Virus genome (UHGV): UHGV-1390708
Length of the DNA stretch: 40,460 nt
DNA from: a virus
Reading direction: 5' to 3' (one strand)
In this document: positions 1 through 40,460 of the stretch, one piece after another
Position numbering within the stretch: the stretch's first letter is position 1
Layout: each line of letters begins with the position of its first letter
Program-made: the position numbers and the translations under genes
The notes under the pieces: model-generated
The model's input: the letters and a program-made list of their open reading frames with translations, nothing else
Told to the model about the DNA's origin: nothing
Database searches by the model: none

Positions 1-423
1 GTGCGATTTTGCTTAGAGTCCGAAGACTGGGGTGCCTTAAGGAATTGTCTATGACTCATCAAGTACCATGGACTTAGGGTTTGATAGGAGGGTTCATTAG
101 GAGGGGAAAAATAACAGGATAGTTGCTTGTCACGGGGTTAAGGACTCTCAAATAGTAGATCAAAACCGTGGTCCTACATCAAATAGGCCGACGTCACCAG
201 TGGCGGGGCAGCAGTATTACGATTCAACATTAGGGCTGCCTATTTGGTGGAATTCAGTTAGCGGCACATGGAAGAGAGCAGATGGTGTAGATGCATAACA
301 GAAAACTGGTGAAAATTCACCCGTGTGTTTAATCCAAGCCTCAATCGATCGATACTTGCGGTAGTTGATGAGAAAAACTCTGGCACACAAAGCTTTGCGC
401 TATTCGAAGGTGGTTAAAGCTGA

Positions 424-1581
424 TCACTCCACCTTTTCATCAAGCCAGTCCGCCCACCACTGCATCATTTCTCTGCGCTTATCGAGATACTGAGCATGGT
501 TGTAAATTCCGCGCACAGATCCGCCGTTGGCATGTGCAAGTTGCACTTCAATAGCATCAGCAGGCCATTCGTGCTCGTTCATAATCGTGCTGAATTCATG
601 CCTGAATCCGTGACCGCTTTCCAGGCCCTCATAGCCGATTCGTTTGATCACAAGTAATACCGCGTTCTCGCAGATTGGCTTCTTCTTATCGTTGCGCCCG
701 GAAAAAACAAACTCTGATACTTGTTTGGTGATTGAGCTTAGCGTAGTGAGAAGTTCAATCACCTGGTCTGACATAGGAACAACATGAATTTTGCGTCCCT
801 TCATCACACTGGCGTCGATGGTGATAATCCTGTTTTCAAAATCGACGTTCTTCCATTGCATGGAGCGAAGCTCTTTCGTTCTTAGGGCTGTGTAGCGTAA
901 AACTTTGGTCGCAATGAGCGATACGATACTTCCTGAAAATGTTGCCAGTGCTTTGTTGAATGCCGGGATCTGGTCGGCAGGTAAAAATGGGAAGTTCTTC
1001 TTGCGGTATCCCTTCATGGCGTCTGCAAGGTCAGGTGCCGGGTTGTATTTAGCCCTTCCGGTGACAATAGCGTAACGGAAAACTTCGCCGCATCTTCTGC
1101 GGGCTTTGTTGGCTCGCTCCATTGCACCGCGATCTTCAAACCTGCGGATTACTTCCAGCAGTTGCATCGGCTCAATATCCTGAATCTCAAGACCGCCGAT
1201 GATGGGTAAAATGTCGTCATCAAACATTTTGGCAAGTTCAGTCGCATAGCCTACTGACCAGACTTGCTTCTTGTGCTCGTACCATTCTTTGTAAATCGCA
1301 CTAAAGGAATTGTTGTTAGACGAAGCCTTTTTCGCCTTTACCGGATCGATGCCAACCGAGATGTCTTTCCTCGCAGTCCATGCCTTATCCCTTGCCTCCT
1401 GCAAAGTCATTAGCGGATATTTTCCTACGGTCAGGACTTTCTCCTTACCGTCAATCTTGTAGCGAAGCTGCCATACCTTTTTCCCGGATACAGGGACATA
1501 AAGGTACAGGCCATTACCATCTAGAAGGCGGTATGGTTTTTCTTTCGGCTTTGCTGCTTCAATCTGCTTAACGGTGAGCAT
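424..1581 (-). CDS. int: Tyrosine integrase, P4/IntS-like. It is 385 aa from the Met at 1581; the track ORF extends to 1617.
   Basis: N-terminus MLTVKQIEAAKPKEKPYRLLDGNGLYLYV is a DUF4102-type arm-binding domain. The C-terminal catalytic region contains HGFRHEFST. It lies about 160 nt from an argW-type att core. Length and start fit my recollection of KplE1 IntS. Confidence 0.9.
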   Translation of the reverse strand: MLTVKQIEAAKPKEKPYRLLDGNGLYLYVPVSGKKVWQLRYKIDGKEKVLTVGKYPLMTLQEARDKAWTARKDISVGIDPVKAKKASSNNNSFSAIYKEWYEHKKQVWSVGYATELAKMFDDDILPIIGGLEIQDIEPMQLLEVIRRFEDRGAMERANKARRRCGEVFRYAIVTGRAKYNPAPDLADAMKGYRKKNFPFLPADQIPAFNKALATFSGSIVSLIATKVLRYTALRTKELRSMQWKNVDFENRIITIDASVMKGRKIHVVPMSDQVIELLTTLSSITKQVSEFVFSGRNDKKKPICENAVLLVIKRIGYEGLESGHGFRHEFSTIMNEHEWPADAIEVQLAHANGGSVRGIYNHAQYLDKRREMMQWWADWLDEKVE

Positions 1582-1626
1582 GGGTAAAAATCCGGTGGGT
1601 AAAATTATTTTATCCACTTTTTACCC
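1582..1626. repeat. Three copies of WTTTTACCC (two inverted, one direct) on the int side of the att core. Candidate Int arm-type or RDF binding sites.
   Basis: gggtaaaaa at 1582-1590, gggtaaaat at 1597-1605 and tttttaccc at 1618-1626, read directly. Confidence 0.5.
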
Positions 1627-1741
1627 GTCATGGAGTGCGGCTGTCAACGATCTGAAGCGAACCATGACGAACTGTGAATCTACTGAAGGCTTGATATTCA
1701 GGGGATTTTGCGGACTGGTACGGATGGGAGCGAACTGATAA

Positions 1742-1757
1742 ATGGTGTCCCCTGCAG
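1742..1757 (-). other. attP: attP core. Its reverse complement, CTGCAGGGGACACCAT, is the 3' end of a tRNA (argW-type) acceptor stem plus ACCA.
   Basis: atggtgtcccctgcag is read directly. It is flanked by int on the left and xis on the right, and neither flank continues as a tRNA. Confidence 0.75.
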
Positions 1758-1815
1758 ACATCTACTTGAAGCAGCAGGGGATTGATTGGAATGGTGTTTT
1801 TTAGATGTGAGAAAT

Positions 1816-1836
1816 ATTTTACCCGCTATTTTACCC
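1816..1836. repeat. Two direct ATTTTACCC repeats 12 bp apart on the xis side of the att core.
   Basis: attttaccc at 1816-1824 and at 1828-1836. The second copy overlaps the xis stop codon. Confidence 0.5.
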
Positions 1837-2031
1837 ATTGGCGCGGCTTAAGAGCTTATTTTTGAATTCACAATGGTCACGATATAACCATCTTGCTCGC
1901 CCGTGGATAACTTTGGCTTTTGGCAGGTCGCCGGACTTAATCCGGTCATAGATGAAGGTTTTACCGAAGCCAGTATCGGCCATGATGAATTTCAAATCAA
2001 CCAGTGAATCAGGTTGTAGTTCGTGTTGCAT
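1831..2031 (-). CDS. xis: Excisionase / recombination directionality factor, TorI-like (AlpA-type winged helix), 66 aa.
   Basis: Sequence MQHELQPDSLVDLKFIMADTGFGKTFIYDRIKSGDLPKAKVIHGRARW matches my recollection of KplE1 TorI. It is adjacent to the att core, with GGAG about 10 nt upstream of the ATG. Confidence 0.85.
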   Translation of the reverse strand: MQHELQPDSLVDLKFIMADTGFGKTFIYDRIKSGDLPKAKVIHGRARWLYRDHCEFKNKLLSRANG

Positions 2032-2050
2032 GAGTGCTATCTCCGAATAG

Positions 2051-2066
2051 GGAATCGAACCTGCAA
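2051..2066 (-). other. Isolated tRNA T-arm fragment. Its reverse complement is TTGCAGGTTCGATTCC.
   Basis: Contains the canonical T-loop GGTTCGATTCC. No matching 3' T-stem or acceptor stem is adjacent. Confidence 0.6.
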
Positions 2067-2073
2067 ATCAGGC

Positions 2074-2099
2074 AAGAAAAAACCGCCATCAGGCGGCTT
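2074..2099 (-). terminator. Intrinsic terminator upstream of xis on the minus strand.
   Basis: Minus-strand hairpin GCCGCC-TGAT-GGCGG followed by TTTTTTCTT. Confidence 0.6.
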
Positions 2100-2256
2100 G
2101 GTGTTCTTTCAGTTCTTCAATTCGAATATTGGTTACGTCTGCATGTGCTATCTGCGCCCATATCATCCAGTGGTCGTAGCAGTCGTTGATGTTCTCCGCT
2201 TCGATAACTCTGTTGAATGGCTCTCCATTCCATTCACCTCTGACTCGGAAGTGCAT
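2089..2256 (-). CDS. Small conserved lambdoid early-left protein, 55 aa (MHFRVRGEWNGEPFNRVIEAENINDCYDHWMIWAQIAHADVTNIRIEELKEHQAA).
   Basis: Not in the track because it is under 60 aa. GGAGA lies 7 nt upstream of the ATG at 2256. The stop falls inside the terminator hairpin. Confidence 0.6.
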   Translation of the reverse strand: MHFRVRGEWNGEPFNRVIEAENINDCYDHWMIWAQIAHADVTNIRIEELKEHQAA

Positions 2257-2328
2257 TTATCATCTCCATAAAACAAAACTCGCCGTAGCGAGTTCAGATA
2301 AAAGAAATCCCCGCGAGTGCGAGGATTG

Positions 2329-2418
2329 TTATTGTCTTTTCTTCGTGCATTTGTCGCACTTTCGGCACCATCCAGATAGGCACATCCGTCCGCAATTAAC
2401 ACATATAGGCCACATCAT
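2329..2418 (-). CDS. Cys-rich mini-protein, 29 aa (MMWPICVNCGRMCLSGWCRKCDKCTKKRQ).
   Basis: Its ATG overlaps the stop of the upstream gene (ATGA). It has paired CxxC motifs. Confidence 0.35.
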   Translation of the reverse strand: MMWPICVNCGRMCLSGWCRKCDKCTKKRQ

Positions 2419-2696
2419 TTTTCCTCTTTTGGTTTATGAATCTGAATGGTCATGCCGCTTTGAGTGGTGACTACAATGACAGAACCAGGCTGAAGGCTGT
2501 TAAGATTGAATGCTTCGTAAAACGAATCCAAGGCCAGCGCTTTTTTATTCTTTCGGTTCCACCAACGCCATCCCTTGCTACAGGCTACACTGACAATCCA
2601 CTGCCCACTCCTGTAAGCCATATAAAACCAGATGAGCAAAACCTGAAGGAATGCTATCCAGTCAATAATCGTATATTTCGCGAAGGAGTCCATCAC
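2415..2696 (-). CDS. Hypothetical single-pass membrane protein, 93 aa.
   Basis: ATGA overlap with the upstream gene. Hydrophobic segment WIAFLQVLLIWFYMAY. Confidence 0.6.
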   Translation of the reverse strand: MMDSFAKYTIIDWIAFLQVLLIWFYMAYRSGQWIVSVACSKGWRWWNRKNKKALALDSFYEAFNLNSLQPGSVIVVTTQSGMTIQIHKPKEEK

Positions 2697-3550
2697 TTCA
2701 CCTCCTGCTGCGGTGCTGCTGGCATTTCACGCCAGTGCGTAACTGAGTGCGGATCCGGATATTCGGTGCCATCATCCCAGCGATTGCCATTCCACATTGC
2801 AGACCACATCTCACCGTCTTCATACATGACCATTACCGGAATTAACTTATCCGGCATTCGCTCACTACAGCTTATCCAACCATCCGGAGTTACCGGAACT
2901 TGCGGAATGGCTGTCTGCTCTCGAACGTCATTAGGCGCTATAGGTTCTGCTGCCAACTGACTGGCATATTTGTTAATGGTAACGATAAGCTCTTGCTCAG
3001 CCTCATCCAGACAATCACCGATACCTCGCCTGTCACCGTCAAAATCATCGAAATCGGCACGAATCTTGGCAACCTTCTGGATTGCGGACAACACCTCACT
3101 AGGAATTACCGGATAGTTGGTTGACGTTTCCGCGATTTCACGAAAATTATTGGTTGACGAATTCTTGTTTTCCCGAAAGTTTCCGGACTGAAACATGGCT
3201 GCGCGATAGGCGTTCCAGCCGACAGCTTTTCCGTGTTCAAACGCGCTGTCAAAGTCATCATCCATTTCCATCGCATCAGGCACAGATACCGTCTCTGGAG
3301 GGGCGGCGTAAAGCGGAGTTACGGTAATTTCGTATTCGTTAATATCTTCATCGCTGATAGATGCATCAAAGCTTAAAAAGCCAGGTCTACCGAGACCACG
3401 GGCCTGTGCGTCCTGGATGATGTACGCCACAGCCTCAGCTTCGAGCGATGCCAGTGCGATACGCGCCAGCTCCCTTTCTTCTGACGCGGTTGGCTCAGGA
3501 CCGTTGCCGAGGAAAATTTCTTGTGCGCGCTTTTTGGTAATTGTGCTCAT
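2693..3550 (-). CDS. DUF551-domain early protein, 285 aa.
   Basis: The C-terminal segment WISCSERMPD...THWREMP resembles DUF551. ATGA overlap with the upstream gene. Confidence 0.65.
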   Translation of the reverse strand: MSTITKKRAQEIFLGNGPEPTASEERELARIALASLEAEAVAYIIQDAQARGLGRPGFLSFDASISDEDINEYEITVTPLYAAPPETVSVPDAMEMDDDFDSAFEHGKAVGWNAYRAAMFQSGNFRENKNSSTNNFREIAETSTNYPVIPSEVLSAIQKVAKIRADFDDFDGDRRGIGDCLDEAEQELIVTINKYASQLAAEPIAPNDVREQTAIPQVPVTPDGWISCSERMPDKLIPVMVMYEDGEMWSAMWNGNRWDDGTEYPDPHSVTHWREMPAAPQQEVK

Positions 3551-4314
3551 GATGTCTCTCCTTTACCGGCTGCGGCGCGGTCTATGCGTTCAATTTCGGC
3601 CAGAATAAGTGCGCCAGCTTTCACAAGGTCACGACGCGGCCCAGATTGCTTCCACCAATCAGGAGCCCACGGCCAATGCGCTGGCGTTGAGAGGCCTTGA
3701 TTGTGTGCGTTAATCGCATAGCAAGCTGCAGCATCTGCCAGCTCACTGTTTTGATAGGCGTCGTCATGCTCCGATGTCCAACCCTCAACAGCCCTCTGCC
3801 GCTGACGTTCTGATATCACATCCAGAAGTGCAGGATTGAACGCCAGCACCTCCAGTTCAGCAATCCGCTTCTCTGCGGCTTCCAGCTTCTCGCGCATATC
3901 GTCAACGTACTCGACCAGAGATCCGCCAGCAGGAATTTCGCATTCCTCGACCAGTTGGAAGTAGATATCAGCTGCGGCCCGTGTGTTGCTATGCCTAGCG
4001 TCGCCCATCTCACCTTCACGAAGAGCATCGCGTTCGGCGGTAAGATTGGCTATTTTGCTGTCTTTGCCTTCCAGCTCAACGCGCAGCCTCCCAACCGTAA
4101 GCGCAATATCCTCGTTCTCCTGGTCGCGGCGTTTGATGTATTGCTGGTTTCTTTCACGTTCATCCAGCAATGCCAGCGCGATATCTGGCGAAAAGTGCTT
4201 CATAAAATCGTTAAGCGCATTAATTCGCTGATCGAAAGGCATTACAGGTGCTTCACCAGCAATTTTTGTTTTTTCAGCGATTTCACGAAGCTTTTGATAA
4301 TCAATCTTGCTCAC
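3547..4314 (-). CDS. Ead/Ea22-like early protein, 255 aa, with a GTG start.
   Basis: Coiled-coil N-terminal half. Conserved C-terminal segment EGWTSEHDD...WPW...RRDLVKAGALILAEIERIDR. GTGA overlap with the upstream gene. Confidence 0.55.
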   Translation of the reverse strand: MSKIDYQKLREIAEKTKIAGEAPVMPFDQRINALNDFMKHFSPDIALALLDERERNQQYIKRRDQENEDIALTVGRLRVELEGKDSKIANLTAERDALREGEMGDARHSNTRAAADIYFQLVEECEIPAGGSLVEYVDDMREKLEAAEKRIAELEVLAFNPALLDVISERQRQRAVEGWTSEHDDAYQNSELADAAACYAINAHNQGLSTPAHWPWAPDWWKQSGPRRDLVKAGALILAEIERIDRAAAGKGETS

Positions 4315-4781
4315 TGGTTGCCTCCTTTGCGAAGCTCTGCAGCGAAATATACAGCTGCGGAAACAATAGCTGCATGTCGGTACTCACCATCAGAAAATAA
4401 AGAATCTCCCTTAAGTGCATTGACGATACTCTGATGATTTTTTGCCAGCATCTCCACGCCCTGCGCCCGTACTTCAGCCAGAAAAGCATCGGTGGCTTGG
4501 GTTTCGATATCGTTAATTTCAGGAAGAATCTCTTCCCATGTAGCGATATCGCCATTCAAATGCCATCCGGCAATTCCACTGGAGTTATCCGCAACACTCC
4601 GAACGGCTTCAATAGTTTCATGCATTGCCGCATTCTCCGCTGCCAGCGCCGCGCACTTGGCCTCCGCTTCAGCAAATTTACGCACCAGATACTCAGCATT
4701 TGTTTCGTTAACCTTTAAATCACTTGGGATGCATTTACCTTTCAGGAATCCATCCATCTCAATTAGTGACATTTGTTTCAT
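4311..4781 (-). CDS. Hypothetical early protein, 156 aa from [11 protein letters not shown].
   Basis: The start was chosen at the ATGA overlap with the upstream small ORF. The track start at 4799 is the alternative. Confidence 0.6.
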
Positions 4782-4942
4782 TTTTTCCCACTCCTCCACA
4801 TCGCATTCAGATATTTGTTGTCATTAACAGAACCGAAACTATTTCTCTTAAGAAATTCCTCTCTCGATGGCATTGGCTTTACGCGTTGGCGAATAATCAT
4901 TTCTGCCGGAAGAATGCCGGGATTGTATGCAAGTCCTCTCAT
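4778..4942 (-). CDS. Hypothetical small protein, 54 aa ([34 protein letters not shown]...).
   Basis: It has ATGA overlaps at both ends and fills an otherwise empty gap. It is under 60 aa, so it is absent from the track. Confidence 0.45.
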
Positions 4943-5229
4943 GATTTACTCTCCACGAACTTGTCAATAGCCATGCTAAGTGACACACCTAAAGTCTCGA
5001 TATGTTGCTGAATATCCTGTAGCGTCTGCGCCTGAGATAACAGGATTTCACGGTTGCATAACTCTTTGACCAGATGCTCAAACTTGCTGTAATAACCGAT
5101 ACGACTTAGTGTTTCTTTCCCTGCATTCTCGCCTTCTTTGATAATTCCTCTTTCGCTAAGAATCAGGTCGTGTTTGGTTCCGGTAATAACGTATTTTCCG
5201 AGGTCGATGTTTAGCTTCATTGTTTTCAT
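4939..5229 (-). CDS. Hypothetical early protein, 96 aa from [13 protein letters not shown].
   Basis: GAGGA Shine-Dalgarno sequence upstream of the ATG at 5229. The longer track ORF would overlap the upstream gene. Confidence 0.6.
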
Positions 5230-5239
5230 TGTTAATTCC

Positions 5240-5536
5240 TCAGTCATTACTGATAGCGCCATAGCGTGAGCGGTAATTACGCAGGCGTGGGTCGATATAT
5301 TCAGGGAAGTGGGTATATGTGGCTTTGCGGAATGGTCGGATTGATGTCTGGTAAATTCGCTCTCGTTCTTCTTTCTCTGCAAGCCATATACAGTGGCGAA
5401 ATTCCTTTTCCTCTTTCGTTTCCTGCGGTAGCGACATTATCCGATCGTAGTTTTTTCTGAATTTATCCAGCACCTCCGATACGGAATTGCCGGAACAGCG
5501 GCGCGGGTCATCCGCACCATACAGAGGCGCTGGCAT
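5240..5536 (-). CDS. Hypothetical 98-aa protein. Its size and its position next to the recombination module fit P22 Abc2 (anti-RecBCD), but this is unverified.
   Basis: AAGGA Shine-Dalgarno sequence. It lies downstream of erf and ssb in the pL operon. The function is from recollection only. Confidence 0.35.
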   Translation of the reverse strand: MPAPLYGADDPRRCSGNSVSEVLDKFRKNYDRIMSLPQETKEEKEFRHCIWLAEKEERERIYQTSIRPFRKATYTHFPEYIDPRLRNYRSRYGAISND

Positions 5537-5559
5537 AATTAAATCCTTATTTTTCTAAA

Positions 5560-5943
5560 TCAGAATGGGATGGAATCGTCGTATACAGGAGTGTTCTGCT
5601 GGTTACTACTTTGCTGCTGCGGGCCATTTCCTGAAGCTGCAAATCCAATCTTTGCATTCAGTAATTCAAGAGTGATTGATTGACCATTTTGCCCCTGATA
5701 AACATCAACCCTGATGTTTTCTCCGGTAATTTCCACAATGCCACCTTCAACAAGAACACTACGGTAGTAATCCGCTTGCGCTCCCGGCTTGGCAAATACA
5801 ACGGCGCTGTAGTTTGTCCATTCTTTCTTTTTTGTCTGGCGATCGTAATACTGAACGCCAGCACGGATGTTGAATCCGATATTTTCCCCGGCCTGAAACT
5901 CTCTTGCGGGCTTGTTTAGTCTTACAGTAATCGAATGTGCCAT
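5560..5943 (-). CDS. ssb: Short single-stranded DNA-binding protein, 127 aa, with an acidic C-terminal tip DDSIPF.
   Basis: Gln/Ser-rich linker followed by a ...VYDDSIPF tail, like E. coli SSB DDDIPF. TAATG junction with erf. Confidence 0.65.
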   Translation of the reverse strand: MAHSITVRLNKPAREFQAGENIGFNIRAGVQYYDRQTKKKEWTNYSAVVFAKPGAQADYYRSVLVEGGIVEITGENIRVDVYQGQNGQSITLELLNAKIGFAASGNGPQQQSSNQQNTPVYDDSIPF

Positions 5944-6548
5944 TAAGCAGCCGCTCCTTCTAATTCGTCTCGTCTGATGTTGTAAACGTCCTGCGCTTTG
6001 TGCTGCTCCGGTGTGCCTTCGAGCAGCTTCCACGCTTTGGCGAACGCCTGTTTAAGCTCTTCTACGGTGTTTTTCTGCATTGCTGCGTCAGTGAATGCTT
6101 TTAGAACCTGTTCAGGTGTAGGTGATGGTTTTGATTGCTTTGCTGCTGCGTTCTGCTGATGTTTATGCTCGTCTGTATCTGCATCTTTCGCATCATCTAT
6201 GCCGAACAAACCATTGAGGCAATACTTGCGTGCATAAGAGCTTGTAGCTCCCGTAACTTGTGCAGAATCCATTCCTTTCTTGCTTTCTTCCTCTCGTGCT
6301 AGTGCGGTTGCCGTATGACTGTTTTCGCCATCGGTAATAGTTGCCGTGGCTTTCACATAATACCGATCACCAATCAACACAACTTCATCGCTGATTGATA
6401 AAAACAGGCCATTCAGTAACGGCTTAACGCCTTCAAGAATGTCTTCGCAGCTTCTGTATTTATATTTTCCGAATGAGTTGTACTGATTCTTTGGCGCGTT
6501 CAGATTCTCCTGAATAGCTGCCAGTCTTGCGTAAAATTCTTTGCTCAT
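5943..6548 (-). CDS. erf: Erf single-strand annealing recombinase, 201 aa from MSKEFYARL.
   Basis: N-terminus MSKEFYARLAAIQENLNAPKNQYNSFGKYKYRSCEDILEGVKPLL matches my recollection of P22 Erf. The track start at 6578 is a TTG codon. Confidence 0.9.
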   Translation of the reverse strand: MSKEFYARLAAIQENLNAPKNQYNSFGKYKYRSCEDILEGVKPLLNGLFLSISDEVVLIGDRYYVKATATITDGENSHTATALAREEESKKGMDSAQVTGATSSYARKYCLNGLFGIDDAKDADTDEHKHQQNAAAKQSKPSPTPEQVLKAFTDAAMQKNTVEELKQAFAKAWKLLEGTPEQHKAQDVYNIRRDELEGAAA

Positions 6549-6558
6549 ATGATTGTTC

Positions 6559-6663
6559 TCAGAATGGACATGGCCCAAGGAAATAACGCTGATTTAATAC
6601 TTCAGTCTTTGCCGCATTTAAAAATACGCGAACACCTTCACGATCTCCCTTCTGGCGATACAT
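6559..6663 (-). CDS. Possible 34-aa ORF in the arf position, immediately upstream of erf.
   Basis: Runs from the ATG at 6663 to a TGA 10 nt before the erf ATG. It overlaps the 3' end of the neighbouring ORF. Confidence 0.25.
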   Translation of the reverse strand: MYRQKGDREGVRVFLNAAKTEVLNQRYFLGPCPF

Positions 6664-6808
6664 TAACGCCTGCTGCGTGTACATGCGTCTCTGTAACTTG
6701 CTCTCCTTCACTGTGGTTGCAAGTGACATGAATATCTCCTTCGTTACCGATTAATTCTTTCATCTGACGAATGAATTCTTCGTCTGACCAGTTATCTGTA
6801 AAACTCAT
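6638..6808 (-). CDS. Hypothetical acidic small protein, 56 aa (MSFTDNWSDEEFIRQMKELIG...).
   Basis: ATGA overlap with the kil stop codon. Confidence 0.5.
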   Translation of the reverse strand: MSFTDNWSDEEFIRQMKELIGNEGDIHVTCNHSEGEQVTETHVHAAGVNVSPEGRS

Positions 6809-6957
6809 TTCCTGCGATACCACGGAAGGTTGATAGCTGATTTCATCGCTTTATTTGCTTCAATCCACATTTTTGAATCACCAATAAATCTGGCTATTAC
6901 TGCTTTGTTCTGTGCTGCACGAAGCATCTGGTGATTGATGGCTATTTCATTGCGCAT
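6805..6957 (-). CDS. kil: Kil-like host cell-division inhibitor, 50 aa.
   Basis: MRNEIAINHQMLRAAQNKAVIARFIGDSKMWIEANKAMK. The ARFIGDSKMW segment resembles lambda Kil ATFIGDEKMF. GAGG Shine-Dalgarno sequence. It lies downstream of cIII. Confidence 0.55.
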   Translation of the reverse strand: MRNEIAINHQMLRAAQNKAVIARFIGDSKMWIEANKAMKSAINLPWYRRK

Positions 6958-7073
6958 AATAAGACCTCAACTCTTTTCCATCCGTCACGTAATTTACGGG
7001 TGATTCGTTCAAGTAAAGATTCATTTAGTTGGAAGGCACCCATGCGAGCGCCTCCCGCGATTGCGTAAATCAT
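6942..7073 (-). CDS. cIII: CIII, FtsH (HflB) inhibitor, 43 aa.
   Basis: MIYAIAGGARMGAFQLNESLLERITRKLRDGWKRV contains the conserved lambda CIII core ESLLERITRKLRDGWKR. AAGGAA Shine-Dalgarno sequence. Confidence 0.8.
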   Translation of the reverse strand: MIYAIAGGARMGAFQLNESLLERITRKLRDGWKRVEVLLCAMK

Positions 7074-7097
7074 GGGTGGTTCCTTATGTTGGTTTTA

Positions 7098-8066
7098 TTA
7101 GTAGGTTATTTTTGTTGCGAATACTTCGCCTTTTACGATGGCTGTTATGATATTTTTAGCAACATCTTCTGATGCGCCAACCTTGATAAGGTCAGCAAGT
7201 ATTTTGTTATTTACTTCTTTCCGGTGAGCTTTATCCTTTGCTCTACGCTCTTCTTCGTCCTTGATTCTTTTTTCTTCTGCTATTCTGGCTTGCTCTTTTG
7301 CTTCAGCCTCGCGACGGATTCGTTCAGCCTCCTCCTGTGCTTTTCTGCGTTCTGCTTCAATTGCTGCCTGCTTTTCTCTTTCAGCTCGTTCTGCTGCCTC
7401 TTTTGCTTCGCGCTGTGCTCGTTGCTCGGCTTCAATGCGTTCACGCTCTGCACGTTCCGCTGCGGCCTTAGCTTCTGCTTCTCGCCTTGCTGCTGCTTCA
7501 ATTTCGGCTTTTGCCTTTGCTTCGGCTTCTGCTCTGGCTTTCTCTTCAGCTTCTCTTTTTAAGCGTTCTTCATGCTCTCGCTTTTCCTGCTCCGCTTTGA
7601 GTCTTGCCTCTTCTCTTTGGCGGTCAAATTCGCGATCCATCAAAATCGCTATTTCATGGTCAGACTCAATTTGCTTTGCGAGAGCTTCAGCTGCTGCCTT
7701 AGCTTCTTCTTCGGCTTTAATCCGTGCCTGCTCCTCCTCATAATCAGTAAGAGGCTGGCGCGCCTTGGCTTTCAGTTCATCAAGGCGATCGCGCACTGTC
7801 TTGCGGTTGGCATCAATTAGCTTTGGAATTTCCTTCAGTTCAGCAACAAGGTCTTTGCCAAGACCATCGAGATATGTTTTCGTCTGCGCAACTTTATACG
7901 CCAGAGAAGCGATCTCCTTTCTGCCCTTTGCCGTTGTGATATCAGGCACAAAGGACATAACTTCACGTTCAACCTTTTGAAGGATTTCTTCAATCTGGTC
8001 GGCAGACTGAAATACAGTCATTGCATTTGCTTTTTCAATAACAACTAAATCTGTTACTTCACTCAT
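7098..8066 (-). CDS. Large coiled-coil protein, 322 aa from MSEVTDLVV. It has a globular N-terminal domain (possibly DUF1351-like), a long E/A/K/R low-complexity helix and a short C-terminal domain.
   Basis: GGAGG Shine-Dalgarno sequence before the ATG at 8066. About 150 aa of EAEAKAKAEIEAAARREAEAK-type sequence. Confidence 0.6.
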   Translation of the reverse strand: MSEVTDLVVIEKANAMTVFQSADQIEEILQKVEREVMSFVPDITTAKGRKEIASLAYKVAQTKTYLDGLGKDLVAELKEIPKLIDANRKTVRDRLDELKAKARQPLTDYEEEQARIKAEEEAKAAAEALAKQIESDHEIAILMDREFDRQREEARLKAEQEKREHEERLKREAEEKARAEAEAKAKAEIEAAARREAEAKAAAERAERERIEAEQRAQREAKEAAERAEREKQAAIEAERRKAQEEAERIRREAEAKEQARIAEEKRIKDEEERRAKDKAHRKEVNNKILADLIKVGASEDVAKNIITAIVKGEVFATKITY

Positions 8067-8077
8067 ATATCCTCCGT

Positions 8078-8107
8078 CAAAAAAATTGCCCTCACACTGG
8101 AGGGCAA
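8078..8107 (-). terminator. Intrinsic terminator inside the pL operon (tL-like).
   Basis: Minus-strand hairpin TTGCCCTC-CAGTGT-GAGGGCAA followed by TTTTTTT. Confidence 0.7.
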
Positions 8108-8241
8108 AGAAGATTTCCAATAATCAGAACAAGTCGGCTCCTGTTTAGTTACGAGCGACATTGCTCCGTGTATTCACTCGTTGGAATGAATACACAGCGC
8201 AGTGTTTATTCTGTTGTTTATGCCAAAAATAAAGGCCACCA

Positions 8242-8442
8242 TCAGGCAGCCTTGTTATTCTGTTTACCAAGTTCTCTGGCAATCATTGCCGTCGTTCGTA
8301 TTGCCCATTTATCGACATATTTCCCATCCTCCATTACAGGGAACATTTCTTCAGGCTTAACCATGCATTCCGATTGCAGCTTGCATCCATTGCATCGCTT
8401 GAATTGTCCACACCATTGATTTTTATCAATAGTCGTAGTCAT
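8242..8442 (-). CDS. ral: Ral restriction-alleviation protein, 66 aa.
   Basis: MTTTIDKNQWCGQFKRCNGCKLQSECMVKPEEMF... matches my recollection of lambda Ral. It sits in the N-to-cIII interval. Confidence 0.7.
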   Translation of the reverse strand: MTTTIDKNQWCGQFKRCNGCKLQSECMVKPEEMFPVMEDGKYVDKWAIRTTAMIARELGKQNNKAA

Positions 8443-8512
8443 ACGGATAGTCCTGGTATTGTTCCATCACATCCTGCGGATGCTCTTCGAACTCTTCAAA
8501 TTCTTCTTCCAT
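8426..8512 (-). CDS. Lambda orf28-like acidic mini-protein, 28 aa (MEEEFEEFEEHPQDVMEQYQDYPYDYDY).
   Basis: Hand-translated. Its size and its position between N and ral match lambda orf28. Confidence 0.45.
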   Translation of the reverse strand: MEEEFEEFEEHPQDVMEQYQDYPYDYDY

Positions 8513-8570
8513 ATCTCACCTCAAATAAGTGGTTTGCTGCCTAATTTCATTTTCTGGCGACCAACACAAG

Positions 8571-8843
8571 TCATCTTGCTGTCAGTTGTTTTGATTTCCG
8601 GTAGCCTGCCGCGTAAATGGCTACGTTTGGCAGGCAAATACTTCCACTGCATTCATCTGCCTTCTTGCAGCGAAGGCTTCCGAGTGATGCTGCTTTGTCT
8701 GCTCTGACGCAACTAGAGATCTTTAGCGCAATTTTTCGCGCAAGTCTCTGCTCTTGCATTGCCTGTTCACGTTGAGCCTGCCTGCGTGCTCTGCGGCGAT
8801 TTCTGGCGTTATCGTCAGCCAGATATGTAATGACTACTGTCAT
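8571..8843 (-). CDS. N: N-family transcription antiterminator, 90 aa, with an N-terminal arginine-rich motif.
   Basis: Arginine-rich motif DDNARNRRRARRQAQREQ. The C-terminal AIYAAGYRKSKQLTAR resembles the P22 gp24 / phi21 N tail. GGAGG Shine-Dalgarno sequence. It is the first gene downstream of pL and nutL. Confidence 0.8.
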   Translation of the reverse strand: MTVVITYLADDNARNRRRARRQAQREQAMQEQRLARKIALKISSCVRADKAASLGSLRCKKADECSGSICLPNVAIYAAGYRKSKQLTAR

Positions 8844-9200
8844 GTTGACCTCCGATGATTGACTTTGGTGGTGACGCGCCGGGTGCTTATCTTCCGGTTG
8901 CCGTCGTGCAGCTGCACTTCACGTCACCCCAAAGCCAACTACTCTTTGACTCACACTCTCGCAGTGAGCGCGCTCATGCCCTTGAGTCTCTGTCGCTTAT
9001 TAGCCGCTGATAACCGGTGCGCGTCTGGCATTCGCGCTGCCTTTCCGGAGCATGTTCCCTTATTTACCCTCACATCGGTCTGCTAAACCTGCTCGCCATT
9101 ACGCGACTCGGGGCAGCATCATTACTGCTGCATTGCCTTTCGGCTGCGGTCTAACCGCGTTAGTGCACCATTACGGCACCTCCTGTTTGGTTAAACTCAG

Positions 9201-9242
9201 TTCCCGCATTTCGGCGGGACAATCCCATCAATGTTAAAGAGC
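9201..9242 (-). promoter_or_regulatory. nutL: nutL: boxA GCTCTTTAACA (9232-9242) plus a boxB hairpin (9201-9220).
   Basis: The minus strand reads GCTCTTTAACA-N12-GTCCCGCCGAAATGCGGGAA. The same boxA and boxB recur at nutR. Confidence 0.75.
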
Positions 9243-9288
9243 CTGCCAATCTGTTCCGTTTGGCTACCAGCGTCCTGCTGATGGCTTA

Positions 9289-9374
9289 AAGATAACTTAG
9301 GTTATAGGTGTGGTCAATAACCTAATTTATATTTTGTGGTAAATAAGTTATAAGTGATGGATAACAAAGGTATT
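9289..9374 (-). promoter_or_regulatory. OL: pL (-35 TTGACC at 9312-9317, -10 TATCTT at 9289-9294, 17-nt spacer) with OL operators.
   Basis: Operator sites are ATAACttagGTTAT (9292-9305), ATAACctaaTTTAT (9317-9330) and a degenerate ATAACaaagGTATT (9361-9374). Confidence 0.7.
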
Positions 9375-9496
9375 TTATTTTTGTAAATGTTGCTGATTGA
9401 TTGGTGTTTGAGGGCTTGCGTGCGGGGTGAAGGTGTTACCTTTGGCTTGATGCTTGTCTATGATGATGATGGGTGATTGGGTGGTGAACGGCAGGA

Positions 9497-9530
9497 AAAG
9501 AAAACCCGGCGCTGAGGCCGGGTGTTTTTA
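9497..9530 (-). terminator. Intrinsic terminator after the cI-linked moron. The hairpin has T-runs on both strands.
   Basis: CCCGGC-gctgag-GCCGGG. The minus strand continues TTTTCTTTTCC. Confidence 0.75.
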
Positions 9531-9824
9531 GTCTTTTCTTTTGCTTAGCATTTCGTCGATTTCTAAGTCAATACGATATTGATCTATTGCTTTTCTCTCG
9601 TTTGGGGTTGGTATTTTATACTGTTCAATTAGATCTGTTGTGTATTTTATTTCATCTAATGTGATTTTTATATCAGAGAGAATCTCTTTTATATCAATTA
9701 GATGCTCTTCTTCTTTTGCGCGATTAGAGCTATGTTCAATCACTTGAGATAGCTTTTTACTAATGCTTAGCAAAACAAAAAGAATGATGACCAAAACAAC
9801 AACAAAAACTATCAGAAATTCCAT
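9528..9824 (-). CDS. Membrane-anchored coiled-coil protein, 98 aa, family unknown. A lysogen-expressed moron in the rex position.
   Basis: GGAGGG Shine-Dalgarno sequence 3 nt before the ATG, 40 nt after the cI stop. N-terminal TM segment EFLIVFVVVLVIILFVLLSI followed by a charged helical region. Clearly AT-rich relative to the flanks. It has its own terminator. Confidence 0.75.
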   Translation of the reverse strand: MEFLIVFVVVLVIILFVLLSISKKLSQVIEHSSNRAKEEEHLIDIKEILSDIKITLDEIKYTTDLIEQYKIPTPNERKAIDQYRIDLEIDEMLSKRKD

Positions 9825-9864
9825 TATCCCTCCGCACTTCCGTAAGTCTTCTTCTGATTATCGG

Positions 9865-10572
9865 TTACCAACTATGAGACGACCAGAATACTCTGCCAAT
9901 AATCCTTACGGTTTCATGAAATTCATCTCTATCCATTACTTCATCCGGGTACTCTTCGCGATTTATTGATCTGATTATCACCGATGTAGGGGTGGCGATT
10001 AATGTTTTTACTCGTAACAAATCAGACTGGCAAATAGCGTAGGTTTTACCATCTCTGATGGTGGTATCTTGCGTGTTAACACCAACAACATCGCCATCGT
10101 GAAGCGTTGGTTCCATGCTTTGCCCTACAACCCTAACTAGCTTGGCTGATCTTTCAGATACTCCCATCTTTTTCAGATAGTGCTTTCTGAAAACCAAAGA
10201 GAACTCCGATGATTCCTCTAGCTCGCAGCTACCGCTTCCAGCTGAAAGCGAAACGTTAAGAAGAGGCAACGCAACAAACTCGTCATCGTTTCTTTTAATG
10301 TCTTCCCATACCACAGCTTTTAAAGATGACTCACGGACATTGGATGGTTCTTCATGTGCACCATCCCTCATTTCACCAATACCAGAACTAAGCCATTCAG
10401 GGCGCACTTTTAAAGCATTGGCTAATTCAACCATCTTGCGAGATCCGTTTGTTTTACCGGACGACATCTTCTGTATGGCTGGCTGAGATATTCCAACCAT
10501 GTCAGCAAGCTGTGATTGTGATACCCCTGCTGAGCTCATGGCTGCATTTAGTCTTTCTGCGAATGTTTTCAT
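9865..10572 (-). CDS. cI: CI-type prophage repressor (HTH_XRE plus S24 LexA-like autopeptidase), 235 aa from MKTFAERLN.
   Basis: HTH segment SQSQLADMVGISQPAIQKMSSG. Ala-Gly candidate cleavage site in LSAGSG. Ser in GQSMEPT and Lys in LRVK. The track start at 10602 is a TTG codon inside an operator. Confidence 0.85.
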   Translation of the reverse strand: MKTFAERLNAAMSSAGVSQSQLADMVGISQPAIQKMSSGKTNGSRKMVELANALKVRPEWLSSGIGEMRDGAHEEPSNVRESSLKAVVWEDIKRNDDEFVALPLLNVSLSAGSGSCELEESSEFSLVFRKHYLKKMGVSERSAKLVRVVGQSMEPTLHDGDVVGVNTQDTTIRDGKTYAICQSDLLRVKTLIATPTSVIIRSINREEYPDEVMDRDEFHETVRIIGRVFWSSHSW

Positions 10573-10584
10573 ACCCACAAATCT

Positions 10585-10650
10585 ATAACTACGGTTATCC
10601 AAAGTAAAATAACAAAGGTTATTGCTATTTTTTATAACTTGAGTTATCTT
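10585..10650. promoter_or_regulatory. OR: OR: three 14-bp operators ATAAC-N4-GTTAT interleaved with pR and a candidate pRM.
   Basis: Perfect sites at 10585-10598, 10609-10622 and 10634-10647. pR has -35 TTGCTA (10622-10627) and -10 TATCTT (10645-10650), 17-nt spacer. Candidate pRM -10 is TATAGA (minus strand, 10582-10587), 9 nt from the cI ATG. Confidence 0.75.
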
Positions 10651-10683
10651 TGGTTATAAGTAATGACCACAAGAGGTATGCTC

Positions 10684-10908
10684 ATGAATTTAGTAATTCA
10701 ACGAGCCTTGAAAATTGTCGGTAGCCAAAAGCGCCTTGCCGACAAGTGTGGTGTAACGCAGCCAGCAGTACACAAATGGCTGAAAGGCGGGTTGGTCTCT
10801 CCAGAGAAAGTTACCGCCATCGTTAACGCCACTGGAGGGCAGATCAAGGCTTACGAAATTCGCCCCGATTTGCCACACCTGTTTCCAAAACCGAATCAGG
10901 CAGCATAA
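10684..10908 (+). CDS. cro: Cro-type HTH repressor, 74 aa from MNLVIQRAL.
   Basis: AAGAGG Shine-Dalgarno sequence 7 nt upstream of the ATG at 10684. HTH segment QKRLADKCGVTQPAVHKWLKG. It is the first gene after pR. Confidence 0.8.
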   Translation: MNLVIQRALKIVGSQKRLADKCGVTQPAVHKWLKGGLVSPEKVTAIVNATGGQIKAYEIRPDLPHLFPKPNQAA

Positions 10909-10915
10909 GTAACAC

Positions 10916-10960
10916 CGCTCTTTAACAGTCATGGTCCTCATTCCCGCCGAAATGCGGGAA
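10916..10960 (+). promoter_or_regulatory. nutR: nutR: boxA CGCTCTTTAACA plus boxB hairpin TTCCCGC-CGAAAT-GCGGGAA (10941-10960).
   Basis: Read directly. The boxB sequence is the same as at nutL. Confidence 0.75.
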
Positions 10961-11007
10961 TACAACGCGCATAAGTTGATGCGCATAACTTCTTATTTGC
11001 TAAGGAA

Positions 11008-11040
11008 ATACTTACATATGGTTCGTGCAAACAAACGCAA
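11008..11040 (-). promoter_or_regulatory. pRE: pRE: CII-binding TTGC-N6-TTGC (11027-11040) and -10 AAGTAT (11008-11013).
   Basis: The minus strand reads TTGCGTTTGTTTGCacgaaccatatgtAAGTAT. This is lambda-type and overlaps the cII start. Confidence 0.75.
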
Positions 11041-11311
11041 CGAGGCTCTAAGAATCGAGAGTGCGTTGCTTAACAAAATCGCAATGCTTGGAACTGAGAA
11101 AACAGCGGAAGCTGTGGGAGTTGATAAGTCGCAGATCAGCAGGTGGAAGAGGGACTGGATTCCAAAGTTCTCAATGCTGCTTGCTGTTCTTGAATGGGGT
11201 GTCGTTGACGACGACATGGCCCGATTGGCACGACAAGTTGCTTCGATTCTCACCAATAAAAAACGCCCGGCGGCAACCGAGCGTTCTGATCAAATACAAA
11301 TGGAATTTTAA
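11018..11311 (+). CDS. cII: CII transcriptional activator, 97 aa.
   Basis: MVRANKRNEALRIESALLNKIAMLGTEKTAEAVGVDKSQISRWKRDWIPKF is lambda CII as I recall it. Confidence 0.9.
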   Translation: MVRANKRNEALRIESALLNKIAMLGTEKTAEAVGVDKSQISRWKRDWIPKFSMLLAVLEWGVVDDDMARLARQVASILTNKKRPAATERSDQIQMEF

Positions 11312-11333
11312 CAACATCCAGCGAGGTAATTAT

Positions 11334-11606
11334 ATGCGAAACAAAGGCTTTAATCCACCTGATACACACAAAGAAGCTAAGCGTTTGCGCTTCCTTCGTT
11401 CCATTGATGAAAGAACTCAAATATCTTTTGTGAAAGTTGCCAGAACTGAGCTTCTGAAGGCTGAGGCGAGGGCGTTGCTCCCGTCTCTACCAAAAGAGGA
11501 GGGGTATACGTTCATTCCAAACGCATTTCTGGAAAAGCTGCTCAAAGAAGACATATCCGTAAGTCAGTTTAACGATGTTCTTAAGGTCTTTCGTCAAGGC
11601 AGGTAG
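11334..11606 (+). CDS. Hypothetical protein, 90 aa, between cII and the replication genes.
   Basis: GAGG Shine-Dalgarno sequence 8 nt before the ATG at 11334. The stop abuts the next gene's start. Confidence 0.6.
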   Translation: MRNKGFNPPDTHKEAKRLRFLRSIDERTQISFVKVARTELLKAEARALLPSLPKEEGYTFIPNAFLEKLLKEDISVSQFNDVLKVFRQGR

Positions 11607-11608
11607 TT

Positions 11609-12556
11609 ATGAGCAATACAGCAAAAATCTACGATTTCAGCGCCGCACACGAGCGCAGGAGCAACAGGATGGAGAACCAGAAAACTGGTTACATTCCGTT
11701 GTACCGGAGCATTCTGAAACAGTCATGGGCGAAAGATGTTTATCTTCGCACCCTGTGGGAAAACCTTCTCCTGAATGCCGCCAGAAAGCCATACAAAGCG
11801 AATTTCAAAGGTCATGAATGGCATCTGCAACCCGGTCAACTGGTTGTGACAGCAGCTGATTTAGGTCTTCAGTTATGCGACAGGCATGGCAAGCCAGCAA
11901 GCCGCGATCAGGTTGAGCGGATGCTTCAGGTTTTTGTGAAAGAGGGGATGATCTCCATTGATGGAGAGAAGCAAAAAGGTCGTGTGATCACCATCACAAA
12001 TTACCATGAATATGCTCAAAAAATGGACAATTCACCCGCACATGAAGCCGCACAAACAACCGCACATGACGCCGCACATGACGAAGCCAGTAATGGCGCG
12101 GCTTTCAGCGTACATGCCGCACATGAAAGCGCACATGAAGCCGCACAAACAACCGCACATCATGAACAAGAAGGTATTAACAAGAATATAAATAATACCC
12201 CCCTACCCCCCAATGGGGGAGGCGATGGGCAGGTTAAACCTGAACGTCGCAAGGCAGAACGAATCGACTACGAATCCTTCCTGAACGCCTACAACACCGA
12301 AGTCGGTGACAGACTGCCACACGCTGTTGCGGTCAACGAGAAACGCAAACGCCGCCTGAAGAAAATCATCCCGCAACTGAAAACGCCAAATGTGGACGGT
12401 TTCAGAGCGTATGTCAGGGCGTTTGTGCATCAGGCCAAGCCGTTTTACTTCGGAGACAACGACACGGGCTGGACGGCTGATTTTGATTACCTGCTGAGGG
12501 AAGACTCGTTAACGGGAGTTCGGGAAGGGAAGTTTGCAGACAGGGGGATTGCATGA
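11609..12556 (+). CDS. Replication initiator (functional analogue of lambda O / P22 gp18), 315 aa, carrying the origin iterons.
   Basis: It lies upstream of the DnaB-type helicase. A central His/Ala-rich linker is encoded by direct repeats. The N-terminal part looks like a winged-helix domain. Confidence 0.7.
12036..12200. repeat. ori: Putative ori: eight CGCACA-core iterons in two clusters, followed by an AT-rich tract.
   Basis: CCGCACATGA-type repeats begin near 12036, 12048, 12059, 12071, 12116, 12129, 12141 and 12153. A 28-nt segment, acatgaagccgcacaaacaaccgcacat, is duplicated exactly. An AT-rich tract follows at 12172-12197. Confidence 0.65.
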
Positions 12557-13929
12557 GACAGGATATCGAAGCGAGCGTTATCGGTGGCCTGCTGATTGGT
12601 GGATTAACTCCAACCGCCAGTGACGTTCTGGCAACGCTTGAGCCGGAAGCGTTTTCAATTCCGCTCTACCGGAAAGCCTTCGAGGTTATCCGCAAGCAGG
12701 CGCGAAACAGAAACCTAATCGACGCGCTGATGGTTGCCGAGGCGTGCGGAGAGGAGCATTTCACGTCAATCCTGATGACCAGCAAAAACTGCCCGAGTGC
12801 CGCAAACCTGAAGGGATATGCCGGAATGGTCGCGGATAACTATCACCGCCGTCTGGTGCTGGACATCATGGATGAAATGCGTGAACCAATTCAGAGCGGA
12901 ACCATCGACGCATCGAGTCAGGCGATGGATGAACTTGTAAAGCGTCTTTCAGCCATCAGAAAGCCCCGTGACGAGGTTAAACCTGTACGGTTAGGGGAAA
13001 TCATCACTGACTACACTGACACGCTTGACAGGCGTCTGAGGAACGGAGAAGAGTCAGATACCCTGAAGACCGGAATCGAAGAACTTGACGCTATCACCGG
13101 AGGGATGAACGCTGAAGACCTGGTGATTATCGCCGCTCGTCCTGGTATGGGGAAAACCGAACTGGCGCTAAAGATTGCCGAAGGTGTTGCAAGCCGCGTT
13201 ATTCCTGGTTCTGACGTCCGGCGCGGAGTATTGATTTTCTCGATGGAAATGAGCGCATTGCAGATTGCAGAGCGGAGCATTGCCAACGCCGGGAGGATGT
13301 CGGTTAGCGTACTGCGAAATCCTGCATCGATGGATGACGAGGGCTGGGCACGTGTTGCTAACGGCATGAGTCAGCTTGCAGATTTGGATGTATGGGTAGT
13401 CGATGCCTCGCGGTTATCGGTCGAAGAAATACGCTCAATCGCAGAACGGCACAAACAGGAAAATCCAAACCTGTCACTCATCATGGCGGATTATCTTGGC
13501 CTGATTGAGAAGCCGAAAGCAGATCGCAACGACCTTGCAATTGCTCACATCTCCGGAAGCCTGAAGGCGATGGCGAAAGACCTGAAAACACCGGTTATCT
13601 CCCTGAGTCAGCTTTCGCGCGATGTTGAGAAGCGACCAAACAAACGCCCGACAAACGCAGATTTGCGTGATTCAGGAAGCATTGAGCAGGACGCAGACTC
13701 AATCATCATGCTCTATCGGGAAGCGGTATATGACGAGAACAGTAGCGCCGCGCCATTTGCTGAAATCATCGTGACGAAAAACCGTTTTGGTTCACTTGGT
13801 ACGGTTTACCAGCGGTTCTGCAACGGACACTTTGTTGCATGTGACCAGGATGAAGCCAGACAGATTTGCACAACATCAAATGCACCCGCTGCACGTGGCA
13901 GACGATATGCACAAGGGGCTGACGTATGA
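12553..13929 (+). CDS. DnaB-family replicative helicase (P22 gp12-like), 458 aa.
   Basis: Walker A motif ARPGMGKT, a DnaB C-terminal-type motif and an ATGA overlap with the initiator gene. Confidence 0.9.
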
Positions 13930-13955
13930 CCATCTACATCACTGAGCTAATAACA

Positions 13956-13986
13956 GGGGCTATTTACACAGTAGCCCTTTTTTATT
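13956..13986 (+). terminator. Intrinsic terminator after the replication genes (tR2-like).
   Basis: GGGCTA-tttacacag-TAGCCC followed by TTTTTTATT. Confidence 0.7.
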
Positions 13987-14010
13987 GGATTAAGAACGAG
14001 GGGAATCCTG

Positions 14011-14223
14011 ATGGACACCGTTAACGGAATGTGTTCAGACGCACCGCGTGCCAAGAAATGTAAATGCGGAAAATCACCGACAATATTCGACATGGATAAC
14101 GGGTGCCAAATCTACTGCGCTAACCACGCTGCTGTGGCGGCCGCGAATTATCGCAGTGCGGTAACGGAGTGGAATAACCTGAAATCTGTTAGAGAGGGAA
14201 GTCATGAAAAAACTAACCTTTGA
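14011..14223 (+). CDS. Small Cys-rich protein, 70 aa, possibly Lar-family restriction alleviation.
   Basis: KCKCG...CQIYC...AVTEWNNL resembles the Lar pattern (a zinc-ribbon-like Cys pair followed by A..WN). The match is weak and from recollection. Confidence 0.3.
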   Translation: MDTVNGMCSDAPRAKKCKCGKSPTIFDMDNGCQIYCANHAAVAAANYRSAVTEWNNLKSVREGSHEKTNL

Positions 14224-14644
14224 AATTCGATCCCCAGCACATCAGCAAAACGCTATTCACGCGGTACAGCAAATTCTTCCAGACCCAACCAAACCAATCG
14301 TAGTAACCATTCAGGAACGCAACCGCAGCTTAGACCAGAATCGAAAGCTTTGGGCTTGCCTTGGTGACGTCTCTCGTCAGGTTGAATGGCATGGGCGCTG
14401 GCTGGATGCAGAAAGCTGGAAGTGTGTGTTTACCGCAGCATTAAAGCAGCAGGACGTTGTTCCTAACCTTGCCGGGAATGGCTTTGTGGTAATAGGCCAG
14501 TCAACCAGCAGGATGCGTGTAAGCGAATTTGCGGAGTTATTAGAGCTTATACAGGCATTCGGTACAGAGCGTGGCGTTAAGTGGTCAGACGAAGCGCGAC
14601 TGGCTCTCGAATGGAAAGCGCGATGGGGAGATCGGGCAGCATGA
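14204..14644 (+). CDS. ninB: NinB (Orf) recombination mediator, 146 aa.
   Basis: MKKLTFEIRSPAHQQNAIHAVQQILPDPTKPIVVTIQERNRSLDQNRKLWA is lambda NinB-like. Confidence 0.9.
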   Translation: MKKLTFEIRSPAHQQNAIHAVQQILPDPTKPIVVTIQERNRSLDQNRKLWACLGDVSRQVEWHGRWLDAESWKCVFTAALKQQDVVPNLAGNGFVVIGQSTSRMRVSEFAELLELIQAFGTERGVKWSDEARLALEWKARWGDRAA

Positions 14645-15168
14645 CTATCAAATCAAATACGCCAGCACACGACAAGGACTGCTGGAGAACGCCGCTTTGG
14701 CTTTTTGATGCACTGGATATTGAGTTTGGATTCTGGCTGGATTCGGCAGCGAGCGACAAAAATGCTCTGTGTGCTCACTGGCTAACTGAGGCCGACGACG
14801 CGCTCAATTCTGAGTGGGTAAGCCACGGTGCAATCTGGAATAACCCACCGTACAGCAATATCAGGCCGTGGGTGGAAAAAGCCGCTGAGCAGTGCATACA
14901 ACAGCGACAGACGGTAGTGATGCTTGTGCCAGAGGATATGTCTGTCGGATGGTTCAGCAAGGCTCTGGAGAGTGTTGACGAAGTTCGCATTATCACTGAT
15001 GGACGGATTAATTTTATCGAACCATCGACAGGGATAGAGAAGAAGGGAAACAGCAAAGGTTCCATGCTGCTGATTTGGCGACCGTTCATCAGTCCTCGAC
15101 GGATGTTTACTACCGTATCCAAAGCGGCATTGATGGCGATCGGGCATGGCGTCAGGAGGGCAGCATGA
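14641..15168 (+). CDS. dam: Phage N6-adenine DNA methyltransferase (Dam family), 175 aa from [11 protein letters not shown].
   Basis: NPPY catalytic motif (IWNNPPYS). DKDCWRTP N-terminal motif typical of phage Dam. ATGA overlap with ninB. Confidence 0.8.
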
Positions 15169-15341
15169 GACGACAGCGACGAAGTTTCACCGACATAATC
15201 TGCGAAAACTGCAAATACCTTCCAACGAAACGCTCCAGAAATAAACGCAAGCCAATACCAAAAGAATCTGACGTAAAAACCTTCAACTACACGGCTCACC
15301 TGTGGGATATCCGGTTGCTAAGACATCGTGCGAGGAAATGA
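15165..15341 (+). CDS. ninE: NinE, 58 aa.
   Basis: [50 protein letters not shown] is lambda NinE-like. Confidence 0.8.
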
Positions 15342-15703
15342 CTATGGATTATTCACAGTTAAGTGATTTTGAAATTAACGTGGCGGTATTCGAAGCCATT
15401 CATAACGGATCACCGGATTACAAAGAAGGTGAGAATGGCGATATGGTGTTTGTCTCATTTGAGGGAGACATTGTAAACGGAGACGCAGTTGAAGTAGAAG
15501 TTGAGCGCGGATCCTTTAACCCATGCGCAAACCCAGCAGACTCATGGCCGATTATTGAAAAATACAGGATTAGCATTATCAATCTCGATGAAGACGAGTG
15601 GGGTGCACGCGGTGTGGCCTACTGTAAATCTAAGCGAGCTATACATGAAAATCCCCTCCGCGCCGCCATGATTGTCTTTCTCATGATGCAGAGAATCCAA
15701 TAA
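15338..15703 (+). CDS. ninX: NinX-like (DUF2591) protein, 121 aa.
   Basis: It lies between ninE and ninF, as in P22. ATGA overlap with ninE. Confidence 0.6.
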
Positions 15704-15879
15704 TGCTTAGCCCATCCCAATCAATTCAATACCAGAAAGAAAGCGTCGAGCGGGCTTTAACGTGCGCTAACTGCGGTCAGAAGCTGCATGTGCTGGAAGT
15801 TCACGTGTGCTCCGATTGCTGCGCAGAACTGATGAGCGATCCGAATAGCTCAATGTACGAGGAAGAAGACGATGAATGA
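15703..15879 (+). CDS. ninF: NinF, 58 aa (under 60 aa, so absent from the track).
   Basis: Hand translation [58 protein letters not shown] is lambda NinF-like. Confidence 0.75.
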   Translation: MLSPSQSIQYQKESVERALTCANCGQKLHVLEVHVCSDCCAELMSDPNSSMYEEEDDE

Positions 15880-16594
15880 GTTAATAAATGGCAATGCCAT
15901 CAAAATGACAAGCATTGAAATCGCTGAGTTGGTTGGTAAGCGTCATGACAATGTGAAACGTACCATCGAAACGCTGGCTAAAAATGGTGTTATCCGGCTT
16001 CCTCAAATTGAGTATTGTGGAAGAATCAATGGGTTAGGCTTAAATCAAAGTTTTTGTGTGTATGTATTCGAAGGCGAACAAGGAAAGCGAGACAGTATTG
16101 TCGTTGTAGCCCAGTTGTCGCCGGAATTCACGGCTCGCCTTGTTGACCGTTGGCGAGAGCTTGAAGAAGATGCGGTTAATATCCCAAAAACGCTACCAGA
16201 AGCGTTGCGCCTTGCTGCTGACCTTGCTGAGCAGAAAATGCAACTGGAAAACCAGCTCGCAATTGCCGCACCTAAAGTTGAGTTTGCCGATCGAGTTGGC
16301 GAAGCCAGCGGAATTTTGATTGGAAACTTTGCAAAGGTTGTCGGTATTGGTCCAAACAAACTGTTTGCGTGGATGCGCGATCACAAAATCCTTATTGCTT
16401 CAGGTTCCCGGCGCAATGTGCCAATGCAGGAATATATGGATCGCGGCTATTTCACAGTGAAAGAAACAGCGGTCAACACAAATCACGGAATACAGATATC
16501 GTTCACCACAAAAATCACCGGGCGTGGTCAACAGTGGCTGACCAGAAAGCTGCTCGATAACGGAATGCTGAAAGTAACAGGGGAGGCTGCTTAA
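15872..16594 (+). CDS. Rha-family N-terminal domain plus KilAC (Ant C-terminal) domain regulatory or antirepressor-like protein, 240 aa.
   Basis: MTSIEIAELVGKRHDNVKRTIETL is Rha-like. The C-terminal ...ILIGNFAKVVGIGPNKLFAWMRDHKIL... is KilAC-like. Confidence 0.65.
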   Translation: MNELINGNAIKMTSIEIAELVGKRHDNVKRTIETLAKNGVIRLPQIEYCGRINGLGLNQSFCVYVFEGEQGKRDSIVVVAQLSPEFTARLVDRWRELEEDAVNIPKTLPEALRLAADLAEQKMQLENQLAIAAPKVEFADRVGEASGILIGNFAKVVGIGPNKLFAWMRDHKILIASGSRRNVPMQEYMDRGYFTVKETAVNTNHGIQISFTTKITGRGQQWLTRKLLDNGMLKVTGEAA

Positions 16595-16884
16595 TGGCTA
16601 ACCTACGCAAAGAAGCGCGCGGCAGAGAATGCCAGGTACGTATTTACGGCGTATGCAATGGCAACCCTGAAACTACAGTTCTGGCACATTACCGGATGGC
16701 TGGAATTTGCGGAACGGGAATGAAGCCTGACGACCTGATCGGCGCATGGGCTTGTAGCGCGTGTCACGATGAAATCGACCGACGCACCCATAATCTCGAC
16801 AACAAAGACGCCAGACTTTACCACCTCGAAGGCGTGATCAGGACGCAGGCGATACTACTGAAGGAGGGGAAGATTAAGCCATGA
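16594..16884 (+). CDS. ybcO: YbcO-like (DUF1364) putative nuclease, 96 aa.
   Basis: MANLRKEARGRECQVRIYGVCNGNPETTVLAHYR...CSACHDEIDRR resembles DLP12 YbcO. Confidence 0.7.
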   Translation: MANLRKEARGRECQVRIYGVCNGNPETTVLAHYRMAGICGTGMKPDDLIGAWACSACHDEIDRRTHNLDNKDARLYHLEGVIRTQAILLKEGKIKP

Positions 16885-17243
16885 ACGAATATCAGTTTGT
16901 GCTTCCATACCCGCCGTCGGTGAATACCTACTGGCGAAGACGGGGAAGCCAATACTACATCAGCAATAAAGGCCAGAAATACCGAAAAGACGTTCAGCAA
17001 ATCATCCGCCAACTCAAGTTAGACATTTTCACCAAATCACGACTCCGCATCAAAGTCATCGCAGACGTTCCAGACTCCCGCCGCCGCGACCTCGATAACA
17101 TCCTGAAGGGTTTACTCGACTCCCTTATCCACGCCGGATTTGCGGAAGACGACGAGCAATTCGATGACATTCGCGTAATTCGTGGCGTGAAAGTACCAGG
17201 CGGAAGGCTTGGAATAAAAATCACCGAACTGGAGAACGTATGA
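16881..17243 (+). CDS. rusA: RusA Holliday-junction resolvase, 120 aa.
   Basis: LPYPPSVNTYW...RRRDLDNILKGLLDSL...GRLGIKITE is the RusA signature. Confidence 0.9.
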   Translation: MNEYQFVLPYPPSVNTYWRRRGSQYYISNKGQKYRKDVQQIIRQLKLDIFTKSRLRIKVIADVPDSRRRDLDNILKGLLDSLIHAGFAEDDEQFDDIRVIRGVKVPGGRLGIKITELENV

Positions 17244-17428
17244 ACGCCACAATTCAAACGATACCAGAGCTTCTTATCCAGACACGAGGCAATCAGACCG
17301 AAGTGGCGAGGATGCTTTCCTGCGCAAGAGGAACGGTGCTCAAGTACAACCGAGACAGCAAAGGCGAACGCCACGTAATAGTTAACGGCGTCCTGATGGT
17401 CAAGCAGGGCAAGAGAGGAAGACGATGA
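17240..17428 (+). CDS. ninH: NinH, 62 aa.
   Basis: TIPELLIQTRGNQTEVARMLSCARGTVLKY resembles lambda NinH. Confidence 0.75.
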   Translation: MNATIQTIPELLIQTRGNQTEVARMLSCARGTVLKYNRDSKGERHVIVNGVLMVKQGKRGRR

Positions 17429-18048
17429 GACTCGAAAGCGTAGCTAAATTTCATTCGCCAAAAAGCCCGATGATGAGCGACTCACCACGGGCCACGGCTT
17501 CTGACTCTCTTTCCGGTACCGATGTGATGGCTGCTATGGGGATGGCGCAATCACAGGCCGGATTCGGAATGGCTGCATTCTGTGGTAAGCACGAACTCAG
17601 CCAGAATGACAAACAAAAGACTATCAACTATCTGATGCAATTTGCACACAAGGTATCGGGGAAATACCGTGGCGTGGCAAAGCTTGAAGGAAATACTAAG
17701 GCAAAGGTACTGCAAGTGCTCGCAACATTCGCTTATGCGGATTATTGCCGTAGTGCCGCGACGCCGGGCGCAAGATGCAGAGATTGCCACGGTACAGGTC
17801 GGGCAGTTGATATAGCAAAAACAGAGCAGTGGGGGAGAGTTGTTGAGAAAGAGTGCGGAAGATGCAAAGGTGTCGGCTATTCAAGAATGCCAGCAAGCGC
17901 CGCATATCGCGCTGTAACGATGCTAATCCCAAACCTTACTCAACCCACCTGGTCACGCACTGTTAAGCCGCTGTATGACGCTCTGGTGGTGCAATGCCAC
18001 AAAGAAGAGTCAATCGCAGACAACATTTTGAATGCGGTCACACGTTAG
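17425..18048 (+). CDS. Q: Q late-gene antiterminator (lambda type), 207 aa.
   Basis: MRLESVAKFHSPKSPMMSDSPRATASDSLSGTDVMAAMGMAQSQAGFGMAAFCGKHELSQNDKQ is lambda Q as I recall it. Confidence 0.9.
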   Translation: MRLESVAKFHSPKSPMMSDSPRATASDSLSGTDVMAAMGMAQSQAGFGMAAFCGKHELSQNDKQKTINYLMQFAHKVSGKYRGVAKLEGNTKAKVLQVLATFAYADYCRSAATPGARCRDCHGTGRAVDIAKTEQWGRVVEKECGRCKGVGYSRMPASAAYRAVTMLIPNLTQPTWSRTVKPLYDALVVQCHKEESIADNILNAVTR

Positions 18049-18090
18049 CAGCATGATTGCCACGGATGGCAACATATTAACGGCATGATA

Positions 18091-18119
18091 TTGACTTTTT
18101 GAATAAAGTTGGGTAAATT
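18091..18119 (+). promoter_or_regulatory. pR': pR' late promoter (-35 TTGACT, -10 TAAATT, 17-nt spacer) with the qut region.
   Basis: TTGACTttttgaataaagttgggTAAATT is lambda-like. Confidence 0.85.
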
Positions 18120-18125
18120 TGACCC

Positions 18126-18319
18126 AACGATGGGTTAATTCGCTCGTTGTGGTAGTGAGATGAAAAGAGGCGGCGCTTACTACCGATTCCGCCTAGTTGG
18201 TCACTTCGACGTATCGTCTGGAACTCCAACCATCGCAGGCTGAGAGGTCTGCAAAATGCAATCCCGAAACAGTTCGCAGGTAATAGTTAGAGCCTGCATA
18301 ACGGTTTCGGGATTTTTTA
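18126..18319 (+). ncRNA. 6S RNA-type pR' leader transcript ending at tR'.
   Basis: It runs about 190 nt from the predicted +1 to the hairpin ATCCCGAAAC...GTTTCGGGAT plus TTTTTTAT (18261-18319), as in lambda. Confidence 0.7.
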
Positions 18320-18716
18320 TATCTGTGCAACAGGTAAGAGCATTCTCCTTTATGGGGCTTGGTTTAAATGCATTGAGTGCTCTTTCCGTTGTGCTGAATT
18401 AAGCGAATACCGGAAGCAGAACCGGATCACCAAATGCGTACAGGCGTCATCGCCGCCCAGCAATAGCACAACCCAAACTGAGCCGTAGCCACTGGCTATC
18501 CTGAATTCATCAGTGATAGTTACGCTGCGGCCTTCTACACATGATCTTCGTGAAAGCGGGTGACAGGAGGTCGCGCTAACAACCTCCTGCCGTTTTGCCC
18601 GTGCATATCGGTCACGAACAAATCTGATTACTAAACACAGTAGCCTGGATTTGTTCTATCAGTAATCGACCTTATTCCTAATTAAATAGAGCAAATCCCC
18701 TTATTGGGGGTAAGAC

Positions 18717-19040
18717 ATGAAGATGCCAGAAAAACATGACCTGTTAGCCGCCATTCTCGCGGCAAAGGAACAAGGCATCGGGGCAATCCTTGCGTTTGCA
18801 ATGGCGTACCTTCGCGGCAGATATAATGGCGGTGCGTTTACAAAAACAGTAATCGACGCAACGATGTGCGCCATTATCGCCTGGTTCATTCGTGACCTTC
18901 TCGACTTCGCCGGACTAAGTAGCAATCTCGCTTATATAACGAGCGTGTTCATCGGCTACATCGGTACTGACTCGATTGGTTCGCTTATCAAACGCTTCGC
19001 TGCTAAAAAAGCCGGAGTAGAAGATGGTGGAAATCAATAA
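18717..19040 (+). CDS. S: Class I holin S with a dual start (S107 and S105).
   Basis: [48 protein letters not shown] is lambda S. Confidence 0.95.
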
Positions 19041-19500
19041 TCAACGTAAGGCGTTCCTCGATATGCTGGCGTGGTCAGAGGGAACTGATAACGGACGACA
19101 GAAAACCAGAAATCATGGTTATGACGTCATTGTTGGCGGAGAGCTATTCACTGATTACTCTGATCACCCTCGCAAACTTGTCACGCTAAACCCAAAACTC
19201 AAATCAACAGCCGCCGGGCGTTACCAGCTTCTTTCCCGTTGGTGGGATGCCTATCGTAAGCAGCTTGGCCTGAAAGACTTCTCTCCGAAAAGCCAGGACG
19301 CTGTGGCACTGCAACAGATTAAAGAGCGTGGCGCTTTACCGATGATTGATCGCGGTGATATTCGTCAGGCAATCGACCGTTGCAGTAATATCTGGGCTTC
19401 ACTTCCGGGCGCTGGTTATGGTCAGTTCGAGCATAAGGCTGACAGCCTGATTGCAAAATTCAAAGAAGCAGGCGGAACGGTCAGAGAGATTGAGGTATGA
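19024..19500 (+). CDS. R: Endolysin R (lytic transglycosylase), 158 aa.
   Basis: [51 protein letters not shown] is lambda R. Confidence 0.95.
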
Positions 19501-19964
19501 GCAGAGTAACCGCGATTATCTCCGCTCTGGTTATCTGCATCATCGTCTGCCTGTCGTGGGGGGTCAATCATTACCGTGATAACGCCATCGCCTACAAAGA
19601 ACAGCGTGATAAAAAAGTCAGTGAGCTGAAGCAGGCGACTGCCACCATTACTGACATGCAGCAGCGCCAGCGTACTGCTGATGCACTAGATGCTAAATAC
19701 ACGAAGGAGTTAGCTGATGCGAAAGCTGAAAATGATGCTCTTCGGCGCAAGCTTGATAATGGTGGCAGGGTGCTCGTCAAAGGAAAATGCCCTGTGCCAG
19801 CCTCAACCGAAACCTCCCGCGCCTCCGGCATGGGCAATGATGCCACCGTCGAACTCTCTCCAGTTGCTGGACGAAACGTTCTCGGTGTCCGGGACGGAAT
19901 CATCCGCGACCAGACAGCACTGAGAACGCTTCAGGAATACATCAGGACGCAATGCCTTCGATGA
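19497..19964 (+). CDS. Rz: Rz i-spanin, 155 aa.
   Basis: N-terminal TM segment followed by a coiled coil. The N-terminal half is lambda Rz-like and the C-terminal half diverges. Confidence 0.85.
19717..19923 (+). CDS. Rz1: Rz1 o-spanin lipoprotein, embedded in Rz in the +1 frame.
   Basis: [19 protein letters not shown] lipobox followed by the Pro-rich segment PKPPAPPAW. Confidence 0.8.
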
Positions 19965-20104
19965 TAGCGATAATTTTACTCATCATCCTTCACATCTGGC
20001 TCTGTAGACAGGGTGGTGATCACTTCTGGAGTAAATCCAGATTAAACATCTCATTGCTGATGCTTGATATTGAGCATCTGGCGCGCGGTAAGGGGCTGCG
20101 TTGA
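19961..20104 (+). CDS. Possible 47-aa hydrophobic ORF ([19 protein letters not shown]...) coupled to the Rz stop.
   Basis: Its ATG overlaps the Rz TGA (ATGA). It has one predicted TM segment and ends before the terminator at 20141. Confidence 0.25.
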
Positions 20105-20140
20105 GATAAGAGCCAGTTCATTACAAATACCAGGATTTAG

Positions 20141-20164
20141 CCTCGCATTCGCGGGGTTTTTTAT
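20141..20164 (+). terminator. Intrinsic terminator after the lysis cassette.
   Basis: CCTCGC-attc-GCGGGG followed by TTTTTTATT. Confidence 0.6.
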
Positions 20165-20186
20165 TCCCAACTCCATAGGTAATTTT

Positions 20187-20666
20187 ATGACCCAGCATAT
20201 TGGCGTAAAACTGATTAACGCCTTTCCGATGACGAGACAGGCATATAACGATTTTCGTGGCTGGCAGCTTCCTGCCGGAGAAAACGGCGAGGACGAAGGC
20301 TATCTGGTTGAATATCTGGATGGCGGAAAACCTAACACCGATCGCTTTGATGGCTACGTTAGCTGGAGTCCAAAAGAAGTATTCGAAAGGGCTTATCGTC
20401 CGGTATCAGGACTAAGTTTCGGCCTTGCCATGGAAGCGTTAAAACAGGGCAAAAGTTTGCAGCGGGCAGGATGGAATGGGAAAGACCAGTTTGTTTATCT
20501 CGTGAAAGGGGAAAAATTAGCGTCTGCGTTGGGTTATGGCTTTGGCGAATATGTTGGCGAGCCAACTTTCAATGACACGCTTGTATTGAAAAACTCACAG
20601 AACCGCCTTGCTACATGGGTTCCATCCATTGGCGACCTGATGGCTGAAGACTGGCAAATCATTTAA
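20187..20666 (+). CDS. Two-domain accessory protein, 159 aa, whose C-terminal half is DUF2829 (Tad2-like).
   Basis: FGLAMEALKQGKSLQRAGWNGKDQFVYL ... WVPSIGDLMAEDWQII fits the DUF2829 pattern. The start was chosen at MTQHIG, downstream of the terminator. Confidence 0.65.
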   Translation: MTQHIGVKLINAFPMTRQAYNDFRGWQLPAGENGEDEGYLVEYLDGGKPNTDRFDGYVSWSPKEVFERAYRPVSGLSFGLAMEALKQGKSLQRAGWNGKDQFVYLVKGEKLASALGYGFGEYVGEPTFNDTLVLKNSQNRLATWVPSIGDLMAEDWQII

Positions 20667-20899
20667 CCATGTAGTCATTACAAAGCCCATCAACGGGTGG
20701 GCTTGATAATGAAACCGGAATTTATTCTAGGCAACCAGTTACGGCAGTACCGCGAAACAACCCAAGCCAGTAAGTGGGGAAATAACACTGGCAGCCACTG
20801 AAAGATGAACCTCCAGCCTTATGGCAAAAAAGATTCTTTGTGGTGGCGGACTGATGGAAAGACATCCTAATCAAGCAACCACTCTACAGGGTCATAATT

Positions 20900-21271
20900 A
20901 TGAACGACCAGCAAATCGAAAAAGAAATTGTTGAGAAAGGCAAAACGGCACCGCGCGTTACGCCAGACCATATCGAAGGAATTATTGCTCAGGAGGCATA
21001 TTTCACAGCAGAGGATGGTGCCTTTGGCAAAGCCATAAAAGCGAAACATACTGGCGGAGAGGTAAACTACCAGCCGCACGAATCACTTTCTCTGCTGACG
21101 TTCTGCGTCCTGGTGCTGCGCAACGGCTTCACCGTCACCGGAGAGAGTTCCTGTGCAAGTCCGGAAAATTTTGATGCAGAAATTGGTCGGAAGATTGCCC
21201 GGCAGAATGCTGTAAACAAAATCTGGATGCTCGAAGGTTACTTGCTGAAGCAGAAGCTAAGCGAACAGTAG
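20900..21271 (+). CDS. N4 gp49 / Sf6 gp66-family protein, 123 aa.
   Basis: LTFCVLVLRNGFTVTGESSCASPENFDAEIGRKIARQNAVNKIWMLEGYLLKQKL fits the Phage_gp49_66 motif. Confidence 0.65.
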   Translation: MNDQQIEKEIVEKGKTAPRVTPDHIEGIIAQEAYFTAEDGAFGKAIKAKHTGGEVNYQPHESLSLLTFCVLVLRNGFTVTGESSCASPENFDAEIGRKIARQNAVNKIWMLEGYLLKQKLSEQ

Positions 21272-21374
21272 TTATTACAAAAGCCATTCCCTACAGAGTG
21301 GCTTTGATAATGGCTTATACCCTACACGGGATAACTTAACTGATATCCCTTTTAACGGATAAACGGAGCCAACA

Positions 21375-21617
21375 ATGGCAGAGATTATTCCCATGACTGA
21401 AGAACAGAAATTCCAGTTAGAGATTTACAAGCTGGTCATGAACCAGAACGCAGCCGCAGAAGAAGCATTTCAATTCATCGGCACTGACGAGCTGAAGCTT
21501 GAGCTATTCAAAATTCACTTCCAGTCAGGCGGCGCTAATTCAGATATCACGACCCGTACTATCGAAGCGGTGCGTAAATCGAAGGAAGCGTTAGACCTGT
21601 TCACCACCGGAACATAA
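21375..21617 (+). CDS. Hypothetical protein, 80 aa, upstream of terS.
   Basis: GGAG Shine-Dalgarno sequence. It abuts terS. Confidence 0.55.
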   Translation: MAEIIPMTEEQKFQLEIYKLVMNQNAAAEEAFQFIGTDELKLELFKIHFQSGGANSDITTRTIEAVRKSKEALDLFTTGT

Positions 21618-21619
21618 AC

Positions 21620-22060
21620 ATGGCGCGCCCAACGAAGTATCAAGAGGCGTATGCCGAACAGGCACGCAAACTGTGCTTGCTGGGCTATACAGACGCCGAA
21701 CTCGCTGACTTCTTTGAAGTTAGCGAGGCAACAATCAACAATTGGAAATTGGAATATCCGGAGTTTTTAGAGTCCATAAAAAAGGGTAAGGCCGTCGCTG
21801 ATGCAGAAGTTAGTGATCGTCTTTATCAACGCGCTATGGGCTTCGTGGCTCCAGACATCGATATTCGTGTTATTGAAAACAGAATTGTCGAAACTCCGCT
21901 TGAGAAGTATTACCCGCCAGATACAACAGCTGCCATCTTCTGGCTTAAGAACCGACAGAAGGATAAATGGCGCGACAAGGTTGATCACGAGCTAACAGGC
22001 AAAGACGGCGGCGCAATCCAGATTGAAACATCACCGATGAGCACTCTATTCGGAAAATGA
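21620..22060 (+). CDS. terS: Terminase small subunit, 146 aa.
   Basis: N-terminal HTH segment YTDAELADFFEVSEATINNWK. The C-terminal tail LTGKDGGAIQIETSPMSTLFGK matches my recollection of Sf6 gp1. Confidence 0.85.
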   Translation: MARPTKYQEAYAEQARKLCLLGYTDAELADFFEVSEATINNWKLEYPEFLESIKKGKAVADAEVSDRLYQRAMGFVAPDIDIRVIENRIVETPLEKYYPPDTTAAIFWLKNRQKDKWRDKVDHELTGKDGGAIQIETSPMSTLFGK

Positions 22061-23472
22061 CCTCGATTAATCCTATCTTTGAACCGTTCATTGAGGCGCA
22101 TCGCTACAAAGTCGCCAAAGGCGGTCGAGGTAGCGGTAAATCATGGGCAATTGCTAGGCTGCTTGTTGAAGCGGCGCGTCGGCAGCCAGTGCGTATTCTT
22201 TGCGCTCGTGAACTGCAAAACAGTATCAGCGATTCGGTAATCCGGTTGCTTGAAGACACCATAGAGCGGGAAGGGTATTCGGCTGAGTTTGAAATTCAGC
22301 GTTCAATGATTCGTCATCTCGGAACGAATGCTGAATTCATGTTCTACGGCATAAAAAACAACCCGACGAAGATTAAATCGCTCGAAGGCATTGATATCTG
22401 CTGGGTGGAAGAAGCGGAAGCGGTAACGAAGGAATCGTGGGATATCCTGATTCCAACCATCCGCAAGCCGTTTTCCGAAATATGGGTGAGCTTTAACCCG
22501 AAAAATATCCTCGACGATACCTATCAGCGATTCGTTGTAAATCCTCCCGATGATATTTGTCTGCTGACGGTGAACTACACCGACAACCCGCACTTTCCTG
22601 AAGTTCTCCGTCTGGAGATGGAAGAGTGTAAACGCAGAAATCCGACACTGTATCGTCACATCTGGCTTGGTGAGCCAGTGAGCGCAAGTGATATGGCAAT
22701 CATCAAACGAGAATGGCTTGAAGCCGCAACCGATGCGCACAAGAAACTCGGATGGAAGGCGAAAGGCGCTGTTGTCTCTGCACATGACCCGTCAGATACA
22801 GGGCCAGATGCTAAAGGTTACGCATCGCGCCACGGTTCGGTAGTTAAGCGCATTGCCGAAGGTCTGCTGATGGACATCAACGATGGTGCTGACTGGGCTA
22901 CTTCGCTGGCGATTGAAGACGGCGCTGACCACTACTTGTGGGATGGTGATGGTGTTGGTGCCGGGCTACGCAGACAGACAACGGAAGCGTTCTCCGGCAA
23001 GAAAATCACCGCCACGATGTTCAAGGGCAGCGAATCGCCATTCGATGAAGATGCACCGTATCAGGCCGGAGCATGGGCTGATGAAGTCGTACAGGGTGAC
23101 AACGTTCGCACTATTGGCGATGTGTTCCGCAATAAGCGAGCGCAATTCTATTACGCACTGGCTGACAGGCTGTATCTGACATATCGGGCGGTTGTCTACG
23201 GTGAGTATGCAGACCCCGACGACATGCTGAGTTTCGACAAAGAAGCGATAGGCGAGAAGATGCTGGAGAAGCTGTTTGCAGAACTGACGCAGATTCAGCG
23301 CAAATTCAATAACAACGGGAAGCTGGAGCTTATGACTAAGGTCGAAATGAAGCAGAAGCTCGGTATTCCATCTCCTAACCTGGCTGATGCGCTGATGATG
23401 TGTATGCATTGCCCGGAGTCGGCTGCGCAACCCGACTATTCCAGTTACTCAATTCCTTGTGGTGTAGGTTGA
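22057..23472 (+). CDS. terL: Terminase large subunit (Sf6 gp2-like), 471 aa.
   Basis: MTSINPIFEPFIEAHRYKVAKGGRGSGKSWAIARLL with a Walker A motif. Confidence 0.95.
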   Translation: MTSINPIFEPFIEAHRYKVAKGGRGSGKSWAIARLLVEAARRQPVRILCARELQNSISDSVIRLLEDTIEREGYSAEFEIQRSMIRHLGTNAEFMFYGIKNNPTKIKSLEGIDICWVEEAEAVTKESWDILIPTIRKPFSEIWVSFNPKNILDDTYQRFVVNPPDDICLLTVNYTDNPHFPEVLRLEMEECKRRNPTLYRHIWLGEPVSASDMAIIKREWLEAATDAHKKLGWKAKGAVVSAHDPSDTGPDAKGYASRHGSVVKRIAEGLLMDINDGADWATSLAIEDGADHYLWDGDGVGAGLRRQTTEAFSGKKITATMFKGSESPFDEDAPYQAGAWADEVVQGDNVRTIGDVFRNKRAQFYYALADRLYLTYRAVVYGEYADPDDMLSFDKEAIGEKMLEKLFAELTQIQRKFNNNGKLELMTKVEMKQKLGIPSPNLADALMMCMHCPESAAQPDYSSYSIPCGVG

Positions 23473-23473
23473 T

Positions 23474-25672
23474 ATGGCAGAAAAAAAGATGACTGACTGG
23501 CATCGCAAGGTGCTGTGCAACTTTGATAATGCCTGGTCAGCAACGCAGGATATGCGTGAGCAGATTATTGAGGCTCAACGTTTCGTCCGGGTGTCCGGCG
23601 CACAGTGGGAAGGCAGCACAAACGCTGGTTACTCATTTGATGAAGGCAGGTTTGAGCATTACCCGCGCTTTGAACTGAATAAGATTGCCCGTGAATGTGA
23701 TCGCATCATTGGCGAGTATCGACAGAATCGCATCAGCGTTAAATTCAGGCCGAAGGATGACAAGGCATCGGAAGCGTTAGCCGAAAAAATGAACGGCAAA
23801 TTCCGCGCTGACTATCAGGAAACATCCGGTGGCGAAGCGTGTGATAACGCATTTGATGATGCCGTAACGGGCGGATTCGGTTGTTTCCGCATGTGTGCCG
23901 ATTACGAAGATGAAATGGATCCGAGTAACGAGCAACGCCGTATAAGCCTTCTCCCTGTTTACGACCCAGCGACATGCGTCTTCTTTGATCAGGACAGCAA
24001 GCAATATGACCGCTCTGATGCTATGTGGGCTATGGAAATGTTCTCCATGACGCCCAAAGCGTTCGAGGCTGAATACCCTGATTCCATCGCGGCAAGCCTT
24101 TCTCGTGATGACACTGGTACTCAGTATGACTGGTCAACGCCTGACGCCATCTATGTTGGACGTTACTACGAAGTCCGCATAGAGAAGGTGAAGCTCACAG
24201 CATGGCGTAACCCTGTCAGCGGAGAAACGGCAATCTATGATGAAGAGCAAATCAAAGATATTGTCGACGAGCTGACCGATGGTGCATTCGAACTGATTGG
24301 TGAGCGGACAGTGAAGAAACGCCGAGTTTATTGCGGTCTTCTGTCTGGCGCTGAATGGCTGGAAGAACCGAAGCGTATTCCGGGCGAACATATTCCTCTC
24401 ATCCCGGTATATGGGCGTCGCTCATTTGTTGATAATCAGGAGCGAATCGAAGGCCACGCAGCAAAAGCGATGGATGCACAGCGTCTTGAGAACCTGATGG
24501 TTTCCATGATTGCAGATAACGCTACTCAGGCTGGCGGTGATGGCATTCCTGTAGTTGATGTTGACATGATTCCTGGTCCTCTCGCCAATCATTGGGCGGA
24601 GCGCAACAAAAAGCGCCCGGCGTTCCTGCCGATGGTCAGTCTGAAAAACAAAAACGGAGATATTACTGCGCAGGCTCAGGTCAGCAGTTATACGCCTCCG
24701 ACACAAATGCCTCCAGCTCTTGCCGGGCTATTGCAGTACACCGGAACGGCTATTCAGCAAATTACAGGTGCGTCGCAGCTTGAGAACATGCCGAGCAACG
24801 TCGCCACCGATACCGTTGATAGCATCTTTAACCGGATGGATACGCAGTCCTATATCTACATGGACAACATGGCTAAATCCATGCGTCGCGCTGGCGTTGT
24901 GTGGCTTTCTATGGCTCGTGAAGTCTATGGCAGCGATACGCCAATGCGCATCGTTAATGAGGACGGCAGCGATGACGTGGCGCTGATGACTGGTGAAGTG
25001 GTTGACCGTCAGACAGGGCAGGTTATCGCGCTTAACGACCTTTCGCAGGGTAACTATGAAGTGACTGTCGATGTCGGTCAGTCGTTCGCTACTCGCCGTG
25101 ATGCAACGGTTAAGTCGTTACTTTCCATGCTGGCACTTATCCCACCAGGAACGCCGAAGCACGACCTTGTATCGTCGATGATTCTCGACAATATGGACGG
25201 CGAAGGGATGGACGACCTGAAAGAATACAACCGCAATCAGTTGCTTCTGTCTGGCGTTATCAAGCCGAGAACGCCTGAAGAACAGCAGATGGTTGAACAG
25301 GCGAAACAACAACAGGCCAGTCAGCCAGATCCGGCTATGGTTGCAGCGCAAGGTCAGCTTCTTGCTGGTCAGGCTGAATTACAGAAAGCGCAGAACGAAC
25401 AGGCAGCCATTCAGGTTAAAGCATTCCAGGCACAGACTGATGCTCAGGTTGCTGCGGCAAATGTTGTGAAAATCCTCGCATCTGCCGATAGCCAGCAGAA
25501 ATCTGATATCCGCGAGGCTCTGAAACTGCTCGGACAGTTCCAGCAACAGCAAGGAGATAATGCCCGTGCTGATGCAGAGCTTGTCCTGAAAAGTCAGGCA
25601 CAGGGCCATGCACAACGAATGGACATCAGCAGCATCCTGCAAAAATCAACCCAGCAACAACCACAGCAGTAA
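23474..25672 (+). CDS. Portal protein (P22 gp1-like), 732 aa, with a Gln-rich C-terminal barrel.
   Basis: Size, position, and a C-terminal helical Q/A-rich extension. Confidence 0.9.
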   Translation: MAEKKMTDWHRKVLCNFDNAWSATQDMREQIIEAQRFVRVSGAQWEGSTNAGYSFDEGRFEHYPRFELNKIARECDRIIGEYRQNRISVKFRPKDDKASEALAEKMNGKFRADYQETSGGEACDNAFDDAVTGGFGCFRMCADYEDEMDPSNEQRRISLLPVYDPATCVFFDQDSKQYDRSDAMWAMEMFSMTPKAFEAEYPDSIAASLSRDDTGTQYDWSTPDAIYVGRYYEVRIEKVKLTAWRNPVSGETAIYDEEQIKDIVDELTDGAFELIGERTVKKRRVYCGLLSGAEWLEEPKRIPGEHIPLIPVYGRRSFVDNQERIEGHAAKAMDAQRLENLMVSMIADNATQAGGDGIPVVDVDMIPGPLANHWAERNKKRPAFLPMVSLKNKNGDITAQAQVSSYTPPTQMPPALAGLLQYTGTAIQQITGASQLENMPSNVATDTVDSIFNRMDTQSYIYMDNMAKSMRRAGVVWLSMAREVYGSDTPMRIVNEDGSDDVALMTGEVVDRQTGQVIALNDLSQGNYEVTVDVGQSFATRRDATVKSLLSMLALIPPGTPKHDLVSSMILDNMDGEGMDDLKEYNRNQLLLSGVIKPRTPEEQQMVEQAKQQQASQPDPAMVAAQGQLLAGQAELQKAQNEQAAIQVKAFQAQTDAQVAAANVVKILASADSQQKSDIREALKLLGQFQQQQGDNARADAELVLKSQAQGHAQRMDISSILQKSTQQQPQQ

Positions 25673-25762
25673 TTAACCCATAACGTGCAATGGCTGTCTT
25701 TATGAGGCCTGGCACCCTATTGCCTTCCGATGGGCTGAACATCGAGTAAACAGGGGTAACAA

Positions 25763-26656
25763 ATGGACCAGATGGCAGAAAACACACCAGAAGTTGAAAT
25801 CGAAACCGACGCGTCAGAGCAGATTCCTGATGATGTCGAACTGGCTGAAGAAGTCGAAAAAGCAGATGGCAGTGAGTCCTCAGGAAATGATGCAGAGGAA
25901 GCTACTGACACTGATGACGACGAATCAGAACAGGAATTCTACTTTGGTGACGAAAAGCTGGATTCGCCAACCAGCGAAGATAGCGCAGAGCATGGACTGG
26001 TAAAACACCTGCGCAAGACGATTAAAGAGAAAGACCGCGAGCTGAAAGAGCTGATGCGTCAGTCTCAGAAACCCGTCGAGCAGCAGCCGGTAATCACTCA
26101 ACCACCGCGAATGCCAAAACTGGATGATGAGGACATCGGTTTCGATGAAGAAATCTACCAGCAACGCATGGCTAAGTGGGCGGAGGACAACGGCAAATAC
26201 CAGCAACAGGAGATGGCTCGCAAGCAGAAGGAGCAGGAGCTTCAGGCTGCCTATCAAGAGCGATTATCCAAATATCAGCAACGTGTTAAGGCTCTCAAGG
26301 TTCCTGGCTATCAGGAAGCTGAACAGGCCGTACTCGAGGAAATCCCCATAGAGACACAAAACGCGATCCTGTTTGAGTCAGAGAAGCCGGAAATCGTTGT
26401 TCTGGCGCTCGGTCGCAACGCTGAACTGCGCAAGCAACTGGCAGAAGCTACCAACCCCGTAGCAATTGGTCGTCTGCTGGAACGTATCGAATCGAAGGCA
26501 AGAATCATGCCAAAAGCAAAAACCACGGCAGCCACAACCCCGACAGTTAAGGGGAGCAACGGCGCAGTAATCAATAACCTCGACAAACTGAAAGCCAAGG
26601 CGCTGGAAACTGGTGACTGGACGCCGTATTTCGCCGCTAAAAAGGCAAAAAAATAA
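25763..26656 (+). CDS. Scaffolding protein (P22 gp8-like), 297 aa.
   Basis: Acidic N-terminus and a helical, charged body. It lies between portal and coat. Confidence 0.85.
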   Translation: MDQMAENTPEVEIETDASEQIPDDVELAEEVEKADGSESSGNDAEEATDTDDDESEQEFYFGDEKLDSPTSEDSAEHGLVKHLRKTIKEKDRELKELMRQSQKPVEQQPVITQPPRMPKLDDEDIGFDEEIYQQRMAKWAEDNGKYQQQEMARKQKEQELQAAYQERLSKYQQRVKALKVPGYQEAEQAVLEEIPIETQNAILFESEKPEIVVLALGRNAELRKQLAEATNPVAIGRLLERIESKARIMPKAKTTAATTPTVKGSNGAVINNLDKLKAKALETGDWTPYFAAKKAKK

Positions 26657-26674
26657 CCTATCGGAGCATTAAGC

Positions 26675-27928
26675 ATGGCTAACCAATTAGCAAAAGACCT
26701 TGAAATCATGTTCGAAAACTACGTTGAAGGCTTTGAGGCCGCCTGCGTAGTTTCCCGTAACGCTAAAAAATTCCGTCCCGGTGATACAGCAATGCAGCGA
26801 GCAGGTGATGTTCTGTATCGTCCGCAGCATTACCACATGAACATTGAGGAAGGCCTCGACCTCAGCGGAAAAACGCCTACAGCACTGGTTCAGCGCCTTG
26901 TTCCTTCTGTATTCAAGGAGCCGAAAAACATTCTGTACACTCTGGATGCGCGTGAAATGCGTGACCCCGAGCATAAAACTGAAGCTGGTCGCGCCGCAGG
27001 TATGCGCCTTGCTGCACAGATTGACTCTGACCTGATTTCCATGGTTACGCAGCGTGCTACTAACGTGATAACAATGGCTGACTCAACCACTGGTTCACAG
27101 GGCCGTGATTTGTGGAACTGTGCGGCAGGTATTGATGCCACCATGACGGCGATTGGTGTACCGCAGGGTATCAACCGTCGCTCTTTCTGGAACCCCTTCA
27201 ACTACAAAGACCTTGCTGGCGAGCTTGGTCACCGTGCCTACGCTCAGGGCGCAACCCTGACAGCATACGAAAAAGCGCAGATCCCTCCGGTTGCTTCCTT
27301 TGATAGCTACAAGACCGATATTTCTGGTCGATTACCGAAAGGAAGCGCTGAATCCTTGACAGTATCAGGCCAACCTGAACACAAGGTTGAAGCGAAAGAT
27401 TCAAATGGTATGCCAGTTGATAACCGACAGGGGACTATTACGGTATCTGCATCTGGCTTGCAGGTTGGTGATGCGTTCACCATTGCCGGTGTGAATTCCG
27501 TACACCAGATCACAAAAGATACCACCGGGCAACCGCAGGTATTCCGTGTTCTGGCTGTTAGCGGAACTACCGTAACAATCTCTCCAAAGATTCTCCCTGT
27601 TGAAAATACCGATGTTGCGAGTCGTCCATATGCAAACGTCGATGCCAAACCGGCAGAATCAGCAGCAATCACCATTCTCAACAAGAACGCAGCACCGGCT
27701 AACCTGTTCTGGGCTGATGGTTCTGTTGAACTGATGTACGGCAAACTGGCATTCCCGACTGGTCAGGGTCCACAGGTAATGACAGCAACCACCGAGCAGG
27801 GCGCTACGCTGATCATGTCTTACGCCTTCGACCACATCAAAGGCGTAACCACTGCTCGTTTCACCACTCTGTACGGTTGCTCTGTACTTGTTCCTGAATA
27901 TACGGGCATCGTTATTGCCGGGCAGTAA
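26675..27928 (+). CDS. Major capsid (coat) protein (P22 gp5-like), 417 aa.
   Basis: Position and size. The N-terminus MANQLAKDLEIMFENYVEGFEAACVVSRNA is Sf6/P22-like. Confidence 0.9.
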   Translation: MANQLAKDLEIMFENYVEGFEAACVVSRNAKKFRPGDTAMQRAGDVLYRPQHYHMNIEEGLDLSGKTPTALVQRLVPSVFKEPKNILYTLDAREMRDPEHKTEAGRAAGMRLAAQIDSDLISMVTQRATNVITMADSTTGSQGRDLWNCAAGIDATMTAIGVPQGINRRSFWNPFNYKDLAGELGHRAYAQGATLTAYEKAQIPPVASFDSYKTDISGRLPKGSAESLTVSGQPEHKVEAKDSNGMPVDNRQGTITVSASGLQVGDAFTIAGVNSVHQITKDTTGQPQVFRVLAVSGTTVTISPKILPVENTDVASRPYANVDAKPAESAAITILNKNAAPANLFWADGSVELMYGKLAFPTGQGPQVMTATTEQGATLIMSYAFDHIKGVTTARFTTLYGCSVLVPEYTGIVIAGQ

Positions 27929-27934
27929 TTTTGG

Positions 27935-27957
27935 TGGGGCTTCGGCCCCATTTTTAT
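27935..27957 (+). terminator. Hairpin plus T-run after the coat gene.
   Basis: TGGGGC-ttcg-GCCCCA followed by TTTTTATT. Confidence 0.65.
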
Positions 27958-27969
27958 TGGGAGAAGACA

Positions 27970-28158
27970 ATGGCACGAACAATGCTCTATAAGCCTGGCA
28001 ACATGATCACCTGTGGTCAGTTTGCTGTCGATTACATCATTGTTGATGACGAAGAAGTTAAATCTCACCTGAAAAAAGGTTGGGTAAAAACCCCTGAAGA
28101 AACCGCAACGAAGCAAAAAGTGGCTAAGGCGGAAGAAGATGGCGAAAACGAAGGGTGA
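27970..28158 (+). CDS. Hypothetical small protein, 62 aa from MARTMLYKPG.
   Basis: GGAGAAG Shine-Dalgarno sequence. It lies between the coat gene and gp4. Confidence 0.55.
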   Translation: MARTMLYKPGNMITCGQFAVDYIIVDDEEVKSHLKKGWVKTPEETATKQKVAKAEEDGENEG

Positions 28159-28600
28159 TCTCGTTCTTAAGGCTTTACGAAAAGCCGGGCTGTATTCCAA
28201 TGCCACGTTGACAGATGCTGACCCTCAGGCAATTGAAGATGCCATTAATGACCTCGAAGACATGATGGCAGCATGGCAGGCGAAAGGTATCGAGCTTGGG
28301 TATCAGTTTGCTGATACAGAAAACGGCATCATGCCGTTACCTGACGATGATTCAGGTATCCCTGCATGGGCAAATGATGGTGTCGCTTTGAAACTCGCTG
28401 TGCAAGTGTGCATGGATAACGTCATTCAGCCGTCAGACGCTCTCCTTACCGCTGCTGACAGTGCATATCAAACAATCTGTATCGCTTTAACCAAAATACC
28501 ACCACTTGAGCGGCGAAATGACATGCCTCGCGGTAGTGGTAACAAAAGCGCGTTTACGTGGAATCGGTTTTACATCGAGAAAGATGATTCGAGTACGTGA
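28139..28600 (+). CDS. Head-completion / tail accessory factor (P22 gp4-like), 153 aa.
   Basis: KTKGDLVLKALRKAGLYSNATLTDADPQAIEDAINDLEDMMAAW is similar to P22 gp4. Confidence 0.85.
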   Translation: MAKTKGDLVLKALRKAGLYSNATLTDADPQAIEDAINDLEDMMAAWQAKGIELGYQFADTENGIMPLPDDDSGIPAWANDGVALKLAVQVCMDNVIQPSDALLTAADSAYQTICIALTKIPPLERRNDMPRGSGNKSAFTWNRFYIEKDDSST

Positions 28601-28609
28601 GGTGAATAA

Positions 28610-30028
28610 ATGCCGATTCAGCAACTTCCGCTTATGAAAGGTGTCGGCAAAGACTTTCGAAACGCCGACTATATCGACTATCTGCCAGTGAATATGTTGG
28701 CTACACCCAAAGAAATCCTCAACAGCAGCGGATATCTTCGCTCATTCCCTGGCATTGCCAAACGTTCTGATGTGAACGGTATATCGCGCGGCGTCGAGTA
28801 CAACATGGCGCAGAGTGCTGTATATCGCGTGTGTGGGGGCAAGCTGTATAAGGGCGAAAGCGAAGTCGGTGACGTCGCTGGAAGTGGTCGCGTATCAATG
28901 GCGCATGGTCGGACATCTCAGGCTGTAGGCGTTAATGGTCAACTGGTCGAGTATCGCTATGATGGCACGGTTAAAACCGTCTCAAACTGGCCTACAGACA
29001 GCGGATTCACACAGTATGAGTTAGGCTCAGTCCGCGACATTACACGCTTACGTGGGCGTTATGCGTGGTCAAAAGACGGAACTGATTCATGGTTTATCAC
29101 TGACCTTGAAGACGAATCGCATCCTGACCGTTATAGCGCACAATATCGCGCAGAATCGCAGCCTGACGGCATCATCGGCATCGGAACATGGCGAGACTTC
29201 ATCGTATGCTTTGGTTCATCAACGATTGAATATTTCTCCCTGACTGGTGCAACCACCGTTGGTGCCGCTTTGTATGTCGCACAGCCATCGCTGATGGTGC
29301 AGAAAGGTATTGCCGGGACTTACTGCAAAACGCCATTCGCTGATTCTTATGCGTTCATCAGCAATCCGGCAACAGGTGCGCCGTCTGTGTACATCATCGG
29401 TTCCGGTCAGGTATCACCAATCGCCAGCGCGAGCATTGAGAAAATCCTCCGCTCCTACACTGCTGATGAACTGGCTGATGGTGTGATGGAATCGCTGCGA
29501 TTTGATGCTCATGAGTTGCTGATTATCCACCTTCCGCGCCATGTTCTCGTGTACGACGCATCTTCAAGCGCCAATGGTCCGCAATGGTGTGTACTGAAAA
29601 CAGGCCTGTATGACGATGTGTACCGCGCTATCGACTTCATTTACGAAGGCAATCAGATAACGTGCGGCGATAAGCTGGAGTCCGTGACCGGGAAATTGCA
29701 GTTCGATATCAGCAGCCAGTACGACAAGCAACAGGAACACCTGCTGTTTACTCCGTTGTTCAAAGCAGATAACGCCAGAGTTTTCGACCTTGAAGTTGAA
29801 TCTTCAACTGGCGTTGCGCAGTACGCTGACCGCCTGTTCCTCTCTGCAACCACTGACGGCATCAATTACGGTCGTGAGCAGATGATTGAGCAGAATGAAC
29901 CGTTCGTTTACGACAAACGCGTTTTGTGGAAGCGGGTCGGACGCATCAGGAAAAATGTCGGCTTCAAATTGCGTGTTATCACGAAGTCACCTGTCACTCT
30001 GTCAGGTTGCCAGATAAGGATTGAGTAA
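28610..30028 (+). CDS. Tail hub / packaged-DNA stabilisation protein (P22 gp10-like), 472 aa.
   Basis: Its size is the same as I recall for P22 gp10, and its position matches. Confidence 0.85.
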
Positions 30029-30729
30029 TGGCTGATTCGAATCTCAATGTGCCGGTAATCACCCAAGCTACGCGGCTTGATGCTTCAATTTTGCCACGCA
30101 ATATATTCAGCCAGTCTTACCTACTATATGTCATAAATCAGGGAGCTGATGTCGGTGCAATTGCCGGGAAGGCAAATCAGGCCGGTCAGGGCGCTTACGA
30201 TTCCCAGGTAAAAAACGATGAACAGGATGTCGAACTGGCTGATCACGACGCAAGAATCACCGCAAACACAAAAGCGATAAATCTCCTTGAGGTCAGGTTA
30301 ACAACCGCCGAAGGGAAGATAGTCGTACTGCGTAGCGATGTTGATTACTTGCTGGATGAGGTTATCGATATTCAGGCGCATCTGGTCACTGTTGACCAAA
30401 GACTGGATGGCGTAGAAAGCGATGTATCTGACATTAAGAGTGATTACGTATCGAAAACCGTAACCGAATCGCAGTCTCTTGCGTCACCGATGGATGTAAA
30501 AACATCATATTCAGTTGATGGAATTCAGGTCGTTGGAGCAAGGCAGACCGGATGGACTGCAGCCACAGGTACGCCACTTCTTGGCTCATTCAACGCAAAC
30601 CAGTCATACACTGTCGGCACTACGTACACGCAATCCGAAGTCGCAGCTCTCGCTACAGGTTTGCAGCAGGCGCGGCAGCGTATTCTGGCGCTTGAAACGG
30701 CACTTAGATTACATGGGCTGATTGACTGA
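30028..30729 (+). CDS. Tail needle (P22 gp26-like), 233 aa.
   Basis: [64 protein letters not shown] and the C-terminal ALRLHGLID are gp26-like. Confidence 0.9.
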
Positions 30730-31184
30730 TGATTACATTCAAACCAACGCGAAACATCGACCTGATCGAAGCAGTAGGAAATCACCCTGACATTATCTCC
30801 GGGAGCAACAACGGTGATGGATACGACTACAAACCTGAATGCCGTTACTTTGAGGTGAACGTGCACGGGCAGTTCGGCGGCATTGTTTACTATCAGGAAA
30901 TTCAGCCTCTTACATTCGATTGCCACGCCATGTACCTGCCAGAGATTCGCGGCTTCAGCAAGGAAATCGGTCTGGCGTTCTGGCGATACATTCTGACTAA
31001 CACCACCGTTCAGTGCGTCACATCGTTCGCTGCGCGCAAATTCCGCCACGGTCAGATGTACTGCGCAATGATTGGCCTTAAGCGTGTAGGAACCATCAAG
31101 AAATACTTCAAAGGCGTGGATGACGTGACGTTTTACAGCGCCACACGCGAAGAACTAATCGACTTCCTGAATCACGGGAGATAG
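30729..31184 (+). CDS. P22 gp14-like head assembly/ejection-associated protein, 151 aa.
   Basis: Synteny: it lies between the needle gene and the ejection-protein genes. Confidence 0.65.
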   Translation: MITFKPTRNIDLIEAVGNHPDIISGSNNGDGYDYKPECRYFEVNVHGQFGGIVYYQEIQPLTFDCHAMYLPEIRGFSKEIGLAFWRYILTNTTVQCVTSFAARKFRHGQMYCAMIGLKRVGTIKKYFKGVDDVTFYSATREELIDFLNHGR

Positions 31185-31186
31185 CC

Positions 31187-31879
31187 ATGTTATATGCATT
31201 TAAGCTGGGCAGAAAACTGCGCGGCGAGGAACCTTGGTGCCCTGAAAAAGGCGGGAAAGGTGGTAGCTCTGATAAAAGCGCAAAGTATGCAGCAGAAGCT
31301 CAGAAGTATGCCGCAGACCTGCAAAATCAGCAGTTCAACACCATCATGAACAACCTGAAGCCGTTTACTCCTCTGGCTGAGAAGTATGTCGGCAGCCTCG
31401 AGAACTTATCGTCTCTGGAGGGGCAAGGTCAGGCACTTAACCAGTATTACAACTCTCAGCAGTACAAAGACCTTGCAGGTCAGGCTCGCTATCAGAGTCT
31501 GGCGGCAGCGGAAGCAACAGGTGGATTGGGTTCCACTGCAACCAGTAATCAGTTAGCAACAATCGCACCAACGCTTGGTCAGCAATGGCTATCTGGACAA
31601 ATGAACAATTACAACAACCTGGCAAATATCGGTCTTGGCGCTCTTCAGGGGCAGGCAAACGCCGGGCAAACATATGCCAACAACATGAGTCAGATTTCAC
31701 AGCAAAGCGCGGCGCTGGCTGCGGCAAACGCCAACCGACCGTCAGCATTGCAGCAGGGGGTTAGTGGTGCTGCATCCGGTGCGCTTTTGGGTGGTGGCAT
31801 AGCCAGTGCTCTCGAGCTATCAACTCCGTGGGGTGCTGGTATCGGTGCTGGTCTTGGTCTGCTTGGCTCGTTGTTTTAA
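31187..31879 (+). CDS. Ejection (internal virion) protein, P22 gp7-like, 230 aa.
   Basis: Synteny and size. Gly/Ala-rich hydrophobic C-terminus. Confidence 0.75.
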   Translation: MLYAFKLGRKLRGEEPWCPEKGGKGGSSDKSAKYAAEAQKYAADLQNQQFNTIMNNLKPFTPLAEKYVGSLENLSSLEGQGQALNQYYNSQQYKDLAGQARYQSLAAAEATGGLGSTATSNQLATIAPTLGQQWLSGQMNNYNNLANIGLGALQGQANAGQTYANNMSQISQQSAALAAANANRPSALQQGVSGAASGALLGGGIASALELSTPWGAGIGAGLGLLGSLF

Positions 31880-31889
31880 GGGGTAATCA

Positions 31890-33305
31890 ATGGCTACGTG
31901 GCAACAGGGTATTAATTCTGGTGGTTTTCTGGCTGGCATCGGTACGCAAAATGAGAATGCGCCAAAGGCAAGCGACATTAACGCAACGCTTGGTCTGATC
32001 CGCGAAAACAATGAACTGGCTCGCTCAGGTGCAAATAACGTTGGTCTGACCGCGTTACGTGGTCTGGCTGGAGTTGCTGATATTTATAAGCAGGAACAGC
32101 AACAGAAAGCGATTAATGCGTTCAATAAGGTTCATGCTGATGCATGGGCTTCTGGTGATCCATCGGGACTATTTAAGTTTGCCAAGGAAAATCCAGCGTT
32201 TGTTGCGCAGGCACAACAGGCGTTTTCCGGTCTTAATGAGCAGCAACGCAACGATATGGGCGATTTAGCCATGAGGGCTAACGTCGCTCTTTCTCAGGGA
32301 CCGGAAGCCTACAGTAAATTCATTACTGACAACAAGGACAGGTTAAATCGCGTTGGTGTTAATGCTGACTGGATGATTCAGACAGGTATCCAGAATCCAG
32401 AGCAGCTATCACACATGCTGACTACTATGTCTCTCGGTGCGCTTGGACCAGAAAAGGCGTTTGCTGTTCAGGACAAGATGGCTGGTCGTGAGATTGATCG
32501 CGGAAAACTTGCAGAGACAATCCGCAGCAATCAGGCTGGTGAAGCACTTCAGGCGAGAGGGCAAAACCTTTCCTATCAGTCAGCAATGACTGGGCACAAT
32601 ATCGCAGCACAACGCTTGGCTCTGGATCAGCAAGAGTTCGGGTTTAAGATGCAGCAAGCGCAGGAAAAGGCTCAGCAGTTGATTAGCGAAGCACCTAAGC
32701 TGTCAGTAAACATGGAAAAAGGCATCGAGACGGCTGTAAACAATGCTACAGCATCATCAAACTCAGCCAATTCTATGAGTGCGCTTGCTCAACAGTTCAG
32801 AGCAGAAAAACCAACGACAGGTTTGTTCGGTAACGCACAGAACATGTTCGCAAAACTTACCGGAAGCGATACAACATTGCGTGATTTGCGCATTCGCCAA
32901 AATGCCCTTGTTAACAGTCAGGTTCTTAAATTCCTACCTCCCGGCCCAGCAACGGATAAAGACGTTGAGATCGTTCGACAGGGTGCGCCAACTGACATGG
33001 ATAACCCTGAGACGGTCGCAAGATGGCTTGATGCAATGGCAAACCTTGAGCGACGAAACGCGCAGTTTAATGAGTTTAAAGCCGAGTGGATGAGCGCGAA
33101 TGGCAACCCTGGACAATCGCGTAATGGCGGTCAGATATTGGGGTTGGATGTTAAAAAAGGTGAATCATTGGGGAGTGCCGTTAAGCGGTATATGTCAATG
33201 AATACTGACGCAGCACCAGCGCAAGATTCGACACCTTCAGGAGAAACACCGAATCAGGTTGGATCATATACCTCAAAATCAGGCATTCAATTTACGGTGG
33301 AATGA
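31890..33305 (+). CDS. Ejection protein, P22 gp20-like, 471 aa.
   Basis: Synteny and size. Confidence 0.75.
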
Positions 33306-35428
33306 TGAAAGTAACTGCAAACGGTAAGACATTTACCTTCCCTGATGGTACGAGCACGGAAGATATTGGCACCGCCATTGATGAGTATTTTGCTGGTCAG
33401 GCTGTTCAGCAACAAACAGTTAATCAGGACAATAATGCACCAACACGGGAAGAACCATCATTGATGCAACAAGCTGGCGATTGGCTCACTGGTGGTCAAA
33501 GTGCAGGGCAAATTGCAGAACAGGCTGGTCGTGGTCTGGTAAACATACCATTTGACGTATTGCAGGGTGGCGCAAGTCTGATTAATGCAATCAGCCAGGG
33601 GCTTGGTGGCCCCAAGGTTTTGGATGATGTTTATCGCCCTGTCGATCGACCGACAGACCCTTGGGCGCAAGCCGGTGAAACAATTGGTGGGTATCTCCTG
33701 CCAATTGGCACAGCGGCAAAAGTTGCTGGAGCGCCAGCAAAGCTCGCAGGAGACATCGGTTCCGCAGGAAACATGATTGCAGGTTCTCTTGCTGATGCTG
33801 CAAATCAGGAGGGTGATTTTGCACAAAATGCTGCCATTAACGGTGGTATCAATATTGGTGCTCAAGGCGTTCTTTCAGGTGTCGGGCGCGTTATTGCGCC
33901 AAGGGTTTCACAGGCTCTTGGTGGTGCAGCACTGAATTCTGCTAATGATGTTTCTAGGATGGCAAAGTCAGGTGCTGGGCGTCAGTCAATTGCCAGTCAG
34001 GCCGCTAATGTGTCCGAAGATGTAGCAAAAGCGGCTGAGTCTGCTGGAATTGATATAAACGCATTAACACCAGGAATGCGATCTGGAAGTCGTGGAATTG
34101 CACAAGCCGAAGGCGCATTGGCATCAACACCTGGAATTGTTCAGGACGCCCATCAGGCAGCATTTAACGAAATATCATCAAAGTTAAGTCGAAACCTTGA
34201 TGAATTTGGGGCCACATCTGGAACGGCATCAGAAAAAAGTGCGGCTATAAAACAAAGGATTCTTCAAAATCTTGATCAGATGAAGGATGCCGAGCGCGCG
34301 GCATGGGATGACGTGCGGTCAACAATGCCAAATCAAAAAGCAAGAATGCTAAATGGTAATGCCGTTATTCAGGCAGAGCGATCTGCTGGCATACCGCTTA
34401 CTCCTGAAATGAAACAGTTTGTTCAGGCAAACAATCAAGGTGGAGTAACATTTGATGGCATGAAAGCATGGAGAGCGAAATTTGCTGATGCGGAGCAAAA
34501 ATATAAGCGTAGCGGAGAGGCAAATGCGGCAAGGAGAGCAGGGGAAATACGCCGGGCAATTACTGATGATATGCGCACAATGGCGGAAAACGGCGGATTT
34601 CTTGATGACTGGCAGAAAGCTAATGATCTGTCTAAAGCGAGGTTATCAGCACAAGAGAGTGCAGAGTCTGTTTTCGGGCGTGATTTGGCAACAGATGCAC
34701 TGATTACGAATGGAGTAAAATCCCTTCAATCATCGTCAGCTAAAGGTCTTAATGGTCCTGCTGGATTCCATTCTATGATCCGCGCGCTGCCAGAATCAGA
34801 GCGTGTTCCTGCTATTTCATCAATGTTGCAAGATGCTATCTCGCATGGTGTACGTGGTGGCAAAGCTGATGCAGCAGGAATTAACCATATCGCAGAGATA
34901 CTGACTCCACAAAATGTAAAAGCCATTAGCCGATATTCCTCAGAGCTTGGAAGAATTGCTGATGCATATGGCACTCTTGCAAGAGCAGCAGTGAAACCTC
35001 AGCAGTATATTGAAAGAACAGGTAGAACTGCCAATGTACTACGCGATCTGGATGCTGGTTTATCCAACGTCACATCAACAGTGTTAAATGCAATTGCCAA
35101 TTCAACATCAGGTGCCATTGTTGGTGGCGCTGGAGGAGGCATTGCAGGCGCTGCCGCAGGTGCTTTAGTTGGCGCTGGGTTAAAAGGCGCTGTATCTAAA
35201 ATTGCCACCACACGTAGTGGTCGGTATGCGATAGAGAAAGCAGTTCAGGAAGCAACTAAAGCAGTAAGAGCAGGCGGAAGCAAAGAAGCATTAGCGGCGG
35301 CGGAACGCAGATTTATGGCAAATAAGGCCGCCGTAAAAGCAATACGCGAGGCACTAGGAAACGAAGAGTTCCAGCGTTTAGCAAGGGCTGGAATTGTGGC
35401 ATCGCTTAGCGGAATGGCACAGGAGTAA
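33302..35428 (+). CDS. Ejection protein, P22 gp16-like, 708 aa.
   Basis: Synteny. A Gly/Ala-rich membrane-active segment near the C-terminus. Confidence 0.7.
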
Positions 35429-35758
35429 TTAGTCATCCATGGATGGATTGAGCTTATCTCGTGTTGATGTGGCAATTTTACCAACATTTTTCAACCAAGA
35501 TTTTAAGAAGGATATGTCGTCCTTAATATCATGAATATCCTCATTCTTTATACGATCAACCTTATCCTCTAGGCTCTCTATAGAACGCTCAATGCTAGAC
35601 AGAGAGATTTTTAAGTCTCCTTGCTCACGTTCCAGTGAGGATTTGAGAGCACAATATTCGTTTTCTAGAATTCCTATTTTTTTTGTTAGAGAGTGCATTC
35701 GATACTCATACACCAAACTAGAAACGACTAATGCAGCCAACAGAAACCATTCAAGCAC
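35429..35758 (-). CDS. Membrane-anchored coiled-coil protein, 109 aa, in the sieA position. GTG start.
   Basis: AAGGAGG Shine-Dalgarno sequence 5 nt before the GTG at 35758. TM segment LEWFLLAALVVSSLVY followed by heptad-like charged helices. AT-rich. The longer track ORF would overlap the next gene. Confidence 0.6.
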   Translation of the reverse strand: MLEWFLLAALVVSSLVYEYRMHSLTKKIGILENEYCALKSSLEREQGDLKISLSSIERSIESLEDKVDRIKNEDIHDIKDDISFLKSWLKNVGKIATSTRDKLNPSMDD

Positions 35759-35788
35759 ACCAACCTCCTTAGTTTTGCGCAGGATACC

Positions 35789-36154
35789 ATGAAAAAAGTT
35801 AACATTGGAAACGTACCAAAAATGCTCGTTCCGCTCTTTGAGAGCGGTACAATTGTGTTTTGTAGAGACTTTCCAGAATGGCAACGCCTGCATCAAAAAC
35901 TTGGTGTGGACGTGCAGGACTCGGATGCCAACGGAGCGTCTCATACAATGAGCAGCGAGAATGGTGTTTTGCATGTGATAGGCGTGTTCAATGGCAAACT
36001 ATCTACTATTGCCCATGAGTGCGCTCACATGGCATTCGATATCTGCTCAAGGGTCGGTGTTGATGTTGAACCAGGAAGAGCCAACGAGACTTACTGCTAC
36101 TTAATGAGCAGGCTTGTTGAGTTCTGCGAGCGACATATCAAAAAGCCGGAGTGA
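35789..36154 (+). CDS. Mini HExxH zinc-metallopeptidase-like protein, 121 aa.
   Basis: GVFNGKLSTIAHECAHMAFD, with HECAH at 36014-28, resembles the ImmA/IrrE (M78) active-site segment. A downstream Glu (ANETYCY) is present. Confidence 0.5.
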   Translation: MKKVNIGNVPKMLVPLFESGTIVFCRDFPEWQRLHQKLGVDVQDSDANGASHTMSSENGVLHVIGVFNGKLSTIAHECAHMAFDICSRVGVDVEPGRANETYCYLMSRLVEFCERHIKKPE

Positions 36155-36167
36155 CCCGGCTTGATTA

Positions 36168-36347
36168 TTACTTTTTGCTGTCTGGAGTTCGCTTATCTAA
36201 TACCCAGCCATGACCTGGCTTTGTTGTTGGTGGAAGCCTTTCGTTGTCCTTGACGGTGGCAAAATTGTCTTTCTTACCGCCGCGCGGGCCAACTTCTTGG
36301 TATATTCCGCCGTTTTTTCCTGTGTTTTCACCTGGTTTTTTCGCCAT
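36168..36347 (-). CDS. YjzC-like small protein, 59 aa from MAKKPGENTGKNGGIYQEVGPRGG.
   Basis: GAGG Shine-Dalgarno sequence. The motif pattern PGE..P.NGIY.EVG..G is YjzC-like. It has its own promoter-like sequence and a terminator hairpin. Confidence 0.5.
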   Translation of the reverse strand: MAKKPGENTGKNGGIYQEVGPRGGKKDNFATVKDNERLPPTTKPGHGWVLDKRTPDSKK

Positions 36348-36427
36348 GATATACCTCAACATGCACTCGTTATTGGGCGATTAAATATTGATCTCATTTT
36401 ATGAGTAGTCAATATGGTCCAAAAAAG

Positions 36428-36462
36428 GCAAAAATTAACCCACCTTCAGGTGGGTTTTTTGT
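36428..36462. terminator. Bidirectional-looking hairpin terminator at the 3' end of the first Mnt-like gene.
   Basis: AACCCACC-ttca-GGTGGGTT flanked by T-runs on both strands. Confidence 0.6.
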
Positions 36463-36766
36463 TTAGCAGTTCTCTCAACTTTTCGTTCTGCTCTCTGAAC
36501 TTTTCCTGTATTTCTTTTTGCATGGCGATAACCTGGGCTTGAAGTTGAACTAGCGCATCAACATTTAGCGGAACCGAGACGCTGTTGATTTTATCTGCTA
36601 TTTCCCCGAGTGTATTTTCTGCATTCAAGGCATCTTCCAGTATCTGAACAATCTCTGAGTTCATTGATCTGCCGTTACGTTTGGCTCGTTCAGCTATAGC
36701 ATCCCGCATTCCTGCAGGAAGCCTGATATTGAACCTATCCATTTCATGACTAGGGAACTTGCTCAT
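36446..36766 (-). CDS. Mnt-like ribbon-helix-helix repressor with a C-terminal coiled coil, 106 aa.
   Basis: FNIRLPAGMRDAIAERAKRNGRSMNSEIVQILEDAL is an Arc/Mnt RHH signature. It is divergent from the Arc-like and ant genes. Confidence 0.75.
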   Translation of the reverse strand: MSKFPSHEMDRFNIRLPAGMRDAIAERAKRNGRSMNSEIVQILEDALNAENTLGEIADKINSVSVPLNVDALVQLQAQVIAMQKEIQEKFREQNEKLRELLNKKPT

Positions 36767-36808
36767 ATGACCTCAACGTAAAGATGTTCGCTAAACAATA
36801 GCACCAAC

Positions 36809-36850
36809 TTGACATCAAAATAAATGGTGTTAAATTGGTTCTAGAACCAA
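36809..36850 (+). promoter_or_regulatory. Pant-like promoter (-35 TTGACA at 36809-14, -10 TAAATT at 36831-36) with a 16-bp perfect palindromic operator, TTGGTTCTAGAACCAA (36835-36850).
   Basis: Read directly. The spacer is 16 nt, and the palindrome overlaps the -10 element and the start site. Confidence 0.65.
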
Positions 36851-36877
36851 GTTGGTATCATTATAGGAGGATTACTT

Positions 36878-37051
36878 ATGAAAGATGTGCTTTACACAGG
36901 TCGTAAAAGTCAAAGTTTTCAGCTTCGTTTGCCAGCGCGAATGAAGGAGGAGATTAGACGTGTTGCTGAAATGGATGGAATTTCTATCAACTCTGCGATT
37001 GTGCAGCGACTGGCTAAAAGCCTGAGAGAGGAAAGAGCTAATGCCCAGTAA
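36878..37051 (+). CDS. arc: Arc-like ribbon-helix-helix repressor, 57 aa (under 60 aa, so absent from the track).
   Basis: MKDVLYTGRKSQSFQLRLPARMKEEIRRVAEMDGISINSAIVQRLAKSLREERANAQ. AGGAGG Shine-Dalgarno sequence upstream. Confidence 0.75.
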   Translation: MKDVLYTGRKSQSFQLRLPARMKEEIRRVAEMDGISINSAIVQRLAKSLREERANAQ

Positions 37052-37120
37052 AAATAGTGAAGCCCAGCAGTGCGCGAACACAAACTGGGCCTCTATGTCA
37101 GTAACCGTATGCAAGGAAAC
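37052..37120 (-). ncRNA. Candidate sar-like antisense RNA covering the ant ribosome-binding site.
   Basis: Minus-strand promoter with -35 TTGTAA (37148-53) and -10 TATTCA (37126-31), 16-nt spacer. The hairpin GCCCAG...CTGGGC (37062-37090) is followed on the minus strand by a T-rich run. Confidence 0.4.
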
Positions 37121-37124
37121 TAAC

Positions 37125-37751
37125 ATGAATATTGTAGCAAAATCAGATTACAACTTCCACGGAGTTGAGTTGGTGCCCACCCGTGATATGCATGGTGTTT
37201 GGTTTACATCATCTAATATTGCATCTGCACTTAAATACGCAAATAGTCGTGCAGTAACAATGATTTATAACAAGTATAGCGATGAGTTTAGCGCCGGAAT
37301 GACTCAGGTACTCGAAGTGAGTACCTCAGGAAATTATCGCAAAAAAGTGCGAGTTTTCTCACTACGCGGTGCCCACCTAATCGCGATGTTTGCTCGCACT
37401 CCGGTAGCCAAAGAGTTCCGCCGCTGGGTGCTGGATATTTTGGATCGGCAGGCAGAATGCTCACCGATTGCAAAACAGTTTACTGACGAAGAACTGGTTA
37501 ATCTCTGCTACTTACAATTGTGGATGGAGAAGAGTCAACAAATGTGCAAACACATCTACCCAGGAATGAAGCAAATTGGTTCTGAGCTTTCAGGAAGGAT
37601 TTACGATATTGCATATGAGACTCGCTACATGTCAGAAGAAACCAAGAAATCACTTCTTCGTGAAATGAAGAATCTTGATACCAACAATTTTGTCGTAAAG
37701 AACGCTCAGCCAATACTGGCAAAACTGCGCGGCGAGGAATGGATTCATTGA
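37125..37751 (+). CDS. ant: Antirepressor with a Bro-N domain, 208 aa from MNIVAKSDY.
   Basis: FHGVELVPTRDMHGVWFTSSNIASALKY...LRGAHLIAMFARTPVAKEFRRWVLDIL is Bro-N. AAGGA Shine-Dalgarno sequence. Confidence 0.75.
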   Translation: MNIVAKSDYNFHGVELVPTRDMHGVWFTSSNIASALKYANSRAVTMIYNKYSDEFSAGMTQVLEVSTSGNYRKKVRVFSLRGAHLIAMFARTPVAKEFRRWVLDILDRQAECSPIAKQFTDEELVNLCYLQLWMEKSQQMCKHIYPGMKQIGSELSGRIYDIAYETRYMSEETKKSLLREMKNLDTNNFVVKNAQPILAKLRGEEWIH

Positions 37752-37770
37752 TTGGTGCGCCGGACGGCGC

Positions 37771-37801
37771 AAAAAGAAAACCGCCAGTGTGCTGCTGGCG
37801 G
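37771..37801 (-). terminator. Minus-strand-oriented hairpin plus T-run between the two ant-like genes.
   Basis: The minus strand reads CCGCCAG-cagcaca-CTGGCGG followed by TTTTCTTTTT. Confidence 0.4.
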
Positions 37802-37839
37802 CCTATGTCACACCCTTACTACCACATAAGGAATGCCTA

Positions 37840-38565
37840 ATGACTTTTAAGAATGTAGCAAACATCGGATCCGTTGTCACGGATAAAACCATTGACAGCC
37901 AAAGTCTTCTGATGATGGTTAATGAAGCTCGCAAGTTATGTGGAGAGCCATCAGTACGTAACAACAAATTCATCGAGAAAATTGAGGATGAATTGGAGGG
38001 CGAGACCTACACAAAAAGTGTAGGTCGGAAAAACGGGGCTGACATTGATGTTATCTCCATGACTATCAAGCAGGCGCTTCGTGTTGCTGCTCGCGAATCT
38101 AAAGCAGTTCGCCGAACACTTGTAGACAAACTTGAAAGTATGCAGGAAGCACACATTAAAAGCGGTAAATCAGCGAGTGGACTTGTTGAGTATCGTCAAG
38201 CGCGAACATTGAAAATGACGGTTGAAGCTGTTACCAATCTGTTCGATCTGATGCCAAATCTTGCGCCTGAGGCAAAGCAGACTGCGGCAGCAAGCATAAT
38301 CAACCCGATCGTTGGTTTTAATGCAATACCTCTTCCAGCAATAGAAGAGCATTACTACTCAGCAGGGGAGGTTGCAGAGCAGCTTGGAGTAACGGCCAAC
38401 AAGATTGGTCGCATTGCTAACGCAAACAACCTCAAAACTGAGCAGTACGGCAAGTTCTTCCTAGATAAATCTGCGCATTCCAGCAAACAGGTAGAGGCGT
38501 TCCGCTACAATGCGGAAGGTGTTAAAGCACTACAACACCTGATTCATGGGAGTAATGTTGCATAA
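37840..38565 (+). CDS. Second antirepressor-like / phage regulatory protein, 241 aa from MTFKNVANIG.
   Basis: AAGGA Shine-Dalgarno sequence. The C-terminal YYSAGEVAEQLGVTANKIGRIANANNL is HTH-like. The family assignment is uncertain. Confidence 0.4.
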   Translation: MTFKNVANIGSVVTDKTIDSQSLLMMVNEARKLCGEPSVRNNKFIEKIEDELEGETYTKSVGRKNGADIDVISMTIKQALRVAARESKAVRRTLVDKLESMQEAHIKSGKSASGLVEYRQARTLKMTVEAVTNLFDLMPNLAPEAKQTAAASIINPIVGFNAIPLPAIEEHYYSAGEVAEQLGVTANKIGRIANANNLKTEQYGKFFLDKSAHSSKQVEAFRYNAEGVKALQHLIHGSNVA

Positions 38566-38786
38566 TGGCAAAGAAAAAATATGGCATTATGCCGCCAAGA
38601 ATCAAAGGAAGAGCCAGGGTAAAAGGCGATGCTGGAAGGTATCACATTCTTGGAGTTCTGTGGCATGAGAGAGCTTTAATTTTAAGTAGACCTCATGGGT
38701 ACATTGAAAAGGTATCTATAGATAGAGTAGAGATTCTTCCCCTTACACCTGAAGAAGAAGAAACGTACGGACTTTTTGATAACTAA
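38565..38786 (+). CDS. Hypothetical basic protein, 73 aa.
   Basis: ATAATG junction with the preceding gene. A terminator follows. Confidence 0.5.
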   Translation: MAKKKYGIMPPRIKGRARVKGDAGRYHILGVLWHERALILSRPHGYIEKVSIDRVEILPLTPEEEETYGLFDN

Positions 38787-38793
38787 CCAACTA

Positions 38794-38820
38794 AACCCGC
38801 TTAATCGCGGGTTTTTTCTT
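38794..38820 (+). terminator. Intrinsic terminator at the convergent junction with mnt.
   Basis: AACCCGC-ttaatc-GCGGGTT followed by TTTTTCTTTT. Confidence 0.7.
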
Positions 38821-39058
38821 TTCTAAGGATATCAGCCACAACTTCTTTTACTCGTTCCGAGATTAATGAGGCCAGCCTCTCTTCTTCATCACGATACCCG
38901 CTTACAGGTGATGGTTTGGAGAGTGATTCTTCCATCGTAGCCACAATTTCGGAATTGATAGACCTGTTATTCATTTTTGCACGTTGCTTAATCTTAGCGT
39001 GCAACTCGTGCGTAAGCCTCAAGTGGAACTGCGCCTCATCGTATTTGCTGTACATCAT
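38801..39058 (-). CDS. mnt: Mnt repressor (P22-type RHH), 85 aa from MMYSKYDEAQFHLRL.
   Basis: RSINSEIVATMEESLSKPSPVSGYRDEEERLA closely parallels P22 Mnt ...SKPSPVTGYRNDAERLA as I recall it. GGTGAGG Shine-Dalgarno sequence. Confidence 0.8.
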   Translation of the reverse strand: MMYSKYDEAQFHLRLTHELHAKIKQRAKMNNRSINSEIVATMEESLSKPSPVSGYRDEEERLASLISERVKEVVADILRKEKTRD

Positions 39059-39190
39059 CAATGCCTCACCAAATGGGTGGAATGGCATCGTAAAACCTAC
39101 TGTACAAATCAACAATCGTACCATTTCGGTATGCAACAAACACCAACCGTAGCCATGCTGCGGCGATTCCTTGTATCTGGAGCAAATTAA

Positions 39191-40460
39191 ATGACAGATT
39201 CAATAAATGCCAATGTTGTAGTAAGCATGCCTTCGCAACTCTTCACTATGGCGCGTTCTTTTAAAGCGGTTGCCAATGGCAAAATTTATATCGGAAAAAT
39301 TGACACTGACCCGGTAAATCCTGAAAACCAGATTCAGGTTTATGTAGAGAACGAAGACGGTTCTCACGTTCCTGTTTCGCAACCAATCATCATTAACGCT
39401 GCTGGTTACCCAGTATATAACGGACAGATTGCCAAATTCGTAACTGTGCAAGGTCATTCGATGGCTGTTTATGATACGTACGGTGCGCAGCAGTTCTATT
39501 TTCCTAATGTGCTGAAGTATGACCCTGACCAGTTCCGGCAGGAGCTAGAGAGAGAGTTTGCAAGCGGGGCATTCCCTGAAACAGTAAAGTATAAGTATGG
39601 ATTACCATCTGTTGTTGATGGTGCCGTATACAGAACTGTTCAGGATAAGCTTGATGATTTTGTGTTCCTTGAGGATTTCGGAGGAAAAGACGACGGAGGT
39701 ATTACTGATAACTCTTTAGCATTTAAGAAGGCGTTTGCATCAGGTGCTAAGAAAATTTATCTCAGAGGATCTGGTGTTTATGCCATGGCTACTCGTGATA
39801 TTGAGTTGCCTGCCAGGTATGAAATTATAGGTAATGCAAAAAATCCAGAGATTAAATATCTAGGTTCTGATTCAACCTTCACTATGTTTACCCTTACAGG
39901 GTCTGGCCCGGCTGCTAGTCAGTGGAAACAGGGTGGCATCTTTAGGGATGTGATCATTTCATCTGATACAGTAATTAACTGGATGGTTTGCCGACATGTC
40001 CAGAACTTAGATTTCGACAGAGTGTACTTTTACAACTCAAGAACTTTAATGAACAACTATCACTATGTTAACTTCTTTAGATGTGAACGTTGGTCGAGCG
40101 GATTTGAAGGCAGATCAGACCTTAACACAGTAAATTTCATTAGCGAGTCTCCAAAATTTTTGATGTGCTTTAGCTCAAACTCACCTATAGATGTTTGGGA
40201 TACAGCAGACCTTAGTATCACTTTCTGCACCTTTTTTGCGGGAGATTATGCAGTACAGACTAAAGTTACTCTGGTATCGCCAACAGCGCTGGACCAATTT
40301 GCTGGATACCAGGTATTTATATCCAACTCTGTTTTTGATGCAGTTTCTGGTAGCGCATGGTTACTTAACGGCATTGCGTACGGATCTATCATTGGTAACT
40401 TTGTGTCATCTGGGCGTGATGCGACAGCTTCCGGTGCTGTTGTTGATGGTGTCCGTTCAA
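39191..40460 (+). CDS. Tailspike, 3'-truncated by the window end. It has a P22/HK620-type N-terminal head-binding domain and a divergent beta-helix receptor-binding domain.
   Basis: [60 protein letters not shown]. The frame was checked by hand and is open to position 40460. [23 protein letters not shown] is a pectate-lyase-fold entry motif. Confidence 0.9.

Follow-up and report, generated by a model that had tools for sequence, protein, structure and literature searches.

Near the start of the window, a 40,460-nt stretch of viral DNA (UHGV virus genome UHGV-1390708) analysed at its full length, an integrase gene, a short block matching the 3′ end of a tRNA and an excisionase gene lie next to one another. 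The short block, the attP common core, occupies positions 1742–1757. The plus strand reads ATGGTGTCCCCTGCAG there; the reverse complement, CTGCAGGGGACACCAT, consists of the last 15 nt of the argW tRNA-Arg(CCU) plus one further nucleotide (T), and so covers part of the T-stem, the acceptor 3′ strand and the ACCA. ARAGORN identified K-12 argW as a tRNA-Arg with anticodon cct and found no tRNA gene anywhere in the window. A preliminary description of the window, made from the letters alone, had read 1742–1757 as a tRNA 3′ end with ACCA, which proved exact to the base; its reservation that the core might match no host tRNA 3′ end falls away with the match to K-12 argW. The core is present in a single copy in the window, even when two mismatches are allowed (0.02 copies expected from dinucleotide-preserving shuffles), and an exact match to a given 16-mer is expected about 2×10^-5 times by chance in 40 kb.

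A three-way alignment of the window with the argW-attL-intS and torI-attR regions of K-12 MG1655 showed that the block common to all three is exactly the 16 bp CTGCAGGGGACACCAT. The preceding base is T in attP and attR and C in the tRNA, while the following base is T in attP and attL and C in attR. Strand exchange with attB must fall inside this 16-bp core. The same 16-mer has been published as the core of the KplE1 element (PMC2951348), and the GenBank records of HK620 and Sf6 carry the attP core label on the same 16 bp, confirming the module named in the preliminary description. In phage Kapi1, the 17-bp att site AATGGTGTCCCCTGCAG corresponds to window positions 1741–1757, and deletion of attB abolishes Kapi1 integration at the argW site (PMC8787464).

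On one side of the core lies intS (424–1581, minus strand), which is transcribed away from it. The gene encodes a tyrosine integrase of 385 aa from an ATG at 1581, 98% identical (379/385) to K-12 IntS, with the Pfam domains Arm-DNA-bind_3, Phage_int_M and Phage_integrase. A mechanically called variant of this open reading frame (ORF) starts at a GTG at 1617 and would encode 397 aa. Beyond the integrase gene, the intergenic region towards the tailspike gene (332–395) is 96.9% identical to HK620 38233–38297, where a terminator is annotated at the end of the HK620 record. Across the core from intS, and in the same orientation, lies torI (1831–2031, minus strand), which encodes a recombination directionality factor (excisionase) of 66 aa. 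The 66-aa ORF matched no family in NCBIfam or Pfam; its identity as TorI comes from a search of PDB sequences, in which all 66 residues were identical to the Tor inhibition protein (1Z4H). Its counterparts are hkaC in HK620 and gene 18 in Sf6. The intS ATG lies 160 nt from the core and the torI stop codon (1831–1833) 73 nt from it, in good agreement with the roughly 160 and 75 nt estimated earlier, and the genes on both sides are indeed those of a phage. Upstream of torI, a terminator-like hairpin is predicted at 2080–2099 (minus strand); it adjoins the position of the cII-dependent integration promoter of HK620, equivalent to 2038–2076.

The P′ arm of the site, on the int side (1582–1741), is nearly identical to the attL arm of K-12, and the P arm, on the xis side (1758–1836), shows no difference from the attR arm of K-12 or from HK620 and Sf6. 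Arm-type repeats of 8 bp (TTTTACCC/GGGTAAAA) lie at 1582–1589, 1597–1604 and 1619–1626 in the P′ arm, together with a degenerate copy (TTTTATCC) at 1608–1615. In the P arm, TTTTACCC is found at 1817–1824 and 1829–1836. The 8-mer occurs eight times in the window against 1.2 expected, and five of these copies lie within 1582–1836, three in the P′ arm and two in the P arm. The HK620 record annotates an attP repeat at the equivalent of 1815–1837, and attP repeats and an excision promoter at positions corresponding to the P′ arm. The P′ sites of IntS have been described with a TAAA motif (PMC2951348), which the window repeats contain. We regard the 8-mers as putative arm-type IntS sites on both arms.

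The P′ arm also contains the PintS promoter, on the minus strand, with a −35 hexamer TTGACA at 1642–1647 and a −10 hexamer TAAAAA at 1618–1623, found by direct search and matching those given for the KplE1 module (PMC2951348). A promoter scanner did not call PintS because of its 18-nt spacer and its TAAAAA −10 hexamer. No match to the IHF consensus (WATCAANNNNTTR) was found in 1560–1900. An 8-bp inverted repeat links core and P arm, with GCAGGGGA at 1774–1781 in the arm and its partner TCCCCTGC at 1748–1755 in the core. An ORF of 46 aa spans the core (1698–1838, minus strand) and would be split by integration. It is annotated as hkaB in HK620 and as gene 17 in Sf6; its coding status is doubtful, because no family match was found.

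The IntS/TorI module in related elements

The closest counterparts of the locus are those of HK620 (AF335538, core at 1368–1383) and Sf6 (AF547987, core at 18099–18114), both P22-like podoviruses. Their 16-bp cores are identical to that of the window, and the 541 nt from the start of int to upstream of torI (window 1560–2100) are 99% identical, so that the alignment with argW and with the Sf6, HK620 and KplE1 att regions suggested in the preliminary description bears out the assignment. Both phages share the order int (minus), attP, hkaB-like ORF and torI (minus) as well as the arm repeats. Around attP, they differ from the window only by a few point differences in the P′ arm; elsewhere their genomes are mosaics of another composition, with a different type of tailspike. 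KplE1 (CPS-53) of E. coli K-12, the experimentally dissected member of the group, has the same core, an IntS of 98% identity, an identical TorI and near-identical arms. However, it is integrated and a defective remnant, with attL (argW-intS) and attR (torI-pawZ) 10.2 kb apart, whereas the window has both halves united as attP within a full-length phage genome. Kapi1 (MT813197), like the window, has its attP between int and xis, and it integrates at the 3′ end of argW (PMC8787464). The Kapi1 record has been opened at the att site, whereas the break in the window falls in the tailspike gene.

A more distant relative, the Klebsiella phage vB_Kpn_Chronis (MN013086.1), is 77% identical and keeps the int/att/xis layout with diverged flanks. 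Most of its arm repeats are retained, some with one change. Its core matches only over the 12 nt GTGTCCCCTGCA, with different flanks, which may point to a slightly different attB in Klebsiella. Phage lambda has the same elements as the module described here, namely a tyrosine integrase with arm-type and core-type sites, a recombination directionality factor and a requirement for IHF. In lambda, int and xis both lie on one side of attP, remain together in the prophage and are co-transcribed (PMC2951348). Here, by contrast, attP lies between the two genes, so that integration uncouples them.

The mechanism of this module is known for the family, and the near-identity of the locus suggests that it would operate in the same way at the attP of the window. 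IntS would act as a heterobivalent tyrosine integrase, its N-terminal domain binding the TTTTACCC-type arm repeats and its catalytic domain the core. [quoted passage not shown] As the core is situated between torI and intS, which share an orientation, integration would place intS beside argW (attL) and torI at the far end beside dsdC (attR). The only promoter remaining to the integrated intS would then be its own in the P′ arm, which IntS and TorI repress, and excision would depend on TorI binding in attL and hence be governed by TorI expression. The protein binding, promoter use and recombination activity in this scheme are taken from the literature, as are the autoregulated intS promoter in attL and the control of excision by TorI; recombination dependent on IntS, IHF and TorI has been demonstrated for KplE1 and HK620 substrates (PMC2951348). 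The core, the gene layout and its consequences for the regulation of int and xis were already published for KplE1, HK620, Sf6 and Kapi1, and the present locus leaves the understanding of site-specific recombination unchanged.

The window as a P22-like genome and its ends

The gene content of the window is that of a mosaic P22-like genome: int, torI, the early-left region, immunity, replication, lysis, terminase, portal, coat, ejection, immI and tailspike. Pfam searches, in part on identical contigs, detected the P22-type portal and coat proteins, gp4/gp10, the ejection proteins gp7/gp20/gp16 and the P22 head-binding domain of the tailspike. The best DNA matches were CUS-3, HK620, Sf6 and Kapi1, and no phage record covered 80% or more of the window. 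The proteins of the phage were found only in metagenome contigs from ENA and Logan, and a 258-aa ORF with a GTG start had no entry. One of these contigs (ERZ27289373 k141_36424, 40,349 bp) is 100% identical to window 135–13550, straight through attP. Altogether, four contigs from four ENA assembly records (L005, L006, L007 and L009) span int, attP and torI at 99.9–100% identity.

Both ends of the window fall within the tailspike gene. The 3′ part, its last 66 codons (EGKNN...GVDA, stop), lies at 101–298 on the plus strand and corresponds to the C-terminus of a 587-aa homologue (P0001). The 5′ part, with the first 423 codons, lies at 39191–40460 (plus strand) and runs off the window end; it is 98% identical to the homologue and contains a Pfam Head_binding domain at aa 4–114. 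About 294 nt of the gene (codons 424–521) are missing between the window ends. Read from its sequence, the window is a single genome length in permuted form, with the break inside the tailspike gene. The normal tailspike ORF continues for 37 nt beyond the window end in one contig (L030) and directly upstream of position 101 in another (L009). With the tailspike uninterrupted in this way, an intact circle would measure about 40.65 kb. There is no terminal overlap between the window ends and the contig is not closed, so the circularity of the genome is inferred, not seen. In several assemblies, contigs end at or near the same two points of the tailspike gene, which we read as branch points of the assembly graph.

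The E. coli genome that encodes the tailspike homologue was considered as a possible integrated twin of the window and rejected. Its P22-like prophage abuts different host genes and has no integrase gene on the tailspike side.

Window positions 1–100 are not tailspike coding sequence and appear foreign to the phage. Contig L007 (ERZ1031114 NODE_1538, 4980–5906) extends them by 927 nt. Searches of IMG/VR and of JGI metagenomes did not find the left-end sequence of the window in exact form. The foreign stretch, at least 1,027 nt long, is interrupted by stops in every frame and has G-depleted, C/T-rich tracts and TTAGGG-like motifs. No credible long ORF was found in it, and it matched nothing in the E. 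coli genomes and gave no Rfam match at the gathering threshold or at E ≤ 1. Its only phage match is that of the far 64 nt of L007 to an unrelated, GC-rich human-gut contig (MT835749). This DNA may be an insertion variant or an assembly chimera.

Configuration of the attachment site

We compared the window with integrated and free forms of related phages. In a BLAST search with the 14-kb argW region of K-12, the attL side matched window 332–1757 and the attR side 1742–2081, so that the two matches overlap only in the core. No match to yfdC, dsdC or the 5′ part of argW was found in the window; a third, weak match (72%), of CPS-53 prophage DNA to window 4643–4760, is irrelevant to the att question. 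Records of prophage form (CUS-3, phiv205-1, VT2phi_272 and many chromosomes) likewise have matches that end at 1757 or begin at 1741–1743. Virion-derived genomes, among them HK620, Sf6, Dewey and HF4s, match unbroken through the core.

The gene order of integrated relatives, whose set included isolate genomes retrieved via a widespread 73-aa protein, shows the same division: tailspike-intS-argW-yfdC-mlaA at one end of the prophage and dsdC-torI at the other. In the K-12 prophage CPS-53, intS is the first gene and torI the last. An attP between int and xis is known to leave the two genes at opposite prophage ends after integration (PMC8787464; PMC3509656), and the separation claimed in the preliminary description accordingly holds for CPS-53 and agrees with the Kapi1 study. 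In the window, the P and P′ arms are contiguous around one core. The homology split at the core, the gene order in the integrated relatives and the literature together place the window in the attP configuration. Positions 1742–1757 are therefore very probably the attP core that belongs to the IntS/TorI module of a temperate, P22-like (Lederbergvirus-type) coliphage, here in its non-integrated configuration. As for the DNA from which the contig was assembled, we infer that it was most likely free, replicating or packaged phage rather than a chromosomal junction. The unintegrated form proposed earlier is supported rather than proven by the split homology and by the lack of a tRNA and of argW-flanking host genes. 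The two further signs of a free genome to which the preliminary description had pointed gave a mixed outcome: host flanks are absent from the window, while closure of the contig was not found.

The main alternative, also raised in the preliminary description, is that the junction marks the border between two copies within a head-to-tail tandem prophage (polylysogen) at argW, with int from the first copy and the DNA from torI onward from the second, and that the window is chromosomal DNA. Such arrays exist. Of 5,426 complete E. coli genomes, 1,899 gave a match to the att region with a 261-nt probe centred on the core, and only 17 of these have it in intact form. Five of the 17 intact sites are on small extrachromosomal records, two of which are of 39,448 bp; these five are taken to be excised or circular phage genomes. 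The remaining 12 are chromosomal, and their genomes each have three att places, the intact junction being accompanied by attL and attR. In E. coli no107 (NZ_CP075374.1, 1.55–1.60 Mb), P22-like prophages lie head to tail at argW in the order tailspike-gtrABC-intS-junction-torI...tailspike-gtrABC-intS-tRNA-Arg-yfdC. This is exactly the tandem layout, and a segment cut from it could not be told apart from the window, which begins just upstream of int and ends in the tailspike gene, as an array slice would.

Several observations nevertheless make a tandem origin improbable. The arrangement is rare, with 12 intact chromosomal junctions among the 1,899 carrier genomes. No host flank was found in the window or in its near-twin contig, and the proteins of this phage are known from metagenome contigs only. 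The clustering of contig ends at two tailspike positions points to breaks in the assembly graph, not to an arbitrary slice. In addition, judging from the behaviour of short-read assemblers, attL and attR in amounts equal to attP should have produced a branch in the graph at the core, and the contigs are unbranched. About 0.6% of carrier genomes have tandem arrays at argW, so that finding attP intact in an assembled sequence argues strongly, though not conclusively, for a free phage.

One prophage copy of the no107 tandem is full of frameshifts. In another strain, E. coli CPww7 (NZ_CP075716.1), P2-like tail genes and an invertase adjoin a P22-like genome in permuted form; this looks like a rearrangement or a misassembly.

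It is less plausible still that the joined state arose in handling, either because a prophage was excised in silico between its att cores and then closed into a circle or rotated, or through an assembly join across the ends. The foreign-looking positions 1–100 and the 64-nt match of L007 to unrelated gut DNA do imply some chimerism near contig ends. However, four separately assembled metagenome contigs cross int, attP and torI at near-complete identity, the junction is base-for-base the attP of the virion-derived HK620 and Sf6, and a 16-bp core is too short to cause an assembly join at k=141. A chance match to a tRNA 3′ end without att function can practically be dismissed, given the small number of matches expected at random, the IntS, TorI and conserved arm repeats that flank the core, the prophage records that break exactly there and the loss of Kapi1 integration at the site upon attB deletion (PMC8787464).

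With the attP reading retained, the window can be annotated as the nearly complete genome of a temperate P22-like phage, in attP form. Its predicted integration site in E. coli and Shigella lies between yfdC/argW and dsdC, and the core fixes the start and end of a prophage of this type.

A second argW segment upstream of torI and other features

The preliminary description had stated that no tRNA sequence continues from the core. This is correct for the directly adjacent DNA, but the next 16 nt of argW are present elsewhere in the window. This T-arm 16-mer, TTGCAGGTTCGATTCC, has a single exact match in the window, at 2051–2066 on the minus strand, 19 nt upstream of the torI start codon. In argW, it abuts the core, overlapping its first base; in the window, the P arm and torI come between the two. 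The phage thus has all of the final 31 nt of argW, as two pieces (2051–2066 and 1742–1757). The 16-mer is also found upstream of torI in K-12 KplE1, HK620 and Sf6, and is absent from the Klebsiella phage vB_Kpn_Chronis.

We considered the T-arm 16-mer as a second crossover site and rejected it: a chimeric argW/torI junction, as such a crossover would leave, was found in none of the 5,426 complete E. coli genomes. A functional role in a second crossover is essentially excluded, and the 16-mer is probably an evolutionary relic. More speculatively, T-arm and core might be the fossil of an ancestral, contiguous attP identity of about 31 bp with a T-loop-type crossover, into which the excisionase gene and the P arm were inserted later; we hold this to be possible, though on balance unlikely. 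If true, the split block of about 31 bp would record the origin of the unusual layout with attP between int and xis.

The 16-mer also appears in the record of phage CUS-3 (CP000711.1), where the features labelled 'attL core' and 'attR core' at the two ends are TTGCAGGTTCGATTCC and not CTGCAGGGGACACCAT. With the cores labelled on the T-arm 16-mer, the record ends at the equivalent of window 2051, without torI and the P arm. This end is probably a misplaced prophage boundary.

A different use of argW is seen in the Stx2 phage record VT2phi_272 (HQ424691.1, 1–2834), in which an IntS-type integrase gene and argW are followed by a second integrase gene on the 5′ side of the tRNA. The 25-bp 'attL' of this record overlaps the tRNA 5′ end, a sign that the opposite end of argW may serve a different element.

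Two repeat arrays were observed in other parts of the window. Within the 340-aa ORF at 7098–8120 (minus strand), degenerate in-frame direct repeats of 27–37 nt extend over 7268–7712; in a relative, the gene at this position carries a TolA-like annotation. Inside the gene for replication protein O (11609–12556), four direct repeats of about 31 nt (CGCACATGAAGCCGCACAAACAACCGCACAT) occupy 12037–12160 and look like the iterons of a lambda-type origin.

Follow-up and report, generated by a model that had tools for sequence, protein, structure and literature searches.

Several recombination directionality factors (RDFs), namely P4 Vis, 186 Apl and P2 Cox, control early phage promoters, and some of them control their own promoter. 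To our knowledge, no such site in its own leader has been described for TorI, the RDF of KplE1, a defective prophage of Escherichia coli K-12. Menouni is said to have addressed Rho termination in KplE1 in 2013. RDFs have been treated as regulators of early phage promoters (PMC7498355). In KplE1, TorI binds five sites of attL, with the cores GTTCG, GATCG or GTCCG, and mutation of GTTCG abolishes TorI action (Panis et al. 2010, PMC2951348). TorI and IntS together repress PintS through these attL sites, and the published TorI footprints comprise five sites only, all on attL, while PtorI was described as uncharacterised and the control of excision seems to rest on RDF expression (PMC2951348). Furthermore, recombination in vitro works with a 135-bp attR that starts at the 3' end of torI (PMC3509656).

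The DNA analysed here, a stretch of 40,460 bp (hereafter the window), belongs to a P22-like phage of the Sf6/HK620 group. On its minus strand, the recombination module is organised in the order lambda-orf55-like gene (2256..2089), intrinsic terminator, 48-nt leader, xis, attP core and int. The hairpin and T-run terminating the lambda-orf55-like gene occupy 2080..2099 and are immediately followed by the left border of the xis module. The xis gene (1831..2031) encodes a TorI-type RDF of 66 aa, all 66 residues of which are matched to TorI (PDB 1Z4H) with an E value of 6.6e-43. Two arm-type repeats GGGTAAAA (1817..1836) overlap the 3' end of xis in the P arm, approximately where the attR active in vitro begins. 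The attP identity core CTGCAGGGGACACCAT (1742..1757) is directly preceded by GTAGATGTC (1758..1766), possibly a core-type half-site for IntS, and is followed in the P' arm by the pentamers of TorI sites I1 (1731-1735), I2 (1711-1715), I3 (1668-1672), I4 (1658-1662) and I5 (1648-1652), all on the minus strand. An IntS-type tyrosine integrase with Arm-DNA-bind_3, Phage_int_M and Phage_integrase domains is encoded at 424..1581, on the same strand.

The leader itself contains, on the minus strand, (i) the hexamer TTGCCT (2070..2075), a putative -35 element of the promoter that the records of HK620 and Sf6 predict, for which CCCTAT (2047-2052), 17 nt downstream, is a weak -10 candidate, leaving a spacer that the box would fill, (ii) a conserved 14-nt box, CAGGTTCGATTCCC (2050..2063), whose family consensus is CAGGTTCGATTYCC and which includes the pentamer GTTCG (2056..2060), and (iii) the xis Shine-Dalgarno sequence GGAG (2041..2044). 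The TTCGA of the box lies 28 nt upstream of the xis ATG in this phage. An ATTCG just upstream of GGAG, 12 nt downstream of GTTCG, is a near-copy of the pentamer, and several relatives have GTTCG or GTCCG at this position.

Most of the box coincides with a piece of a bacterial tRNA gene. Indeed, the reverse complement of positions 2051-2066, TTGCAGGTTCGATTCC, of which the window holds a sole exact copy, is identical at 16 of 16 positions (minus strand, 2066..2051) to nucleotides 46-61 of the annotated argW gene of E. coli K-12, that is, to the end of the variable region, the 5' strand of the T-stem, the T-loop and the first two bases of the 3' strand of the T-stem. This identity ends on both sides of the fragment and goes beyond generic T-loop similarity. 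The attP core, also present in a single copy, corresponds to nucleotides 61-75 of the same annotated gene plus one T. The two elements abut in argW with a one-base overlap at position 61, which bears out the statement of the first-pass annotation that they are contiguous in one tRNA; the last C of the fragment is all that it has in common with the core block. The interval 1758-2050 between them contains xis and its leader. No tRNA gene was found in the window by ARAGORN, and no tRNA match was found by Rfam in 1600-2400. That the fragment is a chance likeness to a generic T-loop is hardly conceivable: the motif GGTTCGAnnCC is widespread, but the number of exact 16-mers expected by chance is 1.9e-5 per window (40,460 bp, both strands), and the match is to the very tRNA used for integration, abuts the core and recurs in many lineages. 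Chance resemblance is effectively refuted, and the fragment is a real, non-random tRNA-identical element.

An identity block with the 3' end of argW is known from the attP of Sf6, HK620, KplE1 and Kapi1, and the box is likewise identical to a piece of the target-tRNA gene. Unlike that block, it contains no crossover or overlap sequence, lies away from the arm-type sites and is dispensable in vitro, and it therefore cannot act as an att site. Indeed, it is located about 200 bp beyond the start of the 135-bp attR; since this attR is active in vitro (PMC3509656), the box is dispensable for recombination and stands outside the recombination site proper.

The same leader is present in HK620, Sf6, the CUS-3 record and KplE1, and the fragment is conserved, as the first-pass annotation had asked of relatives, in HK620, Sf6, KplE1 and about 80 E. 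coli proviruses. In KplE1 the gene upstream of the leader is the unrelated yfdT, and among 79 E. coli proviral loci the leader ATTGCCTGATTTGCAGGTTCGATTCCCTATTCGGAGATAGCACTC is found behind three different terminators. Homology between the upstream contexts breaks at the terminator T-run, 10-15 nt upstream of the fragment. Because the contexts diverge there, these alignments place the fragment inside the TorI-attP-IntS module, and not as a left-over at the module edge.

Lambda has the orf55 terminator in common with the window, followed by a pI cII site, TTGCGTGTAATTGC, and an xis gene that are its own. TTGCCT is the first half of a TTGC-N5-TTGC repeat, which the HK620 annotation gives as a cII site. 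It could be proposed that TTGC-CTGAT-TTGC (window 2063-2075) is the cII site of a cII-activated promoter comparable to pI, and that the box merely fills the promoter spacer. A promoter and a cII site are entered at precisely this place in the records of HK620 and Sf6, and the cII site of lambda pI, upstream of and overlapping the xis start, occupies the homologous place after the same terminator and before xis, also with TTGC repeats. Against this, the spacer is N5 in the window and N6 in lambda (TTGC-GTGTAA-TTGC, 29079-29100), the gene order is xis-attP-int, unlike lambda, the first half reads TTAC in K-12 and in about a fifth of E. coli loci, and the conservation of the repeats does not follow that of the box, as they are absent from the other box-keeping genera. 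KplE1 moreover lacks a cI regulator module (PMC2951348). A promoter upstream of xis would also make RDF during integration, and its hexamers are too weak for a sigma-70 scan, which in 1600-2400 returned PintS only and nothing upstream of xis, with TTGCCT-17-CCCTAT below threshold. A cII-activated promoter thus has a rather low probability. The xis gene may instead be transcribed by read-through from upstream, in which case an operator in its leader would be a roadblock at best.

In attB, the T-loop lies directly left of the crossover region. At 27 att sites of relatives, aaTTCGATGTA is followed by TGCAGGGGAC, in register with the tRNA sequence TTCGATTCC followed by TGCAGGGGAC; the attP half-site of most relatives, TTCGATGTA before TGCAGG, compared with TTCGATTCC before TGCAGG in the tRNA, thus has a T-loop-like TTCGAT directly beside the core. 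From this register, the leader box appears as a second, separate copy, attP keeping its own T-loop-like half-site, which argues against a tRNA half split off by xis. In the window (1758-1790) and in the attP and attR of loci L015-L163, a conserved inverted repeat is also visible, consisting of CCCCTGC, about 8 variable nucleotides, aaTTCGATGTA and TGCAGGGG; in its left copy, the first bases of the core appear as their reverse complement, and the two copies could be core-type sites.

The half-site beside the core raises the question of whether the box is an isolated core-type half-site of IntS, i.e. a copy of the left half-site of attB that serves as a decoy or repressor site for the catalytic/core-binding domain of the integrase. 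In attB, the stretch that borders the crossover region on its left has the sequence of the box, the corresponding attP half-site of relatives is TTCGATGTA, and IntS represses its own promoter by binding att sites (PMC2951348). Core-type sites, however, are normally weakly bound and arranged as inverted pairs around an overlap region; the box has neither partner site nor overlap sequence, and the attP half-site of this phage, GTAGATGTC, is less box-like than that of relatives, so that this reading is very unlikely.

The box was followed beyond E. coli in species-representative genomes and viral contigs, with TorI and divergent TorI homologues as queries; an alignment-based viral scan had returned only 100%-identical E. 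coli loci, and divergent TorI protein queries were then used. In Citrobacter-, Enterobacter-, Serratia-, Pantoea- and Edwardsiella-type modules, whose TorI proteins share 74-95% identity, the TorI genes are preceded by the box CAGGTTCGATTYCC, while the leader around it has diverged beyond recognition. Across 21 lineages, the mean pairwise identity of the 13-nt box core is 0.896, compared with 0.608 for the third codon positions of xis and 0.867 for the first and second positions. In 16 of these lineages, the distance from TTCGA to the TorI ATG is 27-28 nt. Tandem copies of the box occur in L136/L137/L139, L158 and L015, in the forms CAGGTTCGATTCCCGTCAGGTTCGATTCCC with a period of 16 and GTTCGATTCCCGCGTTCGATTACC with a period of 13 (L136, L137 and L139 at about 1455-1490; L158; L015). 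A variant, CAGTTCGATTTCC, found in two lineages (L125/L129), is less T-arm-like and matches the CAGTTCG form of the attL TorI sites. The box was not found in Klebsiella-type modules, where xis overlaps the upstream gene, nor in those of Dryocola, Tatumella, Arsenophonus, some Pantoea and the Proteus type. As a neutral scar could not stay so intact at such divergence, the alignments indicate that the box is under selection.

Two further observations were made in the course of this comparison. In Proteus-type modules (L188-L192, L030), TorI homologues of about 75% identity are directly followed by a convergent integrase gene; these modules have no att core between the two genes and no upstream box, and thus a different layout. 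Short contigs of metagenome-assembled genomes labelled 'Actinomycetes bacterium' (L016) and 'Parachlamydiaceae' (L033) carry an enterobacterial-type TorI module with the box, which is probably due to contamination or mis-binning.

The first-pass annotation had interpreted the fragment either as the remains of a longer attP into which the xis cassette was inserted, or as the scar of an older att site. Neither proposal fits the comparisons well. A passive, functionless relic, in which an attP with at least 30 nt of argW identity was split by xis or an older att site left a scar, would account for the exact 16/16 identity abutting the core in argW, for the extra tRNA-matching edge bases that vary among lineages as if from a whole-T-arm ancestor, and for the T-loop-like TTCGAT of relatives' attP, which suggests that attP homology to the tRNA was once longer. 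An insertion of xis is disfavoured by the location of the fragment within the module, not at its edge, and by the T-loop-like half-site that already takes the place beside the core, so that attP lacks nothing that could have ended up on the far side of xis. A scar is disfavoured by a box core conserved across genera well above neutral sites (in rounded terms, 0.90 against 0.61), by its fixed distance to the ATG, by its tandem copies and by the two lineages with the less T-arm-like CAGTTCGATTTCC.

Intermediates were likewise absent from the genomes surveyed. A chimeric query made of argW 1-61 and the xis leader gave no full-length match in 5,426 complete E. coli genomes, and all torI-side matches start exactly at argW position 46; in none of the 5,426 genomes does the argW sequence ahead of torI exceed these 16 nt, and no fusion of argW with the xis leader was found in them. 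In the phage collection, the T arm, core and P' arm are contiguous only in prophage-derived records that include the host argW, and in virion genomes the match starts with the first core base. The phages with an uninterrupted T arm and core that the first-pass annotation proposed to look for were thus not found among virion-derived genomes. With no intermediate or longer homology in E. coli or phage genomes, a functionless relic is quite unlikely. Elsewhere in the collection, an unrelated 441-aa integrase lies beside a full argW copy in vB_EcoS-733R5 (L180) and Klebsiella phage 1 LV-2017 (L181); the 733R5 record also contains host sucrose-utilisation genes, and hence host flank. These elements have nothing to do with the TorI-attP-IntS module.

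The box is probably derived from a T arm, to judge from two features of the alignments: the ATTCC that follows GTTCG is not required by other TorI sites, and the additional tRNA-matching bases that border the box vary from lineage to lineage. At the 5' edge, E. coli has TTG and many lineages have TT; at the 3' edge, Serratia and Pantoea have TG, which gives a full CAGG/CCTG stem. A deep tRNA ancestry of the box is therefore plausible.

The presence of the 16-mer in both argW and the module has had a consequence for the annotation of CUS-3. Its GenBank record (CP000711) labels TTGCAGGTTCGATTCC as "attL core" and "attR core" (L004 1-31, L001 1-16); it begins at the argW T arm, continues with the normal core and IntS, and has the box as its end. 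The UTI89 prophage is identical over its final 1,783 nt to the end of this record, and in UTI89 the leader, torI, a core without one G, and dsdC come after the box (L182 240-570). Since this identical prophage end continues to torI and the core, the CUS-3 record evidently stops short of torI and the true attR, the box having been mistaken for an att core. A different integrase with a T-loop core in CUS-3 was also considered; it is ruled out by the T arm, normal core and IntS at the start of the record, and by torI and the normal core after the identical UTI89 prophage end. In lysogens, the 16-mer is repeated, in argW and before torI, with torI and the true core beyond it, as in UTI89. The attR core of UTI89 (L182 549-563), CTGCAGGGACACCAT, is one G short of the 16-nt core; the missing G may impair excision, and may account for the choice of the other 16-bp repeat as the core. 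The box and argW form a second 16-bp direct repeat in lysogens, of the same length as the true core, and prophage-boundary callers based on direct repeats can repeat the error of the CUS-3 record.

The reading preferred here, for which the chances appear about even, is that the box is a conserved leader element of the TorI/Xis gene, passed on together with the TorI-attP-IntS module, of which element the fragment is the E. coli-lineage version, and that it acts as a DNA operator which copies or mimics a T arm. Indeed, the box carries the TorI pentamer GTTCG on the same strand as the attL sites, preceded by CAG as in I1 and I3, and site I1 (CAGTTCGCTCCC) has the same GTTCG-N3-CC pattern. In 41 unique leaders, TorI-class pentamers, mostly the box itself, were found 36 times in the sense orientation and never in the antisense orientation, for about 5.5 expected. 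A second pentamer, 12 nt downstream and overlapping the ribosome-binding site, is present in five lineages. Some TorI lineages do without the box, which counts against an operator. One further GTCCG pentamer lies in the xis coding region, on the sense strand (window 1932-1936), and may be due to chance: 41 coding sequences contain 14 pentamers, for about 23 expected.

Compared with sites I1-I5 of KplE1 attL, which are operators of PintS, the putative operator is found in the same module and on the same strand, has GTTCG after CA(G), and stands before a recombination gene. It differs in lying on the other arm, some 300 bp away from the crossover and outside the DNA needed for recombination, and in occurring singly or as a pair 12-16 nt apart (12, 13 or 16 nt between repeated pentamers or boxes in leaders), whereas the attL sites form arrays phased by 10/20 nt. 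Furthermore, the box is conserved in its 3' half, ATTYCC, and corresponds to the argW T arm; the TorI site proposed within it is a putative one. As ATTYCC is not common to I2-I5, something besides TorI may constrain this part of the box. The resemblance to P4 Vis, 186 Apl and P2 Cox is that of a small winged-helix RDF with one DNA-binding specificity for both att and a promoter or leader, and the difference is that the candidate TorI site copies the bacterial tRNA arm of attB.

A constraint of another kind would be an RNA leader element, in which the box hides the Shine-Dalgarno sequence or forms a T-arm-like hairpin for an RNA-binding factor and thereby controls translation or stability. The fixed distance between the box and the Shine-Dalgarno sequence would suit such an element, and in minimum free energy (MFE) folds AUUUCC repeatedly pairs with GGAGAU or GGAGGU in Citrobacter-type leaders, UUCGA pairs with UCGGA in the E. 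coli type, and a 6-bp stem GACAGG/CCUGUC forms in Edwardsiella-type leaders. These stems, however, are lineage-specific and short (4-6 bp; entire leaders fold with -5 to -13 kcal/mol), the canonical form of a T arm, with a 4-5 bp stem and a 7-nt loop, appears in the Serratia type only, the best-conserved half of the box, CAGGTTCG, is mostly outside the stem that occludes the Shine-Dalgarno sequence, and Rfam gives no significant match (sub-threshold STnc130, E 0.12, and isrK, E 0.8). An RNA element is consequently unlikely. A conserved T-arm RNA hairpin, in particular, was rejected, as the MFE folds give weak, lineage-specific stems. The sub-threshold STnc130 match (window 1981-2108, plus strand; 24 bits against a gathering score of 55) runs antisense to the xis start and leader and is driven mostly by the bidirectional terminator hairpin.

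The box is situated between the upstream terminator, or the weak -35-like TTGCCT, and the ribosome-binding site; if it is an operator, TorI bound there would damp xis expression. IntS could help TorI at the box, its likely half-site in attB having the same T-loop sequence. With xis damped in this manner, the ratio of RDF to integrase would be kept within a narrow working range. The resemblance of the box to the argW T arm would follow from recombination proteins having evolved to read the argW DNA beside the crossover, and the box would then be a copy or mimic of the left arm of attB, probably acquired from a whole T arm long ago, rather than a displaced attP half. That the phage keeps a copy of the tRNA arm of attB before xis, through which TorI, perhaps with IntS, senses and throttles RDF production, is a tentative proposal and, taken as a whole, an unlikely one.

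No paper discussing the box was found, and a full-text search for its sequence matched papers on tRNA probes only. The box is ordinary in kind, being a cis element of a well-studied recombination module, yet it is undescribed. Strongly conserved, carrying the TorI pentamer and placed 27-28 nt before the start codon, it offers a concrete and easily mutated candidate for the control of torI. If the proposal were true, the tRNA-arm mimic would be the missing control point of torI expression, and the module would contain a feedback loop built by mimicking a host tRNA gene and conserved across Enterobacterales.

Follow-up and report, generated by a model that had tools for sequence, protein, structure and literature searches.

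In the viral genome UHGV-1390708, analysed here as one window of 40,460 nucleotides, several hundred nucleotides separate the nutL site from the start of the antiterminator gene N, and the locus raises the question of what this interval contains and whether all of it belongs to N.

Layout of the pL leader

An earlier note had put the distance from nutL to the N start codon (8843-8841, minus strand) at about 355 nt and had seen no credible minus-strand ORF there. We measured 357 nt and found no conserved gene-sized ORF in this interval; on the minus strand the ORF list has a single entry of 30 aa or more inside it, a 40-aa ORF with a GTG start. The elements of the region, in order of transcription and read from the sequence unless another source is given, are as follows.

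9289-9317, minus strand: pL promoter-like site, TTGACC-17-TATCTT (promoter scan; aligned with the annotated pL of HK620, L002 1475-1510)
9202-9242, minus strand: nutL, 100% identical to the annotated nutL of HK620
9242-9232, minus strand: boxA of nutL, GCUCUUUAACA
9219-9202, minus strand: boxB hairpin, UCCCGC-CGAAAU-GCGGGA
8949-9199, minus strand: inserted RNA module of 251 nt, mini-ORF at the 5' end (clean insertion by comparison with HK620)
8929-8948, minus strand: small hairpin CAAAG-(AGUAGUUGG)-CUUUG, a putative competitor for the CUUUGG strand at the large hairpin's base
8858-8939, minus strand: large hairpin with a 20-bp stem and one bulge, A8869 (fold, and homology to the RNase III hairpin of the lambda N leader)
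8849-8853, minus strand: Shine-Dalgarno sequence of N, GGAGG, identical in HK620
8571-8843, minus strand: N antiterminator gene, 90 aa, with the arginine-rich motif NARNRRRARRQAQRE (ORF list)

Transcription from pL starts near 9282. The N protein matches PHROG 271 ("anti-termination protein N-like", E = 2.6e-33) and is about 96% identical to the N protein of HK620, and the part of the leader that is shared with HK620 and the N gene together have a DNA identity of 96.8%. The earlier assignment of the interval as an N leader is upheld, and the best explanation for it is the untranslated pL leader of N in an HK620-like (P22-like) temperate phage.

The unusual length of this leader is due to a clean insertion of 251 nt relative to HK620. 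At the insertion point HK620 reads GGGAAC directly followed by CAAAGAG, with flanks that are 97-100% identical to the window, and the inserted module lies exactly between boxB and the remaining leader. When its ends were compared with HK620, neither terminal inverted repeats nor a target-site duplication was found. The 5-nt sequence TGAGT occurs at each end of the insert and is missing from HK620 at that site. The leader is best explained as three separable RNA parts, that is nutL, the 251-nt module and a hairpin of the lambda type.

The hairpin upstream of N and its lambda counterpart

The large hairpin that had been described as abutting the N Shine-Dalgarno sequence is present and is bigger than described, since its 20-bp stem spans 8858-8939. 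Fold prediction, a check proposed in the earlier note, gave a minimum free energy of -43.5 kcal/mol (z = -3.9), none of 200 shuffled sequences folded as well, and a repeat search also recovered the extended hairpin arms. The 7-bp inverted repeat reported before lies within it (GGTGACG at 8870-8876, CGTCACC at 8922-8928), and the arm near N is 16 nt from the GGAGG, close to the 15 nt or so given earlier, a gap that follows from the position of the Shine-Dalgarno sequence at 8853-8849. Two small hairpins are present at the apex, one at 8917-8906 (GTGCAGCTGCAC, 4-bp stem and 4-nt loop) and one at 8897-8879 (CCGG...CCGG).

This structure had been regarded as analogous but unrelated to the RNase III-processed structure of lambda, a view that has to be replaced by one of homology, as both strands of the stem base match lambda. 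The strands GGCUUUGGGGUG (8936-8925) and CACCACCAAAG (8873-8863) are identical, over 12 nt and 11 nt respectively, to the lambda leader at about +81 to +92 and about +191 to +201, and in the fold of the lambda leader these strands form the stem base of the same hairpin. In an alignment of six phages the flanks of the hairpin were conserved and the interior was variable. Covariation among homologous leaders (lambda, phage 21, HK620, Stx2c phages and a Hafnia phage), also proposed as a check, was seen in the upper stem (UGACG/CGUCA, UGUGU/ACACA, UGUGG/CCACA and AUUGG/CCAAU), and the inner CCGG/CCGG is replaced by CGAG/CUCG in phage 21, a compensatory change. Likenesses to the lambda hairpin further include the site, between nutL (9242-9202) and the N Shine-Dalgarno sequence on the pL transcript, the form of an imperfect but stable duplex with a length of about two helical turns, the bulged A at the stem base and a competing CAAAG segment upstream; complementary triplets equivalent to the small hairpin occur in lambda, 21, HK620 and yong1. 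The two differ in that the interior in the window is unrelated and shorter (about 82 nt overall compared with about 125 nt in lambda) and that boxB and the hairpin are 261 nt apart in the window compared with about 20 nt in lambda, the longer distance being due to the 251-nt insertion.

Judged by its sequence, the hairpin at 8858-8939 is homologous to the RNase III hairpin of the lambda N leader and thus an element of a known kind, and it is likely to be cleaved by RNase III. In lambda the enzyme cuts exactly within the stretches that match the two stem-base strands, at about +88 and about +197, and by homology a cut would be expected in the conserved stem base in the window as well. With boxA and boxB of nutL acting as the loading site for N and Nus factors onto RNA polymerase, such a cut would part the ribosome-binding site of N from the nutL-bound complex of N and Nus factors, and this separation would lift the autorepression of N translation. 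In lambda, N and Nus factors at nutL repress N translation across a highly structured leader and RNase III modulates this repression (PMC5725501). The link between N translation, nutL and RNase III known from lambda rests on a sequence block common to lambda, 21, HK620-like, Stx2c and Hafnia phages, which is a useful though expected result.

A different reading of the same hairpin, which we regard as very unlikely, is that of a tRNA-like minihelix processed by RNase P and not by RNase III, in which the 7-bp GGUGACG/CGUCACC would correspond to an acceptor stem followed by A-CCA. In the window, in HK620, in lambda and in 21 the stem is indeed followed by ACCA or GCCA, and ARAGORN called a tRNA in one related viral contig only, L072, where the called sequence is enclosed by the same stem base (UUUGGGGUGUGG...CCACACCACCAAAG). 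Against this, the CCA of the hairpin pairs with an upstream UGG inside the 20-bp stem, the interior contains neither a T-arm nor a D-arm, ARAGORN found no tRNA or tmRNA anywhere in the window, and the lambda homologue is an established RNase III substrate. The idea was demoted to a minor rival once the lambda homology was found.

A structured RNA module shared by phages and plasmids

The inserted module is 99% identical in phage mEp213 and 77-88% identical in Stx2c, Hafnia, Klebsiella and Providencia phages, and it was found in 62 of 5426 E. coli genomes, in at least 119 viral contigs and in 22 plasmids. Over phages and plasmids of many Enterobacterales genera (including Escherichia, Klebsiella, Hafnia, Providencia, Pantoea, Rahnella, Pectobacterium and Yersinia) its identity is 70-88%. 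There is one copy per genome or locus, and the single copy per locus ruled out a second, putR-like copy. At three loci (L068, L039 and L021) an extra fragment of the module 5' end is located upstream of the full copy. The features of the module in the window are given below.

9179-9184, minus strand: Shine-Dalgarno sequence of the mini-ORF, AGGAGG, with a 7-nt spacer (from the sequence)
9160-9171, minus strand: mini-ORF, AUG GUG CAC UAA (M-V-H-stop; from the sequence)
8950-9158, minus strand: folded core (RNAalifold and covariation)
9131-9126/9118-9113, 9106-9103/9096-9093, 9048-9045/9017-9014, 9037-9033/9023-9019, 8986-8983/8976-8973 and 8968-8964/8954-8950, minus strand: helices of the core
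9144-9135, minus strand: GNRA hairpin of the core
9158-9156/8972-8970 and 9149-9146/9007-9004, minus strand: possible long-range pairs of the core
8965-8976, no strand assigned: palindrome TGAGCGCGCTCA (formed by the 3' strands of helix 8986/8973 and of a long-range helix together with the terminal hairpin's 5' strand)

The module is a conserved structured RNA. RNAalifold returned 35 pairs, 18 of them with double changes, and among 77 distinct copies 98.0% of the cells were paired and 21 of 38 pairs were compensatory; none of 500 shuffles reached this pairing and slid controls were 23-39% paired. G-U cells outnumbered A-C cells (61 versus 11, counted by hand in the RNAalifold pair table with column 39/259 excluded), and the structure therefore lies on the N-sense strand. 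The fold of the single sequence was no better than that of shuffles (z = -0.8), and it is therefore covariation only that argues for the fold. The columns of the long-range helices were made invariant by the search pattern, and the copy on a Yersinia plasmid does not have one of these helices. The loop sequences are strongly conserved.

A protein-coding module on either strand was rejected. The coding test found no 3-base periodicity (variability by codon phase 0.083, 0.122 and 0.105), 513 of 659 gap runs in the module copies are not multiples of three and no frame of the module is open in all copies. Short hypothetical proteins are annotated opposite the module strand in some records.

A conserved three-codon mini-ORF with a strong Shine-Dalgarno sequence in the window had been missed by the earlier reader. 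A mini-ORF is present in all 77 copies, its length being 1, 2, 3 or 6 sense codons in every case; 72 of the 77 have a Shine-Dalgarno match of 4 nt or more ahead of it, and the start codon is ATG in 69 copies, TTG in 5, ATC in 2 and ATA in 1. In all, 29 different peptides are encoded. The distance from the start codon to the first conserved helix is 12-13 nt, and the position of the start codon is fixed in alignment A2.

Searches for a known counterpart gave no match. A scan of 7500-11500 with Rfam 15 returned nothing in 8949-9199 even at E <= 10, a 15-base pattern of the module gave only chance matches in genome contigs of unrelated phyla (none real by nhmmer), and literature searches on prophage sRNAs (AgvB, AsxR and Pas) and on surveys of structured RNAs gave no counterpart. 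The module is a well-supported structured RNA family that is apparently undescribed.

The two perfect 12-bp palindromes that had drawn attention to the leader, GTGCAGCTGCAC at 8906-8917 and TGAGCGCGCTCA at 8965-8976, were recovered at these positions. Their number is higher than the 0.08 expected in 357 nt (P for at least two = 0.002, 5000 dinucleotide-preserving shuffles), and the density of 12-bp palindromes across the whole window is 0.08 per 357 nt. The idea that they are functional units did not hold, as neither stays palindromic among homologues: GTGCAGCTGCAC reads TTGCAGCTACAA in phage 21 and TGAGCGCGCTCA reads TGAGCGCGGCCA or TGAGCGTGGCCA in most homologues. Both are by-products of leader helices, and in the fold as modelled TGAGCGCGCTCA is a chance adjacency of strands from three separate helices.

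The original proposal, a single N-specific leader of about 355 nt whose structure is analogous but unrelated to the lambda RNase III site, is therefore highly improbable. In its favour, a stable hairpin does exist next to the N Shine-Dalgarno sequence and the palindromes exceed chance. It is contradicted by the identity of the hairpin base to lambda, by the lack of conservation of the palindromes and by the module itself, as 251 of the 355 nt (8949-9199) are missing from HK620, in which N and the flanks are otherwise 97% identical, and recur in phage and plasmid contexts that do not involve N. On balance we favour the composite anatomy of the leader and the homology of its hairpin to the RNase III site, taken jointly; this preference does not extend to any particular mechanism for the module. 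The sequence comparisons show the layout, the relation of the hairpin to lambda, the insertion, and the conservation of the module as an RNA with its strand, mini-ORF and contexts, and it is RNase III cleavage and the role of the module that are inferred.

Genomic contexts and possible roles of the module

In all contexts examined the module is co-oriented with transcription and located in the untranslated head of a long operon. Besides the pL-nutL context, with the repressor gene upstream and N downstream, the phage contexts comprise one with either of two unrelated Q families upstream and a holin gene downstream and one with an Rz spanin gene upstream and terminase downstream. The plasmid contexts are type IVb pilus (pil) operons and one VirB-like type IV secretion (T4SS) operon, and the module is found about 50-60 nt before the first pil gene with no terminator in between. 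In E. coli KL53 it lies just after Q, between a tR'-like terminator and a second terminator; a terminator-like site was present just downstream of the module in 16 of 122 distinct contexts, and strong hairpins follow it in some others. In Klebsiella phage RothC the neighbours of the module include tRNA genes, and in L072 a tRNA-like gene is next to it. The sequence downstream is wholly different among contexts and has no evident pairing with the core.

We prefer, tentatively, a role for the module as an operon-leader RNA that acts in cis. A ribosome retained on the start-stop ORF together with a tight fold would deprive Rho and RNase E of free RNA, and the polymerase may itself be a target of the fold during transcription, as it is for the antiterminator RNAs put, EAR and conAn2; by either route expression of the long downstream operon would be secured. 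Passive proofing against Rho and RNases leaves the strong conservation of the loops unexplained, and an extra antiterminator RNA looks redundant in the N and Q contexts because polymerases modified by N and Q already resist terminators. The low number of contexts with a terminator-like site just downstream (16 of 122) and the lack of similarity to the put region of HK022 also count against the proposal. A stronger form of it, which we consider distinctly less probable, is that the module represents a new class of cis-acting leader RNA of Gram-negative mobile elements, a portable cassette of a start-stop mini-ORF and a fold of about 200 nt that would protect the transcription complex or the nascent transcript from Rho-dependent or intrinsic termination. 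Within this speculative reading it would join put, EAR and conAn2 as the fourth RNA-based system of processive antitermination, and, with as little confidence, pL and late operons of lambdoid phages may have exchanged it with pil and T4SS operons of conjugative plasmids.

Another possibility, to which we also give a low probability, is that the module is a stand-alone non-coding RNA "moron" that is freed from operon transcripts in the same way as phage tRNAs and acts in trans. Release could occur through RNase III at the downstream hairpin, through flanking terminators or through RNase E or P, and the RNA could target the ribosome, given its Shine-Dalgarno sequence and AUG, or else a factor of host defence or regulation. 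The conserved loops and a fold that is independent of the flanking genes are compatible with this, as are the sites behind Q and behind the lysis cassette, which are classic for morons and tRNAs, the tRNA neighbours in RothC and L072, the terminators that bracket the module in the Q context and the strong hairpins after it elsewhere. However, the promoter scan gave no promoter belonging to the module, and the plasmid copies, close to the pil operon with no intervening terminator, resemble a 5' UTR. The long-operon head shared by all contexts argues for a role in cis and against a free RNA.

It is doubtful that the module has a sensor function, as an aptamer of the riboswitch type or as an attenuator that senses translation, in which a bound ligand or a ribosome on the start-stop ORF would cause a switch between alternative pairings and thereby gate downstream expression. 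Its multi-helix core with invariant unpaired nucleotides resembles aptamers, alternative pairings are available for GCGG and CCGC segments (for example a local hairpin GCGGnnAGnCCGC in place of the long-range helices), and terminators lie close behind the module in the Q context. The fixed spacing of 12-13 nt also fits, and with this spacing an initiating ribosome would abut or open the first helix. Such a sensor is at odds with the downstream sequence, which, unlike the expression platform of a riboswitch, differs by context and does not pair with the core, and with the lack of a terminator in most contexts; no Rfam riboswitch matched even at E <= 10, and peptides as short as a lone Met argue against sensing of a nascent peptide. 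Least probable of all is an insert of non-functional DNA, be it what is left of a decaying gene, a selfish repeat or a small protein gene that was overlooked on one of the strands. The opposite-strand annotations and the clean boundary relative to HK620 could be cited for this, and against it stand the 98% pairing with 21 compensatory pairs, the results of the coding tests with no conserved ORF in any frame, the single copy per genome without terminal inverted repeats or target duplication, and the 70-88% identity kept across many genera.

The main yield of this analysis is the module, an RNA family with an obligatory ribosome-loading start-stop ORF that is common to temperate phages and conjugative plasmids. 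If the module favours read-through or shields transcripts, mobile elements would have in it a new RNA-based escape from Rho-mediated silencing, and it would also be a portable part for the design of synthetic operons; if the module acts in trans, it would be a new non-coding moron of phages and plasmids. The module is genetically tractable, with mEp213 as a carrier and HK620 as a natural deletion control.

Among known systems, the lambda bar minigenes and bacterial start-stop or minimal upstream ORFs resemble the mini-ORF in having a strong Shine-Dalgarno sequence, a start codon, 0-5 more codons and a stop, and in their location on a lambdoid pL transcript. They differ in that the mini-ORF of the module is a conserved, position-fixed piece of a larger folded RNA and that its codons vary freely, and nothing suggests for it the peptidyl-tRNA drop-off toxicity that defines bar. 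The phage-associated structured RNAs ROOL and GOLLD share with the module a conserved fold in prophages, sometimes beside tRNA genes; the module is much smaller, occurs in Enterobacterales, contains a mini-ORF and gave no Rfam match to either.

The JUMPStart/ops element (RfaH) and the operons with NusG paralogues (ActX/TraB-type) are similar in that a conserved non-coding element is present in long 5' leaders of horizontally acquired operons, including those for conjugation and pili, and one plasmid copy of the module, in Pectobacterium, lies two genes downstream of a NusG paralogue. The ops element, in contrast, is a 12-nt DNA signal; a link to the ops/RfaH motif was rejected, as GCGGTAG matches were scattered at random and none was associated with the module. 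A NusG paralogue as a constant partner was likewise rejected, since it is missing from the other plasmid contexts and the upstream genes in the Pantoea and Rahnella plasmids are unrelated.

The closest comparison for the preferred leader role is with put, EAR and conAn2. The put element is about 70 nt long, in contrast to about 210 nt plus a mini-ORF for the module, and an nhmmer search with the module profile against HK022 22000-40751, the region with the put sites, found nothing at E <= 10; for EAR, there is no similar match because no Rfam family matched. The module also differs from all three in that it coexists with N and Q. Cis-acting antiterminator RNAs are known in leaders of phage operons and conjugation operons, put, EAR and conAn2 being examples (PMC8191782). 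Like put of HK022, EAR of Bacillus and conAn2 of pLS20-type plasmids, the module is a structured RNA in the leader of a long phage or conjugation operon, is transcribed within the operon that it would serve, has no dedicated neighbour gene and occurs in the contexts of antiterminated operons.

Composition of the N leader

The sequence analysed comprises the whole genome of an HK620-like (P22-like) temperate phage. From oL to N it can be aligned with phage HK620, in whose annotation this stretch contains pL, nutL and N. The features around the leader are as follows:

9865-10602, minus strand: cI-type repressor gene, with cro and cII to its right
9504-9824: 98-aa AT-rich ORF and bidirectional terminator
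Upstream of N: operator and pL sequences, then nutL
8571-8843, minus strand: N gene, 90 aa, matching PHROG 271 ('anti-termination protein N-like', E = 2.6e-33)

Situated between the repressor gene and pL, the 98-aa ORF has a hydrophobic N-terminal segment and is followed by the terminator (9504-9523); it is a moron in the place taken by rexAB in lambda and by hkaS in HK620. The N ORF (8521-8843 region) appears mosaic. Its middle (ARKIALK...CVRADKAASLGSLRCKKA) resembles phage 21 N, its C-terminus (LPNVAIYAAGYRKSKQLTAR) resembles P22 gp24, and an overlapping frame at 8521-8652 ends ...MTCVGRQKMKLGSKPLI, similar to the C-terminus of phage 21 N. The N types may be related via frameshift.

HK620 was found to align to positions 9382-9200 and 8948-8575 and to nothing between them, its junction reading ...GCGGGAAC followed directly by CAAAGAG.... 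Compared with HK620 the window therefore carries a clean 251-nt insertion (8949-9199, minus strand; hereafter the module), directly after boxB. The interval between nutL and N is only about 108 nt in HK620 and 357 nt in the window, the unusual length being due to the inserted structured RNA.

All features listed for this interval in the earlier note were found at the coordinates it gave, and its observation is real, but the interpretation needs correction. It had reported no credible minus-strand ORF, which holds in that a coding signature is absent, although one 40-aa GTG ORF, the only one of at least 30 aa, exists inside the interval. The two perfect 12-bp palindromes are more than chance would give (expectation 0.08; 5000 shuffles that preserve dinucleotides give P(>=2) = 0.002). 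One of them, GTGCAGCTGCAC, forms a 4-bp apical hairpin only and is replaced by TTGCAGCTACAA in phage 21. The other, TGAGCGCGCTCA, sits in the insert, where the majority of homologues carry TGAGCGCGGCCA or TGAGCGTGGCCA, and in the RNA it is composed of strands of three different helices. Both palindromes are incidental by-products.

The hairpin adjoining the N ribosome-binding site

The large hairpin that had been noted next to the Shine-Dalgarno sequence of N is real and larger than described. In the N-sense RNA it has a 20-bp stem interrupted by a single bulged A (8939-8858) and two small hairpins at the apex, and its predicted stability (MFE -43.5 kcal/mol, z = -3.9) was equalled by none of 200 shuffles. 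The folded lambda pL leader gives the same hairpin, with the stem-base strands GGCUUUGGGGUG (+81 to +92) and CACCACCAAAG (+191 to +201), to which window positions 8936-8925 and 8873-8863 are identical, including the bulged A. In an alignment of six phage leaders (window, HK620, 21, lambda, Hafnia yong1 and Stx2c) the stem-base flanks are conserved and the enclosed interior is wholly different. The next stem pairs covary among the six (UGACG/CGUCA, UGUGU/ACACA, UGUGG/CCACA, AUUGG/CCAAU), and the inner CCGG/CCGG hairpin is CGAG/CUCG in phage 21. Given the lambda-identical strands and the covarying stem, the structure is not "analogous but unrelated" as had been proposed; on its sequence, the stretch next to N (8844-8948) corresponds to the RNase III hairpin of lambda, to which it is homologous, and it belongs to a known element family.

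The lambda N-leader RNA is reportedly cut by RNase III near +88 and +197, in work attributed to Steege 1987, Kameyama 1991 and Wilson 1997 and 2002, and these sites fall inside the strands conserved here. By homology, RNase III probably cleaves the conserved stem base in this phage as well. The predicted cleavage would then probably detach the ribosome-binding site of N from the complex of nutL, N and Nus factors and raise N translation. In lambda, N translation is subject to repression exerted over the structured leader by N and Nus factors at nutL, with RNase III as modulator (PMC5725501).

Two further observations concern this element. Three segments offer alternative pairings: the CUUUGG at 8929-8934 can pair either with an upstream CAAAG (small hairpin, 8929-8948) or with a downstream CCAAAG (8863-8868, RNase III stem base). 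Equivalent complementary triplets are present in lambda (CAAAGC/GCUUUG/CCAAAGC) and phage 21 (CCAGAAC/GUUUUGG/CCAAAGC), suggesting that N leaders share a conformational switch that has been conserved. In a related viral contig (L072:11340-11430) the conserved stem base (UUUGGGGUGUGG...CCACACCACCAAAG) encloses 71 nt called tRNA-Ser(tga) by ARAGORN, with GGTTCGATTCC as T-arm; the 3' stem strand also ends ACCA or GCCA in lambda, HK620 and the window. A tRNA-like gene may have been the origin of the hairpin family, or its partner in an exchange.

The module as a structured RNA with a start-stop ORF

Copies of the module were gathered via one conserved 18-mer and 77 distinct sequences were aligned. 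RNAalifold gave 35 pairs, 18 with double compensatory changes. For a 38-pair structure, 98.0% of cells were paired over the 77 copies and 21 pairs were changed on both sides (154 cells); none of 500 column shuffles reached any of five pairing measures, and pairing was only 23-39% once the partners had been shifted by 1-3 columns. G-U cells outnumbered A-C cells by 61 to 11 (hand count of the RNAalifold pairs, column 39/259 excluded), which assigns the fold to the same strand as the N mRNA. Since the 18-mer is invariant by construction, two long-range helices are weakly tested; in the Yersinia plasmid copy one of these has no partner, favouring a local hairpin, GCGGnnAGnCCGC. The single-sequence fold was not significant against shuffles, Rfam 15 gave zero matches even at E <= 10, and the aligned copies had no codon periodicity, mostly out-of-frame indels and no frame open throughout. 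The module is very probably a functional RNA.

A start codon (ATG 69, TTG 5, ATC 2, ATA 1) was found at one fixed alignment position in 77/77 copies, 12-13 nt before the first conserved helix, and was preceded in 72 by a Shine-Dalgarno match of at least 4 nt. It opens a mini-ORF of exactly 1, 2, 3 or 6 sense codons, in the window:

9184-9179, minus strand: AGGAGG, followed by a 7-nt spacer
9171-9160, minus strand: AUG GUG CAC UAA

Given that the copies encode 29 different peptides, a lone Met among them, the peptide is not the conserved feature. A ribosome on the mini-ORF would abut the fold without having to unwind it. In three viral contigs (L068:4627-4688, L039:3631-3692, L021:2998-3045) an extra partial 5' copy (Shine-Dalgarno sequence, mini-ORF and first helix; model positions 4-66) precedes the full copy by about 115-180 nt.

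Distribution and possible role of the module

Phage mEp213 carries the insert at 99% identity and two Stx2c phages at 88%, while Hafnia, Klebsiella and Providencia phages and an E. coli siphovirus have it at 77-83%; it is almost never annotated. Of 5426 complete E. coli genomes, 62 contain it (one copy, two at most per genome), as do at least 119 IMG/VR contigs and 22 plasmids. In mEp213 it precedes the second of two tandem N genes (1227-1559 and 2712-2984, with three small ORFs between), and the boxB remnant, module and RNase III hairpin there are 98% identical to the window. This structured RNA and its start-stop ORF, which phages and conjugative plasmids have in common, appear to be undescribed. 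There is one module per locus, always oriented in the direction of local transcription, and the phage contexts are three:

(i) after repressor, pL and nutL, before N, as in the window
(ii) directly after the Q antiterminator gene (two unrelated Q families), with holin or tRNA genes following
(iii) downstream of the Rz spanin genes and ahead of the terminase region

In E. coli KL53 the module lies between a tR'-like and a second terminator. In conjugative or mobilisable Pantoea, Rahnella and Pectobacterium plasmids it precedes the opening gene of a type IVb pilus operon by about 50-60 nt, and in a Yersinia plasmid a VirB-like type IV secretion operon follows. Terminator-like sites were found within 70 nt upstream of the mini-ORF start codon in 24/86 contexts and within about 90 nt downstream in 16/122. 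The common denominator is an untranslated gap heading a long operon of a mobile element.

A NusG paralogue is near the module in one plasmid only, pLPa1526 of Pectobacterium (L255:2431-2940, Pfam NusG NGN domain E = 2.7e-6), two genes upstream of module and pil operon; the genes at this place in the Pantoea and Rahnella plasmids are unrelated to it. Some pL-side copies (L047:4296-4500 and L072:11340-11470) are followed by a lambda-like stem base, then by a hairpin resembling boxB (CCCGC-AUCA-GCGGG) and by a small gene that has neither an N-like arginine-rich motif nor a PHROG match, and boxA was not seen upstream. An N-type system may be absent from these phages.

We tentatively favour a cis-acting operon-leader role, in which Rho and RNase E would be denied exposed RNA by a ribosome kept at the start-stop ORF together with the compact fold. 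Three points speak against this: polymerases modified by N or Q are already resistant to termination, passive protection leaves the conserved loops unexplained, and there is no sequence resemblance to put. A processed RNA acting in trans is rather unlikely, a sensor or attenuator more doubtful still, and non-functional DNA scarcely credible. In any case it is the module, rather than the hairpin or the palindromes, that deserves follow-up. As a cis-acting leader its fold may also act on polymerase in the manner of put, EAR and conAn2, the only known RNA antiterminators (PMC8191782).

Follow-up and report, generated by a model that had tools for sequence, protein, structure and literature searches.

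HK620-type nut sites with a probable GNRA boxB tetraloop, and their N gene, in a P22-like E. coli phage genome

Background

[quoted passage not shown] The lambda boxA reads CGCUCUUA and is not of the rrn type, CUUUA; the rrn boxA itself reads ugcucuuuaacaauuua, and in the lambda spacer an AUU is critical for NusA binding (PMC2724277). The boxA of imm21 is identical to the E. coli boxA (PMC3177189).

The boxB hairpins of the described systems, which we read from the actual phage records, differ in stem and loop. Those of lambda are GCCCU-GAAGA-AGGGC (nutL) and GCCCU-GAAAA-AGGGC (nutR), those of P22 are GCGCU-GACAA-AGCGC (nutL) and CCGC-C-GACAA-C-GCGG (nutR), and those of phi21 are UCUCAAC-CUAACC-GUUGAGA (nutL) and UCACCU-CUAACC-GGGUGA (nutR); the nutL boxB of H-19B is the same as that of P22. 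Both lambda and P22 N are said to recognize a GNRA-like fold of the pentaloop from which one base is extruded. One extruded base in the lambda boxB pentaloop is reportedly what Legault described in 1998, and in the P22 complex the C of GACAA, according to work attributed to Cai et al. in 1998, is said to be extruded and to contact the peptide.

The system closest to the one considered here is that of HK620 (AF335538), in which features 7753-7794 and 9423-9468 are annotated as “nutL; putative N-utilization leftward” and “nutR; putative N-utilization rightward”. In the present manuscript, we examine a stretch of viral DNA of 40,460 nucleotides (UHGV-1390708; hereafter, the window), in which a preliminary description made from the sequence had recognized two nut sites and a cognate N gene and had proposed that their boxB, unlike those of lambda and P22, forms a separate recognition pair with N. 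The window represents a P22-like E. coli phage or prophage, and its first 25 kb match CUS-3, HF4s, Kapi1 and HK620 at 95-97% in mosaic pieces. We conclude that the two sites are very probably the nutL and nutR of an HK620-type N/nut module carried by a Lederbergvirus-type (P22-like) E. coli phage or prophage, and that their boxB is probably a GNRA tetraloop.

Results

The nut sites of the window and their genomic setting

At both sites, a boxA that fits the consensus YGCUCUU(U)A lies 5' of a hairpin, and the short boxB stem-loop follows on the 3' side within the ~8-20 nt expected of a lambdoid N/nut system. The rrn-type boxA, GCTCTTTAACA, is found at 9232-9242 on the minus strand and at 10917-10927 on the plus strand, and it is the E. 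coli rrn boxA extended by the first bases of the spacer, ugcucuuuaaca (rrn sequence from PMC2724277). The leftward site, nutL, reads GCTCTTTAACA-TTGATGGGATT-GTCCCGCCGAAATGCGGGAA along the minus strand from 9242 to 9201 and is made up of boxA GCUCUUUAACA (9232-9242), which phi21 has as well, spacer UUGAUGGGAUUG (9220-9231) and the boxB hairpin UCCCGC-CGAAAU-GCGGGA (9202-9219), whose loop occupies 9208-9213 with a GAAA core at 9209-9212. The rightward site, nutR, reads GCTCTTTAACA-GTCATGGTCCTCA-TTCCCGCCGAAATGCGGGAA along the plus strand from 10917 to 10960; it consists of the same boxA GCUCUUUAACA with a C just 5' of it (10917-10927), spacer GUCAUGGUCCUC (10928-10939) and the boxB hairpin AUUCCCGC-CGAAAU-GCGGGAAU (10940-10961, loop at 10948-10953). 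AUU is found in both spacers, and neither hairpin is followed by a U-tract. The nutL hairpin is predicted to fold with 6 bp at -10.5 kcal/mol (z = -3.3) and the nutR hairpin with 8 bp at -12.5 kcal/mol (z = -3.9).

The two hairpins have in common the 16-mer CCCGCCGAAATGCGGG (CCCGC-CGAAAT-GCGGG), at 9203-9218 on the minus strand and 10943-10958 on the plus strand. All sequences quoted in the preliminary description are present where it had placed them, and only its gap of 12-13 nt between boxA and hairpin needs adjustment: the exact gap is 11 nt (nutL) and 13 nt (nutR) to the 20-mers that it quoted, and 13 nt and 15 nt, respectively, to the 16-mer. The five-base loops that it gave for lambda and P22 agree with the phage records.

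The positions of the sites are those of the annotated HK620, P22, phi21 and lambda maps, with one site in the pL leader upstream of N and the other in the gap between cro and cII. On the minus strand, nutL stands between the 90-aa N gene and a pL-like promoter at 9289-9317 (TTGACC, 17 nt, TATCTT), which is ~47 nt upstream of the nutL boxA and was recognized by its match to the consensus; the pL of HK620 is annotated at the equivalent place. Between the two nut sites lies a cI-like repressor ORF (9865-10602, minus strand; from the ORF list), where matching phage records annotate a CI repressor. A cro-like ORF (10663-10908, plus strand), likely starting at an internal ATG at 10684, ends 8 nt before the nutR boxA, and the first gene after nutR is a cII-like ORF (MVRANKRNEAL..., 11018-11311, plus strand). 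This arrangement, together with the assignment of N to Pfam PF25694 and PHROG 271 and with the HK620 annotation, upholds the initial reading of the sites as nutL and nutR and of the gene as their cognate N.

Several structures downstream of the sites resemble terminators. A consensus scan reported a hairpin with a U-tract downstream of N (8232-8253, minus strand), which is a candidate for tL and for a target of antitermination, and a second one further along the pL operon (8086-8107, minus strand), likewise a putative terminator. On the rightward side, a hairpin GCGCAU-AAGUUG-AUGCGC followed by AUAACUUCUUAUUUG (10967-10999, plus strand) was read directly from the sequence and was not reported by the terminator scan; it is possibly a weak terminator at the tR1 position, since HK620 tR1 is marked just after nutR. 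Around pL and pR (~9290-9360, minus strand; 10575-10660, plus strand) there are also inverted repeats of the form ATAAC-N4-5-GTTAT, e.g., CTATAACCTAAGTTATC and TTATAACTTGAGTTATC, which are probably the OL and OR operators of the window’s immunity type.

An HK620-type module with a mosaic N protein

Compared with HK620, nutL is identical over 51 nt comprising boxA, spacer and boxB, and nutR is identical as well; the N proteins are 95.6% identical with identical ARMs, and the gene order (pL, nutL, N and cro, nutR, cII) is the same. CCCGC-CGAAAU-GCGGG occurs at both sites, and the ARM is DNARNRRRARR. Two differences stand out: HK620 is without the structured leader of ~250 nt that the window has between boxB and the ribosome-binding site of N, and the immunity region of the window (cI/cro) is of another type, for which the best match is Stx1a phage Stx1a_10051. 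As judged by sequence, the window nut sites and N are an HK620-type module, annotated since 2001, which the preliminary description had read correctly and which is not new.

The module is also widespread, so that, with the HK620 annotation, the novelty claimed for the pair does not stand. A search for the hairpin in related prophages, which had been suggested as a check, finds it readily. The 56-nt nutL region is present at ≥98% identity in ~25 phage records, among them HK630, HK140, mEpX2, CUS-3, IME10, N7, HF4s, ECP1, JEP4, Gally and several Stx1a and Stx2c phages, and a “putative Nut boxA site” is marked in some of them; the region is also present in 496 of 5426 complete E. coli genomes (~9%, in prophages). 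Pantoea phage PA-1 and Erwinia phage vB_EhrS_49 contain diverged versions. Rfam has no family for the nut sites, whether the whole window is searched at the gathering threshold or 8500-11100 and nine related loci at E ≤ 1, and we found no characterization or printing of the CCCGC-CGAAAU-GCGGG boxB in the open-access literature. The only hit in a literature search for the HK620-type pair is the epsilon34 genome paper, which speculates on a novel BoxB specificity of its own N.

The N antiterminator gene (8571-8843, minus strand) encodes 90 aa and is recognized by its likeness to HK620 N, by Pfam PF25694 (N_peptide; score 63.6 bits, cutoff 27.9) and by PHROG 271 (E = 2.6e-33). When its modules are compared with those of HK620, P22, phi21 and H-19B, the protein is a mosaic of three parts. 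Residues 1-32 carry the HK620-class ARM, DNARNRRRARR (residues 12-27 are NARNRRRARRQAQREQ, and 12-22 form the ARM), residues 33-63 are almost the same as in phi21 N, and residues 66-90 match the end of H-19B and P22 N, CLPNVAxYAAGYRKSKQLTAR. The ARMs themselves can be aligned as NAKTRRHERR in P22, NARNRRRARR in the window and TAKSRYKARR in phi21. A PDB sequence search with N returned spurious RNF168 matches only and no solved structure of a related N.

Just downstream of N, at 8521-8574 on the minus strand, a reading frame that starts at an ATGA overlapping the N stop codon encodes MTCVGRQKMKLGSKPLI*, a relic of a lambda/phi21-type N C-terminus (the end of phi21 N is GVTCVGRQKIKLGSKPLI). In IMG/VR, this C-terminus remains in frame in many N proteins that carry the same ARM. 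It appears from these sequences that a P22/H-19B-type C-terminal module was inserted ahead of the lambda/phi21-type end.

Comparison with P22, phi21, lambda and H-19B

Among the described hairpins, the window boxB is closest to the P22 nutR boxB, from which it differs by one absent loop C and a C-to-U change. The P22 gp24 (N) system has the same layout as the window, its nutR boxB has the stem and the mismatched loop closure in common with the window, and P22 N has the N-terminus MTVITY and the C-terminus ...AAGxRKSKQxTAR that are also found in the window N. However, the P22 loop is the pentaloop GACAA whereas the window has a GAAA core without the C, ARM positions 7-8 are HE in P22 and RA in the window, and the middle of the window N is phi21-like rather than P22-like. 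The initial designation of the boxB as “non-P22” is true of the loop, but the P22 nutR boxB is close, and the ARM aligns with those of P22 and phi21.

The likeness to phi21 lies elsewhere. The upstream flank, boxA and spacer of phi21 nutL are homologous to those of the window (ATTGGCAGGCTCTTTAACATYGAYGG), and the nutR spacers are similar; both systems have a six-base loop and the ARM pattern [N/T]A[K/R]xR[R/Y][R/K]ARR. Yet phi21 has the hexaloop CUAACC (type CUAACC/CUARCN) and a Tyr in the ARM (SRYKARR, with RY), whereas the window has CGAAAU, i.e., C-GAAA-U, and an Arg at that place (RRR). With lambda, the window has in common the architecture of boxA, spacer and boxB, the GNRA-type loop and the N-terminal ARM (PMC8632103), but lambda has the pentaloop GAAAA or GAAGA (GAARA, carried by a GCCCU/AGGGC stem), which the window lacks, and the lambda ARM is unrelated in detail to the window ARM. 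H-19B was considered as the source of the window boxB and rejected, as its nutL has the P22 boxB GCGCUGACAAAGCGC and a different ARM.

Co-occurrence of loop and ARM types across relatives

We scanned IMG/VR with three different anchors. In the first scan, anchored on boxA and the loop (GCTCTTTAA-N8-30-CCGAAATG), an N ORF follows every nutL-type site with a real stem, giving 60 distinct N proteins; all 60 contain an ARM of the form ...[D/S/N/G][D/N][N/T][A/T][R/K]NRRR[A/E/D][R/K]R, while the middle and C-terminal modules vary.

The second scan was anchored on the DNA encoding the ARM, and was hence independent of the loop. It gave 124 hits, and a boxA with a CGAAAU loop is found upstream in 111 of them. 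Other loops are present in two, CUCCGC-AGAGAU-GCGGGG (locus L130) and CUCCGC-AGGAAU-GCGGGG (locus L133), and three have too little upstream DNA. In the remaining eight, no boxA was recognized within 650 nt: six are rearranged and/or have a longer leader, one has a variant boxA with a normal loop (L131), and one is mEp213 (L002), with half a boxB.

The third scan was independent of boxB and combined boxA with the hairpin conserved just 3' of boxB, AACCAAAG (GCTCTTTAA-N20-50-AACCAAAG). It reveals three kinds of pairing on the same nutL scaffold: GNRA-type loops with RRR ARMs, including one C-GAGA-U loop (L183); CUAGCA loops with N[A/S]KNRYRARR ARMs (L187 and L205); and a GAAAA-type loop with NNARLRRMERRK (L182). 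At L187 (5705-5775) and L205 (nutL at 2011 of the reverse complement, nutR at 8245), the nutR loops are CUAGCA and CUAACC, and the scaffolds are near-identical to those of the HK620 class; the sequences suggest that the loop was naturally exchanged together with an Arg/Tyr change in the ARM.

The preliminary description had spoken of a six-base CGAAAU loop. These six bases are indeed present, but the loop is more aptly regarded as a GNRA tetraloop with a C..U mismatch on its flanks. Together with an NRRR-type ARM, the four central loop bases are GAAA, GAGA, GGAA or GCAA (the nutR loops of L130 and L020 are C-GCAA-U), all of which fit GNRA; across 18 distinct hairpins, neither the loop G nor the final A changes, and C..U or A-U stands on either side of the four bases. 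Variation is thus confined, at the level of sequence, to the N and R of G-N-R-A, and the ~6 substitutions, observed among related sequences, are suggestive of a GNRA tetraloop whose closing position is a C..U mismatch or an A-U pair.

Across >100 loci, ARM and loop type co-occur strictly, and other boxB types carry other ARMs, although the loci are phylogenetically related and so represent few independent events. This association supports a distinct boxB/ARM specificity class and with it the separate N-boxB pair of the preliminary description. A bolder proposal, which we put forward tentatively and with rather less than even confidence, is that the HK620-class pair is a natural fourth ARM-boxB solution, in which a GNRA loop without an extruded base is closed by C..U, the ARM is about one Arg/Tyr away from the phi21 class (NRRRARR vs NRYRARR), and cross-reaction with P22, lambda and phi21 would not occur.

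The most serious competitor to a separate specificity class would be a P22-type pair that has lost the extruded loop C and whose N and boxB are interchangeable with those of P22 and H-19B. In its favor are the resemblance of CCGC-C-GACAA-C-GCGG in the P22 nutR to CCGC-C-GAAA-U-GCGG in the window, the alignment of the ARMs (NAKTRRHERR in P22, NARNRRRARR in the window), the N-terminus MTV(V)ITY common to both N proteins, and the GNRA-like pentaloop fold that lambda and P22 N are said to recognize (attributed to Legault and to Cai, both 1998). The scans, however, speak for separate pairs: a GACAA loop is found at none of the 111 ARM-anchored loci with nutL in reach, GACAA loops accompany the different ARMs of P22 and H-19B, and there are no mixed pairings among the scanned loci. 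We therefore consider interchangeability with P22 unlikely, though it deserves to be taken seriously.

Stem covariation and the nature of the hairpin

In the 18 distinct hairpins, 88% of cells pair, a percentage that is inflated because only hairpins with at least five of six pairs had been admitted. Compensatory changes occur in four of the eight pairs, e.g., G-C is replaced by A-U at the second pair and U-A by C-G at pairs 6 and 7. Covariation scores 0.379, compared with 0.241 +/- 0.027 in shuffles, of which none of 500 reaches this value, and in slid registers the paired cells fall to 37-60%. At the position of the C..U mismatch, a pair forms in the two A-U variants alone.

A separate feature was observed at nutR sites of the Pantoea/Erwinia type, where the third pair from the loop is a C.A or C.C mismatch and the second pair changes from G-C to A-U. 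The mismatch is seen at L003 (955-985, minus strand), at L004 (620-650, minus strand) and in the nutR of L115, L130 and L020; from these sequences, it looks like a conserved internal mismatch.

Covariation bears on whether the hairpin is a protein-binding boxB at all, as it could be conserved mainly as a recombination boundary, a terminator or an RNA-processing hairpin. CUS-3 annotates the nutL spot as “bsq5; boundary sequence”, the recombination junction of mEp213 falls inside the hairpin so that only the 3' half and the loop are left, and module junctions lie on either side of nutL. But a terminator is at odds with the missing U-tracts, and the loop is invariant or GNRA while the stem covaries, which argues that selection acts on the RNA structure and on the identity of the loop; the hairpin follows boxA at a fixed distance and co-occurs strictly with one ARM. 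A role as a recombination boundary is, moreover, compatible with the hairpin being a boxB as well. That it is conserved mainly for such other roles strikes us as very improbable.

The significance of the sites comes from the combination of boxA, hairpin and position rather than from boxA alone, which at ≤1 mismatch has at least two matches in 21 of 100 shuffles. The boxB 16-mer, on the other hand, has only its two matches in the window even at ≤2 mismatches, compared with 0.01 expected from shuffles, and none of the 100 shuffles contains two or more. A chance repeat or functionless duplication, for which one could cite that boxA alone is statistically ordinary in the window, is refuted by these 16-mer statistics, by the divergent orientation at the canonical nutL and nutR positions, and by conservation, including compensatory changes, across hundreds of genomes.

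A structured leader RNA between nutL and N

The window contains a conserved structured leader RNA of ~250 nt (8947-9196, minus strand) between the nutL boxB and the N ribosome-binding site, at one copy per locus. At its beginning are a Shine-Dalgarno sequence and the mini-ORF AUG-GUG-CAC-UAA. Homologues with 77-88% identity lie in unannotated intergenic DNA of other phages, namely Hafnia phage yong1 (in the pL leader), Klebsiella phage RothC (between Q and tRNA genes), E. coli phage vB_EcoS-733R5, Providencia phage PSTCR7lys, Stx2c phages and mEp213. The leader 20-mer GCCAGACGCGCACCGGTTAT is found exactly in at least 95 distinct IMG/VR versions that are 58-87% identical to the window copy; among the matches listed, 72 of 95 have a Shine-Dalgarno sequence with a mini-ORF of 1-3 codons (M*, MKH*, MVH*, MKQ*), and the genes downstream are very diverse (N, lipoproteins, a methylase, tRNAs). 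In the flanks of the alignment, as inspected by eye, an intrinsic-terminator-like end precedes at least 6 of 19 aligned copies. RNAalifold predicts 35 pairs, 10 of them with compensatory changes, for 19 diverse copies, and 56 pairs, 14 with compensatory changes, for 6 copies. Rfam contains no match to the leader (window at the gathering threshold; 8500-11100 and nine related loci at E ≤ 1), and a 15-mer from it was not found in any open paper. These features suggest that the leader may be a portable regulatory leader.

The region between nutL and N is variable in other ways. In HK620, PA-1 and Eho49, a hairpin CCAAAG-N9-CUUUGG lies directly 3' of boxB, and H-19B has it with a shorter N5 loop. 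It maps to 1356-1378 in L001, to 2541-2563 in L003 and, in the window, to 8928-8948 on the minus strand, where the leader insertion stands between this hairpin and boxB and truncates the 5' arm of the hairpin; it may be a processing or regulatory hairpin of the N leader. Across the IMG/VR loci, the distance from the end of the loop motif to the N start codon takes discrete values (112, ~316-318, 336, 363, 406, 432 and 449 nt), from which the N leader emerges as an insertion hot spot, and the leader RNA was shown to be present in the 363-nt and 449-nt classes.

A related rearrangement is seen in mEp213 (L002, 1497-3254), whose pL operon contains two tandem N genes, one HK244-like and one of the HK620 type. 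Upstream of the second N are the leader element and only the loop and 3' arm of boxB (~2131-2150), without a boxA, which indicates a recombination junction inside boxB.

Conclusions

By homology with lambda (PMC8632103, a review; PMC2724277) and H-19B (PMC3526286), the HK620-type module can be expected to work as follows. RNA polymerase starting at pL or pR would transcribe boxA, where NusB and S10 are expected to bind, and then the spacer, where NusA would bind; the boxB hairpin would be transcribed next and bound by the N-terminal Arg-rich helix of N (DNARNRRRARR). The phi21-like middle of N would bind NusA and its P22/H-19B-like C-terminus RNA polymerase, and the resulting complex would be termination-resistant and read through the terminators of the early operons. 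N-boxB binding, the Nus contacts, antitermination and the absence of cross-reaction with P22 or lambda are all inferred.

Within this stretch, the leader RNA with its mini-ORF, which is uncatalogued, is a more open question than the nut sites. The value of the latter is comparative and modest, and it concerns RNA-peptide recognition. If the HK620-class boxB is indeed one without a flipped-out base, any contact of a host factor with that base would have to be absent or replaced. More generally, boxB loops (GNRA tetraloop, phi21-type hexaloop, lambda/P22-type pentaloops) are swapped on conserved nut scaffolds, accompanied by small changes in the ARM, and these loop/ARM swaps are a ready-made specificity-switch series for orthogonal N/boxB tethering tools.

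Follow-up and report, generated by a model that had tools for sequence, protein, structure and literature searches.

Which function does a temperate phage place directly behind its repressor gene? The locus described here raises this question for a single small open reading frame of 98 codons, ORF98, which an earlier note on this DNA had put forward as a candidate for an undescribed prophage-encoded defence or exclusion factor. The window, i.e. the whole analysed stretch of 40,460 nucleotides (UHGV-1390708), is the genome of a P22-like/lambdoid temperate phage with the landmarks given below, and the gene order around the repressor is cro/OR, cI, ORF98, terminator, OL/pL and N.

424-1617: integrase
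8571-8843, minus strand: N antiterminator gene (PF25694, E=2.7e-17; phrog_271), the downstream boundary of the slot
9201-9219: nutL boxB-like hairpin
9317-9289, minus strand: pL-like promoter TTGACC-17-TATCTT, a promoter-like site within the OL cluster
~9286-9382, minus strand: OL operator cluster, with repeats also present in OR
9865-10572, minus strand: cI-type prophage repressor gene (HTH_3 and Peptidase_S24 by Pfam and PHROG matches), first gene of the operon
~10606-10679: OR, with operator-like repeats common to OR and OL
10663-10908, plus strand: cro-like gene
31890-35428: gp20-type and gp16-type ejection proteins
36446-38565: immI-like region that encodes a repressor of the Arc/Mnt type as well as anti-repressors

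ORF98 is a gene under purifying selection

The cI gene ends with the stop codon TAA at 9867-9865, and an identical CDS of 235 aa is annotated in RefSeq. It is followed on the same strand by a short spacer and ORF98:

9825-9864, minus strand: spacer between cI and ORF98, exactly 40 nt, containing the Shine-Dalgarno sequence GGAGGG at 9828-9833
9528-9824, minus strand: ORF98, gene of a predicted 98-aa bitopic membrane protein of PHROG 18389 (ORF listing, profile match, dN/dS)

The start codon ATG (9824-9822) is located 3 nt behind GGAGGG (9833-9828), and the stop codon TAA occupies 9530-9528; the reading frame, its length, its distance from the cI stop and its ribosome-binding site are all as the earlier note had placed them. 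A terminator scan found no terminator-like site between cI and ORF98. The cI 3' end contains a weak promoter-like site (TTGGCA-17-CATAGT at 9899-9871, 9/12 matches), but with three such sites in this region compared to 4.3 expected by chance, the count is indistinguishable from chance, and an independent promoter within the cI 3' end would be no more than possible. We also asked whether the spacer might derive from the 3' end of a lambda-type cI gene and dropped this idea, since the score was reached by 21-204 of 2000 shuffles.

The pairwise dN/dS ratios of ORF98 and its relatives range from 0.07 to 0.23, with dS values of up to ~1-1.9, i.e. saturation, and the family is conserved down to ~26-30% identity. 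From this we conclude, in line with the earlier note, that ORF98 is a real gene under purifying selection. A chance AT-rich open reading frame or a decaying remnant in the spacer of the immunity region could likewise give a short, low-complexity product with internal tandem repeats. However, such a sequence is at odds with the low dN/dS ratios at this divergence, with the fact that members from different genera, though only 26-30% identical, have kept their length, architecture and four invariant residues, and with a strong Shine-Dalgarno sequence or, in relatives, start/stop coupling to cI. The conservation data effectively refute this explanation, which we regard as highly improbable.

As noted earlier, ORF98 is conspicuously AT-rich in comparison with cI and N: its GC content is 30.3% (GC3 26%) versus 43% in cI, 50% downstream and 47.8% in the whole window, which places it within the lowest 0.03% of all 297-nt windows of the 40 kb. 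The recent acquisition that this composition had suggested does not follow from it, because family genes have 30-41% GC versus 43-53% in their flanks in all phage backgrounds. AT-richness is therefore a stable family trait that says foreign or cargo-like, not recent, and it does not date the acquisition.

A rare family of stand-alone proteins without functional annotation

The ORF98 protein matched phrog_18389 with residues 1-98 on profile positions 1-98 (E=1.8e-61). This was the sole PHROG match, and PHROG 18389 is without functional annotation. The family comprises stand-alone proteins of 94-126 aa, mostly from Enterobacterales, which range from 97% down to ~26-30% identity. A search with a profile of the C-terminal domain revealed no fusions to other domains among 43 proteins, all of which stand alone (73-116 aa). 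The public names are all "hypothetical protein", as for WP_000394868.1 of O26:H11 11368, with the exception of one automatic mis-annotation.

The earlier note had not recognised the family, and our searches are in agreement with this. In Pfam, NCBIfam and PADLOC we found only sub-threshold matches (DUF5385, ZorB/MotB, MscL), which result from hydrophobic or coiled-coil composition; the best of the PADLOC defence families was ZorB, which was not significant (E=0.01). A sequence-profile search of the PDB returned designed coiled coils only, and Foldseek gave no matches in the PDB and BFVD. In the literature, searched by accession and for repressor-adjacent membrane proteins, we found no paper on the PHROG 18389 family and neither experiment nor transcript data. 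A similarly built 109-aa protein in the sieA slot of the same phage was evaluated as a homolog of ORF98 and rejected (hhalign probability 5%).

Of 5426 complete E. coli genomes, 109 (~2%) carry the ORF98 gene, always on the chromosome; among them is O26:H11 11368, which has it in its Stx1 prophage region. The locus is 100% identical to that of the window in O26:H11 11368, ExPEC XM and PU-1, and the exact protein occurs on 603 contigs. Named members derive from Escherichia, Citrobacter, Yersinia, Enterobacter, Serratia, Klebsiella and Mangrovibacter, plus one from Pelagicoccus. Among 1.84 billion cluster representatives the family has 13 representatives, and no relative was detected in a collection of one genome per species (185,579 species). 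When ORF98 and two relatives were used as tblastn queries, only one of 50,697 phage records was retrieved, that of a Stx1a phage, while JGI metagenomes contributed seven loci, almost all of the E. coli type. The family is rare, which we counted against a role in phage exclusion.

Predicted architecture of the ORF98 protein

The earlier note had described an N-terminal hydrophobic anchor followed by a heptad-like helical region. Both parts were confirmed, and a conserved C-terminal motif was added:

9762-9818, minus strand: N-terminal transmembrane anchor, codons 3-21 (FLIVFVVVLVIILFVLLSI), predicted from hydropathy and charge distribution
9618-9710, minus strand: heptad-repeat helix, codons 39-69, built of 21-nt tandem repeats
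9546-9656, minus strand: C-terminal motif IKYTTDxIExYK(L/I)PxPxERKxIDQxRIDxEIDxML, codons 57-93 (helix, KIPTP turn, helix)

The anchor (residues 3-21) has a mean Kyte-Doolittle hydropathy of 3.67. According to the positive-inside rule, positive charges mark the cytoplasmic side. Since none of the 16 family members has a K or R before the anchor and all have 1-4 K/R after it, an N-out/C-in orientation is predicted. ORF98 would thus be a single-pass inner-membrane protein, predicted to expose only two residues to the periplasm and ~75 acidic, all-helical residues to the cytoplasm. In the alignment of the 16 members, the hydrophobicity of the anchor is conserved, its sequence is not, and it has no polar face. 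A cleavable signal peptide was rejected due to the lack of a positive n-region, the hydrophobic core of 19 residues, and the absence of conserved small residues at positions -1/-3 among relatives.

Behind the anchor, residues 38-69 are hydrophobic at 78% of the a/d heptad positions compared to 26% elsewhere. The 21-nt tandem repeats (direct repeats D3/D4, with D3 at 9666-9707) encode DIKEILS-DIKITLD-EIKYTTD, and the heptad stalk probably oligomerises. Within the C-terminal motif, Y69, P72, D81 and E88 are invariant among the 16 members, which are 26-76% identical, and in the C-terminal profile. An AlphaFold2 model based on the 16-sequence alignment (mean pLDDT 77.6) shows a helix from residue 2 to 68, a turn at 69-73 (KIPTP) and a second helix from 74 to 97.

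The family is linked to lysogeny repressors of unrelated types

We looked up the genomic contexts of family members across the whole divergence range. In 13 Enterobacterales-type contexts the family gene is located 0-54 nt 3' of a lysogeny repressor gene on the same strand. Twelve of the 13 contexts contain an S24 cI repressor, i.e. the type of the window and eleven others (L003/4, L005-7, L010, L011/50, L012, L013-15/53, L054, L016/17/52, L018/19, L051, L077-80), and one contains a P22-type Mnt. All 12 S24 contexts display a canonical immunity region of the form cII-cro / cI-X-(N), with distances between repressor and family gene of 0, 0, 1, 1, 12, 14, 15, 15, 20, 23, 40 and 54 nt; the gap is 0 nt in L018 and L077, and 1 nt in L013 and L054. 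The S24 repressors that were compared are only 16-40% identical to the cI of the window, and their cro partners differ.

The Mnt context is represented by L055 and L056 (30% identity; L055 matches phrog_18389 with E=2.4e-7), in which the gene follows a Mnt/Arc ribbon-helix-helix repressor gene after 9-36 nt and lies between the gene for a DNA-transfer protein of the gp16 type and that for a tailspike of the P22 type. P22 keeps sieA, orf59a and mnt in this gene 16-tailspike interval (PMC10883804). Exceptions to the linkage are two very distant members, one on a Rep3 plasmid-like contig and one in Pelagicoccus, which are without a recognisable repressor context.

In relatives in which the family gene follows cI after 0-1 nt, this spacing suggests use of the repressor's promoter. 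Judged from this arrangement, ORF98 is almost certainly co-transcribed with cI from the repressor promoter and made in lysogens, which supports the earlier placement of the gene in a cI-to-OL slot expressed together with the repressor. Translation may start from its own Shine-Dalgarno sequence or may be coupled to that of cI. Since cI and Mnt are structurally unrelated and are both lysogen maintenance repressors, we conclude that the family tracks lysogen-specific expression, common to cI and Mnt operons, and not a particular repressor protein or fold. Such a pattern speaks against direct interference with repressor autocleavage, in the manner of Hex, as the function that has been conserved. 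The repressor linkage of the PHROG 18389 family is a new observation, and its positional signal is stronger than that of a single occurrence.

ORF98 is exchangeable cargo in front of a shared terminator

Comparison with prophages that carry the same or a similar cI defined two further elements:

9496-9523, minus strand: intrinsic terminator closing the repressor operon, potentially bidirectional (scan match, fold z)
9524-9862, minus strand: exchangeable cargo cassette of 339 bp, composed of spacer and ORF98 (similarity boundaries 9863 and 9523)

In about 60 E. coli genomes with a cI gene that is 79-99% identical and without ORF98, similarity to the window ends exactly at the cI stop. Behind cI genes of 94-99% identity, other genes replace ORF98, so that its earlier description as inserted cargo is well founded. 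The survey of this slot in related prophages, as suggested before, uncovered alternative cargos as well as prophages without a same-strand cargo. FDAARGOS_944 (cI 94.5% identical) harbors a DUF3024 gene (PADLOC candidate PDC-S43) together with a gene for a 177-aa protein and has kept the terminator, and O145 strains (cI 79% identical) have no same-strand cargo at all. ORF98 with its spacer is one among several alternative cargos of a recombination hotspot; indeed, the cI-to-N interval is a documented mosaic hotspot that holds rexAB and bstA (PMC8585504).

The terminator consists of the stem ACCCGGC/GCCGGGT at 9523-9504 with a loop of 6 nt, followed by TTTCTTTT at 9503-9496. Its predicted fold has an energy of -19.8 kcal/mol (z = -3.8; equalled by none of 200 shuffles), and an A-run on the opposite side makes it potentially bidirectional. 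The hairpin is kept in same-cI prophages with different cargo (98% identical in L067 and 90% in L065), and near-identical hairpins are found 3' of the gene in Citrobacter homologs. The earlier note had called the gene self-terminated, and it was right about a hairpin with a T-run at this place; the hairpin is not gene-specific, however, as it is retained with other cargo. These prophages have it in common as the end of the immunity operon and a conserved flank of the slot, and it is not a private terminator of ORF98. We take it to be the functional counterpart of lambda's immunity terminator, which keeps PRM transcripts out of pL/N.

The block OL-ORF98-cI-OR-cro is 99.4% identical in the Stx1a phage Stx1a_10051, the structural genes of which do not match the window. 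The near-identity of the immunity block despite unrelated virion genes indicates that the gene travels with the immunity module and not with the virion type. With respect to the features of a moron (Juhala/Hendrix, according to PMC3594210), the locus displays insertion polymorphism and deviant base composition, but it has no terminator of its own, since the exchanged segment does not include the hairpin at 9504-9523, which prophages with other cargo have retained. We conclude that ORF98 is an uncharacterised member of the class of prophage repressor-operon cargo genes.

A structured RNA in the pL-to-N leader

Beyond OL, the leader between pL and N contains an insertion of 251 nt (8949-9199) directly 3' of the nutL boxB-like hairpin, which is absent from the otherwise near-identical Stx1a phage. 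The region after nutL (8943-9165) encodes a structured and apparently undescribed RNA of ~210 nt, whose core is 77-92% identical in phages of Escherichia, Hafnia, Klebsiella and Providencia. Among the contexts examined, the core is mostly located in leaders of antiterminated operons, either after pL/nutL or in the Q-holin interval; two contexts, one in Escherichia phage vB_EcoS-733R5 and one in Providencia phage PSTCR7lys, are intergenic and without recognisable N or Q. An alignment of ten sequences supports a multi-helix fold of the RNA, with compensatory double changes at 14 of the 49 predicted pairs, and no family of Rfam 15 matches it.

Comparison with known systems

The closest positional counterpart in lambda is rexA-rexB, which occupies the same slot between cI on one side and the immunity terminator and OL/pL on the other and, as presumed for ORF98, is co-transcribed with the repressor gene. 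Its component RexB is a membrane protein, as predicted for the ORF98 product, but a multi-pass one. However, rexAB is a pair of sensor and channel, whereas ORF98 is a single 98-aa gene with one transmembrane segment, and no Rex homology was detected in Pfam, PADLOC or PHROG. RexB has been described as an ion channel (PMC8585504).

P22 SieA is likewise a small, prophage-expressed inner-membrane protein with a conserved cytoplasmic motif, and the distant ORF98 relatives L055/L056 occupy the gene 16-tailspike interval next to mnt, which is the position of sieA (PMC10883804). SieA proteins comprise 162-164 aa with three predicted transmembrane segments (four in types B/C) and the motif FxRYPxEAxxFNK (PMC10883804). 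ORF98 differs from this in its 98 aa, its single transmembrane segment and its motif, and no homology was detected. Moreover, the target of SieA, the P22-type ejection proteins, is bound to the virion type, whereas ORF98 moves with immunity modules across virion types. With regard to SieB, ORF98 gave no match to PF14163 in Pfam at E<=1; the locus L010 carries a separate SieB gene beyond N.

HK97 gp15 resembles ORF98 as a small inner-membrane product of a prophage moron with deviant base composition (PMC3594210). It blocks genome entry and is related to the host protein YebO, and its gene has a promoter and a terminator of its own within the tail operon (PMC3594210). ORF98, by contrast, is part of the repressor operon and ends at its common terminator, and no YebO match was obtained in Pfam (E<=1).

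BstA has a strikingly conserved place directly 3' of diverse prophage repressor genes, presumably uses their promoter and is followed by a Rho-independent terminator (PMC8585504), so that BstA and ORF98 are alike in their repressor-distal placement. BstA is an abortive infection (Abi) protein that localises to sites of phage DNA replication and has the self-immunity element aba (PMC8585504); unlike BstA, ORF98 is a small predicted membrane protein, and it does not match the BstA model of PADLOC.

Finally, Hex of phage 434 is the second product of the PRM transcript, encoded 3' of the repressor gene by a 158-aa open reading frame that apparently overlaps cI, and was first seen as heterologous exclusion of P22 (PMC3564112). 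Hex inhibits the RecA-stimulated cleavage of the 434 and P22 repressors, and deletion of hex raises spontaneous induction, i.e. Hex stabilises the lysogen and its repressor and does not merely exclude phages; the paper mentions no membrane segment (PMC3564112). ORF98 differs in its linkage to unrelated repressor types including Mnt, which argues against the Hex mechanism. As judged from the defining sequence features, which it lacks, ORF98 is not RexAB, SieA, SieB, BstA or gp15/YebO.

Proposed function and alternative explanations

[quoted passage not shown] This positional reading draws on the precedent of PRM-operon and mnt-side cargos, namely rexAB, the 933W kinase, hex, bstA and sieA (PMC3564112, PMC8585504, PMC10883804), and on DUF3024 (PDC-S43), one alternative cargo of the same slot, which is a defence candidate. 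Co-transcripts from PRM carry exclusion genes in lambda, 933W and 434 (PMC3564112). ORF98 would be made together with cI in lysogens as the promoter-distal gene of a pRM-cI-ORF98-terminator operon. [quoted passage not shown] The heptad stalk would oligomerise the protein, and the hairpin with the signature YK(L/I)P...ER...D...E would be the business end that binds a conserved host or phage component. The protein could thereby interfere with a membrane-proximal early step, either by keeping genome entry from being completed or by affecting an inner-membrane host factor that the invader needs; alternatively, the outcome at the membrane could be a triggered abortive infection.

Several points were counted against an exclusion role. 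A cytoplasm-facing single-pass protein is not the usual design of an entry blocker, and other known entry blockers face outward. SieA of P22, a known entry blocker, is multi-pass with three predicted transmembrane segments (PMC10883804). The slot also hosts functions outside defence, such as 434 Hex (PMC3564112), and the two distant homologs from the Rep3 plasmid-like contig and Pelagicoccus lack a repressor context. The latter are also consistent with a modulator of host physiology, i.e. a case of lysogenic conversion in which ORF98 would tune an inner-membrane machine (a transporter, a sensor kinase, FtsH/HflKC or the divisome) and alter host fitness. The architecture of a small bitopic regulator, with an anchor conserved only in hydrophobicity and a conserved cytoplasmic peptide, would suit such a function, and moron products are known to serve host fitness besides exclusion (PMC3594210). 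We nevertheless consider this rather unlikely, since every examined Enterobacterales-type member resides in a prophage immunity operon with no stand-alone chromosomal gene, the species-representative genomes contain no relative, and the gene neighbourhood indicates no partner.

A modulator of the prophage switch similar to Hex, which would dampen RecA-dependent repressor cleavage or act on the FtsH-dependent turnover of CII/CIII, is in our view quite improbable. Such a role is suggested by hex itself, which shares the position and the presumed co-transcription from PRM and whose loss destabilises the lysogen (PMC3564112), and a membrane-held cytoplasmic domain could reach the membrane-bound FtsH. 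However, the low identity (16-40%) of the S24 repressors compared and the occurrence of a Mnt repressor, which has no S24 autocleavage domain, make a direct repressor-specific interaction unlikely as the conserved function, and same-cI prophages do without ORF98. Similarly improbable, or marginally more so, is a self-contained membrane-disrupting Abi effector of the RexB or holin kind, the helix of which would assemble into a pore once the cytoplasmic domain senses a phage cue. A membrane-depolarising Abi system has been described for the rex slot (PMC8585504), and the heptad stalk suggests oligomerisation. The transmembrane segment, by contrast, is purely aliphatic/aromatic, without a polar or glycine face and without a conserved sequence, and neither a partner sensor gene nor, in Pfam or PADLOC, similarity to RexB was found.

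To return to exclusion, the protection of the lysogen could represent a new single-gene prophage defence of Enterobacterales, encoded in lambdoid/P22-like immC cI or immI Mnt operons, in which a membrane-tethered hairpin would block heterotypic phages by a mechanism unrelated to those of Rex, SieA, SieB, gp15 and BstA. This more specific proposal is possible, if doubtful.

Implications

Few phage genes are expressed in all cells of a lysogen, and those co-transcribed with a repressor gene belong to them. Genes of repressor operons have repeatedly proved to be exclusion or Abi systems, as in the case of rexAB, the 933W kinase, hex and bstA. Being small and a single gene, ORF98 is easily testable, and the boundaries of the cassette provide a clean deletion or swap. 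As ~2% of the complete E. coli genomes carry the gene, among them O26:H11 strains, which have it in their Stx1 prophage, a role in exclusion or in the stability of the lysogen, if true, would bear on the ecology of Shiga-toxin phages.

Content of the slot between cI and OL

In L067, one of the cI-bearing comparison loci with other contents in the cargo slot, a relic reading ...QWPEETFG* is located directly past the cI stop codon (approximately 2298-2325) and corresponds to the C-terminus of a lambda-type cI. This relic indicates that cargo was imported joined to the 3' end of a different repressor gene. Between the cargo and OL, there is often a small convergent gene of 68-74 aa, encoded on the strand opposite to the cargo:

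Small convergent genes between cargo and OL (all on the opposite strand to the cargo)
L003, 5324-5530
L005/L007, 5324-5548
L010, 2402-2611, DUF2767
L066, 3445-3654

In loci with an ORF98 homolog, this gene ends near the same hairpin that closes the repressor operon, which is consistent with the hairpin being used as a terminator in both directions.

Elements of the pL operon

Elements of the pL operon in the window
7098-8120, (-), 340-aa ORF, phrog_1376/21365 (unknown function)
8943-9165, (-), conserved element of about 210 nt in the pL-to-N leader
8949-9199, (-), insertion with this element, missing from the near-identical Stx1a_10051 phage

Two identical copies of a 19-nt hairpin, TCCCGCCGAAATGCGGGAA, are present in the window, one shortly past pL (9201-9219, minus strand) and the other shortly past cro (10942-10960, plus strand). 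Shuffled sequence yielded 0 matches. Presumably, the two hairpins represent boxB of nutL and nutR, for the N protein of this phage.

The leader element adjoins the boxB-like hairpin of nutL on its downstream side. Related copies with 77-92% identity were found in phages of E. coli, Hafnia, Klebsiella and Providencia; most of them are located in a pL leader or in the interval between the Q and holin genes. RNAalifold gave 49 pairs, 14 of which showed compensatory double changes, and a search of Rfam 15 with the element matched no family. The element is apparently a structured RNA. The 340-aa ORF of the same operon harbors a long helical repeat region rich in Glu, Ala, Arg and Lys.

Repeats within ORF98 and relatives linked to Mnt

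Features related to the architecture of ORF98
9666-9707 and 9762-9803 (window), 21-nt tandem direct repeats in ORF98
35429-35758 (window), (-), 109-aa gene in the P22 sieA slot, GTG start behind AAGGAGG, phrog_5962 (unknown function)
L055 2919-3269 and L056 2413-2736 (IMG/VR contigs), distant ORF98 relatives

The 21-nt repeats encode part of the TM segment as well as the heptad repeat DIKEILS/DIKITLD/EIKYTTD, suggesting that the ORF98 helix was lengthened through 7-codon duplications.

The 109-aa protein, whose gene is flanked in the window by a gp16 homolog and an Mnt-like repressor, is built like ORF98, with an N-terminal TM segment followed by a coiled coil. Homology to ORF98 was not detectable (hhalign probability 5%).

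The distant ORF98 relatives of L055 and L056 are located directly 3' of an Mnt/Arc repressor, in an interval bounded by a gp16-like DNA-transfer protein gene on one side and a tailspike gene on the other. In P22-like phages, this site corresponds to the immI/sieA region, not immC.

Follow-up and report, generated by a model that had tools for sequence, protein, structure and literature searches.

Organisation of the immunity region

The window, by which the whole 40,460-bp stretch of DNA analysed here is meant, belongs to a P22-like podovirus prophage (CUS-3/HK620 type) and not to an Stx phage. Its immunity region contains two divergent genes, cI on the minus strand (9865-10572) and cro on the plus strand (10684-10908), separated by a gap of 111 bp. 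The product of cI is a repressor of 235 aa with an N-terminal HTH, in which helix 3 reads ISQPAIQKM, and a C-terminal S24 autopeptidase (Pfam: HTH_3, 7.8e-7; Peptidase_S24, 1.4e-17), and the best solved structure for the N-terminal domain in a phmmer search of the PDB is the 434 repressor (1PER/2OR1/1R69; 3e-7; 22/62 residues identical). Residues G112, S152 and K189 are invariant in an eight-relative alignment, A111-G112 forms the Ala-Gly site, and position 111 is Cys in L009, a relative from Kluyvera. As read from the protein sequence, the determinants of RecA-dependent self-cleavage are present in CI: the Ala-Gly site and the predicted catalytic residues Ser152 and Lys189. The start of CI, MKTFAERL, is conserved in relatives, and RefSeq annotates the cI-cro-operator cassette only as 'XRE family transcriptional regulator'.

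Cro is a protein of 74 aa with a helix 3 that reads TQPAVHKW, and its gene is preceded by an AAGAGG Shine-Dalgarno sequence 7 nt upstream. The protein matches YdaS_toxin (1.1e-17) and P22_Cro (1.1e-5) in Pfam, and its best match in the PDB is Xfaso 1 Cro (3BD1, 5e-5). The 225-bp cro coding sequence is likewise annotated in SH2026Stx1 and RefSeq; an ATG further upstream, at 10663, is missing in PA28.

The rex/sieB slot beyond the end of cI is occupied by a membrane-type ORF of 98 aa (9528-9824, minus strand), which belongs to PHROG 18389 (1.8e-61; unknown function) and has no match in a Pfam search. A promoter and terminator scan detected a hairpin terminator at 9504-9523, and the ORF is probably co-transcribed with cI in a transcript ended by this terminator. 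The pL operon begins with a gene for an N-type antiterminator (8571-8843, minus strand; Pfam N_peptide, 2.7e-17), and cro is followed by a lambda-type cII (11018-11311, plus strand; Pfam Phage_CII, 5e-48) containing a pRE box, TTGC-N6-TTGC, that was read from the sequence on the minus strand (11027-11040). The immunity region is flanked by N, with boxA/boxB pairs (nut sites) read from the sequence, and by cII with pRE.

Palindromic sites between cI and cro

Three perfect ATAAC-N4-GTTAT 14-mers lie between the divergent cI and cro genes: OR3 (ATAACtacgGTTAT, 10585-10598), the site closest to cI, which overlaps the candidate pRM -10; OR2 (ATAACaaagGTTAT, 10609-10622), the middle site, the final T of which also opens the candidate pR -35; and OR1 (ATAACttgaGTTAT, 10634-10647), the site closest to cro, the final TAT of which starts the candidate pR -10. 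A preliminary description of this DNA had reported three such sites with identical arms, and all three are exact, with centre-to-centre distances of 24 and 25 bp. The pattern ATAACNNNNGTTAT has four exact matches in the whole 40,460-bp window, three of them in the cI-cro gap and one at pL, compared with a mean of 0.00 and a maximum of 0 in 100 dinucleotide-preserving shuffles of the window.

Among relatives, the arms of OR1 are perfect throughout the ATAAC type and both arms of OR3 are perfect at every locus where CI has an intact SQPAIQKM helix, and OR2 is the sole OR site with arm variation (ATAAT or ACAAC in the first arm, CTTAT in the second). The figure for arm conservation taken from pattern-extracted regions is inflated because the extraction pattern demanded perfect OR1 and OR3 arms, and the unbiased evidence is that from extraction by position alone. 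The central four bases of OR3 are G+C-rich in relatives (tacg, cacg, cgtg, tcag and cgag), and the centre of OR2 is A/T-rich in all of them (aaag, aatt, aatg and aaaa). Given that all six OR arms are identical at this locus, any order in which the sites are filled must be due to their four central bases, to flanking sequence or to cooperativity. Phage 434 is known for indirect readout of this kind.

The palindromes are very probably the right-operator sites for the CI and Cro of this prophage, forming part of an ordinary lambda-style switch. It is extremely improbable that the repeats are instead elements of nucleic-acid structure, either hairpins nested within a transcript or a DNA cruciform. 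The RNA fold of 10575-10665 has an energy of -16.8 kcal/mol and a z-score of -2.15 relative to shuffles, which would be in keeping with such a structure, but the score is modest and arises trivially from repeated palindromes, since any ATAAC is able to pair with any GTTAT. Each unit provides a 5-bp arm with A/T-rich pairing around a 4-nt gap, and searches against Rfam and for tRNAs returned no match; an RNA-structure reading was rejected. Moreover, both of the divergent start sites that are predicted fall beyond the repeats, which would therefore be absent from the pR and pRM transcripts, and changes in the half-site follow the recognition helices of the proteins, as described below.

Probable operator sites at pL

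An OL-like pair with the same layout as in OR is present at a candidate pL. OL1 (ATAACttagGTTAT, 9292-9305), which is absent from the preliminary description, is the fourth exact match in the window and overlaps the pL -10, and OL2 (ATAACctaaTTTAT, 9317-9330) has one mismatch, lies 25 bp from OL1 and abuts the pL -35. The candidate pL itself (9289-9317, minus strand) was found by the promoter scan at 9/12 consensus positions and reads TTGACC-17-TATCTT (9317 to 9289); the homologous TTGCCA-17-TATCTT is annotated as 'putative pL' in the GenBank record of HK639. A perfect OL1 occupies the same position in 10 of the 11 ATAAC-type relatives scanned, that is, in all those whose sequence extends there; an OL2 variant ending in TTTAT lies 25 bp from OL1 in 9/10 relatives with an OL pair. 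The distance between OL and OR in ATAAC-type relatives ranges from 0.9 to 2.4 kb.

The sole candidate for a third OL site (ATAACaaagGTATT, 9361-9374) has two mismatches and is weak, because 14 sites with two mismatches are expected by chance per window. A third OL site was rejected on these grounds, and the sequence is kept only as a possible degenerate OL3. HK639-type relatives have ATCACataaGTTAT, 21 bp from OL2, in its place.

Candidate promoters pR and pRM

The hexamers TTGCTA (10622-10627) and TATCTT (10645-10650), separated by a 17-bp spacer, form a candidate pR (10622-10650, plus strand) with a predicted start near 10657. The overlaps between operators and promoters that had been proposed for this locus are borne out at the level of sequence: the rightmost site shares 3 nt with the TATCTT hexamer, the middle site shares 1 nt with the TTGCTA hexamer, and the leftmost site overlaps the minus-strand hexamer TATAGA (10587 to 10582), which sits 9 nt away from the ATG of cI (A at 10572). 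This hexamer, the candidate pRM -10, is formed by a GTTAT arm followed by AGA and mirrors pR; the pRM element spans 10582-10610. The candidate pRM -35 is weak, and may be TTTACT, TTTTAC or ATTTTA within 10603-10610, the best of which matches at 4/6 positions with a 15-bp spacer.

The candidate pR matches the consensus at 8/12 positions and is missing from the output of the promoter scan because the threshold of the scan is 9/12. It is retained, as a candidate only, because of its mirror relation to pL. Both promoters share a single design, in which the -35 follows from GTTAT+T, the spacer is 17 bp and the -10 is TATCTT preceded by GT, and the annotated pL of HK639 is built likewise. The -10 and -35 hexamers of the candidate pR and pRM are in register with the operators and are conserved, although pR is at 8/12 and the pRM -35 is weak. 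The TATnnT form of the pR -10 is kept in relatives as TATCTT, TATCCT or TATTTT; a TATAnn hexamer is present on the OR3 arm, 8-9 nt from the cI ATG, in all relatives; and diverged relatives retain an AGTAAAA block in the interval from OR3 to OR2. No Shine-Dalgarno sequence was found before the cI ATG. The candidate assignments of pR and pRM are plausible, and a nearly leaderless cI mRNA is predicted.

An unlikely alternative layout is that the operators are genuine but, for example, pR lies further downstream, cI has a normal leader and a different promoter, and OR3 does not occlude a pRM -10. Such a layout would account for the 8/12 score of the candidate pR, its absence from the scan output and the poor pRM -35, and it finds a precedent in the GenBank record of HK639, where a 'putative pR' (TTGGGT-17-AGTAAT) is annotated 23 bp further downstream, past the TATCTT hexamer. 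In the window, however, the equivalent sequence (TTGAGT and AGTAAT) has a 14-bp spacer, which is not a functional spacing, and a downstream pR of the HK639 style was rejected for this locus. The recurrence of the TATCTT design at the scan-detected pL and at the annotated pL of HK639, the conservation of TATnnT and TATAnn on the OR1 and OR3 arms, and a cI ATG that lacks a preceding Shine-Dalgarno sequence all argue against the alternative layout.

Covariation of recognition helices with half-sites

The comparison set comprised 86 related loci, and the regions used for the comparison of helices with half-sites were taken by position alone. Loci with the CI helix (I/V/L)SQPAIQKM and the Cro helix (T/S)QPAVHKW always possess ATAAC-N4-GTTAT in the form of three OR sites at 24/25-bp spacing, and, of the 11 ATAAC-type relatives scanned, nearly all also have an OL pair 25 bp apart. 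This pairing persists in loci with a different CI C-terminal module, where overall identity falls to 47% in Kluyvera L009 and 41% in Enterobacter L010. Relatives with other helices retain the 5-N4-5 geometry and have an altered half-site: CI M(S/A)QPSVWKL with Cro KQPSVWAW is found with ATAGC-N4-GCTAT; CI MAQSS(V/I)N(K/R)L with Cro (A/S)QSTICDW is found with ATCGC-N4-GCGAT; and CI VSQAAIQKI with Cro TQQAVYKW is found with ACAAC-N4-GTTGT. The covariation extends over these four specificity groups, some of which have few independent members. Trabulsiella L008, in which no convincing palindromes were found, was for that reason omitted from the covariation table.

The helices of Cro can also be compared with a published code, in which Gln at H1 pairs with A(+2), Ala at H3 with A(+5) or Ser/Thr at H3 with G(+5), and Lys at H6 with C(+6) (summarised in PMC6649833). 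The Cro helix of the window, T-QPAVHK-W, predicts xAxxAC, and TATAAC is observed. The code fits all four groups wherever the helix bears a code residue, and the groups with Ser/Thr at H3 have G(+5); this is not a fully independent test because the source database may already include members of the family.

CI and Cro share H1-H3 (Gln-Pro-Ala) and H6 (Lys) in their helices, and the two proteins change in parallel across groups. This bears on the improbable suggestion that only one of CI and Cro uses ATAAC-N4-GTTAT while the other reads a different or overlapping motif in the gap. The two regulators do come from different protein families, CI being 434-like and all-helical and Cro being of the lambda/Xfaso type, which would favour separate motifs. 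Against this stand the shared QPA..K residues, their joint change across groups, and the 111-bp gap itself, in which no second repeated motif is present. Recognition of the same three sites by both CI and Cro is the preferred reading.

A proposed switch

Taken together, the locus is most likely a lambdoid OR3/OR2/OR1 array that would be read by CI dimers and, after induction, by Cro dimers. A CI dimer, with its 434-like HTH and LexA-type S24 self-cleaving domain, would read each 14-bp site, and a Cro dimer would bind the same sites once the prophage is induced; the half-site (T)ATAAC would meet Gln-Pro-Ala (positions 1-3) and Lys (position 6) in either protein. Binding of CI in the lysogen to OR1 (pR -10) and OR2 (pR -35) would silence cro, cII and the replication genes, and CI on OL1 and OL2 would silence pL and N. 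The distance from OR2 down to the predicted start of pRM is approximately 41 bp, and CI bound at OR2 would therefore be placed to stimulate pRM, whereas at high CI concentration occupancy of OR3, over the pRM -10, would switch cI off. RecA-stimulated self-cleavage at Ala111-Gly112 would then lift repression. The order of binding, cooperativity, the exact promoters and starts, and the activation of pRM are predicted elements of this scheme.

The tripartite OR with lambda logic advanced in the preliminary description is well supported by comparison, through the flanking CI and Cro, the sites at pL and the covariation of the helices, and the promoter part of that proposal keeps candidate status. 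A further proposal, possible but doubtful, is that the order of occupancy is set wholly by the non-contacted central four bases (A/T-rich in OR2, G+C-rich in OR3) together with cooperativity, and that the four helix/half-site pairs (QPA/ATAAC, QPS/ATAGC, QS(S/T)/ATCGC and Q(A/Q)A/ACAAC), in two structural families, would constitute an orthogonal switch set.

Should the strength of OR3 approach that of OR1, CI would repress its own promoter pRM heavily and stay at a low level, leading to 'hair-trigger' behaviour. Koudelka's group has reportedly proposed behaviour of this kind for Stx phages. Several of the Stx phages in the hair-trigger proposal bear this very module.

Distribution and significance of the immunity type

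The module or a close relative is present in 163/5426 complete E. coli genomes (approximately 3%). The recognition helices of CI and Cro are identical in the window, SH2026Stx1, PA28, HK639-type loci and L009/L010, and the half-site, number and spacing of sites in both OR and OL are those of the HK639/PA28/Stx1a-phage type. A search of the databases for prophages with the same cI/operator set, as had been recommended, located a candidate immunity group consisting of HK639, PA28 and the Stx1a phages. The description of this immunity specificity as an unrecognised one does not stand, given that the same operator type occurs in HK639, in Stx1a and Stx2a phages and in 3% of complete E. coli genomes.

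The operator type is not new, and was predicted in silico before for the close relative PA28. Table S5 of Yin et al. 2015 (PMC4587872) gives ATAACCACGGTTAT, ACAACAATTGTTAT and ATAACTCATGTTAT as 'putative operators' of PA28, an in-silico prediction whose OL and OR labels are the reverse of what the gene order indicates. For this CI, no data on binding, footprints, transcript starts or immunity turned up in the searchable literature; the four site sequences and 'ATAAC-N4-GTTAT', searched literally in 8 million papers, returned only an irrelevant primer match, and publications covering Stx1 phages of O26, the architecture of Stx phages and the CI types of O145 contained no operator or binding data for this repressor.

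The value of the locus lies mainly in annotation and in Shiga-toxin phage biology, and the understanding of lambdoid switches is unchanged. The cassette would control the induction of Stx1a phages (O26, O111), and a close variant that of Stx2a phages of O157:H7, and the operators offer work on induction and toxin release a set of defined targets. Defined operators also delineate a candidate immunity group that comprises HK639, PA28-type and SH2026Stx1-type phages and the P22-like prophage described here, and the series of helices and half-sites provides natural data for the recognition-code problem of Cro and CI.

Comparison with characterised phages

The closest counterparts of the cI-cro region are found in Stx1a phages of O26/O111/O157, namely SH2026Stx1 and Stx1a_10051, with 94.7% and 99.8% nucleotide identity, respectively, followed by the Stx2a phage PA28 (PST3; KP682381), with 78.8% nucleotide identity to the window and a CI that is 85% identical. 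PA28 and the Stx1a phages possess the same half-sites and spacing in OR and OL. PA28 OR2, however, has one arm mismatch (ACAAC), whereas all three OR sites of the window have perfect arms, and the pR hexamers of PA28 are TTGCTC and TATTTT in place of TTGCTA and TATCTT. The isolated lambdoid coliphage HK639 (HM208537) has a CI N-terminal domain that is 85% identical to that of the window, three ATAAC-N4-GTTAT OR sites with 24/25-bp spacing, OL1 and OL2 as in the window, and a pL with TATCTT. It differs in the CI C-terminal module, in the cargo between cI and OL, and in its use of put-type RNA antitermination rather than N/nut; its record leaves the operators unannotated and places a putative pR elsewhere.

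The operators were confirmed as distinct from those of lambda and 434, as the preliminary description had stated, and also from those of 933W. The half-site of 434 is ACAA(G/T), within a 14-bp operator in which the outer bases are conserved and the centre is free, as established by the structures of Anderson, Aggarwal and Harrison. The operators of the window share this length, the conserved outer bases with a non-conserved centre, and A-AA at positions 1, 3 and 4, and the CI N-terminal domain is approximately 35% identical to that of 434, with Gln at helix position 1 in common. Gln29 and Gln33 of 434, however, are Pro and Lys in the window CI, the half-site is ATAAC, and Cro belongs to the lambda/Xfaso-type lineage and is not a 434-Cro-type paralogue. 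ACAA-N6-TTGT has 0 matches in the window, and membership of imm434 was rejected, the resemblance being one of geometry only. Heteroimmunity to 434 would therefore be expected from the differences in half-site, helix and Cro lineage.

With lambda, the locus shares divergent cI and cro, three OR sites approximately 24 bp apart with OR1 on the candidate pR -10 and OR3 on the candidate pRM, OL at the candidate pL upstream of N, a lambda-type cII whose pRE box reads TTGC-N6-TTGC, a CI of the predicted self-cleaving S24 type, and a cI that lacks a Shine-Dalgarno sequence. The lambda half-site TATCAC is one base apart from TATAAC, and Gln at H1, Ala at H3 and Lys at H6 of the lambda Cro helix are common to the window Cro. 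The lambda operators are 17 bp long with a central base pair, and the sites are all imperfect and different, whereas the window has a 14-bp core with a dyad between base pairs and OR arms that are all identical; in addition, the DNA-binding domain of the window CI is 434-like and not lambda-like.

The characterised Stx2 switch of 933W was compared because the Cro of PA28 is annotated as 'Cro of BP-933W'. It occupies the same slot in related Stx phages, with three OR and two clear OL sites, and its half-site cores are of the AAC/GTT type, as in the window. Its operators, however, are 15-mers of a different sequence, (G/A)(A/T)AC-N5-GT(T/A)C, centred on a base pair, and its CI exhibits only 29% identity over 79 residues (HTH; E 8e-4), so 933W immunity was rejected. 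The repressor of BAA2326 (O104:H4), which is lambda-like and has weakly symmetric sites, was set aside as unrelated.

Finally, by its Pfam and PDB matches the window Cro falls within the family of the Cro evolutionary code, which includes the lambda, N15 and P22 Cro proteins (Hall and Cordes), and presents no contradiction to it. To this family the locus adds a CI of unrelated fold whose helix matches that of its Cro at the four positions.

Probable operator sites and neighbouring genes

Three exact copies of the palindrome ATAAC-N4-GTTAT lie between cI and cro, at 10585-10598 (OR3, nearest cI, centre tacg), 10609-10622 (OR2, centre aaag) and 10634-10647 (OR1, nearest cro, centre ttga). All six arms are identical and the centres are spaced at 24 and 25 bp, and both direct reading and a pattern search bear out the positions and spacing in the preliminary description. 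The palindrome has four matches in the 40,460 bp of the window versus none in 100 dinucleotide-preserving shuffles; the pattern is real and highly non-random. The fourth exact copy is OL1 (9292-9305); OL2 (ATAACctaaTTTAT, 9317-9330), with one mismatch, follows at 25 bp on the right. Close to where pR is predicted to start, and 6 bp downstream of OR1, there is also a single GTTAT half-site (ctttGGTTATaag, 10653-10657), which is kept in the E. coli variants (the window, the Stx2a phage PA28 and SH2026Stx1, a Stx1a phage with the same cI-cro module) and is missing from the HK639/Kluyvera type.

cI (9865-10572, minus strand) encodes 235 aa from a conserved MKTFAERL start, with HTH_3 and Peptidase_S24 domains and an Ala111-Gly112 site; Gly112, Ser152 and Lys189 are invariant across eight relatives. 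Judged by its domains and cleavage-site residues, the product is a CI/LexA-type self-cleaving repressor. To the right of OR, cro (10684-10908; AAGAGG ribosome-binding site) encodes 74 aa of the YdaS/P22_Cro family; among solved structures the closest to this protein is Xfaso 1 Cro. The cro gene is followed by a lambda-type cII (Phage_CII, 5e-48) and, further right, by O-type initiator and DnaB helicase genes. A gene for an N-peptide antiterminator, recognised by its Pfam match, lies left of cI beyond OL1 and OL2. Taken in its entirety, the window is a prophage of P22-like, CUS-3/HK620 type.

Downstream of cro on the plus strand are a nutR-like boxA, CGCTCTTTAACA (10916-27), and a boxB hairpin (10940-61; 8-bp stem, loop CGAAAT), mirrored on the minus strand between pL and the N gene by nutL (boxA 9243->9232, boxB 9219->9202, identical loop). 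Within the cII start, 11027-11040 reads GCAAacaaacGCAA on the plus strand and TTGCGTTTGTTTGC on the minus strand; by its sequence the minus-strand box, TTGC-N6-TTGC, is a pRE box of the lambda type for CII binding, and establishment transcripts would therefore cross cro and OR in the antisense direction before reaching cI.

The rex/sieB slot immediately downstream of cI holds a membrane-type ORF of 98 aa (9528-9824, minus strand), which has an N-terminal hydrophobic helix and matches PHROG 18389 (unknown function) but no Pfam family; a bidirectional hairpin terminator (9504-9523) then follows. Relatives with the same operators carry varying cargo in this slot, and their OL and OR lie between 0.9 and 2.4 kb from each other. 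The pL operon also carries the Ral antirestriction gene (8242-8442, minus strand; PF11058, 1.6e-48). A 340-aa minus-strand ORF at 7098-8120, without a Pfam match, has a long Glu/Ala/Lys/Arg-rich central region, probably coiled-coil, and gives rise to numerous spurious ORFs that overlap it in other frames.

Promoters

Direct reading places the pR and pRM hexamers where they had been proposed: a candidate pR on the plus strand (TTGCTA 10622-27, TATCTT 10645-50, 17 bp between) and a candidate pRM -10 on the minus strand (TATAGA, 10587->10582), 9 nt from the cI ATG. The candidate pR matches 8 of 12 consensus positions and is not among the calls of a promoter scan, which gave a pL candidate, TTGACC-17-TATCTT (9317->9289, minus strand). 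The pL -10 begins with the last three bases of OL1 and its -35 with the last base of OL2; the candidate pR is the mirror image of this layout (GTTAT/TGCTA and GT[TATCTT]), and the pRM -10 is likewise built on a site arm (GT[TATAGA]).

A different placement comes from the GenBank record of coliphage HK639 (HM208537), where operators are not annotated and the 'putative pR' (2407-2435) is TTGGGT-17-AGTAAT, unlike the candidate in the window; the putative pL of the same record has the TATCTT design. A promoter of the HK639 style would have a spacer of 14 bp in the window, so the originally proposed pR is preferred. In HK639 itself, a better candidate, TGGACA-17-TATCTT (9/12), lies 23 bp upstream of the annotated one; it overlaps both OR1 and OR2 and has the annotated pL as its mirror image.

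The candidate pRM has a weak -35, either TTTACT at a spacing of 15 bp or ATTTTA at 17 bp. In all relatives the cI ATG lies 8-9 nt from a TATAnn hexamer with no Shine-Dalgarno sequence before it, which fits a predicted pRM transcript that is leaderless or nearly so, as in lambda. The exact promoter placements are somewhat likely to be as first proposed.

Covariation of recognition helices and half-sites

Loci encoding relatives of the CI repressor were collected, six from other genera and 80 on viral contigs, and the DNA upstream of each cI was extracted by position alone, with no motif required. All loci with an intact CI helix-3 (I/V/L)SQPAIQKM have perfect-arm ATAAC-N4-GTTAT at OR3 and OR1 and a third site between them, at 24/25 bp. 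This group takes in the Stx1a phages, PA28, the isolated coliphage HK639, and one Kluyvera and one Enterobacter locus, whose CIs are 47% and 41% identical overall and have a different C-terminal module. Only the OR2 arms vary (ATAAT.., ACAAC.., ..CTTAT); such uniformity, with six identical OR arms in the window, is unusual. OL1 is perfect in 10 of 11 scanned relatives, nine of which have a conserved ..TTTAT OL2 25 bp off. The central tetranucleotides are site-specific, with a character conserved across relatives: G+C-rich in OR3 (tacg, cacg, cgtg, tcag, cgag), A/T-rich in OR2 (aaag, aatt, aatg), and ttga or ttgg in OR1.

Relatives with another CI helix retain the 5-N4-5 geometry and three-site layout with an altered half-site, and the cognate Cro helix changes alongside. 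(I/V/L)SQPAIQKM in CI and (T/S)QPAVHKW in Cro accompany ATAAC-N4-GTTAT; M(S/A)QPSVWKL and KQPSVWAW accompany ATAGC-N4-GCTAT; MAQSS(V/I)N(K/R)L and (A/S)QSTICDW accompany ATCGC-N4-GCGAT; and VSQAAIQKI and TQQAVYKW accompany ACAAC-N4-GTTGT. The sister types (ACAAC, ATCGC, ATAGC) are loci L006, L007/L071, L070, L072-L074 and L076/L077. No clear palindromes were found in the cI-cro gap of the Trabulsiella locus.

The CI of the window is 434-like and its Cro is of the lambda/Xfaso lineage; despite these different structural families, both have helix residues H1, H2, H3 and H6 in common (Gln-Pro-Ala..Lys). A published 'evolutionary code' for Cro pairs H1 Gln with A at +2, H3 Ala with A and H3 Ser/Thr with G at +5, and H6 Lys with C at +6 (as summarised in PMC6649833). 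It predicts xAxxAC for the window Cro, where the half-site plus flank is (T)ATAAC, and the matching G stands at +5 in both sister groups whose H3 is Ser or Thr. This comparison is not fully independent, as the source database of the code may already include family members. Together, helix/half-site covariation and the Cro code provide strong indirect evidence that both CI and Cro read ATAAC-N4-GTTAT sites.

Distribution and prior record

The preliminary description did not recognise this immunity specificity, which proves to be widespread, occurring in E. coli genomes, Stx phages and HK639. Among 5426 complete E. coli genomes, 163 carry the module or a close relative, in 105 cases at >=99% identity, and so do 18 records of a phage collection, all Stx phages; RefSeq labels it only 'XRE family transcriptional regulator'. 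Yin et al. 2015 (PMC4587872, Table S5) list ATAACCACGGTTAT, ACAACAATTGTTAT and ATAACTCATGTTAT, together with three further sites on the N side, as putative operators of phage PA28, whose CI is 85% identical to that of the window. Compared with the gene order in the PA28 GenBank record (KP682381), their OL and OR labels are interchanged: the cI-cro sites (3720-3782) are called OL1-3 and the N-side sites (2493-2531) OR1-3. No experimental study of this repressor was found in the searchable literature, which did not cover King et al. 2011 on HK639; the immunity type is a widespread one, already predicted in silico. The ATAAC-type switch has some value for understanding how Stx phages are induced and, with its sister types, as a natural helix/half-site series.

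Switch model and comparison with known systems

The three palindromes are highly likely to be CI/Cro operators, and the functional interpretation first offered for them is very probably right in outline. A standard lambdoid switch is the best-supported model; the data show the sites, the genes and the covariation, and the occupancy order, cooperativity, pRM activation and transcript starts are inferred. CI dimers on OR1 and OR2 would block pR, and on OL1 and OL2, pL. The centre of OR2 is at about -41 relative to the predicted start of pRM, a position comparable to -42 in lambda, so that CI there could activate pRM; CI on OR3, over the pRM -10, would give negative autoregulation of cI. After RecA-stimulated CI cleavage, Cro would occupy the same sites. 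In 434, central bases without contact tune operator affinity, and by analogy the central tetranucleotides may set the hierarchy among the OR sites.

Identity with the 933W switch was ruled out, as 933W operators are 15-mers (NC_000924) and the window CI is only 29% identical to 933W CI. The early claim that the sites differ from the 434 and lambda operators stands for both. The window site is a 434-style 14-mer and the CI domain is 434-like (22/62 residues identical), but the sequence differs, and the window has no match to 434-type ACAA-N6-TTGT. Lambda OR1, quoted as TATCACCGCCAGTGGTA (PMC5977221), also differs from the window sites. The lambda half-site TATCAC is one base away from that of the window, which fits the Gln/Ala/Lys helix residues common to the window Cro and lambda Cro.

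Follow-up and report, generated by a model that had tools for sequence, protein, structure and literature searches.

Three small genes between gene 16 and immI

The window analyzed here is the whole 40,460-nucleotide stretch of the virus genome UHGV-1390708. Three small open reading frames lie in it between gene 16 and immI, at 35429-35758 (minus strand), 35789-36154 (plus strand) and 36168-36347 (minus strand), with the sizes and orientations that the first-pass annotation had given them. These are the catalogued genes hkcB, hkcC and orf59a of P22-like phages (the hkcD of HK620 is the orf59a of P22), and their arrangement is already known. All three fall in conserved phage protein families, namely phrog_5962 (hkcB), phrog_1365 (hkcC) and phrog_3202 (orf59a). 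The features of the region are as follows.

35429..35758, minus strand: hkcB, 109 aa, open reading frame with GTG start; phrog_5962 at E 5e-61, HK620 hkcB 97-98% identical
35432..35557, minus strand: conserved C-terminal module of HkcB, residues 68-109, from the family alignment; shared with 'hkcB' proteins of the CUS-3/epsilon34 type
35756..35789, minus strand: portable expression signal of the slot, comprising an extended -10 (35781-35789), a 5' leader, a Shine-Dalgarno (SD) sequence (35764-35770) and the GTG codon (35756-35758)
35789..36154, plus strand: hkcC, 121 aa, open reading frame with HECAH at residues 76-80; phrog_1365
36143..36162, no strand assigned: hairpin terminator of orf59a ('tORF59A' in HK620, 'mnt terminator' in P22), from terminator scan and annotations
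36168..36347, minus strand: orf59a (HK620 hkcD), basic YjzC-like protein of 59 aa, open reading frame; phrog_3202 at E 7e-31, 108 homologues, AF2 model
36384..36412, minus strand: orf59a promoter, TTGACT (36407-36412), 17 nt, AATATT (36384-36389); promoter scan 9/12
36437..36456, both strands: bidirectional terminator tMNT, between mnt and the orf59a moron, from a both-strand terminator scan, the HK620 annotation and the end of megablast homology

The start codon of hkcB is preceded, 5 nt upstream, by AAGGAGG. A version of this gene with 181 aa was rejected as an upstream over-extension, because the homologues begin at the GTG and the position of the ribosome-binding site (RBS) agrees with them. 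A 64-aa version of orf59a was ruled out on the same two counts. At the left edge, the stop codons of gp16 and hkcB abut (TAA at 35426-35428 and TTA at 35429-35431), as had been noticed. The region had also been called AT-rich, which holds for hkcB (37.3% GC), whereas hkcC (46.4%) and orf59a (47.2%) are near the 47.8% of the whole window.

Two known phages are close to the window in this region. Positions 35300-36462 are 97.3% identical in DNA to HK620 (AF335538, 33313-34231, with tORF59A and tMNT), which has the same genes in the same order and orientation, the same abutting gp16/hkcB stop codons and codon differences that are mostly synonymous. The two differ in that mnt and ant are reduced to remnants in HK620, whereas the window has a full mnt-arc-ant set and a second antirepressor-like gene, and in that the gp16 of the window is of the CUS-3/epsilon34 type, whereas that of HK620 is of another type. 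P22 carries sieA-hkcC-orf59a-mnt at the same position, between genes 16 and 9 (PMC2629481), with the same promoter/RBS and both terminators. HkcC is 100% identical in amino acids to the proteins of P22 and HK620, and Orf59a differs from that of P22 by one residue. In place of the 109-aa HkcB, P22 has the 164-aa multi-pass protein SieA, which is unrelated in sequence and falls in a different family (phrog_7745 versus phrog_5962).

A comparison of P22-like phages across the gp16-mnt junction, which had been proposed along with the annotation, located the boundaries. Homology between the window and P22 begins exactly at the hkcB/sieA start codon and continues from there at approximately 98% DNA identity. 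On the right, the block of HK620/P22-like megablast homology ends at 36462, with tMNT as its boundary. Epsilon34/CUS-3-like DNA (96%) spans gene 16 up to position 35550, and the alignments thus place a second recombination joint inside hkcB near 35550, between CUS-3/epsilon34-like and HK620-like DNA.

The stretch from gene 16 to immI is accessory, non-virion DNA, as had been proposed. It had also been read as a single three-gene island, each gene having its own signals, and in this respect the proposal did not hold. Under that explanation, one accessory or defence island, with a promoter and terminator for each gene, would have replaced sieA in a single insertion. The genes are indeed contiguous and alternate in orientation, they are bounded by gp16 and the mnt terminator, and HK620 carries the same three together. 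However, P22 and dozens of relatives have hkcC and orf59a with sieA or nine other cassettes rather than hkcB, one homology break falls at the hkcB start codon and another inside the gene, and the full configuration occurs in only 4 of 5426 complete E. coli genomes, in which the separate pieces are common. Nor do all three genes have their own signals: an extended -10 was confirmed for hkcB and a promoter and terminator for orf59a, but no promoter was found for hkcC. Insertion as one island is therefore very improbable. Since P22 has hkcC and orf59a, and since homology starts at the hkcB/sieA start codon, one cassette swap next to a conserved two-gene module describes the locus better. We favor, at somewhat better than even confidence once the proposals on expression and function given below are included, the reading that two independent accessory modules are joined here, namely hkcB as a cassette of the sieA slot and the convergent pair hkcC/orf59a. 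Likewise, the statement that the locus is where P22 has sieA is exactly right for hkcB, but hkcC and orf59a are not stand-ins for sieA, as P22 has both.

As a locus, the region offers nothing new. Names for its genes date back to the HK620 genome (2001), and in 2008 its variability was described, the region being treated as part of the variable 'ant moron' of P22-like phages and hkcB, hkcC and 59a being termed 'of unknown function' (PMC2629481). The literature search found no functional data for hkcB, hkcC, orf59a or YjzC, PADLOC gave no credible match of the three proteins to a known defence or exclusion family, and Rfam returned for 35000-39000 nothing except sroH terminator-like fragments far below threshold. 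What is gained is a set of testable handles on three genes of unknown function in P22, the best-studied podovirus.

HkcB and the sieA slot

Among 76 IMG/VR loci, the sieA slot is occupied by 11 unrelated cassette families, each of which maps to a separate PHROG; hkcB is found in 7 of the 76. The families are heterogeneous and include lipoproteins, periplasmic proteins and proteins with one to four transmembrane (TM) segments, and every one of them has an N-terminal lipobox, signal peptide or TM segment. SieA is the only annotated family of the 11. It is an inner-membrane protein that sits at the slot position and blocks DNA injection (PMC10883804).

The cassettes share a short signal at their upstream end. 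The extended -10 that had been suggested for hkcB, TGgTATCCT, corresponds to TGGTATCCT at 35781-35789 on the minus strand, and it overlaps hkcC, its first T lying opposite the A of the hkcC start codon. This element and the SD core AAGGAGG are common to the cassette alleles and to divergent contexts, and GTG is the start codon in most alleles. The commonest allele of the slot diverges just past AAGGAG. E. coli prophages whose cargo differs on both sides of the segment keep all 34 nt of it (100%), and in prophage locus L007, from which hkcC is absent, identity begins exactly at TGGTATCCT. In the P22 annotation, the sieA promoter is immediately adjacent to the segment. By these comparisons, the signal is conserved beyond chance. 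The cassettes all plug into one portable leftward signal, running from TGgTATCCT through AAGGAGG to (in most alleles) GTG. It corresponds to the promoter annotated for sieA in P22, in a region that is drawn as prophage-expressed there.

HkcB itself is laid out as an N-terminal hydrophobic anchor, a helical or coiled-coil stalk and a conserved C-terminal part of approximately 40 aa. The N-terminal segment MLEWFLLAALVVSSLVYEY is hydrophobic yet borderline as a membrane span (KD19 1.46; KD17 1.85 in a close variant). Beyond it, Pfam and NCBIfam gave weak, sub-threshold coiled-coil matches, which were treated as noise. Conservation in family alignment A2 is concentrated at residues 68-106. The 'hkcB' proteins of epsilon34 and CUS-3 match the window protein in tblastn only over residues 17-109, at 55%, and these relatives have a different N-terminus that is not clearly membrane-spanning. 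A PADLOC match of HkcB to DpdH (E 4.5e-4) covers the hydrophobic-plus-helical N-terminus and was for that reason discounted as compositional. HkcB did not align with another 109-aa cassette of TM-plus-coiled-coil architecture. On the plus strand, a promoter-like site with 10/12 matches lies inside hkcB at 35643-35671.

A second protein of TM-plus-helical architecture had been pointed out elsewhere in the phage. It is present, encoded at 9528-9824 on the minus strand directly downstream of the gene for a cI-type repressor, and the accompanying remark that it has no sequence similarity to HkcB was borne out, in that the two gave no alignment and kinship between them was rejected.

Compared to SieA types A-C (Leavitt et al. 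2024, PMC10883804), HkcB occupies the same slot behind the same leftward signal, sharing the position and the promoter/RBS/GTG segment, and it too is a small prophage protein with a membrane-associated part. Prediction puts the conserved part of both proteins on the cytoplasmic side. The differences lie in the proteins themselves: HkcB has one borderline TM segment in 109 aa, whereas SieA has several in about 160-200 aa and carries the motif FxRYPxEAxxFNK. No sequence similarity between HkcB and types A-C was found, and this motif is absent from HkcB.

An exclusion or defence role of HkcB is plausible on purely positional grounds, and because SieA is the only characterized allele of the slot, HkcB is, by analogy, most likely another prophage-expressed exclusion protein. 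As SieA is, it would be anchored in the inner membrane and made in the lysogen. By the positive-inside rule, its stalk and the 40 conserved residues at its C-terminus are probably on the cytoplasmic side, and the protein would interfere with DNA entry by a superinfecting phage or with a similar envelope step. Alternatively, HkcB may be some other lysogenic-conversion or regulatory factor for which the sieA slot is a convenient expression site, such as a coiled-coil scaffold tethered to the membrane, a sensor in abortive infection or a protein that modulates the ejection or lysis steps of the phage that encodes it. The dissimilarity to SieA types A-C and the great heterogeneity of the 11 slot families speak for such a role, as does the fact that the same moron elsewhere carries genes for the YafO toxin and a ClpP-like protein. 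On the other hand, the one protein of the slot that has been characterized acts in exclusion, and the occupants are all envelope proteins expressed from one prophage-type signal next to the genes for the ejection proteins (PMC10883804), so that a role other than exclusion is rather unlikely.

The convergent genes hkcC and orf59a

The HExxH motif that had been noticed in HkcC is HECAH at residues 76-80. HkcC belongs to a family of 550 clusters at 50% identity, and an alignment of 56 relatives, with identities down to 22%, leaves H76, E77, H80 and E100 as its only invariant columns. Because the two histidines, the glutamate between them and a second glutamate 20 residues downstream are the sole invariants, the pattern is the one expected for a catalytic zinc site and not for a structural protein. 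The AF2 model (pLDDT 89) has a zincin-like topology, with HExxH in a helix (71-88) that follows a β-sheet. E100, 20 residues past H80, is the first residue of a predicted helix (100-116), which fits its proposed role as third zinc ligand, a Glu expected in such enzymes approximately 18-25 residues downstream on the following helix. Its sequence and model together therefore suggest that HkcC is a cytoplasmic HExxH...E zinc metallopeptidase-like protein of approximately 120 aa, with an inferred activity.

The gluzincins share with HkcC an HExxH helix placed after a β-sheet and an invariant Glu that opens the following helix, 20 residues past the second His; classical members are much larger than HkcC, which gave no significant fold or profile match. 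Leads to the SprT-like/SPRTN proteins recur, although none is significant. The window protein has no Pfam match and does not reach the threshold of SprT-like PF10263, sub-threshold matches to which occur in 17 of the 56 relatives (best 1e-4). In Foldseek against PDB, SPRTN (6mdx) is the top match at E 0.11, and an hhalign comparison of HkcC alignment A3 with E. coli SprT/YggI gave a 14.7% probability and left the HExxH not aligned. The third zinc ligand of SprT and SPRTN is His, not Glu.

It could be argued that HExxH is incidental and that HkcC, as a structural or virion-associated protein, is without catalytic activity. Sequence and profile searches of PDB gave nothing significant for HkcC or Orf59a, so that no solved peptidase is significantly matched, and in several phages the neighbors of the gene are virion genes. 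This explanation is nevertheless hardly credible, as it would leave the four invariant residues unaccounted for and as hkcC is absent from many P22-like phages that have the same virion.

A promoter scan and the upstream contexts of relatives disclosed no promoter belonging to hkcC. The gene is co-oriented with the late operon, the genes of many HkcC relatives come immediately after an operon gene or terminator hairpin, and paralogues are found inside late operons. Because a promoter was not detected and the gene points in the direction of the late operon, hkcC is probably expressed late only, a proposal against which the plus-strand promoter-like site inside hkcB counts. Synthesis would require that antiterminated late transcription cross the gene, and this transcription would then run antisense across orf59a.

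Orf59a had been described as YjzC-like. The description holds through intermediates and a shared motif, but the direct Pfam match to YjzC (PF14168) reaches only 19.4 bits (E 0.0013), where the cut-off requires 25. Its phmmer homologues grade into the PF14168-positive proteins P0140 (E 4e-18) and P0156-P0166 (1e-6 to 5e-4), and several are named 'YjzC family protein' in UniRef. The motif PG..G..Y.E.GPRGG...LPPT..G is invariant among the Orf59a homologues of alignment A5 and is shared with PF14168 proteins. The AF2 model (pLDDT 84) predicts a three-stranded β-sheet.

A moron, in the sense of Hendrix and colleagues, is a unit of promoter, gene and terminator inserted in a late operon. By its sequence organization, orf59a is a classic moron, complete in itself, whose promoter and terminator are conserved: it lies antisense in the late operon, is present in some relatives and absent from others, and the moron concept has been applied to this region before (PMC2629481). 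The promoter with TTGACT, which had been proposed earlier, is supported by comparison, as its hexamers and their spacing recur ahead of orf59a, with a differing spacer sequence, in P22, Rosenbergiella, Morganella and other viral contigs. The palindrome CTCAT-TTT-ATGAG, which had been reported within it, is present at 36393-36405. As a 5+5 palindrome it is at chance level. Relatives lack it, and the spacer in which it falls is not conserved, for which reasons it was rejected as an operator. The hairpin that had been seen at the 3' end of the HExxH gene covers the last codons and the stop of hkcC, has a poor T-run on the plus strand and is found downstream of orf59a in divergent contexts as well. 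The sigma-70 promoter, gene and terminator together form one unit, from which the YjzC-like β protein is presumably made in the lysogen. The unit departs from the classic moron in its stable association with hkcC, a convergent late-strand gene that lacks a promoter and reaches with its 3' end into the terminator of the moron.

The coupling extends beyond P22-like phages. An adjacent, convergent orf59a accompanies hkcC at 69 of 80 close and 16 of 32 diverse hkcC loci, and among viral loci seeded with orf59a, hkcC adjoins in 80/80. The pair is found in siphovirus-type prophages of Rosenbergiella and K. oxytoca, in P22-like prophages of Morganella and in a Pasteurellaceae genome. Its convergent geometry, with stop codons approximately 5-20 nt apart, is kept down to 41% HkcC identity and in prophages of several families, and the identity matrices of HkcC and Orf59a are correlated (Mantel r 0.73, p about 6e-4). 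These comparisons indicate that the pair co-diverges and travels through unrelated prophages. A type II toxin-antitoxin reading of the pair was rejected on account of gene orientation, the two genes being convergent with a shared terminator; neither a DNA-binding hit nor a PADLOC match was obtained.

Against a functional pair, HkcC and Orf59a may be unrelated neighbors, the orf59a moron hitch-hiking and sharing its terminator with hkcC while HkcC acts on another target. The latter could be a host or rival-phage protein (anti-defence) or, in the manner of SprT/SPRTN, DNA-bound proteins during late growth. The pairing is not obligate: orf59a is found without hkcC in S. bongori and in environmental contigs, and paralogues of hkcC of the ST64T type lack orf59a. 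HkcC relatives also occur in virulent N4-like phages, which are without lysogeny, the weak SprT-like/SPRTN leads agree with such targets, and tight linkage by itself can yield correlated divergence. These points make the explanation a possible one, somewhat short of even chances. What weighs against it is that the same geometry persists to such divergence in prophages of both podovirus and siphovirus type, and that mosaic phage genomes seldom retain unrelated neighbors for so long.

Proposed roles of the pair and the slot

Two further readings go beyond the favored one of two independent modules, and taken together they are speculative and improbable as they stand. First, hkcC and orf59a may form a 'toggle' moron. 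In the prophage, expression of the YjzC-like effector would be constitutive, and the convergent zincin HkcC, switched on by late antiterminated transcription, would shut the effector off through antisense read-through and proteolysis. A protective or host-modifying factor of the prophage would then spare the phage's own lytic growth. Second, the sieA slot may be a plug-and-play site, in which the 34-nt portable promoter/RBS serves a dozen mechanistically different entry-blocking proteins. HkcB would represent an uncharacterized class of these, acting from the cytoplasmic face of the membrane.

The slot, with its 11 or more unrelated envelope proteins, provides a ready panel of candidate exclusion proteins to which the assays used for SieA can be applied. 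HkcC represents a large family of minimal HExxH...E zincin-like proteins encoded in late operons, and its stable coupling to orf59a across unrelated phage types is a first functional clue for the YjzC family.

Position and relatives of the gene 16–mnt region

The window is an E. coli prophage, complete and P22-like (Lederbergvirus-type), with a late region most closely related to that of CUS-3. The first-pass annotation had described a single three-gene accessory island in place of sieA, with separate signals for each gene. All three open reading frames were present as described, and the TTGACT-17-AATATT element, the hairpin, the palindrome and TGGTATCCT were found where they had been placed.

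35429-35758, minus strand: hkcB (gene 1), GTG start, AAGGAGG five nt upstream
35781-35789: TGGTATCCT, candidate extended -10 of hkcB
35789-36154, plus strand: hkcC (gene 2), HECAH at residues 76-80
36143-36162: hairpin overlapping the hkcC stop codon
36168-36347, minus strand: orf59a (gene 3), Pfam YjzC match of 19.4 bits, under the cut-off of 25
36393-36405: palindrome within the orf59a promoter spacer

The stop codon of hkcB directly meets that of gene 16 (TAA/TTA), as had been claimed. A 181-aa frame for gene 1 in a mechanical ORF list was rejected as an over-extension. The proposed AT-richness holds for hkcB (37.3% GC) but not for hkcC and orf59a (46-47%; the window averages 47.8%).

Positions 35300-36462 are 97.3% identical to phage HK620, in which the matching stretch is annotated with hkcB, hkcC, the remark "may encode HkcD, similar to P22" and the terminators tORF59A and tMNT. 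Positions 35756-36462 match P22 and about 70 relatives at ~98%; the P22 HkcC protein is 100% identical to that of the window and P22 Orf59a differs by one substitution. The start codon of sieA/hkcB is the exact left edge of P22 homology. Since P22 itself has hkcC and orf59a, with homology from that codon onwards, there is no three-gene island replacing sieA, and sequence comparison identifies the region as a cassette swap (hkcB for sieA) adjoining a conserved two-gene module. What stands of the earlier description is accessory DNA at the sieA position with real signals. The locus is not novel, as its genes were already named and published in the HK620 annotation and by Villafane et al., who named the gene 16-9 interval the "ant moron", noted the epsilon34 hkcB homologue and stressed that the region is in rapid flux (PMC2629481). 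The present analysis contributed the view of the sieA position as a cassette slot, the recognition of an invariant zincin signature in HkcC and that of hkcC/orf59a as a conserved module; whatever is said of the functions of the three genes is inferred. The 35200-37100 configuration was found in only 4 of 5426 complete E. coli genomes, including NZ_OZ547164 (99.3% identity), where PGAP labels all three genes "hypothetical protein".

The sieA slot and its portable signal

Among 80 viral contigs with an HkcC at least 99% identical, the divergent gene just upstream of hkcC was read in 76, and 11 mutually unrelated gene families occupy this slot.

Cassette families in the sieA slot (76 loci)
161-aa lipoprotein: 16
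SieA: 12
129-aa secreted protein: 10
109-aa TM-plus-coiled-coil protein, different from HkcB: 10
75-aa membrane protein: 8
HkcB: 7
62-aa protein: 4
106-aa protein: 3
68-aa protein: 2
99-aa protein: 2
149-aa protein: 2

At the N-terminus, all 11 families have a lipobox, a signal peptide or a TM segment. The families that match PHROGs each match a different one, SieA alone having an assigned function; the 149-aa family gave no PHROG match. SieA is the sole studied allele of the slot. It is an inner-membrane protein that is necessary and sufficient to stop DNA injection by P22-like phages, and escape mutations are located in gp16 and gp20 (PMC10883804).

The slot alleles share a leader (...cATGGTATCCTGCnnAAAACTAAGGAG), usually followed by GTTGGTGTG up to the GTG start; the commonest allele departs from it just after AAGGAG. 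In a UTI89-type prophage without hkcC, identity to the window begins precisely at TGGTATCCT, which supports the extended -10 proposed for gene 1 and defines 35756-35789 as a putative 34-nt portable expression signal. Many E. coli genomes carry this segment with 100% identity, and the Morganella slot has another sequence of the same design (TGtATAAT, SD, GTG start). In the UTI89-type locus of E. coli FDAARGOS_1298 (L007, 2153-4536), a 109-aa multi-pass membrane protein is at the slot, and beyond the shared signal a 188-aa protein, a YafO-family toxin gene and a ClpP-like protease gene replace hkcC/orf59a. An imperfect 24-nt inverted repeat (71%) with a perfect core, CCGCTCT-N3-AGAGCGG, lies at 35814-35864, in the first 25 codons of hkcC (conserved VPLFESG region) and just upstream of the leftward promoter. 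The repeat, which P22 shares, may act as an insulator or leftward terminator, or be incidental.

HkcB is a narrow family (26 clusters) with conservation centred on the final ~40 residues (D68...S106); the CUS-3/epsilon34 "hkcB" proteins have the same C-terminus and a different N-terminal half. Gene 16 is of CUS-3/epsilon34 type (96% DNA identity); DNA of this type spans 33302-35550, so that its last 122 nt belong to the 3' end of hkcB, and HK620-like DNA takes over from there. The junction therefore marks a recombination joint inside hkcB, and the window is mosaic. HkcB has no positive residue ahead of the hydrophobic segment and R, K and K after it, a charge distribution that suggests, by the positive-inside rule, an N-out/C-in protein with a cytoplasmic stalk. 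No defence family was matched by HkcB. By position and analogy, the best reading is a prophage-expressed, membrane-tethered exclusion-type protein.

HkcC and the pair with orf59a

Scanning all 1.84 billion representatives with HMMER returned 550 HkcC clusters, nearly all of them stand-alone proteins of 105-140 aa; a word-indexed search had returned only 32 relatives. All 56 of 56 sampled members matched phrog_1365 (labelled "unknown function"). Among these relatives, down to 22% identity, the sole invariant columns are H76, E77, H80 and E100, which correspond to HExxH and a Glu located 20 residues further on. The confident AF2 model (pLDDT 89) has a four-stranded sheet followed by the helix with HExxH (71-88) and, after a loop, a helix starting at E100, a layout that is zincin-like as modelled. 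Ties to known peptidases are only leads: sub-threshold SprT-like matches occurred in 17/56 members with no second family recurring, Foldseek ranked SPRTN best (E 0.11), a PDB profile search placed myroilysin first (E 0.14), and hhalign of the family against E. coli SprT gave no support. No signal peptide was found.

The claim that each gene has its own signals holds for the orf59a promoter and terminator and the hkcB extended -10, but not for hkcC, for which a promoter scan detected none. Because hkcC also has the orientation of the late operon, and relatives lie inside late operons, we infer late, antitermination-dependent expression. In ST64T, L, epsilon34 and the mEp021 group, these relatives have the lysis genes on one side and dec/terminase on the other; in siphovirus-type prophages, tail genes lie on both sides. 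Often they directly follow an operon gene or terminator hairpin. The region's best plus-strand promoter-like match (35643-35671, TTGAGA-17-TAGAAT, 10/12) lies inside hkcB, directed towards hkcC. It is the sole candidate promoter for late-independent expression and is probably due to chance, as it lies in AT-rich cassette DNA absent from other alleles. The copies in ST64T, L, epsilon34 and the mEp021-group phages are paralogues of 28-40% identity (comparison loci L003, ST64T, 2501-2890, and L004, mEp021, L005 being KP8); virulent N4-like Klebsiella phages have relatives too, and Phi75, UAB_Phi20, ST160 and SE1 are P22-like phages with two copies.

An adjacent convergent orf59a was present at 69/80 close hkcC loci, 14/25 diverse viral loci and 2/7 genome loci (one a Pasteurellaceae), and the pair at 80/80 orf59a-seeded viral loci. 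In prophages of Rosenbergiella and K. oxytoca, the pair has tail-chaperone and tape-measure genes on either side, and in P22-like prophages of Morganella it adjoins mnt. The identity matrices of HkcC and Orf59a, compared over 11 paired loci, are correlated (Mantel r 0.73, permutation p about 6e-4), with lowest identities of 41% and 64%, respectively. The main rival explanation is that the two are simply linked neighbours; pairing is not obligate, either gene also occurring alone. A speculative model that fits the pair geometry is that Orf59a would be made in the lysogen, and late read-through would then yield HkcC together with antisense transcription across orf59a, with HkcC possibly removing Orf59a as well.

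Among the 108 Orf59a homologues, which grade into PF14168 (YjzC) proteins, are metagenomic copies and copies on the chromosomes or prophages of Morganella, Providencia, Xenorhabdus and S. bongori. The motif PG..G..Y.E.GPRGG...LPPT..G is conserved. AF2 predicted a three-stranded sheet (pLDDT 84), and a structural neighbour search returned nothing significant. P22, Rosenbergiella, Morganella and other contigs have TTGACT/TTGAAA-17-AATATT upstream of the gene, with spacers of different sequence, which is good comparative evidence that the promoter-like element of the first-pass annotation is a real promoter. The palindrome in its spacer (CTCAT-TTT-ATGAG) is present but not conserved in relatives. 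The terminator hairpin 3' of the gene is conserved, the same DNA encoding the C-terminal KKPE of HkcC. With conserved promoter and terminator, orf59a thus has the organization of a textbook moron. A short leader hairpin (about 36350-36383, minus strand) lies a few nt downstream of the -10, with a lineage-specific 4-8 bp stem and a 5-8 nt loop, often with AAT. Equivalents occur in the related loci L002, L010, L012, L015, L101, L110 and L112 and not in L009. It is the MFE structure in 7/9 leaders (z down to -2.8), a mismatch weakening the window copy, and may be a 5' stabiliser or regulator-binding site.

Neighbouring cI-linked and immI loci

The reading frame at 9528-9824 (minus strand, 30% GC, phrog_18389) encodes 98 aa, of which the N-terminal segment is very hydrophobic (KD19 3.67) and the tail helical. 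Directly downstream of a cI-type S24/HTH repressor (9865-10602), its placement resembles that of lambda rexAB, and it is predicted to be a second prophage-expressed membrane moron. No sequence relationship to HkcB was found, in agreement with the earlier observation.

P22-like DNA homology ends at the mnt terminator; thus, the immI regulator of the window differs in type from its P22 counterpart. The product of 36446-36766 (minus strand, phrog_1287) is a Mnt-like Arc-family repressor of 106 aa, compared to 83 aa for P22 Mnt, with a long C-terminal helical extension. Tandem antirepressor-type genes follow arc on the plus strand: 37041-37751, with Bro-N and P22 antirepressor C-terminal domains, and 37789-38565, with a GTG start and a match to phrog_1726 ('anti-repressor').
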